26,033 nt of DNA from Alphaproteobacteria bacterium (lineage in GTDB: Bacteria; Pseudomonadota; Alphaproteobacteria; UBA828), in assembly GCA_963667785.2 (NCBI GenBank), contig CAXXMU010000012.1:1-26033 (forward strand), read 5' to 3'. This document shows, piece by piece, positions 1 to 26,033 of the stretch. Position 1 is the stretch's first letter, and each line of letters starts with the position of its first letter. A program made the position numbers and the translations under genes. Below the pieces are notes generated by a model. That model did no database searches and was not told the DNA's origin. It saw only the letters and a list, made by a program, of their open reading frames with translations.

Positions 1-631
1 CATCCACGCCGAGCGCGTCCGCCTCCCGCCGGTCGATCGGCTTCTTCTTGGCCTTCATGATGTTGGGGAGCGAGGCATAGCGCGGCTCGTTCAGTCTGAG
101 GTCGGTGGTGACCACCGCCGGCAGGTTGATGTTGATGGTCTCGAGCCCGCCGTCGATCTCGCGGGTCACGTCGGCCGTTCCGTCCTTGAACACGATCTCG
201 GAGGCGAAGGTCGCCTGCGGCCAGCCGAGCAACGCCGCCAGCATCTGCCCGGTCTGGTTGCTGTCGTCGTCGATGGCCTGCTTGCCGAGGATGACGAGGC
301 CGGGCTGCTCCTCGTCCGCGATCACCTTGAGCAGCCGCGCCACGGCAAGGGGCTGCAGCTCCTCTTCGGTCACGATGTGGACGGCGCGGTCGGCACCCAT
401 GGCGAGCGCGGTGCGCAGCGTCTCCTGCACCTTGTCGGCGCCTGCGGAGACGGCGACCACCTCCTCGGCGTTGCCGGCCTCCTTCATCCGCACGGCTTCC
501 TCGACGGCGATCTCGCAAAAGGGGTTCATCGCCATCTTGACGTTCGCGGTCTCGACCCCGGACTGGTCGGATTTCACCCGCACCTTCACGTTGGGATCGA
601 TCGTGCGTTTGACCGCAACCAGAACCTTCAT
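1..631 (-). CDS. etfB: Electron transfer flavoprotein beta subunit (partial; 3' end lies beyond the left edge)
   Basis: Not in the ORF track. Manual translation from ATG at 631 gives [48 protein letters not shown]...[31 protein letters not shown]...[22 protein letters not shown], the classic EtfB pattern. Alternative ATG at 637. Confidence 0.96.
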
Positions 632-701
632 CGGCATTCCCGCTGGGCGTATGGACTAGGCCACCCGCGCGTCCGTGCGGACCTTCCGCCGCGCGCGCCG
701 C

Positions 702-730
702 ACACTATGACCGGCCCGAAAGGCTGTCAA
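702..730 (-). promoter_or_regulatory. Sigma70-type promoter for etfB
   Basis: Minus strand TTGACA (730-725), 17 bp spacer, TAGTGT (707-702), about 70 bp upstream of the etfB start. Confidence 0.65.
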
Positions 731-854
731 CGCTGGTACCCCGCCAGCACCCCCGGTAAAGCGCCTCGCTGGACGGTGCCATCGCCCGCGCGTAGAAATG
801 ACGTCGTTCCGCCGGTGCCGGCGGGGCCGGCACGCTTGGGCGAGGGAGGCGTCG

Positions 855-1796
855 TTGTCGATCGCCGTCGGATTGGGACTCAACGCATTCCCGTTCTCGG
901 GCGCACGCGCCTTCTGGCGCTGGGTCGACCTCTGCGAGGAGGGCGGGGTCGATTCCCTCTGGCAGACCGACCGCCTCGTCTCGGACGAGCCCTTCCTCGA
1001 GGTGATGAGCGTGATGGCGGCGCTCGCCGGCCGGACCGAGCGCATCAAGTTCGGTATGAACGTCGCCTCGGTCGGCCTGCGCGATCCCCTGCTGCTCGCC
1101 AAGCAGTGCGCCACCATCGACGTGCTGAGCGACGGCCGCCTGCTGCCGGCCTTCGGCATCGGCGCGATCCGCGCGCCGGACTGGGCGGCGACCGGCACGG
1201 AGACGGCGGGCCGGGGCCGGCGCACCGACGAGGGGCTGGAGTTGATCGCCCGGCTCTGGGTCGAGGACTCGGTCGATTTCGAGGGCGAGTTCTATCGTTA
1301 CACCGGCGCCAGGATCGAGCCCAAGCCGGTGCAGAAGGCGCTGCCGCTCTGGCTCGGCGGCTCGAGCAGGCCGGCGATCCGGCGGACGGCGCGCTTCGGC
1401 ACCGGCTGGGTGGCCGGGCTGGAGACGCCGGCGCAGGTGGCGCCCGCCATCGCCGGGATCAAGGAAGCGCTCAAGGAGACCGGGCGGCGCATCGACGCGG
1501 ACCATTACGGCGCGAGCTTCCACTTCCGGTTCGGCGGCTGGGACGAGCCGCTCATGCAGCGGATGGCCGAGAACTACGCGGCACGCTTCCAGCGCGATCC
1601 CAGGGGCGGCATCGTCGCCGGAGACGCAGAAGACATCATGCAGCGGATCGAGGACTTCGTCGCGGCCGGCGTCTCGAAGTTCGTGGCGTGGCCGATCGGC
1701 AGCGACGACGATGACGTTCTGGACCAGACGCGCCGGCTGATCGCCGAGGTGCAGCCGGAGGTCGAAGCGCTGAACCACCGGGCAAGCGCCGCGTGA
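855..1796 (+). CDS. LLM-class (luciferase-like) flavin-dependent oxidoreductase
   Basis: Motifs DSLWQTDRL, MAALAGRTERIKFG, LAKQCATIDVLSDGRL, PKPVQKALPLWLGG, AIRRTARFGTGW. TTG start at 855 follows GGGAGG (844-849); the ORF track starts at 798. Confidence 0.9.
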   Translation: MSIAVGLGLNAFPFSGARAFWRWVDLCEEGGVDSLWQTDRLVSDEPFLEVMSVMAALAGRTERIKFGMNVASVGLRDPLLLAKQCATIDVLSDGRLLPAFGIGAIRAPDWAATGTETAGRGRRTDEGLELIARLWVEDSVDFEGEFYRYTGARIEPKPVQKALPLWLGGSSRPAIRRTARFGTGWVAGLETPAQVAPAIAGIKEALKETGRRIDADHYGASFHFRFGGWDEPLMQRMAENYAARFQRDPRGGIVAGDAEDIMQRIEDFVAAGVSKFVAWPIGSDDDDVLDQTRRLIAEVQPEVEALNHRASAA

Positions 1797-1803
1797 GGGC
1801 ATC

Positions 1804-2598
1804 GTGACGCCAGACGCCATCGACCGGGCGGTCGCGCTCTACGCCGGCGCCCGCGACCGGCAGCGGCGGATCGACGCCCTGCCCCGCGACTGCCGGCCCG
1901 CCACGCTCGACGACGCCTACGCGGTTCAGGCTGCGCTCAACGCGCGCCTCGCCGCAACCCACGGCGCCGTCTGCGGCCGCAAGATCGGCTGCACCACGCC
2001 GGTGATGCAGCGCTACCTGGAGATCGCCCATCCCTGCGCCGGCGCGCTCTACGAGAGGCGGACGTACGCTGCGCCCGCGACGGTCGCCTATGCCGACCAC
2101 TGGCGGCCGGGGGTCGAGTGCGAGATCGCGGTGAGGTTGGGCGAAGCGCTGCCGGCCGCCGCCGCGCCCTTCGACCGCGCCACCGTCGCGGCGGCCGTCG
2201 AGGCCTGCATGGCGGCCATCGAGATCGTGGACGACCGCTACGAGAATTTTCGCGGCCTCGACACGCCGTCACTGATTGCCGACGACTTCTTCAGCGCCGG
2301 CGCCGTGCTCGGCCCGCCGGTCACCGCGTGGCGGGGAATCGACCTCGCGGCAGCGGGGGGCACCATGGCGATCAACGGCGCAGCCGTGGGCGCCGGCAGC
2401 GGGGCCGACGTGATGGGCCACCCCTTCGAGGCGCTGACCTGGCTCGCGAACCACGCCGCCGCGAGCGGACACCCCCTCCAAGCCGGCGACGTGGTGTTGA
2501 CCGGCAGCGTGGTCGAGACCAAGTGGGTCGAGCCCGGCGATACGGTCTCGGTCGCCGTCGAGGGGCTCGGCGAGGCCGGCGTCACGTTCGCGCGATGA
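1804..2598 (+). CDS. Fumarylacetoacetate hydrolase family, 2-keto-4-pentenoate hydratase-like protein
   Basis: Motifs DAYAVQ, GRKIGCT, VECEIAV, AIEIVDDR, MGHPFEALTWLAN, GDVVLTGS. Starts 7 bp after the LLM stop. Confidence 0.88.
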   Translation: MTPDAIDRAVALYAGARDRQRRIDALPRDCRPATLDDAYAVQAALNARLAATHGAVCGRKIGCTTPVMQRYLEIAHPCAGALYERRTYAAPATVAYADHWRPGVECEIAVRLGEALPAAAAPFDRATVAAAVEACMAAIEIVDDRYENFRGLDTPSLIADDFFSAGAVLGPPVTAWRGIDLAAAGGTMAINGAAVGAGSGADVMGHPFEALTWLANHAAASGHPLQAGDVVLTGSVVETKWVEPGDTVSVAVEGLGEAGVTFAR

Positions 2599-2627
2599 GC
2601 GTCGCGCCGCACACGGCGCGCTGCATG

Positions 2628-2659
2628 GCATAGCACGGCGCGTGCATAGCACGGCGCGT
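2628..2659 (+). repeat. Perfect 16-bp tandem duplication GCATAGCACGGCGCGT x2
   Basis: Copies at 2628-2643 and 2644-2659. The core CACGGCGCG occurs a third time at 2612-2620. Confidence 0.9.
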
Positions 2660-2687
2660 TGACAGGGGCGCCGGGAAGGTCCTGAAT
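2659..2687 (+). promoter_or_regulatory. Candidate sigma70 promoter for the polyamine ABC operon
   Basis: Perfect TTGACA at 2659-2664, but only a weak -10 (CTGAAT at 2682-2687, 17 bp spacing). Confidence 0.4.
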
Positions 2688-2743
2688 CCTCCCATCGCCA
2701 TCACGGCCCGCCGCACGAGGCCGGGCAAGAGAGGACGAATCCC

Positions 2744-3841
2744 ATGACCAAGCTGCCGCTGACCGCCGGCGCCGCCGCTGCGGCGCTCCTGGCTGCGACC
2801 ACGGCCTTCGCCGAGGAGGAGGCCGTCGTCAACGTCTACAACTGGTCGGACTACATCGATGAGGACATCCTCACCGAGTTCGAGGCCGAGACCGGGATCA
2901 AGGTCGTCTACGACGTCTTCGATTCCAACAACATCCTGGAGACCAAGCTGCTCACCGGCAGCACCGGCTACGACGTGGTGGTGCCGAGCGGGACCTTCCT
3001 CGCGCGCCAGATCCAGGCCGGCATCTTCCAGCCCCTCGACAAGGGCAAGCTCGCCAACATCGGCAACCTGGACGAGACCATCATGTCGGTCGTGAGCCAG
3101 TGGGACCCGGGCAACCAGTACGCCATCAATTACATGTGGGGCACCACGGGCTTCGGCTACAACATCGACAAGATCGCCGAGCGCGCGCCCGACGCCGTCA
3201 CCAGCTCCTGGGGAATGCTCTTCGACCCCGACGTGGTCTCTCAGTTCGCCGATTGCGGGGTCTACATGATGGACGAGCCGGACGAGGTGGTCCCGGCCGT
3301 GCTCAACTACATCGGCGAGGACCCCAACAGCCACGACACCGACGTGATCGCCAAGGTCGAGCCGGTGATGCTGGCGATCCGGCCGCACATCCGCCGCTTC
3401 CACAACTCGGCCCAGATCAACGATCTCGCCAACGGCGACATCTGCCTCACCATGGGCTGGTCGGGCGACATGCTGCAGGCCCGCGACCGCGCCTGGGAGG
3501 CCGAGAACAACGTCGAGATCGCCTACGTGATCCCGGACGAGGGCGCGCTGTCGTGGTTCGACATGATGGCGATTCCGGCGGACGCCCCGCATCCCGGCAA
3601 CGCGCACACGTTCCTCGACTACATCCTGCGGCCCGAGGTGATTGCGAAGGCGTCCAACTACGTCTACTACGCCAACGGCAACGCCGCCTCGACGCCGCTG
3701 CTGGACGCGGAGATCACCGAGGATCCCGGCATCTACCCGACCGAGGAGGCGCGGAAGGGGCTCTACGTGACGAACCCCTATCCGCAGAAGGTGCAGCGCT
3801 TCATCACGCGGATGTGGACCCGGATCAAGGGCGCGGAATAG
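2744..3841 (+). CDS. potF: Polyamine (putrescine) ABC transporter substrate-binding protein, PotF/PotD family
   Basis: Sec signal peptide (…TTAFA), VNVYNWSDYI, TGIKVVYDVFDSN, GSTGYDVVVPS, YMWGTTG, GWSGD, WFDMMAIPADA. GAGGA RBS upstream. Confidence 0.93.
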   Translation: MTKLPLTAGAAAAALLAATTAFAEEEAVVNVYNWSDYIDEDILTEFEAETGIKVVYDVFDSNNILETKLLTGSTGYDVVVPSGTFLARQIQAGIFQPLDKGKLANIGNLDETIMSVVSQWDPGNQYAINYMWGTTGFGYNIDKIAERAPDAVTSSWGMLFDPDVVSQFADCGVYMMDEPDEVVPAVLNYIGEDPNSHDTDVIAKVEPVMLAIRPHIRRFHNSAQINDLANGDICLTMGWSGDMLQARDRAWEAENNVEIAYVIPDEGALSWFDMMAIPADAPHPGNAHTFLDYILRPEVIAKASNYVYYANGNAASTPLLDAEITEDPGIYPTEEARKGLYVTNPYPQKVQRFITRMWTRIKGAE

Positions 3842-3884
3842 GCACGACGCACGCACCGCACGGGCGCACGCGGACGCGGCGCTC

Positions 3885-5031
3885 GTGAGTCTGCCGAAAG
3901 ACGCCGGGGGGGAGGCGCCGCTCGCCCCCGGCAACGGCGGCGCCTTCCTCCGCATCGAGGGCGTGAGCAAGCGCTTCGGCAGCGTCACCGCCGTCGACGA
4001 CGTCTCCCTCGACATCGGGCGGGGCGAGTTCTTCGCCCTGCTCGGCCCGTCCGGCTGCGGCAAAACCACGCTGCTCCGCATGCTCGCGGGCTTCGAGACG
4101 CCGAGCGCGGGCGCCCTCCTGCTCGACGGCATGGACCTCGCCGCGCTGCCGCCCTACCGGCGGCCGGTCAACATGATGTTCCAGTCCTACGCGCTCTTCC
4201 CCCACATGAGCGTCGCCGGCAACGTCGCCTTCGGACTGCGCCAGGACCGGGTGCCGAGGGCCGAGATCGCGACGCGGGTGGCCGACGCGCTGGCGCTGGT
4301 GGAATTGTCTCCGCTCGCGCGCCGCAAGCCGCACCAGCTCTCCGGCGGCCAGCGCCAGCGGGTGGCGCTCGCCCGCAGCCTGGTCAAGCGGCCCAAGCTG
4401 CTGCTGCTCGACGAGCCCCTGGCCGCGCTCGACAAGAAGCTTCGCGAGCAGACCCAGTTCGAGCTCATGGCGATCCAGCAGCGCGTCGGCATCACCTTCG
4501 TGATCGTGACCCACGATCAGGACGAGGCCATGACCGTGGCCGACCGCATCGCCGTGATGGACAGGGGCCGCATCGCCCAGGTGGACACGCCGTCCGCGAT
4601 CTACGAGGCGCCGTGCTCGCGCTACGTGGCCGAGTTCATCGGCGACGTGAACGTGTTCGAGGGGCGGGCCGGGGCTCCGAACGGCAATGACATCGTGGTC
4701 GATCAGGCCGACGCGCCGGCGGGGCTCGCGGCACCGGCCCCGCGCCGACGGGCCTGCGGCGGGCGATCCCGTGCTGCTGGCGGTGCGGCCGGAGAAGATC
4801 GAGATCGCGCCCGGGCCGGCTCCGCCCGGCGCGGCGAACGCGATGGCGGGCGAAGTGACCGAGATCGCCTACCTCGGCAGCACGTCGACCTACCGGGTGC
4901 GCCTCGACAGCGGCAAGATGGTGGTCTCGACCCAGACCAACCGCCTCGGCCAGGCCGGCGGGACCATCGACCGGGGCGCCCGCGTCCACCTCACCTGGCC
5001 GGTCGAGGCGAGCATCCTGCTCCGCTCATGA
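3885..5031 (+). CDS. potG: Polyamine ABC transporter ATP-binding subunit, frameshifted near 4738-4743
   Basis: Walker A GPSGCGKT, LSGGQRQR, LLLLDEP in the 3885 frame. The TOBE-type C-terminus (LAVRPEKI…GEVTEIAYLG…VHLTW) is in the +1 frame (ORF 4687-5031) and ends at a TGA overlapping the potH ATG (ATGA, 5028-5031). Confidence 0.88.
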
Positions 5032-5957
5032 ACGGCGGCCACGAGCGCCGCACGCCCACAGGCGCAGGCCGGCGGTGGCTCGGGCGCGGCTCGGTGATCG
5101 CGAGCCCCTATCTCTGGCTGCTGCTCTTCTTCCTCGTGCCCTTCGCCATCGTGCTCAAGATCAGCGTGGCCGAGGTCCAGCTCGCGATCCCGCCCTACAC
5201 GCCGCTCTTCGCCTGGCCGGACGGCGGCTCCCTCGAGCTATTCGCGGTCGGCGACAACTACCGGCTCCTGATCGAAGACAGCCTCTACATCCGCGCCTAC
5301 GCCAACAGCCTCAAGATCGCGGCAATCTCGACCGCGCTGGCACTGCTGGTGGGCTTCCCCGTCGCCTATGCCATGGCCCGTGCGCCCCGCGCCTGGCAGG
5401 CGACGCTGGTGATGCTGGTGATCCTGCCGTTCTGGACCTCCTTCCTGATCCGGGTTTACGCCTGGATCGGCATCCTCAAGAACGAGGGGATGCTCAACGG
5501 GATCTTGCGCTGGATCGGCGTGATCGACCAGCCGCTGATCATCCTCAACACCGACATCGCGGTCTACATCGGCATCGTCTACTCGTACCTGCCGTTCATG
5601 GTCCTGCCGCTCTACGCCAACCTGGTGCGGATGGACCGCTCGCTGCTGGAGGCCGCGGCCGACCTCGGCTGCCGCCCGGCCGGCGCCTTCTGGAAGATCA
5701 CCGTGCCGCTGGCGCGGCCCGGCATCGTCGCCGGGTGCTTCCTGGTGTTCATTCCGGCCGTCGGCGAGTTCGTGATCCCCGACCTGCTGGGCGGCTCCGG
5801 CACGCTCATGATCGGGCGGATACTCTGGACCGAGTTCTTCAGCAACCGCGACTGGCCGGTGGCGTCCGCAGTCGCCGTGATCCTGCTGCTGGTGCTGATC
5901 GTGCCCATCGTGCTGTTCCAGCGCCACCAGCAGCGCCAGCGGGAAGCGGACGCGTAA
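5028..5957 (+). CDS. potH: Polyamine ABC transporter permease (PotH/PotB)
   Basis: C-terminal part of ORF 3885-5957: PYLWLLLFFLVPF, VILPFWTSFLIRVYAW, EAA loop SLLEAAADLG, EFFSNRDWPVASA. ATGA overlap with potG. Confidence 0.92.
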   Translation: MNGGHERRTPTGAGRRWLGRGSVIASPYLWLLLFFLVPFAIVLKISVAEVQLAIPPYTPLFAWPDGGSLELFAVGDNYRLLIEDSLYIRAYANSLKIAAISTALALLVGFPVAYAMARAPRAWQATLVMLVILPFWTSFLIRVYAWIGILKNEGMLNGILRWIGVIDQPLIILNTDIAVYIGIVYSYLPFMVLPLYANLVRMDRSLLEAAADLGCRPAGAFWKITVPLARPGIVAGCFLVFIPAVGEFVIPDLLGGSGTLMIGRILWTEFFSNRDWPVASAVAVILLLVLIVPIVLFQRHQQRQREADA

Positions 5958-6772
5958 TGCGGCGGGGCTTGAGCGGGATCAACCTGGCGGCGCTCACTTT
6001 GGGCTTCGCCTTCCTCTACATCCCGATCCTTCTGCTCATCGTCTATTCCTTCAACGAGTCGAAGCTCGTGACCGTCTGGGCCGGGTTCTCCACCAAGTGG
6101 TACGTCGCCATGGTGGAGAACGAGTTGCTGCTCGACGCGGCCTGGATGACGCTCCGGGTCGCCTTCATCTCGTCCACCGTGGCGCTGGTGCTCGGCACCC
6201 TGGCAGGCATCGCGCTGGCCCGGCTCGGGCGCTTCCCCGGCCGCACGCTCTTCTCAGGCATGGTCTACGCGCCGCTGGTCATGCCCGAGGTCATCACCGG
6301 GCTCTCGATGCTGCTTCTCTTCGTCGCGCTCTCCTGGGCGCGGGGCTACTGGACCGTGACGGTGGCGCACATCACCTTCTCGATGGCCTACGTGGCGGTG
6401 GTGGTACAATCCCGGCTGCTGACCATGGACCGCTCGCTGGAAGAAGCGGCGATGGATTTGGGGGCACCGCCGGTCAAGACCTTCTTCGCGGTCACGCTGC
6501 CCGTCATCAGCCCGGCGCTGGTCGCCGGCTGGCTGCTGGCGTTCACGCTCTCGCTCGACGATCTCGTGATCGCATCGTTCACTAGCGGCCCCGGCTCGAC
6601 CACGCTGCCGATGAAGATCTATTCGCAAGTACGCCTCGGCGTGACGCCGGAGATCAACGCCGTTTCCACGGTGCTGGTGGGGATCGTCGCCACCGGCGTG
6701 ATCGCGGCCAGCCTCGTCAACAAGCGCGCCATGGTGATCCGCGAGCGGGAGGCACAGGCGGCCGAGCCGTAG
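5957..6772 (+). CDS. potI: Polyamine ABC transporter permease (PotI/PotC)
   Basis: FLYIPILLLIVYSFNESKLVTVWAGFSTKWY, PLVMPEVITG, SLEEAAMDLGA, TPEINA. TAATG overlap with the potH stop. Confidence 0.92.
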   Translation: MRRGLSGINLAALTLGFAFLYIPILLLIVYSFNESKLVTVWAGFSTKWYVAMVENELLLDAAWMTLRVAFISSTVALVLGTLAGIALARLGRFPGRTLFSGMVYAPLVMPEVITGLSMLLLFVALSWARGYWTVTVAHITFSMAYVAVVVQSRLLTMDRSLEEAAMDLGAPPVKTFFAVTLPVISPALVAGWLLAFTLSLDDLVIASFTSGPGSTTLPMKIYSQVRLGVTPEINAVSTVLVGIVATGVIAASLVNKRAMVIREREAQAAEP

Positions 6773-6775
6773 TTC

Positions 6776-8086
6776 TTACAGCCGGTCGCGCAGCGCGCCA
6801 TAGGCGAGCGCGAGCGCGAGCGTCGGCCAGCGCAGAAACCGACCGCCGGGGAAGGGCGGCTGCGGTAGCCGCGCGAAGACATCGAAGCGTTCGAGGGTGC
6901 CCGAGATCGCTTCGGCGATGAGCGCGCCGCCGAGCGTCGCCAGCGCCACGCCGTGGCCGGAGTACCCCTGCCCGTAGTAGAGCCCGCCCTCGAGCCGGCC
7001 GATGCTGGGCATGCGGGAGCGCGTGATGGCGAGCGTCCCGCCCCAGACATGGTCGATGCCGACGTCCGCGAGCTGGGGGAAGATGCGAAGCATGCAGCGC
7101 CGCACCAACGGGCCGGGATCGGCGGGGAGGCGGCTGCTCGCCGTCTCGCCGCCGCCGAAAAGCAGCCGGCCGTCCGCCGAGAGCCGGAAGTAGTTCACCA
7201 CGAAGCGGGTATCGACGACGGCGACGTCGTTCGGGATCAGGGCGCGGGCGCGTTCGGCGCCCAACGGCTCCGTCGCGAGGATGAAGTTGTTGATCGGCAT
7301 CGCGCGTCTGCCGATGCCGGGGTCCAGCGTATCGAGATAGCCGTTGCAGGCGAGCACGACCGCGTCGGCCGTGACCGTGTGCGGCCCGGCCTCGACCCTG
7401 CAGGGCGCGCCCGGTGCGAGGCCGGTGACGGGCGTCCCCTCGTGGATGTCGACCCCTGCCTCTGTCGCCGCGCGGGCGAGGCCCCGCGCGTAGTCGAGCG
7501 GGTGAAGGTGGCCGGCGCCCCGGTCCGTGAGACCGCCCCAGAAACCCTCGCAGGCCACCTCGGCACGCAGCGCAGCGCGGTCGAGCACGTCCACTTCGCC
7601 GTAGCCGTAGCGCTCACGGAGATGCGCGGCCTCGCGGGCCAGCGCGCGCGCGCGGCGCGGCCGATGCGCGGCGATGGCGATGCCGGGCTTCAGGTCGCAC
7701 GCGATCCCGTGGCGGGCGATGCGGCTGCGGACCAGCGCCTTCGCCTCCTCAGCCAGCGACCAGAGGAGCCGCGCCCGCTCGTTGCCGAGCTCCCGCTCCA
7801 GGGTGAACTGATCGCGCCGGTGGCCGCTGCCGAGCTGGCCGCCGTTGCGGCCGGAGGCGCCGTTGCCGATGCGCCGTGCCTCAAGCAGGAGCGTGGCGTA
7901 GCCGCGCTCGGCGAGATGAAGCGCGCAGGAGAGCCCGGTGTAGCCGCCGCCGATGACGCAGACATCCACGCGCCTGCCGCCGTCGAGCGCGGGCCAGGCG
8001 GGGCTCGTCCTTGCGCTCGCCTCGTACCAGGTGGGCGCGGCGCCGTCGTGCTGCGCGTAGCGCCCGGCGCTTGCCGCCCGCTCCAT
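6776..8086 (-). CDS. puuB: FAD-dependent oxidoreductase, gamma-glutamylputrescine oxidase (PuuB/OrdL) family
   Basis: DVCVIGGGYTGLS, GASGRNGGQ, HLHPLDY, NYFRLSADGRLLFGG, QGYSGHGV. TGATG overlap with the upstream gene; alternative GTG start at 8089. Confidence 0.85.
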   Translation of the reverse strand: MERAASAGRYAQHDGAAPTWYEASARTSPAWPALDGGRRVDVCVIGGGYTGLSCALHLAERGYATLLLEARRIGNGASGRNGGQLGSGHRRDQFTLERELGNERARLLWSLAEEAKALVRSRIARHGIACDLKPGIAIAAHRPRRARALAREAAHLRERYGYGEVDVLDRAALRAEVACEGFWGGLTDRGAGHLHPLDYARGLARAATEAGVDIHEGTPVTGLAPGAPCRVEAGPHTVTADAVVLACNGYLDTLDPGIGRRAMPINNFILATEPLGAERARALIPNDVAVVDTRFVVNYFRLSADGRLLFGGGETASSRLPADPGPLVRRCMLRIFPQLADVGIDHVWGGTLAITRSRMPSIGRLEGGLYYGQGYSGHGVALATLGGALIAEAISGTLERFDVFARLPQPPFPGGRFLRWPTLALALAYGALRDRL

Positions 8087-9444
8087 CACACGGCCAGCAG
8101 GAGGAACTTGCGCTCCCAGGAGCTCACGACGCGCAGATAGGCGTCGTACTCGGCCCGCACGATCTCGCAGAAACCCTTCACGAAGAGATCGCCGAACATC
8201 GCCTGCGCCTCCTCCGAAGCCTCGAACTGCTCGAGCGCCGTCCTGAGGTCGAGCGGCAGGGTCTCGTAGGCGCCGGTCTCCTCGCCGTCTACCGGCGGCG
8301 CGGGCTCGACCGCCTGCGTCATGCCGAGATAGCCGGCGGCGAGCGTGGCCGCGATGGTGAGGTAGGGGTTCGTGTCGGAGCCCGGCAGGCGGTTCTCGAC
8401 CCGACGGTTAGCGGGCGGCGCGTCCGGCACGCGCAGCCCCGCGATGCGGTTGTCGTAGCCCCAGCCCACGTTGAACGGCTTGCTCGCTCCGAAGCGGAGC
8501 CGGCGGAACGAGTTGACGTTGGGCGCCATGAGCGGCGTGAAGGCCGGAAGGAAGCGCTGCAGCCCGCCGAGGTAGTGGCGGAAGGCGGGCGACTCCGCTC
8601 CGTCTTCGTCGGAGAAGAGCGGTCGGCGCGCCGCCCCCTCGTAGACCGACTGGTGCACGTGCATGGCGCTGCCGGGCTCGCTCTGCATGGGCTTCGCCAT
8701 GAAGGTGGCGTAGAAGCCGTGGCGCTGGGCGGTCTGGCGCACCGTGCGCTTGAAGACGAACACCTGATCCGCGAGCCGGAGCGCGTCGCCGTGGCGGAAG
8801 TTGATTTCCACCTGGCCTGCCCCGCTCTCGTGGTTGAGCGTGTCGATGTCGAGCGCCTGGGCCTCGCAGTAGTCGTAGAGGTCCTCGAAGAAGGGGTCGA
8901 ACTCGTTGACCGCGTCGATGCCGAACTCCTGGCGCCCGGCCTCGCGCCGGCCCGAGGCGCCGATGGGCGGCTTCAGCGGCTGGTCGGGGTCCGTGTTCTT
9001 CTCCACCAGGTAGAACTCGATCTCGGGCGCGATGACGGGGTGCCAGCCGCGCTCGGCGAACTTTTCGAGCAGGCTCGCGAGCACGCGACGGGAATAGAAC
9101 GGCGAGTGGCCGCCGCCCCGCAGCACGCAATCGGCGATCACCTGCGCGGTGGGCTCGTCGTACCAGGGCACGAGGGTAAGCGTCGCCGGGTCCGGCTCCA
9201 GCACGAAGTCGCCGTCGCTCACGTCGATGGAGGCGGCGCCGGGCGGCGGGAAGTCGCCTGTGAGCGTGTGGACGAGGACGTTCTTGGGCAGGCGGTGCTG
9301 GCCGCCGGCGAGCCCTTCGATGAACTTGTCGGTGGGCAGGATCTTGCCGCGCGGCACGCCAGCGAGGTCCGGCACGATGCACTCGACCTCGACGATGCCG
9401 CGTTCTCTGAGCCAGGCTTCGATCGCCCGGTGACCGTCATTCAT
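8086..9444 (-). CDS. Glutamine synthetase family protein, probable gamma-glutamyl-polyamine synthetase (PuuA/SpuB-like)
   Basis: PDLAGVPRGK, APEIEFYL, HESGAGQVEINF, TFMAKP, GSAMHVHQS, WGYDNR, RVENRLPGSD. Lies next to a puuB-like gene and pot genes. Confidence 0.88.
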   Translation of the reverse strand: MNDGHRAIEAWLRERGIVEVECIVPDLAGVPRGKILPTDKFIEGLAGGQHRLPKNVLVHTLTGDFPPPGAASIDVSDGDFVLEPDPATLTLVPWYDEPTAQVIADCVLRGGGHSPFYSRRVLASLLEKFAERGWHPVIAPEIEFYLVEKNTDPDQPLKPPIGASGRREAGRQEFGIDAVNEFDPFFEDLYDYCEAQALDIDTLNHESGAGQVEINFRHGDALRLADQVFVFKRTVRQTAQRHGFYATFMAKPMQSEPGSAMHVHQSVYEGAARRPLFSDEDGAESPAFRHYLGGLQRFLPAFTPLMAPNVNSFRRLRFGASKPFNVGWGYDNRIAGLRVPDAPPANRRVENRLPGSDTNPYLTIAATLAAGYLGMTQAVEPAPPVDGEETGAYETLPLDLRTALEQFEASEEAQAMFGDLFVKGFCEIVRAEYDAYLRVVSSWERKFLLLAV

Positions 9445-9487
9445 GTGCGCTCTCCGCGCCTCATATGGGTCACCGCGGCGGTAATTG

Positions 9488-11407
9488 CTAGCGCTCGCTG
9501 CGGTCGCCGAAGAGCATCGTGACGTTGATGCGCCGGTTCTCGTAGCCGGGGCGGAAGTCGAGATCGTCGGTGCGGTGGAAGAGGTCGGAATCGAAGATCA
9601 CGACGCGGTTCTGCCGGTAGGGGACCGTTACCGGCTCGTCACCGGCTTCCTCCAGGAACTCCGCCATGCGCGCGCTGTCGGCGTTGTAGGTGCGGAAGGC
9701 CCAGTCGGACGGCGCATGGGCCTTGTGGATCACGAGGCCGCCGGAGGTCGGATCGCGGTTCGCCTCGTCGGGCGTCACCCAGAAGTTCACGTTGACCGCG
9801 GCGAAGTCAGCATGGGTGGCGATCCCCTGCAGCCTGGAATCGTACTTGTAGGCCCAGAGCTGCTCCAGCCGGTGGCGGCCGAAAATGCCGGGGAGCCGCG
9901 CCCGCAGCTCGTCCGCGATCTGGAGTGCGAGGCCCGTGGCGAAGCCATCCACCAGGTAGGCGCCGAGGTAGCCGCGCTTCACCTGGTACCAGACCGTGGC
10001 GTCGAGGCAGAAGCGCCACAGCCGTTCCAGCGCGCTTTGAGTCAGAAAGTCATCGATGACCACCAGATTGGGCGCACTCTCGCGATAGGCGCTCTCGATG
10101 GCGGCGGCGGCGAGGCCGGGATTGACGGCGGCGCTGGCCTCGGCCGGGGCCTCGGGCAGGTGCAGCGGGCGGTTGTAGGCTGCGGCGATGCGCCGCCAGT
10201 CCGCGCCCTCCAGAGCGACCGGCGCCTCGGGCGGGGCGTCGGCGGGCAGGGCGGCGAGGATTTTCTCGTAAGCGTCGGCGAGCTTGCCGAATGAGGCATC
10301 GATGCGGCCATCGCGGCAAAGACGGCGGATCTGCTCCGCATCGTGCTGCAGCTTGAACGGCGCGACGGGGACCGCCGGCCGCTCCGCCTGCCGCTCGCTC
10401 AGCACGGCCGGTGCGAGCGGCGGGCCGTGGCGCTGCGCCGCCGCGCGGCCGAAGCAGGCCAGGGCTGCGGCGGCATCGCCGCGCGCCACGTGGACCATGC
10501 CGAGATTGGCGCGGTAGGTCGCGTTGTCCGGCCTCAGCTCCAGCGCGCGCTCCAGGCTCGCCACCGCCTCGTCCTCGCGGCCCAGGCGCTTCAGCGCGTT
10601 GCCGAGGTTGGCGTGCGCTGCGGCGTGTTCGGGGTCCCGGTCGAGCGCCTGGCGGTAGGCGGCCTCCGCCTCGTCGACGCGGTTGAGGTCCTGCAGCACG
10701 TTGCCGAGATTGGCATGAACCACCGCGTGCTCCGGGGCGAGCGCCACGGCGCGGCGCAGGCTGGTCTCGGCCTCGTCGAACGCGCCGGTCTCGCGGAGCG
10801 CGTTGCCGAGGTCGGAATGGGCGCCTGCGGCGCCATCGTCCGCCGCGACCGCCTGCCTGAACGCCGCCACCGCCTCCTCGGCCCTGCCCAGGTCCAGCAG
10901 CGCGCGGCCAAGCTCCAGGAGCGCGGGCCCGTGCTCGGGCTGGATCGCGAGCGCCTTGCGGAGCCAGTCGGTCGCCTCCTCCGCTCGCCCTGCGGCGCGG
11001 AGCGCATGACCGAGGTTGTAGCGGACGTTGGCGCTGTTCGAATCGAGCGCGGCGGCGCGGCGGTAGTGCGCGATGGCCTCGTCGTGGCGGCCGAGGCCCC
11101 TGAGCGCGCTGCCGAGGTCGCTGAGGAATCCCGCGTTGCGCGGCGCCTTGCGGACGGCCCTGGTCAGCAGCGGCAGCGCCCCCTCCAGGCGGCCCGTCTG
11201 TGCATGGAGCACGCCGAAGAGGTGCAGCGCATCGGCATGGCCGGGCCGCTGCTGCAGGACCCGTTCGTAGAGCGCTGCCGCCTCCGCCGCCCTGCCCGCG
11301 CGATGATGGCCGAGGGCGACCTGCAGCATGCCGTCGACGGGATCGACGCCGGGCGGCGCGGAGCCGGGCCCCTGCCTCTTCGCCCGCCGCCGTTCGCGCC
11401 GCGTCAT
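9488..11407 (-). CDS. Tetratricopeptide repeat protein with a C-terminal 2OG-Fe(II) oxygenase-like domain
   Basis: About 8-9 TPR units (e.g. AHSDLGNALRETGAFDEAETSLRRAVALAP, AHANLGNALKRLGREDEAVASLERALELRP). The C-terminus has H-x-D (THAD), a distal H (LFHRT) and R (RRIN). Confidence 0.85.
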   Translation of the reverse strand: MTRRERRRAKRQGPGSAPPGVDPVDGMLQVALGHHRAGRAAEAAALYERVLQQRPGHADALHLFGVLHAQTGRLEGALPLLTRAVRKAPRNAGFLSDLGSALRGLGRHDEAIAHYRRAAALDSNSANVRYNLGHALRAAGRAEEATDWLRKALAIQPEHGPALLELGRALLDLGRAEEAVAAFRQAVAADDGAAGAHSDLGNALRETGAFDEAETSLRRAVALAPEHAVVHANLGNVLQDLNRVDEAEAAYRQALDRDPEHAAAHANLGNALKRLGREDEAVASLERALELRPDNATYRANLGMVHVARGDAAAALACFGRAAAQRHGPPLAPAVLSERQAERPAVPVAPFKLQHDAEQIRRLCRDGRIDASFGKLADAYEKILAALPADAPPEAPVALEGADWRRIAAAYNRPLHLPEAPAEASAAVNPGLAAAAIESAYRESAPNLVVIDDFLTQSALERLWRFCLDATVWYQVKRGYLGAYLVDGFATGLALQIADELRARLPGIFGRHRLEQLWAYKYDSRLQGIATHADFAAVNVNFWVTPDEANRDPTSGGLVIHKAHAPSDWAFRTYNADSARMAEFLEEAGDEPVTVPYRQNRVVIFDSDLFHRTDDLDFRPGYENRRINVTMLFGDRSER

Positions 11408-11452
11408 TGCGCCCTCATAGGGGGCCGGGCGTGCGTGCCGCCGGGCGGCCGC

Positions 11453-12538
11453 TCACCCGGCCTGCGCGAGCGAGAGGCCGGACTCTGCGTCGAAGAGGGT
11501 GATGCGGCTCGCGCGGAAGGCGAGACCGACCCTGGCGCCCACGGTGACCGGCTCGTGCACGTCGATGCTCGCTGCCACGTATTCGCGGTCGACCAGCAGG
11601 CCGTCGCCGCCGTCCGGCGCGACAAAGGCGATGATGACGCCGCCGTAGGACTCGGTGAACTCGATGGTGCCGTCGACGATGCCCTCGCCGGGCGCCTGCA
11701 GCTGCACATCCTCGGGCCGGATGCCGAGCACGACGGACGCCGAGCCCTCGGCGTCGATGCCGTCCAGCGCGCGGCCGGCGACGGTGATCGCGCCGTCGTC
11801 GAGAGAGCCACCCAGGAAGTTGATGCCGGGGCTGCCGATGAAATCGGCGACGAACATGTTGACCGGGCGCTCGTAGATCGTGACCGGATCGGCGACCTGC
11901 TGAAGCTCGCCCTTGTTGAGCACGGCCACGCGGTCGGAGAGGATCAGCGCCTCCGCCTGGTCGTGGGTGACGTAGATCGTCGTGACCTTGTAGGCCTGAT
12001 GGAGGCGCTTCAGCTCCGTCCGCATGTGCTCGCGCAGCTTGAGGTCGAGGTTCGACAGGGGCTCGTCCATCAGGTAGCAGGCGGGGCTGCGGACCATGGC
12101 GCGCCCGAGGGCCACGCGCTGGCGCTCGCCGCCTGAGAGCTTCGCCGGCTTGCGCTCGAGCAGCGGCTCGATGTTGAGCAGCTTCGCCGTCTCCCGCGCC
12201 TTCTCGTTGGCCTCGGCCTTGGACATGCCGGCGACCGTGAGGCCCAAGGTCATGTTCTGCAGCGCGGTCATGTGCGGATAGAGCGCGTAGGTCTGGAACA
12301 CCATCGCCACGTCGCGATCGCCGGGGTTGACGTGGGTGACGTCGCGCTCGCCGATGGCGATGGTGCCTTCGGTCGGCTCCTCCAGCCCTGCGATCAGGCG
12401 GAGCGTCGTGGTCTTGCCGCAGCCCGACGGCCCGAGCAGGGTCAGGAACTCGCCCTTGGCGATGTCGAGGTCGATGCCCTTGACGGCCTCGGTGCCGTCG
12501 CGAAAGCGCTTGACCAGTCCGCGGAGCGTGACGTTCAT
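11453..12538 (-). CDS. Carbohydrate ABC transporter ATP-binding protein (MalK/UgpC family)
   Basis: GPSGCGKT, VFQTYALYPHM, LSGGERQRVALGRA, MDEPLSNLD, YVTHDQ, FVADFIGSP, GIRPED. Confidence 0.93.
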   Translation of the reverse strand: MNVTLRGLVKRFRDGTEAVKGIDLDIAKGEFLTLLGPSGCGKTTTLRLIAGLEEPTEGTIAIGERDVTHVNPGDRDVAMVFQTYALYPHMTALQNMTLGLTVAGMSKAEANEKARETAKLLNIEPLLERKPAKLSGGERQRVALGRAMVRSPACYLMDEPLSNLDLKLREHMRTELKRLHQAYKVTTIYVTHDQAEALILSDRVAVLNKGELQQVADPVTIYERPVNMFVADFIGSPGINFLGGSLDDGAITVAGRALDGIDAEGSASVVLGIRPEDVQLQAPGEGIVDGTIEFTESYGGVIIAFVAPDGGDGLLVDREYVAASIDVHEPVTVGARVGLAFRASRITLFDAESGLSLAQAG

Positions 12539-12545
12539 GGCGGCC

Positions 12546-13367
12546 CTATTTCACCGCGCCGAGCGCGAGACCGCGCGCGATGTGTCGCTGGAGGAGGAAC
12601 ACGACGGCGATCATCGGCAATAGCTGTATCACCGCGCCGGCGCTGAGCGAACCCCACAGCACGTTGTAGAGGTCGATGGTCTTCTGCAGCGCGACCGGCA
12701 TGGTCGTCGCGCTGTCGTAGGTGAGGAACAGCGCATAGAGATACTCGTTCCAGCTGAAGACGAAGGTGAAGATGGCCGTCACCGCGATGCCGGGCGCCGC
12801 CATGGGCAGAATCAGGCGGAAGATGATCTGCAGCCAGCTCAGCCCGTCGAGTCTGGCCGCTTCTTCCACCTCCTTCGGCAAATCCAGCAGGAATCCGCGC
12901 AGAATCCAGACCGCGAACGGCAGACCGAAGGCGACGTAGACCACGATCAGCACGATCTGCGTGTCGATCAGGCTGAACCAGGTGGCCATCTTGAAGTAGG
13001 GCAGCACGACGACCACGCCCGGCAAGAACCGCAATGACAATATGACAAGGGCCCAGGTATCGCCCCCCATGAGCCCCATGCGCGACACCGCGTAGGCCGC
13101 CGGCAGCGCCAGTATCATCACGATCAGCGTGGACACGCCGACCGTGATCAGGCTGTTCAGGATGGCGCGGTCCATGCGGAAGCGGTCGAAGATCTCGACG
13201 TAGTGCTCCCCGGTGGGCTCGAACGAGTAGAAGGTCGGCACCTCGGCATTGATGACGTTGGTGGGCTTGATCGAGGTGATCGCCACCCACAACACCGGGA
13301 TCAGCCAGATGACGACGACCAGCACCGCGAGCACGTTGATCGCGCGCATGTAGATCGACGACATCAT
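12546..13367 (-). CDS. Carbohydrate ABC transporter permease (MalG type)
   Basis: Six hydrophobic segments, EAA loop LPKEVEEAARLDG, FVFSWNEYLYA. Overlaps the upstream permease stop. Confidence 0.92.
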   Translation of the reverse strand: MMSSIYMRAINVLAVLVVVIWLIPVLWVAITSIKPTNVINAEVPTFYSFEPTGEHYVEIFDRFRMDRAILNSLITVGVSTLIVMILALPAAYAVSRMGLMGGDTWALVILSLRFLPGVVVVLPYFKMATWFSLIDTQIVLIVVYVAFGLPFAVWILRGFLLDLPKEVEEAARLDGLSWLQIIFRLILPMAAPGIAVTAIFTFVFSWNEYLYALFLTYDSATTMPVALQKTIDLYNVLWGSLSAGAVIQLLPMIAVVFLLQRHIARGLALGAVK

Positions 13368-14330
13368 GGCGCATCGGCGGCGCGCGCCGCCTTCTCCGTT
13401 CGGTAGAGCGTGTTGAGGAAGGCGAGCACGACGATGTTGATCAGGATCAGGATCAGGAAGCCGTAGGCCGCCATCAGGCCGAGATGGCCCTGCTCGAAGA
13501 TGGTGTAGTCATAGACGCTGGCGAGCAGCGTCGACGATCCCGGCCCGCCCTTGGTCATGATGAAGTTGAGATCGAAGATGCGGATCGAATCCACCAGCCG
13601 GATCAGGATCACCACCATGATGACCGGGCGGATCAGCGGAATGACGATGCGCCAGTAGTAGGTGACGCCGCGCACCCGGTCGAGGCGGGCGGCCTCGGTT
13701 ATCTCGGGCGAGATGCTCTGCATGCCGGCGAGCAGGATCAGCGCGATGAAGGGCGTCCACTGCCAGCAGTCGACGAACATCAGCGTCATGAGCGCCGTGT
13801 CCTTGTGCGAGAGCCAGGTCCACTTCTCCAGCCCGAAGCCGGTGTTCAGGATCCAGTTGGCGAGGCCGGAGACCGGCTCGAAGATGAAGCGCCAGGTGAG
13901 CCCCATGGCGATGGGCGAGATGAAGACGGGGATGATGATGAGGGTGCGCAGCAGGCCCGCACCCTTCATCTTGCGGTCGAGCAGCACGGCGAGGAAGAAG
14001 CCGAGCACCATCTGGATCGAGACGACGACGACGGACCAAATGACGGTGAGTCGGATGCTGTTCCAGAAGCGGCGGTCGTCGAACAGGTCCTCGTAATTGC
14101 GCCAGCCGACGAAGCGGGCGATGTCGGGGTTGTAAAGCGAATCGACCTTGAAGGAGAGCGTGCCCGCGAAGATGAGCGGAAAGATTGCGAGCGCCAGCAG
14201 GACGAGCGACGCAGGGCGCGAGCAGCAAGTACGCCGTGCGCCGCTGCTGACGCGCCACGGCCCCGGGGCGCAGCGGGGCGGACGGCCCGGCCGCACGGGG
14301 CGACCGGGCCTCAACGGTAACTGCGGTCAC
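13364..14330 (-). CDS. Carbohydrate ABC transporter permease (MalF type), frameshifted near 14214-14216
   Basis: The body (FVGWRNY, WQWTPF, EAARLD, TKGGPG) is in ORF 13364-14314. The natural N-terminus MTAVTVEAR…RRTAYLLLAP is in another frame from GTG at 14330 with a GGAG RBS. Removing one C from CCC joins them as YLLLAPASLVLLALAIFP. Confidence 0.87.
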
Positions 14331-14356
14331 GGCAGAGGCTCCGGGGAGCCCCTGTC
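14331..14356 (-). other. Intercistronic stem-loop between the binding-protein gene and the first permease gene
   Basis: mRNA reads GACAGGGGCUC-CCCG-GAGCCUCUGCC. The 3' side includes the GGAG Shine-Dalgarno of the permease. Confidence 0.55.
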
Positions 14357-14375
14357 CTCACGCAACCCGGCTAAC

Positions 14376-15800
14376 TTAACCGTAGCCGGCGTCCTCCATG
14401 ATGCGCTTGACCCGCTTGTCCATGGCGGCGAGCGCATCCTCGATGCTCTGCTCCTCGTTGACCGCGTCGGCGACCTCCTCGCCCATGGCGCCCATGATGG
14501 AGTACGCCTCCGGGATCACCGGCGCGTTCACGACGCAGACCGGATAGGCCTTCATCAGGCCGACGAAGAAGGGCTTGCGGTCGGACCAGCGGCTGAGCGT
14601 GGACCGCCGCGAAAGCTGGCCGCCGGCACCCACGATCGCATCCGCGATCGCCGGGCTGCCGCCGAGATCCTCGCGGTCGCCCGAGTTGAGGAACTTGATC
14701 CAGGCGAACGCGGTCTCCCGGTTGCCGCCCCAGGTCGGCATGAACTGGCCGAAGCCGCCGGTAAGCGCCCGGTGCCCGCCCTTGGGCCCGGTGCCTCGCG
14801 GCGAGAGCTCCATGTGCCAGTGCTCGTGCAGGTCGGTGTAGGTCGGATCGTTGAGCACCGCCGTGCCCCAGGTGAGCGGGCTGTAGAGCGCCGTGCCCTG
14901 GGCGAACACCAGGTTGACCTCGTCCTCGCCTGCGTTGGCGGAGACCGGGTGGGCGTACTTCTGGAGTTCGACCAGCACCTTGAGCGCCTGGTAGCCCTCC
15001 TCGGTGTTGATCGCCACCGTCCAGTCCTCGTTGACCTCGTCCACGAAGACGTCGCCGCCCATGCTGCGGAGCGAGCCGTAGTACTGGTAGCCGGCCCAGA
15101 AGTTGCGCGCCATCGCCGCGCAATAGGCGTAGCGCTCGTTGTCCGGGTCGTGGATCTCCTTGCAGGCTTCGATCACGTCGTCCCACGTCTCCGGGACCGG
15201 AATGCCCGCGCCTTCGAAGACGTCCTTGCGATAGAACGTCATCATCGCGTTGCCGTCGGGCGCGAGCGCTGCGATGTAGCCTGGCGGTGCCGGCCCCTTG
15301 GGCAGGTTCCACATGTGCCGGTACGCCTCGGGCACATCCTCCCTGTAGTCCGCGAGCCAATCCGGGAACGGCTCCAGATAGGGGCCGAGGTCGGTCAGCG
15401 CGCCCATGGCGTCGAGCGATGCGAACTGGGCGTGGTCCTGGGTGACGACGTCGAAGGAGTCGCTCTTGGACCGCATGTAGGTGTTGATCTGGGTCAACGC
15501 CTCGCTCATGGGCTTGGAGACGACCTCGAGCGTCACGTTGGGATACACCTTGTCGAAGAGCGGCTTGACCGCCCGCAAGGAGTTGGCGAGCCGCTTGCCG
15601 GACGAGGCGAAGTGAACGATGGTCCCGCCCACGTCGGCGTGAACCTCCTTTGGCACGAACTGCGACGCGAGCGTCGCACCCAGCGCCGTCGCGGCGGACG
15701 CCTGCAGCACCTGGCGACGGGTGAGCTCCCGTTCGCGGAAGTGCTTGATGCGCTTCACCGCATTGTCGAAGGCTCTCACGTCATTGTCTGATTTCCGCAT
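14376..15800 (-). CDS. Carbohydrate-type ABC transporter substrate-binding protein with a Tat signal
   Basis: ATG at 15800 preceded by GGGAGG. Twin-arginine LTRRQVLQ…EVHA signal. Family-1 SBP motifs FYRKDVFEGAGIPVPETWDD, AFAWIKFL, SIEDALAA. The ORF-track extension to 16250 overlaps the cyclophilin gene and is spurious. Confidence 0.9.
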   Translation of the reverse strand: MRKSDNDVRAFDNAVKRIKHFRERELTRRQVLQASAATALGATLASQFVPKEVHADVGGTIVHFASSGKRLANSLRAVKPLFDKVYPNVTLEVVSKPMSEALTQINTYMRSKSDSFDVVTQDHAQFASLDAMGALTDLGPYLEPFPDWLADYREDVPEAYRHMWNLPKGPAPPGYIAALAPDGNAMMTFYRKDVFEGAGIPVPETWDDVIEACKEIHDPDNERYAYCAAMARNFWAGYQYYGSLRSMGGDVFVDEVNEDWTVAINTEEGYQALKVLVELQKYAHPVSANAGEDEVNLVFAQGTALYSPLTWGTAVLNDPTYTDLHEHWHMELSPRGTGPKGGHRALTGGFGQFMPTWGGNRETAFAWIKFLNSGDREDLGGSPAIADAIVGAGGQLSRRSTLSRWSDRKPFFVGLMKAYPVCVVNAPVIPEAYSIMGAMGEEVADAVNEEQSIEDALAAMDKRVKRIMEDAGYG

Positions 15801-15858
15801 ATGCGCCTCCCTTAGCGTTTCTGCGTTGTAACGATCGGAACCGAGCTTGTTGGCGAAA

Positions 15859-15887
15859 ACGCTACGGTTGACGCCGGGGCGTGTCAA
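15859..15887 (-). promoter_or_regulatory. Sigma70-type promoter for the carbohydrate ABC operon
   Basis: Minus strand TTGACA (15887-15882), 17 bp spacer, TAGCGT (15864-15859), about 60 bp upstream of the SBP start. Confidence 0.65.
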
Positions 15888-15993
15888 GAATGCGCCGGGC
15901 GGCGACGGGGCAGGGGCGCCCATACCTAGGCTTTCGACGCGCGGTGTGTAGACTGCGCCGCAGCACGCGCCACACCGATTCGGGAGCGGAGCC

Positions 15994-16608
15994 TTGTTCA
16001 AACTCAAATTGCGACGGCCGACCGTCTTGCTCGCGCTTGTCGCCGCGGCGGGGATCATGATGAGTGACCAGACCGAGACACGAGCCGACGAGGGCGCAAG
16101 CCCTGTCGTTACGTTCGAGACCACGCACGGCTCGTTCGCCGTCGCGCTGGAGCCGGAGGCCGCGCCCGAGACCGTGGCGAACTTCGTCCAGTACGTCCGC
16201 GACGGCCATTTCGACGGGACCATCTTCCACCGCGTGATCGCGGGCTTCATGATCCAGGGCGGCGGCTACACCGAGAACTACCAGCAACTGAAGACGCGCG
16301 CGCCGATCGAGAACGAGGCGCCGAACGCGCCGGGCAACGACCGGGGCACGATCGCCATGGCGCGCACCGCGGATCCCCACTCCGCCACCGCGCAGTTCTT
16401 CATCAACGTGGTCGACAACGACTTCCTCAACCACCGCGGCAAGAACCCGCAAGGCTGGGGCTACGCCGCGTTCGGCCGGGTGGTAGACGGCATGGAGACG
16501 GTGGACCGCATCGCCGCGCTCAAGACCGGCCCGGGCGGCCCCTTCCCGAGCGACGTGCCGCAGGAAGCCGTGGTCATCAGCAAGGCGAGCGTCAGCGGCG
16601 GCTCCTGA
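15994..16608 (+). CDS. Cyclophilin-type peptidyl-prolyl cis-trans isomerase, probably periplasmic (PpiA-like)
   Basis: APETVANFVQY, GTIFHRVIAGFMIQGGG, RGTIAMART, HSATAQFFIN, GYAAFGRVVDGM. Signal-like N-terminus; exact start uncertain. Confidence 0.93.
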   Translation: MFKLKLRRPTVLLALVAAAGIMMSDQTETRADEGASPVVTFETTHGSFAVALEPEAAPETVANFVQYVRDGHFDGTIFHRVIAGFMIQGGGYTENYQQLKTRAPIENEAPNAPGNDRGTIAMARTADPHSATAQFFINVVDNDFLNHRGKNPQGWGYAAFGRVVDGMETVDRIAALKTGPGGPFPSDVPQEAVVISKASVSGGS

Positions 16609-16644
16609 TCGGCACGCGCTGAACGCTCATTAGCGGTCCGGGCG

Positions 16645-18249
16645 ATGCGATCGGACCACCAGGCGGACTATATCGTCGTCGGCGCCGGCTCCAGCGGCAG
16701 CGTGGTCGCCGCCCGGCTCTCGGAGGACGGACGCAGCAAGGTGCTGCTGCTCGAGGCCGGCGGCTCGGACCGCCGCCTCGTCATCCTGATGCCGGCGGGC
16801 ACCATGCTCTACGGCATCACCAACCCGCGCTACGACTGGCGTTTCATGGCCGAGCCCGACCCCACCCGCGGCGGGCGCGAGGACTACATGCCGCGCGGCA
16901 AGGTGCTGGGCGGCACCAGCTCGATCAACGCCACCTCGTTCGTGCGGGGCGCGCCCGAGGATTACAACGAATGGGCAGCCCTCGGCTGCCGCGGCTGGGA
17001 CTTCGAGCACGTGCTCCCCTACTTCCGCCGCCTGGAGGATTTCGAGGGCGGTGCCGACGAGTACCGGGGCGCAGGCGGGCCGCTCTCGGTCTCCCACATC
17101 CGCTCGCTGCACCCGCTCTCCCGCATCCTGGTGGAGACCTGCGTGAATGCGGGCATGACCTTCCGCGAGGACATCAACGCGCCGCCGCAGACGGGTGTGG
17201 GCTACGTCCAGGCGTCCCAGCGCAAGGGCTGGCGCCACAGCGCGTCGCGCGCCTACCTCTGGCCGGCCAGGGGGCGCGAGAACCTGCGCATCGTCACCCA
17301 TGCCCAGGCGCTCGGGCTCAGGTTCGAGGGCACGCGCGCCGTCGGCGTGGACTACGTCCGGCGCGGCCGGCGCGAGCAGGCCACCGCCGCCAAGGCAGTC
17401 GTCCTCTGCGCCGGCACCTTCGGCTCGCCGCAGCTCCTGATGCTCTCCGGCGTCGGCCCCGCCGCCCACCTCCGCGCGCACGGCATCGAGGTGCGCCATG
17501 ACCTCCCCGGCGTCGGTGAGAACATGCAGGACCATGCCGGGATCAGCCAGACCATGTGGGTCAACCGCACGACCTACAACGTGCAGACCGGGCTCCTGAG
17601 CGCGCTCTTCCACGGCGCCCGGTGGCTGCTGGCGGGCACGGGGCCTGCGTCCACGCCGATTGCCCAGGTCTTCGGCTTCCGCCGGTGCGATCCGGGCAAG
17701 TCGCGCTCCCACGTGCAGTACATGTTCTCGCCGGCGGGCTACGACCTTACCGCCGACGGGCCGGAGGTTTTCGAGAGGCCCGCGATCACCGGGCTGACGA
17801 CGCTGCACCGGCCCTATTCCGCCGGCACGGTGCGCCTCGCCTCGGCCGACCCGCTCGCCCAGCCCGCGATCCAGCCCAACCTCTTCGCCGACGAGCGCGA
17901 TATCGAGACCCTGGTGCTCGGCGCCCGCTTCTTCCGCACCGTGCTCGCGAGCGAGCCCATCTCACGCTACATCGTGGGCGAGCATCTGCCCGGCAAGGGC
18001 GTGGAGAGCGACGAGGAGTGGCGGGCGTACATCCGCGCCAACGCCATCGGCGTCTATCACCCCGCCGGCACCTGCAAGATGGGGCACGACCCCCTGGCAG
18101 TGGTCGACGACGGCCTCAAGGTGCACGGGCTGGAGGGGCTCTACGTGGCCGACGCCTCGATCATGCCGACCGTCGTCAGCGCCAACCTCAACGCCACCTG
18201 TATCATGATCGGCGAGCGCGCAGCCGAGTTGATCCGCGCCGCCGCCTGA
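16645..18249 (+). CDS. GMC family oxidoreductase (choline dehydrogenase-like, substrate unknown)
   Basis: [45 protein letters not shown], and the His/Asn pair [10 protein letters not shown] … SANLNA. Confidence 0.93.
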
Positions 18250-18288
18250 GAGTTACCGCATCAACGAGCAGAAACAGGGAGGACCCCC

Positions 18289-18597
18289 ATGCCCTACACC
18301 GTCGCTGCAGCCCTCAGGGTCAAGAAGAAGCACGTCGCCGAGTTCACCCGGCTGGTGAAGCGCCACGCCGCCAACAGCGTGACCAAGGAGGCGGGCTGCG
18401 TCTCCTTCGAGGTCTCCGTCGACCGCGACGACCCCAGGCGCTTCCTCTTCTACGAGATCTATCTCAGCGAGGCCGACTTCCAGGCCCACACCGAGACGCC
18501 GTGGTTCAAGCGCCAGATGGAGCGGACGGGCCACATGGTCGACGGCGATTTCGAGATTCTCTGCTTCGGCCACCGCATCGCCGCGCCCAACAAGTAG
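18289..18597 (+). CDS. Antibiotic biosynthesis monooxygenase (ABM) / LsrG-like dimeric alpha-beta barrel protein
   Basis: EAGCVSFEV…DDPRRFLFYEIY…DFQAHTETPWF pattern; strong GGGAGG RBS. Confidence 0.85.
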   Translation: MPYTVAAALRVKKKHVAEFTRLVKRHAANSVTKEAGCVSFEVSVDRDDPRRFLFYEIYLSEADFQAHTETPWFKRQMERTGHMVDGDFEILCFGHRIAAPNK

Positions 18598-18610
18598 CGG
18601 CGCTGACGGC

Positions 18611-18931
18611 TTATCGGGTGTACCGCGACCAGAGGGCCGACGGGTCGGGCCGTTTCTCGTGCTTGGCGGCGGCCTCGGCGATCTCGACCTCGCTGGGCCC
18701 GCCGTGCTCCAGCGCCCGGAAAGCGCGGACCACGGGGCCCGCCCGGTTCGCATGGCGCTTGGCGGCCAGGCTGATGGGCTCGTGCAGCGCGCCCGAGCAG
18801 TGGGCGCAGGGCCAGGCGAGGCGGGCCATCAGCGCGGCCGCTTCGCCGCCGGGATAGCGCTCCAGCAGCTGCACGATGGTCGTCGAGCCGGTGATCGGCT
18901 GAGCCGCGTGGGCCCTGCCGGGGGCGGGCAT
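18611..18931 (-). CDS. Small CxxC protein, DUF1858-like (hybrid-cluster-associated redox disulfide domain)
   Basis: 106 aa hidden at the tail of shadow ORF 18611-20416: PITGSTTIVQLLERYP…WPCAHC…HEPISLAAKRH. Starts 11 bp after the LarA-like stop. Confidence 0.68.
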   Translation of the reverse strand: MPAPGRAHAAQPITGSTTIVQLLERYPGGEAAALMARLAWPCAHCSGALHEPISLAAKRHANRAGPVVRAFRALEHGGPSEVEIAEAAAKHEKRPDPSALWSRYTR

Positions 18932-18942
18932 GGCCGCCTGCC

Positions 18943-20358
18943 CTACTCCGCCGCCTCCGCCAGGGGCTCGACCTCCACGGGCATGCGGATCGCATCGCGC
19001 GGCAGCTGGTAGCGCGCGAACGGCAGCACCGCGACCCTGGCGTCGGGCCCGTGGCGCGCCATCGCCGCGGCGAACGCGTCCTCCAGCGAAGTGCCGGCCT
19101 CGATACCGATATCGGCGGCCATCTCCAGGTTCTCCTCCAGCGTCACCACGTGGAGGTGCTTGCGCACCATGACCTCGTAGATCGGCACCCAGATGCAGCC
19201 GGCCCACATCTCGATGGTGCGGCTGTGGATATCGCGGTAGACGCGCTCCAAGTTCGCGGGCGAGGGTGGCATGTAGGGCTTCATCAGGTCCATGAGCGCG
19301 AGCCCGGGGAAGTCGCCGAGATGCGTGCTCACGCCGGGCGACGGGCTGCAGTAGATGAGCGTGCCTCCGTCCTTCACCAGAAGATCGGACGACATGCAGC
19401 CCCAGCCGGTGTGGAAGAAGAGATGGTCGGTCGGCGCGAAGACGCCGCAGATGGCGATGTCTGCCGGGTCGCCGGCCGGGCGGTCGTAGGCGTAGATGCC
19501 GTTGAAGGTGCGGATCGCCTCGCGGTGCGCGTCCGGATGCGCGCCGAAGTTGATGAAGCAGAGGCTGCCCTTCGTATCCAGCACGCTGTTCAGCGTCGCC
19601 GTGAGCCCGCACATGGTGGCGGCCTCGTCGATGTCGGTCCGCATCGGGCCGGCCATGGCGCCGTAATGGGTCTTGGGCGACATCACGAAGGCGCAGTGGT
19701 TCGATTCGATCGTCTCGTCCGAAACCACGCCGGGCAGGATCAGCTTGCCGCCGCCGCCCGCGCCCCAGTGGTTGGACTGCGCCTGGCCCATGGAAAGCGT
19801 GACGTCGGACTTCGCCACCTCCCTGTGCAGCCAGACCGGCGTGCCGCCCGTGGTCATGCCGATGAAGACGTACTGCTCCGGGTCGCGCGGCTCGTTCTGG
19901 AAGAAGGGGATGCCGAGGCGCTCCATGCGCGCGAGGTTCTCGCGGCCGAGCTTCAGCTCCGTGTCGCGCTCCGACATGGGGAAGACCTTGCCGTTGGCGC
20001 AGACGACACGCGCGTCCCTGATGCCGTGCTCTTCCACGGCATCCAGCACCGCCGGCAGCAGCTTCGAGGTGGGCGTCGGGCGGAACTGGTTGTCGATGAT
20101 GACGGCGAGGCTCTTGTCGGGCCCGATCATCTGAGAGAACGGCGGGCCCGAGTGCGGCGCTTCCAGCGCAGCCGCGCACGCCTCCGTCGGGTTCGCGAGG
20201 GGCTGAGGCTCGTCCGGAAAGAGCGCCGCAAGCAGGTTGGTCTCGGGGATGTCGAGGGTCAGCGTCTCGCGATAGACCATGGACGGATCGTCGGCCGAGC
20301 CGATGGTCAGCGGATCGAGGGATTCGTAGGGGATCACCGCGCGATAGGTGTCGGACAT
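18943..20358 (-). CDS. Lactate racemase (LarA / DUF2088) superfamily protein with an atypical active site
   Basis: ATG at 20358 with AGGAGG RBS. LarA-like blocks ALEAPHSGPP, AVIIDNQFRPTP, GMTTGGTPVWL, GGGGKLILPGV, TIESNH, VKDGGTLI, DARVAVLP. Confidence 0.85.
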   Translation of the reverse strand: MSDTYRAVIPYESLDPLTIGSADDPSMVYRETLTLDIPETNLLAALFPDEPQPLANPTEACAAALEAPHSGPPFSQMIGPDKSLAVIIDNQFRPTPTSKLLPAVLDAVEEHGIRDARVVCANGKVFPMSERDTELKLGRENLARMERLGIPFFQNEPRDPEQYVFIGMTTGGTPVWLHREVAKSDVTLSMGQAQSNHWGAGGGGKLILPGVVSDETIESNHCAFVMSPKTHYGAMAGPMRTDIDEAATMCGLTATLNSVLDTKGSLCFINFGAHPDAHREAIRTFNGIYAYDRPAGDPADIAICGVFAPTDHLFFHTGWGCMSSDLLVKDGGTLIYCSPSPGVSTHLGDFPGLALMDLMKPYMPPSPANLERVYRDIHSRTIEMWAGCIWVPIYEVMVRKHLHVVTLEENLEMAADIGIEAGTSLEDAFAAAMARHGPDARVAVLPFARYQLPRDAIRMPVEVEPLAEAAE

Positions 20359-20493
20359 CGCCGCCCTCCTGCATCTGAGCCGGCCTGAGGCCGCGAAACT
20401 GGCGTTCCCGCGCCAAGCCGAGTGTAATGGACCGTGCCGGCTATGCACAGGGCGCGCCGCCTGCGGAGCGTCCGACACAGGGGGGAATTCAAC

Positions 20494-22521
20494 ATGGCGG
20501 CCTATCCTCGGCTTTTCTCGGAATGGAAAATTCGCAACACCACGGTCAAGAATCGGGTGGTGTTCCCGCCGACCTGCCCGAGCTGGGTCTCCGACCCGTG
20601 GAACGGGCTCTTCATCGACATGGCGACCCACTACTACCGGGAGCGCGCCGAGGGCGGGGTCGGCCTCATCATCATCGGGGGTACTCACGTCCACAAGAGC
20701 TCGATCATGGCGCCGCTGCTCATGCCGCAGCTCTTCGACGACCGGCAGATCGAGCCGCTGTCGAAGATCGCGGACGCGGTCCATGCCGAGGGCTGCAAGC
20801 TCGCGATCCAGCTCTGGCATTCGGGCGTGCGCGGCTTTCCCACCTTCAAGCAGGAGGCCACCTACGACCCGGACGCGACCTGGTACACGCTGTCGCCGAG
20901 CCAGGTGCCCCTGGGCGAGTTCCCCGGCGCGTCGACGCCCAAGGAGCTCGACGAGGACGAGATCGAGGAGCTGCTGGCGGCCTTTGGCAGCGCTGCGGAG
21001 CGCGCGTTCGCGGCGGGCCTCGACGGGGTGGAGCTTCATCTCAGCCACGGCTACCTGCCCTGGCAGTTCATCTCGCCGCTCTACAACAAGCGCACCGACC
21101 GCTGGGGCGGCTCGCTGGAGAACCGCCTGCGCTTCCCGCTCGAAGCGTTGAAGCGGATGCGGGCCGCCGCCGGCGACGACAGGTTCGTCGGCTACCGCAT
21201 CAACTCGACCTCGTTCTGGCCGGGCGACCTCGAAATCGACGAGGTGCGCGACATCGTCGCCGAGATCGAGCAGCGGTCCGATATCGACTACGTCAACGTC
21301 TCGGCCGGCGTGCACCACGCCTTCATCCACACGCCGATGGAGTTCGAGGCCGGCTGGGAGCGGGGCTACGCCCGCAAGATCCGCGAAGTCTCGTCGAAGC
21401 CGGTGCTGCTGGTGGGCCGCATCACCACGCCGGACGTGGCCGAGCAGCTGCTGGAAGCGGGCGACGGCGATGCGATCTGCCTCGCGCGCCAGCTCTTCAC
21501 GGACCCCCACTGGGCCAAGAAGGCGGAAGAGGGCAACACCGACGACATCCGCTCATGCGTCGCCGCCAACTTCTGCTGGAAGAGCGTGAGCCGGGGCGGC
21601 CGGGTGCAGTGCATCTACAACCCCACCGTGGGCCGCGAGGAGGCCTGGGGCGAGGGCACGCTGGTCAAGGTGGCGGAGCCCAAGTCCGTGCTGGTCATCG
21701 GCGGCGGCCCGGCGGGGCTCGAGTATGCGCGCGTGGCCTCCGCCCGCGGGCATGACGTGACCGTCTACGAAGCCGAGGGCGAGACCGGCGGCCACGTGCG
21801 GGTGCAGTCGCTGCTGCCGACCCGCGCCGAGTACGGCGAGATCGGCCGCTGGCTTGCGGCGCAGGCCGAGAAGAACGGCAGCCGCATCGTCACCGGCGCG
21901 CCGGTGACGGAGGAGGACCTGGACCAGGCGCTGGAGGCGGCGAAGCCCGACCATGTAGTGGTGGCCACGGGCTCCGCCGTCGCGGTCGACGGCTTCCAGG
22001 GCTGGACCGGCGATCCGCTCCCCGGCTGGGAGAGCGGCAACTGCGTCGGCTGGGACACGGTGGCGCAGGGCCAGGCCCGGCCGCGCGGCAGGGTGATGGT
22101 GCTGGACGACCTCTGCGACGTGGTGGCGCCGCTCACCGCCGTCGCCTGCAAGGAGGGCGGCGCCGACGAGGTGACGCTCGTCACCCGCTGGCCCATGATC
22201 GGCATGGAGACCATCCTCGACGTCTACCTCGACTGGATCCTGCCCAAGCTCTACCAGACGGGCGTGACGGTCTGCGTCGATCACTTCGTCCGCCGCATCG
22301 AGGGCAGCACGGTGACGCTCTACAACGTTCACCACGAGGAAGCCGAGCGGCAGATCGAGGCGGACTGGATCGTCATGGCGACGGGCCGGCGCTCCGTGAA
22401 TTCGCTGCACGGGGCGGTCGCGGCCCGCGGCGTCTCGGTCGAGACCATCGGCGACGCCACCGCGCCCCGCACCGCCTACGAAGCGGTCTATGAAGGCCAC
22501 CGCCAGGCCCGCAAGCTCTGA
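20494..22521 (+). CDS. NADH:flavin oxidoreductase (old yellow enzyme barrel + Fe-S + FAD/ADP domain), TMADH / 2,4-dienoyl-CoA reductase family
   Basis: KNRVVFPP, ERAEGGVGLII, AGLDGVELHLSHGYL, NKRTDRWGGSLENRLRF, C-x5-C-x11-C, VLVIGGGPAGLE, TIGDA. ATG at 20494 after GGGGGA. Confidence 0.92.
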   Translation: MAAYPRLFSEWKIRNTTVKNRVVFPPTCPSWVSDPWNGLFIDMATHYYRERAEGGVGLIIIGGTHVHKSSIMAPLLMPQLFDDRQIEPLSKIADAVHAEGCKLAIQLWHSGVRGFPTFKQEATYDPDATWYTLSPSQVPLGEFPGASTPKELDEDEIEELLAAFGSAAERAFAAGLDGVELHLSHGYLPWQFISPLYNKRTDRWGGSLENRLRFPLEALKRMRAAAGDDRFVGYRINSTSFWPGDLEIDEVRDIVAEIEQRSDIDYVNVSAGVHHAFIHTPMEFEAGWERGYARKIREVSSKPVLLVGRITTPDVAEQLLEAGDGDAICLARQLFTDPHWAKKAEEGNTDDIRSCVAANFCWKSVSRGGRVQCIYNPTVGREEAWGEGTLVKVAEPKSVLVIGGGPAGLEYARVASARGHDVTVYEAEGETGGHVRVQSLLPTRAEYGEIGRWLAAQAEKNGSRIVTGAPVTEEDLDQALEAAKPDHVVVATGSAVAVDGFQGWTGDPLPGWESGNCVGWDTVAQGQARPRGRVMVLDDLCDVVAPLTAVACKEGGADEVTLVTRWPMIGMETILDVYLDWILPKLYQTGVTVCVDHFVRRIEGSTVTLYNVHHEEAERQIEADWIVMATGRRSVNSLHGAVAARGVSVETIGDATAPRTAYEAVYEGHRQARKL

Positions 22522-22567
22522 ACGTTCCCGAGAATACCCGCCCCTCACCAACACAAGGAGCACCGCG

Positions 22568-22861
22568 ATGCCCGCCGCTTACCTCATCTCGACCTCGGAG
22601 ATAACCGATCCTGATCTGATGCAGGAGTACGTCAAGAAGGCAGGCCCGACGGGCGGCCCCTACGGCGCAGAGCTGCTTGCCTCCACCACGGAAGTCGCGC
22701 ACATGGACGGTACCTGGAAGCCGTCCCGCGTGGTGGTCTTCCGCTTTCCCAGCATGGAACGGGCCAAGGCCTGGTACAACTCACCCGAGTATCAGGCGAT
22801 CGTGGACATGCGGTTGCAGGCCGCCGAGAGCAGCCTCATCTTCGTCGAAGCCTTGGAGTAA
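22568..22861 (+). CDS. DUF1330 family protein (dimeric alpha-beta barrel)
   Basis: MPAAYLI…ITDPD…EY…YGAE…VVVFRFPSMERAKAWYNSPEYQ…R; AAGGAG RBS at 22555-22560. Confidence 0.88.
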   Translation: MPAAYLISTSEITDPDLMQEYVKKAGPTGGPYGAELLASTTEVAHMDGTWKPSRVVVFRFPSMERAKAWYNSPEYQAIVDMRLQAAESSLIFVEALE

Positions 22862-22876
22862 CCCCCGCGCGCCGCT

Positions 22877-24301
22877 TCACGCTCCGGGCGTATCGGCCAG
22901 GAAGTGCCCAATGGCGTTGGCGTAGTAGCGCAGCATGTCGCGCTCGTCCTCGTTGGCGCGATAGAGCCCGTCCGACTCCGTCACGAAGTGGCGGAGCGTG
23001 AGCATGCGCAACCCCACGGTGACAGCGTAGTCGCGGTCCGCGCGGGGGATGTGGACGTAGGCGCCCTCGCCCTCCAGCCGGTCGATCAGGGCCTGGGTGC
23101 GACCCTTGATCTCCAGCAGGTCGAGCGCCTCGTCGCTTGAGTCGAGGAACACTGTCGCGACCAGGGATACCGGCAGCACGGGGATCGCCGCGGCGATCGC
23201 GTCCAGCAGTTCGCCGCCGAGTTTTTCGACGGCCTCGCGGCGGGCGTCCTCCTCCAGGGCGCGGAAGTCGATCCCGCCCGCCTTCACGTAGTCCCGCATG
23301 GAGATCGGCGTCGCGAAGTTCACGCAGGCGTAGCCGAAGCGGTACCAGCGCCGCCGGATCATGAGGCCCACGTTGTGGGCGACGAACCCAGCCGCGGTCG
23401 CGAGCACACGTGCCTTGCCGGGGCGGGGCTCGCCGGGGGCCGGCGCGCGCACCAGCATGCGGTCCTCCAGCACGCGGTCGTAGTTGATGCCGACGGGCAC
23501 GAAGACCAGGTCGCGGGAGCCTTCGGGGTCGAAGGACGAGACCATGTAGCTGATAAGGCCGAGCTTGGGCCTCCGCAGGCGTCCGTCGCGGCTGAGCCCG
23601 CCCTCGGGGTAGACCGCCTGGACCACGCCGCCGGCGGTCGCCGCCTGCACGTAGCGGGCGAGCACCTGGCGGTAGAGGCGGCTGCCCGAGCCGCGCCGCA
23701 CGAAGTAGGCGCCGAGGGAGCGCACCAGCATCCTGAGCGGCCAGACCCGCGCCCACTCGCCGACGGCATAGCTGAGCGCCGAGCGATGCGCCGCCATGTA
23801 GGCGACGATCACGTAGTCCATGTTGCTGCGGTGGTTCATCACGAAGACGACGCTCGCGCCGGGCTCGATGCGGGCGAGCGCCTCGTCGTCGGAATAGCCG
23901 AGGCGCACGCGGTAGAGGCTCTCCACCGCGCGCCTGGCGACGTGATAGCCGATGCGGAAGTAGGCGTAGGCGTTGAAGGAAGGCACGATCTCGCGGGCGT
24001 AGCGCTCCACCTGCCGGCTCAGCACCTCGCGCGGCGTGCCTGTGGCCTTGGCCTCGGCGTCGATCGCCTCCATCACCTGCGGGTCGTAGCTGAGCTGGTC
24101 GATCAGCACCCGCCGCTTGGTCTGCAGGAAGGGCGGGATCTGCAGCTCCAGCCGCGTGTTGACCTCCTCGATCACGCGGTTGAGGCGGCGGCGCAGAAAC
24201 CAGCGCGCGCTCGGCATCAGGATGCGGTCGAGCGCGGCCCAAAGCGCGAGCGCGCCGACCACCGCGAGGATCCAGAGCGGCAGCGCGAGCGAGCCGGTCA
24301 T
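22877..24301 (-). CDS. Glycerol-3-phosphate / lysophospholipid acyltransferase (PlsB-like)
   Basis: H-x4-D motif NHRSNMD, GAYFVRR, YPEGGLSRDG, FVPVGINYD. ATG at 24301 with AAGGAGG RBS; N-terminal hydrophobic helix. Confidence 0.88.
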   Translation of the reverse strand: MTGSLALPLWILAVVGALALWAALDRILMPSARWFLRRRLNRVIEEVNTRLELQIPPFLQTKRRVLIDQLSYDPQVMEAIDAEAKATGTPREVLSRQVERYAREIVPSFNAYAYFRIGYHVARRAVESLYRVRLGYSDDEALARIEPGASVVFVMNHRSNMDYVIVAYMAAHRSALSYAVGEWARVWPLRMLVRSLGAYFVRRGSGSRLYRQVLARYVQAATAGGVVQAVYPEGGLSRDGRLRRPKLGLISYMVSSFDPEGSRDLVFVPVGINYDRVLEDRMLVRAPAPGEPRPGKARVLATAAGFVAHNVGLMIRRRWYRFGYACVNFATPISMRDYVKAGGIDFRALEEDARREAVEKLGGELLDAIAAAIPVLPVSLVATVFLDSSDEALDLLEIKGRTQALIDRLEGEGAYVHIPRADRDYAVTVGLRMLTLRHFVTESDGLYRANEDERDMLRYYANAIGHFLADTPGA

Positions 24302-24546
24302 GGGGGCGGCCTCCTTTGCAGCCGGCGGAATTCGTTCGGGGCCGTGGGCTTCCCCTCGCAAGGGCGGTCGCGGCAAAGGTTTTGGACCGGCATGGATCGC
24401 CAACAAGGCTCGCGGCTGCGGCACGGATACGCTACTTATAGCAGCATTGGGGGCGACACCGGGTGGCGCCCCCTTCGGGGAGACGAGCGAAGACGAGCGG
24501 GCACGGTGTCCGCCGGCAAGCGCACGCAGAGGCGCGGTGACGGGCC

Positions 24547-25251
24547 ATGAAGGCGGCGAACTCCAACGAAGACCAATTCGCGATCCTGCGCCGGACCATG
24601 GTCGAGCAGGTGGCGCTCCATGCCGACCACGTGAGCGGCAAGACCGGCCGCGCGCTGATCGCGGACCCGGTCATGGAGGCGATCGGGCGGGTTCCGCGCC
24701 ACGCCTTCGTCCCGGTCGAGATGGCGCTTTACGCCTACCTCGATTCCCCGCTCCCCATCGGCTGCGGCAAGACCATCTCGCAGCCCTTCATCGTCGCCCT
24801 GATGACCGACCTGCTGGAGATCGGCGCGGGGCATAGGGTGCTCGAGATCGGCACCGGGCTCGGCTACCAGGCGGCGCTGCTGGCGGAGCTCGCGTCCGAG
24901 GTCTACACGGTCGAGCTGATCGAGGAGCTGGCCGAGAGCGGCCGCCGCCGGCTCGGCGAGCAGGGCTACGGCAACGTGCAGTTCCGCATCGGCGACGGCA
25001 GCCTCGGCTGGCCCGACCACGCGCCCTTCGACCGCATCATCGCGACCGCGGCGCCCGACCTCATCCCGGGGGCGCTGCTGCAGCAACTCAAGCCCGGCGG
25101 GCGCATGGTAATCCCGGCCGGCCTCGAGGACGACCAGCGCCTGCTGCTCGTCACCAAGGACGAGGACAGGCGGATCGAGACCGAGGAGATTCTGCCGGTG
25201 CGCTTCTCGCAACTGATGAACGCTGCCGACGAGGCCGGCGCCGACGACTGA
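24547..25251 (+). CDS. pcm: Protein-L-isoaspartate O-methyltransferase
   Basis: VPRHAFVP, PLPIGCGKTISQPFIVALMT, VLEIGTGLGYQAA, GDGSLGWPDHAPFDRII, QLKPGGRMVIP. Confidence 0.94.
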   Translation: MKAANSNEDQFAILRRTMVEQVALHADHVSGKTGRALIADPVMEAIGRVPRHAFVPVEMALYAYLDSPLPIGCGKTISQPFIVALMTDLLEIGAGHRVLEIGTGLGYQAALLAELASEVYTVELIEELAESGRRRLGEQGYGNVQFRIGDGSLGWPDHAPFDRIIATAAPDLIPGALLQQLKPGGRMVIPAGLEDDQRLLLVTKDEDRRIETEEILPVRFSQLMNAADEAGADD

Positions 25252-25284
25252 GCGTTGGGCGCGGCGGCCGCCCGGTCAGCCCTG

Positions 25285-25330
25285 TTGATTCTCTGCCAAA
25301 ATATGTATATATGATACGTACGTATATTTA
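25285..25330 (+). promoter_or_regulatory. AT-rich promoter/operator of the toxin-antitoxin operon
   Basis: The only long AT-rich patch in the window. TTGATT at 25285, TATGAT at 25310, perfect palindrome ATACGTACGTAT at 25314-25325. Confidence 0.6.
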
Positions 25331-25335
25331 GCTGA

Positions 25336-25587
25336 GTGAAATCAATGGGCAAGACGGTCGCGGCATCCGCGTTTCAGGCGAATTGTCTCCGTATCATCAA
25401 TGAGATGCGCGAAGACGGCGAGCCGGTGACGATCACCAATCGGGGCAAGCCCGTCGCGGTGCTCTCCCCCGTGCAGCCCGAGCGCGAGATCGGATCGATC
25501 ATCGGCGCCATGAAGGGAACGGTGCTGGCCTACGACAATCCCTTCGGCTCCGCCGTCGACTCCCCGGAATGGGACGCCATGCGGTGA
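25336..25587 (+). CDS. Phd/YefM family antitoxin
   Basis: TVAASAFQANCLRIINEM…GEPVTITNRGKPVAVLSP. Start is GTG at 25336 or ATG at 25345; GTGA overlap with the toxin gene. Confidence 0.9.
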   Translation: MKSMGKTVAASAFQANCLRIINEMREDGEPVTITNRGKPVAVLSPVQPEREIGSIIGAMKGTVLAYDNPFGSAVDSPEWDAMR

Positions 25588-25997
25588 TCCTGCTGGACAC
25601 CCACGTGCTGATCTGGGCCGTGGAAGGCGATCGGCGGCTCGGCACCAATGCAAGCGCGGCGATTGCGGCGGCGGAACGCGCCGGGGCGGTTGGCGTCTCC
25701 GCCATCACGCCCTGGGAAATCGCCCTGCTGGCCGAGCGGAACCGCCTTCGCCTGGTGCAGGAGGTCGGCACATGGATCGAGGCGGTCCTCGCCTTGCCGG
25801 GCATCAGGCTGATGCCGATCGAGCCCGAAATCGCGCTCGACAGCGCGAGGCTGCCGGGCGCATTCCATGCCGATCCTGCCGATCGCCTGATTATCGCAAC
25901 CGCCCGCCACAGCGGGGCACAGCTGCTCACCGCCGATGGCACCATCCTCTCCTACGCCAAGCGCGGCCACGTTGACACGGTCGACGCGAGGCTATAA
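25584..25997 (+). CDS. vapC: VapC family PIN-domain toxin
   Basis: ILLDTHVLIW, VSAITPWEIA, HADPADRLIIATA, LLTAD. GTG at 25584 overlaps the antitoxin stop. Confidence 0.92.
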   Translation: MILLDTHVLIWAVEGDRRLGTNASAAIAAAERAGAVGVSAITPWEIALLAERNRLRLVQEVGTWIEAVLALPGIRLMPIEPEIALDSARLPGAFHADPADRLIIATARHSGAQLLTADGTILSYAKRGHVDTVDARL

Positions 25998-26033
25998 CCG
26001 GCTCCGTCCCCGCAACGCAGCGTATCGGTACAC

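Follow-up and report, generated by a model that had tools for sequence, protein, structure and literature searches.

A conserved clade of LarA-superfamily proteins without the catalytic histidines of lactate racemase, linked to a small PCAHC protein and to furoyl-CoA pathway genes

The window, the 26,033-nucleotide stretch of alphaproteobacterial DNA analysed here, carries on its minus strand a gene for a LarA-superfamily protein of 471 amino acids (positions 18943..20358), which belongs to a clade that lacks both catalytic histidines of lactate racemase. A Shine-Dalgarno-like AGGAGG read off the sequence (20365..20370, minus strand) lies 6 nt 5′ of the ATG at 20358. In the same orientation, and beginning 11 nt past the stop of the LarA homologue, is a DUF1858-like ORF of 106 amino acids with a PCAHC motif (18611..18931, minus strand). 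The window carries no hmf gene and no lar gene. Its other neighbours, which encode a GMC oxidoreductase, an ABM protein, an OYE/FAD oxidoreductase and a DUF1330 protein, recur in 5-8 of 80 related loci, just in close relatives, and were set aside as pathway clues for that reason.

Membership of the superfamily is supported by a match to Pfam Lar_N over residues 31-231 (110.2 bits against a cut-off of 23.3), while the LarA_C model scored 16.5 bits against a cut-off of 25. None of the NCBIfam equivalog models reached its cut-off (178/500, 135.1/540, 133.9/462, 133.1/460 and 51.8/740 bits). An AlphaFold2 model (pLDDT 91.7) has the complete LarA fold, and the overlay on LarA structures that an earlier note on this DNA had suggested gave TMq values of 0.79-0.81 over about 460 columns for 5huq, 6c1w and 2yjg (0.80 for 5huq), which recovers the two-domain architecture. 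Comparison with a protein atlas returned nothing beyond generic LarA clusters.

Active-site equivalences were taken from phmmer and profile (HMM) alignments to solved LarA structures and are numbered after Lactiplantibacillus plantarum LarA (5huq). At Asp72, Arg75, His108, His174, Lys184, His200, Gln295 and Lys298 the query reads N-R-V-N-K-H-H-W. Residue by residue, N90, R93, V125, N196, H197, W198 and K205 occupy the places of D72, R75, H108, H174, F175, F176 and K184, and H221, F315, H316, W319, W385 and C388 those of H200, Y294, Q295, K298, W358 and Q361. The earlier note, comparing by eye, had proposed that Asp72 is replaced by Asn, His108 by Val, His174 by Asn with a histidine at the next position, and Gln295/Lys298 by His/Trp; the HMM alignments agree, and alignment to the solved structures does not restore equivalents of His108, His174 or Lys298. 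A histidine falls in the His108 column in none of these alignments; in that to Mar2 the column moved by one, to F126. The cofactor anchors, in contrast to the catalytic residues, are kept: Arg75, which binds the phosphate, Lys184, the thioamide tether, and His200, the fourth nickel ligand, correspond to R93, K205 and H221. At Asp72, whose contact with the cofactor ribose of solved LarAs is described in section 2.5 of PMC12611868, the query has Asn90.

The two catalytic histidines of 2-hydroxyacid racemases are thus V125 and N196 here, and the substrate-contacting Tyr294, Gln295 and Lys298 are F315, H316 and W319. In LarA of Isosphaera pallida, a broad-spectrum enzyme, the lactate carboxylate is held by Arg73, Gln295, Lys298, His107 and His173, and the 2-hydroxyl group by His107 and Tyr294. 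Five of these six D-lactate-holding residues are replaced in the query and the arginine alone is kept. What is left of the pocket has gained hydrophobic and aromatic character (V125, F126, W198, F315, W319 and W385), and its newly fixed residues are His197, His312, His316, Cys321 and Cys388.

Conservation was assessed over 200 aligned rows, comprising the query, 79 ORFs from related loci and 120 database homologues, the last two groups partly overlapping. N90, R93, N196, H197, W198, K205, F315, H316, W319 and C321 are present in all 200 rows, as is His312; H221 is present in 199, and position 125 is Val in 191 and Ile in 9. The retention of Arg75, Lys184 and His200 that the earlier note had reported (200, 200 and 199 rows) is therefore borne out, and the substitutions that it listed are conserved among homologues (191-200 rows). 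Its remark on extra cysteines stands for GWGC and WAGC, where C321 and C388 occur in 200 and 198 rows, and fails for NHC, where C222 is not fixed (166 rows). C120, C250, C304, C321 and C388 are invariant or nearly so, and C337 is found in 166 of the 200 rows.

The clade is monophyletic with an SH-aLRT support of 100 (17 of the 65 rows of the tree), occurs in 315 species genomes and has a median pairwise identity of about 74% across phyla. It falls in no characterised racemase clade, an outcome consistent with the query's 178 bits against 500 on the best equivalog. The clade motifs DNQFRP, SNHWG, HTGWG and CANGK occur in none of the 354 sequences of the set of Desguin et al. 2020 (PMC7583248) and are absent from one supplement file of PMC11770544, the 1212-sequence tree of which may include unnamed clade members. 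For the wider clade, a search of 400 Pseudomonadota genomes gave no match apart from the genome of origin. Among the four most distant members, three have Ser, Ser or a gap in place of Lys184, and His197 is not kept in the wider clade, being Pro or Leu in P0127, P0128, P0141 and P0142. In five metagenomic loci of distant relatives, lar genes, the small ORF and hmfA were all not found. Distant members adjoin genes for pterin enzymes or molybdenum-cofactor functions, namely AOR in L095 and L096 and MoCF_biosynth plus a QRPTase-like gene in L098 and L100.

The small ORF lies directly downstream of the LarA homologue, on the same strand, in 73 of the 80 related loci (tblastn), a link newly seen here; two of the seven loci that lack it are at contig ends and five have room for it. 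Invariant columns in the alignment of the small protein are the P-C-A-H-C motif, E51, R59 and H60. Its HMM matches are weak (TIGR03980, E 9.8e-5 and 22.3 bits against a cut-off of 44.95; PF08984, 14.4 bits against 32.2). The fold model (pLDDT 86.8) has 2k5e and 2k53, which we take to be DUF1858 members, as its best PDB matches, with TMt values of 0.75 and 0.72 and E-values of only 0.13 and 0.78. Complex prediction for the two proteins gave a score of 0.19 against a mark of 0.32, a value that counts neither way on binding.

Genes for synthesis of the nickel-pincer cofactor (NPN) accompany many members of the clade: larB, larC and larE lie at most 8 kb away in 25, 23 and 23 of the 80 related loci, with all three in 23, and none of the 80 loci contains a second LarA homologue. 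The lar identities were checked by HMM (LarB, 234.8 bits against a cut-off of 175; LarE, 248.8 against 150; LarC, 438). In one of the five checked genomes with adjacent lar genes (G010), the clade protein is the sole Lar_N match of the genome and lies beside larE-larC-larB. In Microbaculum marinum KCTC 52363, a culturable carrier, locus L031 combines the LarA homologue and the small ORF with larB-larE-larC. The genome of origin encodes larC-larE-larB on contig 1; these genes could have as their client a canonical LarA encoded on contig 2. All five checked genomes without adjacent lar genes hold another, higher-scoring LarA homologue, and genome-level co-occurrence with LarC was rejected as evidence, being uninformative wherever a canonical LarA is present too. 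Since larB/C/E adjoin the clade gene in 25 of the 80 loci, none of which offers them another LarA homologue, it is likely that the clade protein uses NPN.

A second newly seen link is to orthologues of hmfABCDE. HmfA-like segments with at least 45% identity to the Cupriavidus necator hmf-cluster protein are found in 43 of the 80 loci, HmfD-like genes in 19 and HmfE-like genes in 18 at the same threshold, and the usual order is the LarA homologue, the small ORF and hmfA-B-C-D-E. The reference was the cluster of C. necator NH9, which has UbiD, UbiX and GMC genes like those described for hmfFGH, rather than the sequences of strain HMF14. Outside the window, the genome of origin has a single minus-strand string, DLH/SnoaL-hmfA-hmfB-hmfC-hmfD-hmfE-larC-larE-larB-VOC, in which HmfA/B/C/D/E share 64/54/72/60/67% identity with the NH9 cluster, against 36/41/62/32/32% for the next-best paralogues. 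In domains, in order and in the best match of each gene, the linked genes correspond to a recognised hmf cluster. An HmfA orthologue (E at most 1e-150) is present in nine of ten clade-carrying genomes vs five of 400 sampled Pseudomonadota; five sampled genomes have HmfA and no clade member.

The canonical hmf clusters of C. necator and Azospirillum oryzae contain no LarA and no lar genes, and eight hmf genes were enough to pass furfural and HMF use to Pseudomonas putida S12, according to PMC3223595; the LarA homologue is therefore not needed for the core furoyl-CoA pathway. The genome of origin has about 20 CoxL paralogues. A role as general maturation factor for molybdenum enzymes seems less probable, given that the gene is tied to a single orthologous group of HmfA, along with its CoA ligase and thioesterase, and not to molybdenum hydroxylases broadly. 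We also rejected the idea that the enzyme substitutes for the CoxG domain fused to C. necator HmfA, as L036 and L092 have the LarA homologue plus a CoxG-bearing HmfA.

Building on what was observed, namely conserved substitutions, a LarA fold, a separate clade and recurrent gene linkages, we propose, with a probability of roughly 0.6, that a LarA-fold enzyme whose racemase machinery has been replaced forms a two-gene module with the PCAHC protein and serves the furoyl-CoA pathway. The earlier note had suggested that a nickel-pincer-type enzyme here might carry out different chemistry or act on something other than a hydroxy acid, and this is the reading we favour, because the anchors are fixed, larB/C/E are linked (25 of 80 loci) and five of the six lactate-holding residues are replaced. 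The protein probably catalyses a nickel-cofactor reaction of a kind not yet described, and a role as 2-hydroxyacid racemase appears unlikely. Mechanistically, the clade protein would bind NPN and use it to shuttle hydride (a “hidden redox” reaction) in converting an acid, aldehyde or thioester of furan type or of similar hydrophobicity, rather than to racemise a 2-hydroxy acid; the product would feed or assist the furoyl-CoA pathway for furan carboxylates (hmfABCDE-type, Trudgill), and the small PCAHC protein may be a redox or metal-binding subunit. More tentatively, this could be the first LarA-type nickel-pincer enzyme beyond 2-hydroxy-acid inversion, a hydride shuttle free of the histidine pair that supplies or processes furans for the furoyl-CoA pathway, with the PCAHC protein as its redox or metal subunit. 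Candidate reactions would then be the dismutation (redox-neutral) or oxidation of aldehydes of the furfural type, or the conversion of a precursor to 2-furoate with the help of a transient oxidation. If so, relatives beside tungsten/molybdenum aldehyde oxidoreductases in anaerobes may do an equivalent job.

Other explanations were weighed against the same data. The protein might still be a racemase or epimerase of 2-hydroxyacids or 2-hydroxyacyl-CoAs with its acid/base pair moved to His197, His312 or His316, and 2-hydroxyglutarate, linked to the pathway end product 2-oxoglutarate, would then be a candidate substrate. The presence of these three newly fixed histidines in active-site segments of every row, together with the retained Arg75, is consistent with such a relocation, and so are the GlcD-, GlcE- and GlcF-like 2-hydroxyacid oxidase genes that follow the LarA homologue in L035, L040, L043, L045, L048 and L080, loci titled Acidimicrobiia/Acidimicrobiales or plain “bacterium”; a 2-hydroxyacid oxidase context is typical for canonical LarA groups (PMC7583248, Table S1). 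However, Tyr294, Gln295 and Lys298 have become Phe, His and Trp, His197 gives way to Pro or Leu in the wider clade, no racemase equivalog is approached, and the main context is hmfABCDE rather than hydroxyacid oxidases, so that we regard relocation as unlikely. A decaying or non-functional LarA copy would explain the loss of residues held essential for the known reaction. The earlier note had judged decay improbable from the full-length gene and strong ribosome-binding site; the 471-residue frame, the AGGAGG 6 nt 5′ of the ATG, the relatives in 315 species genomes, the 74% median identity, the invariance of the “lost” positions and the confident model reduce its probability to almost nil, and the conservation data contradict it.

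Two further readings concern the cofactor. The protein could bind NPN without being an isomerase, as a tethered hydride or electron carrier or accessory subunit of the molybdenum furoyl-CoA dehydrogenase, or to store or sense NPN, and the PCAHC protein would then be its redox partner. The loss of both general acid/base residues with the anchors kept would fit, as would the tight linkage to HmfABC, whose physiological electron acceptor is given just as “ACC” in the drawing of PMC3223595, and the position of distant members beside other pterin enzymes or molybdenum-cofactor genes (L095, L096, L098 and L100). Yet a median identity of about 74% across phyla and an invariant, elaborately remodelled pocket suggest a specific small-molecule site, and canonical HmfABC systems function without a LarA homologue; this role seems rather improbable. 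A LarA fold re-used to bind a different cofactor or ligand, or nothing at all, would accord with the Asp72 to Asn change, with the loss of Lys184 in three of the four distant members, with a canonical LarA that the lar genes of the genome of origin could serve, and with six (nearly) invariant cysteines that could in principle bind something else. Against it stand Arg75 and Lys184 in 200 and His200 in 199 of 200 rows, larB/C/E beside the clade gene in 25 of 80 loci that have no other LarA homologue, and the sole Lar_N match of G010; we hold it to be quite improbable, and the different-cofactor option of the earlier note is accordingly the less likely one.

To our knowledge, every LarA homologue characterised so far racemises or epimerises 2-hydroxy acids, and does so by means of a histidine pair. 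Desguin et al. 2020 (PMC7583248), in their discussion, and Gatreddi et al. 2025 (PMC12611868) have asked whether the nickel-pincer cofactor can serve other chemistry. The clade described here offers a concrete test case, since the histidines and the hydroxyacid-binding residues are gone and the anchors invariant, with cofactor genes in the same operons and an obligate-looking small partner. Its furoate/furoyl-CoA context narrows the substrate search and suggests that furan degradation in bacteria, a process of practical interest for detoxifying lignocellulose hydrolysates, involves accessory functions so far overlooked.

Our literature searches found no paper that combines LarA, nickel-pincer and loss of both catalytic histidines, no relevant paper that links DUF2088/LarA with molybdenum hydroxylases, furoyl-CoA dehydrogenase or DUF1858, and, among the matches listed, none that pairs “lactate racemase” with “furoic acid” or “furoyl-CoA”. 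In PMC8091172, a search for racemase, nickel, LarA and DUF2088 gave no match.

With the LarAs of L. plantarum (5huq, 6c1w) and I. pallida (9eia, 9eid), the clade shares the two-domain fold, the anchors Arg75, Lys184 and His200, and linked lar genes. It differs from them in its low identity (about 20-22%), in the replacement of both histidines, Tyr294, Gln295 and Lys298, in the change of Asp72 to Asn, and in its context, which is furoate catabolism with a conserved small partner rather than lactate metabolism. The best match is the malate racemase Mar2/LarAH6 (6d6z, 7s91; phmmer 1.1e-29, profile 1.1e-43, Foldseek 3.3e-33), but the query scores only 178 bits on the LarAH6 equivalog (cut-off 500), and in Mar2 the residues at the catalytic and substrate-binding sites are still D, H, H, Q and K. 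LarA_Bw and LarA_Sp (9q2u, 9q3k, 9q3j), for which non-canonical chemistry and a carbohydrate-metabolism context have been proposed, also have an invariant Asn for His174, as described by Gatreddi et al. 2025 (PMC12611868); they keep His108 and Asp72 and have Lys for Arg75, whereas the clade has lost both histidines. They match the query far more weakly (phmmer 2.5e-11 and 1.7e-8), and Asn at 174 is the only feature of that single-histidine subfamily that the clade has in common with it. Precedent for homologues that deviate at catalytic positions is given by LarAH groups 12-17 of Desguin et al. 2020 (PMC7583248), in which LarAH14/15 lack His174, 17 has Asn there, and 12/13/16 have no conserved catalytic or NPN residues. 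Unlike groups 12/13/16, the clade keeps the NPN anchors, and the score of the query on the LarAH14/15/16 model is only 51.8 bits against a cut-off of 740.

The small partner resembles the DUF1858 or “hybrid cluster protein-associated redox disulfide” domain (PF08984, TIGR03980) in being a short helical domain with Cys-x-x-Cys in the same place, but it falls below both HMM cut-offs, has the PCAHC motif with additional invariant Glu, Arg and His residues, and is tied to the LarA homologue rather than to a hybrid-cluster protein. The linked catabolic genes match the hmfABCDE (Trudgill) cluster of Cupriavidus (Koopman 2010, reviewed by PMC3223595) in encoding, in the same order, the large, FAD and 2Fe-2S subunits of a molybdenum dehydrogenase, a CoA ligase and a crotonase-type thioesterase. 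Canonical hmf clusters have hmfFGH (UbiD, UbiX and a GMC oxidase) and neither LarA nor lar genes, whereas in the loci of this clade the LarA homologue and its small partner, frequently joined by larB/C/E, come in addition.

The gene for the LarA homologue lies on the minus strand (18943–20358) as an uninterrupted frame of 471 codons with AGGAGG six bases 5′ of its ATG, which bears out the earlier note's description of a full-length gene with a strong ribosome-binding site. The protein carries a Lar_N domain at residues 31–231 (110.2 bits, Pfam cut-off 23.3), and its LarA_C match falls below the cut-off (16.5 against 25). It approaches none of the named nickel-pincer racemase equivalogs in NCBIfam, the best being the LarAH6 malate racemase model (178 bits, cut-off 500), and the lactate racemase model scores 133.1 against 460. 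An AlphaFold2 model built from 65 sequences (mean pLDDT 91.7, pTM 0.90) was matched by Foldseek over about 460 columns to the LarA structures 5huq (TMq 0.80), 6c1w (0.81), 2yjg_B (0.81) and 9eid (0.79), and to 7s91 with an E value of 3.3e-33; the predicted structure therefore contains both domains of the LarA fold.

Residue equivalences, given here against Lactiplantibacillus plantarum LarA (5huq), were assigned from HMM alignments, both single-sequence and profile, to solved LarA structures. R75, K184 and H200 correspond to R93, K205 and H221; D72 to N90; H108 to V125; H174, F175 and F176 to N196, H197 and W198; Y294, Q295 and K298 to F315, H316 and W319; and W358 and Q361 to W385 and C388. 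The Mar2 alignment moves the H108 column one place, onto F126, and no alignment puts a histidine there. These alignments agree with the comparison that the earlier note had made by eye, which was therefore right in all particulars: the three anchors retained, Asp72 replaced by Asn, His108 by Val, His174 by Asn with a His shifted by one, and Gln295/Lys298 by His/Trp. No equivalent of H108, H174 or K298 returns.

The substitutions are conserved in homologues. A word-indexed search (8000 candidates scored) returned 1115 proteins at E ≤ 1e-10, the best 120 of which are 70–95% identical over 78–100% of the query length, and when one genome per species was scanned, 315 genomes were seen to encode a relative, labelled mostly as uncultured Rhodospirillales and other Alphaproteobacteria, together with Gaiellales, Thermoleophilia, Acidimicrobiia and a Competibacterales genome. 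Across 200 aligned rows (partly overlapping sets of 79 locus ORFs and 120 database homologues, plus the query), N90, R93, N196, H197, W198, K205, F315, H316, W319, C321, C304 and H312 are each present in 200/200 and H221 in 199/200; position 125 holds V (191 rows) or I (9 rows). Among the extra cysteines previously singled out, that of GWGC (C321) is fixed and that of NHC (166/200) is not. Through these substitutions the site becomes more hydrophobic and gains three fixed histidines and two fixed cysteines. Median pairwise identity in the main family is 74%, across phyla, and an exhaustive search of 50%-identity representatives yielded a few full-length intermediates (36–44% identity). In a 65-row maximum-likelihood tree, a single 17-row clade (SH-aLRT 100) unites the intermediates with the main family; this, like the equivalog scores, places the protein outside the characterised racemases. 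The clade signature at D72, R75, H108, H174, K184, H200, Q295 and K298 is N-R-(V/L)-(N/E/T)-(K/S/gap)-H-H-W, and its nearest neighbours, weakly supported (87), include one-histidine proteins (N-R-H-N-K-H-G-W).

The near-invariance of R93, K205 and H221 concerns the three anchors of the nickel-pincer cofactor; Asp72, which touches the cofactor ribose in solved LarAs (section 2.5 of PMC12611868), is Asn here. Contig 1 of the source genome has adjacent genes for LarC, LarE and LarB, which by itself proves nothing, because contig 2 encodes a canonical LarA that retains D, R, H, H, K, H, Q and K. (A fourth, weak Lar_N match of 26.4 bits occurs on contig 6 at 134541–135032, in an open frame of 458 aa.) Local linkage is stronger evidence of cofactor use. 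In tblastn searches of the best 80 of the 315 related loci, with flanks of up to 8 kb, larB was found in 25, larC in 23, larE in 23 and all three in 23, and no second LarA homologue was found; since these loci are phylogenetically clumped, the counts are descriptive and not independent trials. Locus representatives exceed the curated cut-offs for LarB (234.8 against 175), LarE (248.8 against 150) and LarC (438 bits). Among five genomes with adjacent lar genes, the LarA homologue is the only Lar_N match in one (G010), and two others (G008 and G009) hold no match scoring above the clade's own members. LarC is encoded in all five genomes checked that lack adjacent lar genes, and each of these also holds another, higher-scoring LarA homologue.

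A small ORF of 106 codons (18611–18931, minus strand) begins eleven bases past the LarA-homologue stop codon. In 73 of the best 80 loci it closely follows the LarA homologue on the same strand, two of the seven exceptions being contig ends, and the source genome has exactly two copies, each adjoining a LarA-homologue copy. In its alignment the P-C-A-H-C motif, E51, R59 and H60 are all invariant. The protein gives weak, sub-cut-off scores for DUF1858 and the "hybrid cluster protein-associated redox disulfide" domain, and the folds closest to its model (pLDDT 86.8) are 2k5e (TMt 0.75, E 0.13) and 2k53 (TMt 0.72, E 0.78).

De novo clustering of neighbouring ORFs revealed a recurrent string after this pair, comprising xanthine-dehydrogenase-family large, FAD and 2Fe-2S subunits, an AMP-forming CoA ligase and a crotonase-family protein, often with a branched-chain-type ABC transporter upstream and larE-larC-larB in between. 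The source genome carries the string outside the window, on one strand of contig 1: a dienelactone hydrolase/SnoaL fusion, the large, FAD and 2Fe-2S subunits, CoA ligase, crotonase, LarC, LarE, LarB and a VOC-family protein. Its large subunit has 42 plasmid-record matches (35 at 60–80% identity), chiefly from Paraburkholderia, Cupriavidus, Caballeronia, Dinoroseobacter and Azospirillum. The cluster on Cupriavidus necator NH9 pENH92 (UbiD, UbiX, GMC oxidoreductase, Mo-enzyme large/FAD/2Fe-2S, AMP-binding protein, enoyl-CoA hydratase) matches in composition and order the hmfFGH and hmfABCDE genes of the 5-hydroxymethylfurfural and furoic-acid (Trudgill) pathway, as presented in the accessible part of PMC3223595; the assignment thus runs through a cluster recognised by layout, the experimentally studied strain being another one. 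In hmfA–E order, the five source-genome proteins are 64, 54, 72, 60 and 67% identical to those of C. necator, against 36, 41, 62, 32 and 32% for the next-best paralogues.

At ≥ 45% identity, an HmfA-like segment is present in 43, an HmfD-like gene in 19 and an HmfE-like gene in 18 of the best 80 loci. Nine of ten clade-carrying genomes have one HmfA orthologue (E ≤ 1e-150) and the tenth has a partial match within its clade locus (L069), against 5 of 400 sampled Pseudomonadota; none of the 400 encodes a clade member. It thus seems that the clade is confined to places where hmfABCDE is found, whereas hmfABCDE is often present in the absence of the clade: neither the C. necator nor the Azospirillum hmf cluster contains LarA or lar genes, and P. 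putida S12 gained the use of furfural and HMF from eight hmf genes alone (PMC3223595). The gene for the 455-aa fusion (L121, the contig 1 locus, 15895–17259, minus strand) immediately precedes the hmfA orthologue, and its product could account for the lactone hydrolysis and the tautomerisations, steps which carry no gene assignment in the accessible part of PMC3223595. Because the fusion would cover these steps more naturally, a feeder or accessory reaction seems the more likely role for the LarA homologue.

Other features of these loci were also observed. A hicB/hicA-like toxin-antitoxin pair (L121, 13018–13424, plus strand) sits inside the operon, on the opposite strand, in the 580-bp hmfA-hmfB gap. 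The C. necator HmfA homologue (L122, the pENH92 locus, 8923–11961, 1012 aa) has a C-terminal CoxG/SRPBCC domain, also found in two alphaproteobacterial loci (L036 and L092); the source-genome orthologue (L121, 13455–15854, 800 aa) and orthologues of about 775–800 aa in loci labelled Thermoleophilia, Gaiellales or Actinomycetes lack it. Contig 6 of the source genome carries a second Mo-hydroxylase set, coxM-coxS-coxL (1006323–1010017; L118, 8323–12017), which shares only about 31% identity with the HmfA type and about 72% with the set that immediately precedes the LarA homologue in L026, an alphaproteobacterial locus; this set may represent a further pterin enzyme acting in the same pathway.

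Five metagenomic loci encode distant clade members (39–43% identity), with no small ORF, lar genes or hmfA nearby. Tungsten/molybdenum-type aldehyde:ferredoxin oxidoreductase genes adjoin two (L095, 1–4588; L096, 2634–4511), and MoCF_biosynth and QRPTase-like genes two others (L098, 12250–14037; L100, 11431–13174), a hint that the clade may be connected more widely with pterin enzymes or with aldehydes/acids.

The central 8 kb of the window (16030–24000; GMC / ABM / small ORF / LarA homologue / OYE-FAD / DUF1330 / acyltransferase) has a counterpart 86–90% identical in nucleotides on contig 1 (229381–238195, L003), the LarA homologues being 94% and the small ORFs 86% identical. Given this identity, a window that is an entire 26-kb contig and a bin with 6.6% contamination, the copies may represent two strains and not a true duplication. 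Divergently transcribed from the LarA homologue is a 695-aa protein with OYE-type FMN and FAD/NAD(P) domains (20434–22521, plus strand); its best model is mycofactocin-system FadH/OYE (482.8 bits, cut-off 793), and its cysteine spacing past the FMN domain, judged by eye, seems unlike the usual CxxCxxC. A 690-codon ORF (3885–5957, plus strand) combines an ABC ATPase domain (residues 38–180) with a binding-protein-dependent permease domain (490–684); either the transporter is a true fusion or the choice of ORF has joined two genes. At 6776–9444 (minus strand), a gene resembling glutamine synthetase (193.6 bits against a cut-off of 650 for gamma-glutamylputrescine synthetase) adjoins one for a DAO-family oxidase (194.3 bits against 600 for L-pipecolate oxidase); the pairing points to amine catabolism with no relation to the LarA homologue.

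Taken from sequence, models and gene neighbourhood, as all our functional readings are, the evidence favours (probability about 0.6) a functional nickel-pincer enzyme whose reaction is something other than racemisation of 2-hydroxy acids and which, together with the PCAHC protein, operates within the furoyl-CoA pathway or at a step before it. The newly fixed histidines at 197, 312 and 316 would suit a racemase with relocated histidines, which we consider unlikely beside the replacement of Tyr294, Gln295 and Lys298 and the low racemase equivalog scores. Somewhat less probable still is a non-isomerase role as cofactor carrier or accessory to the Mo-enzyme; the recurrent Mo-enzyme subunits are compatible with it, but the invariant, remodelled pocket suggests a site for a particular small molecule. 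Dependence on another cofactor, or on none, would accommodate N90, the fixed cysteines and the variable Lys184 position of the wider clade, but it is the more doubtful for the conserved anchors and the local larBCE linkage. Gene decay, already held improbable in the earlier note, can be practically dismissed beside an intact frame and such conservation.

Our literature searches found no report of a LarA homologue that lacks both histidines and no link between LarA and furoate metabolism. A motif search of the 354-sequence table of Desguin et al. (2020; PMC7583248) found none of the four clade motifs (DNQFRP, SNHWG, HTGWG and CANGK); the accessible text describes groups 14 and 15 as lacking His174, group 17 as having Asn there, and groups 12, 13 and 16 as lacking all conserved catalytic and cofactor-binding residues. 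A tree of 1212 sequences is described in the accessible part of Urdiain-Arraiza et al. (2024; PMC11770544). According to the accessible sections of Gatreddi et al. (2025; PMC12611868), no homologue with the second histidine (His174) substituted had yet been characterised, and the two single-histidine homologues solved there keep His108 and Asp72; the single-histidine structures 9q3j and 9q3k rank lower against our model (TMq 0.66–0.70) than the LarA structures. In Isosphaera pallida LarA, Arg73, Gln295, Lys298, His107 and His173 are described as holding the substrate carboxylate, and His107 and Tyr294 the 2-hydroxyl (bioRxiv 10.1101/2024.11.28.625916, in the part available); of these contacts, the LarA homologue keeps the arginine only.
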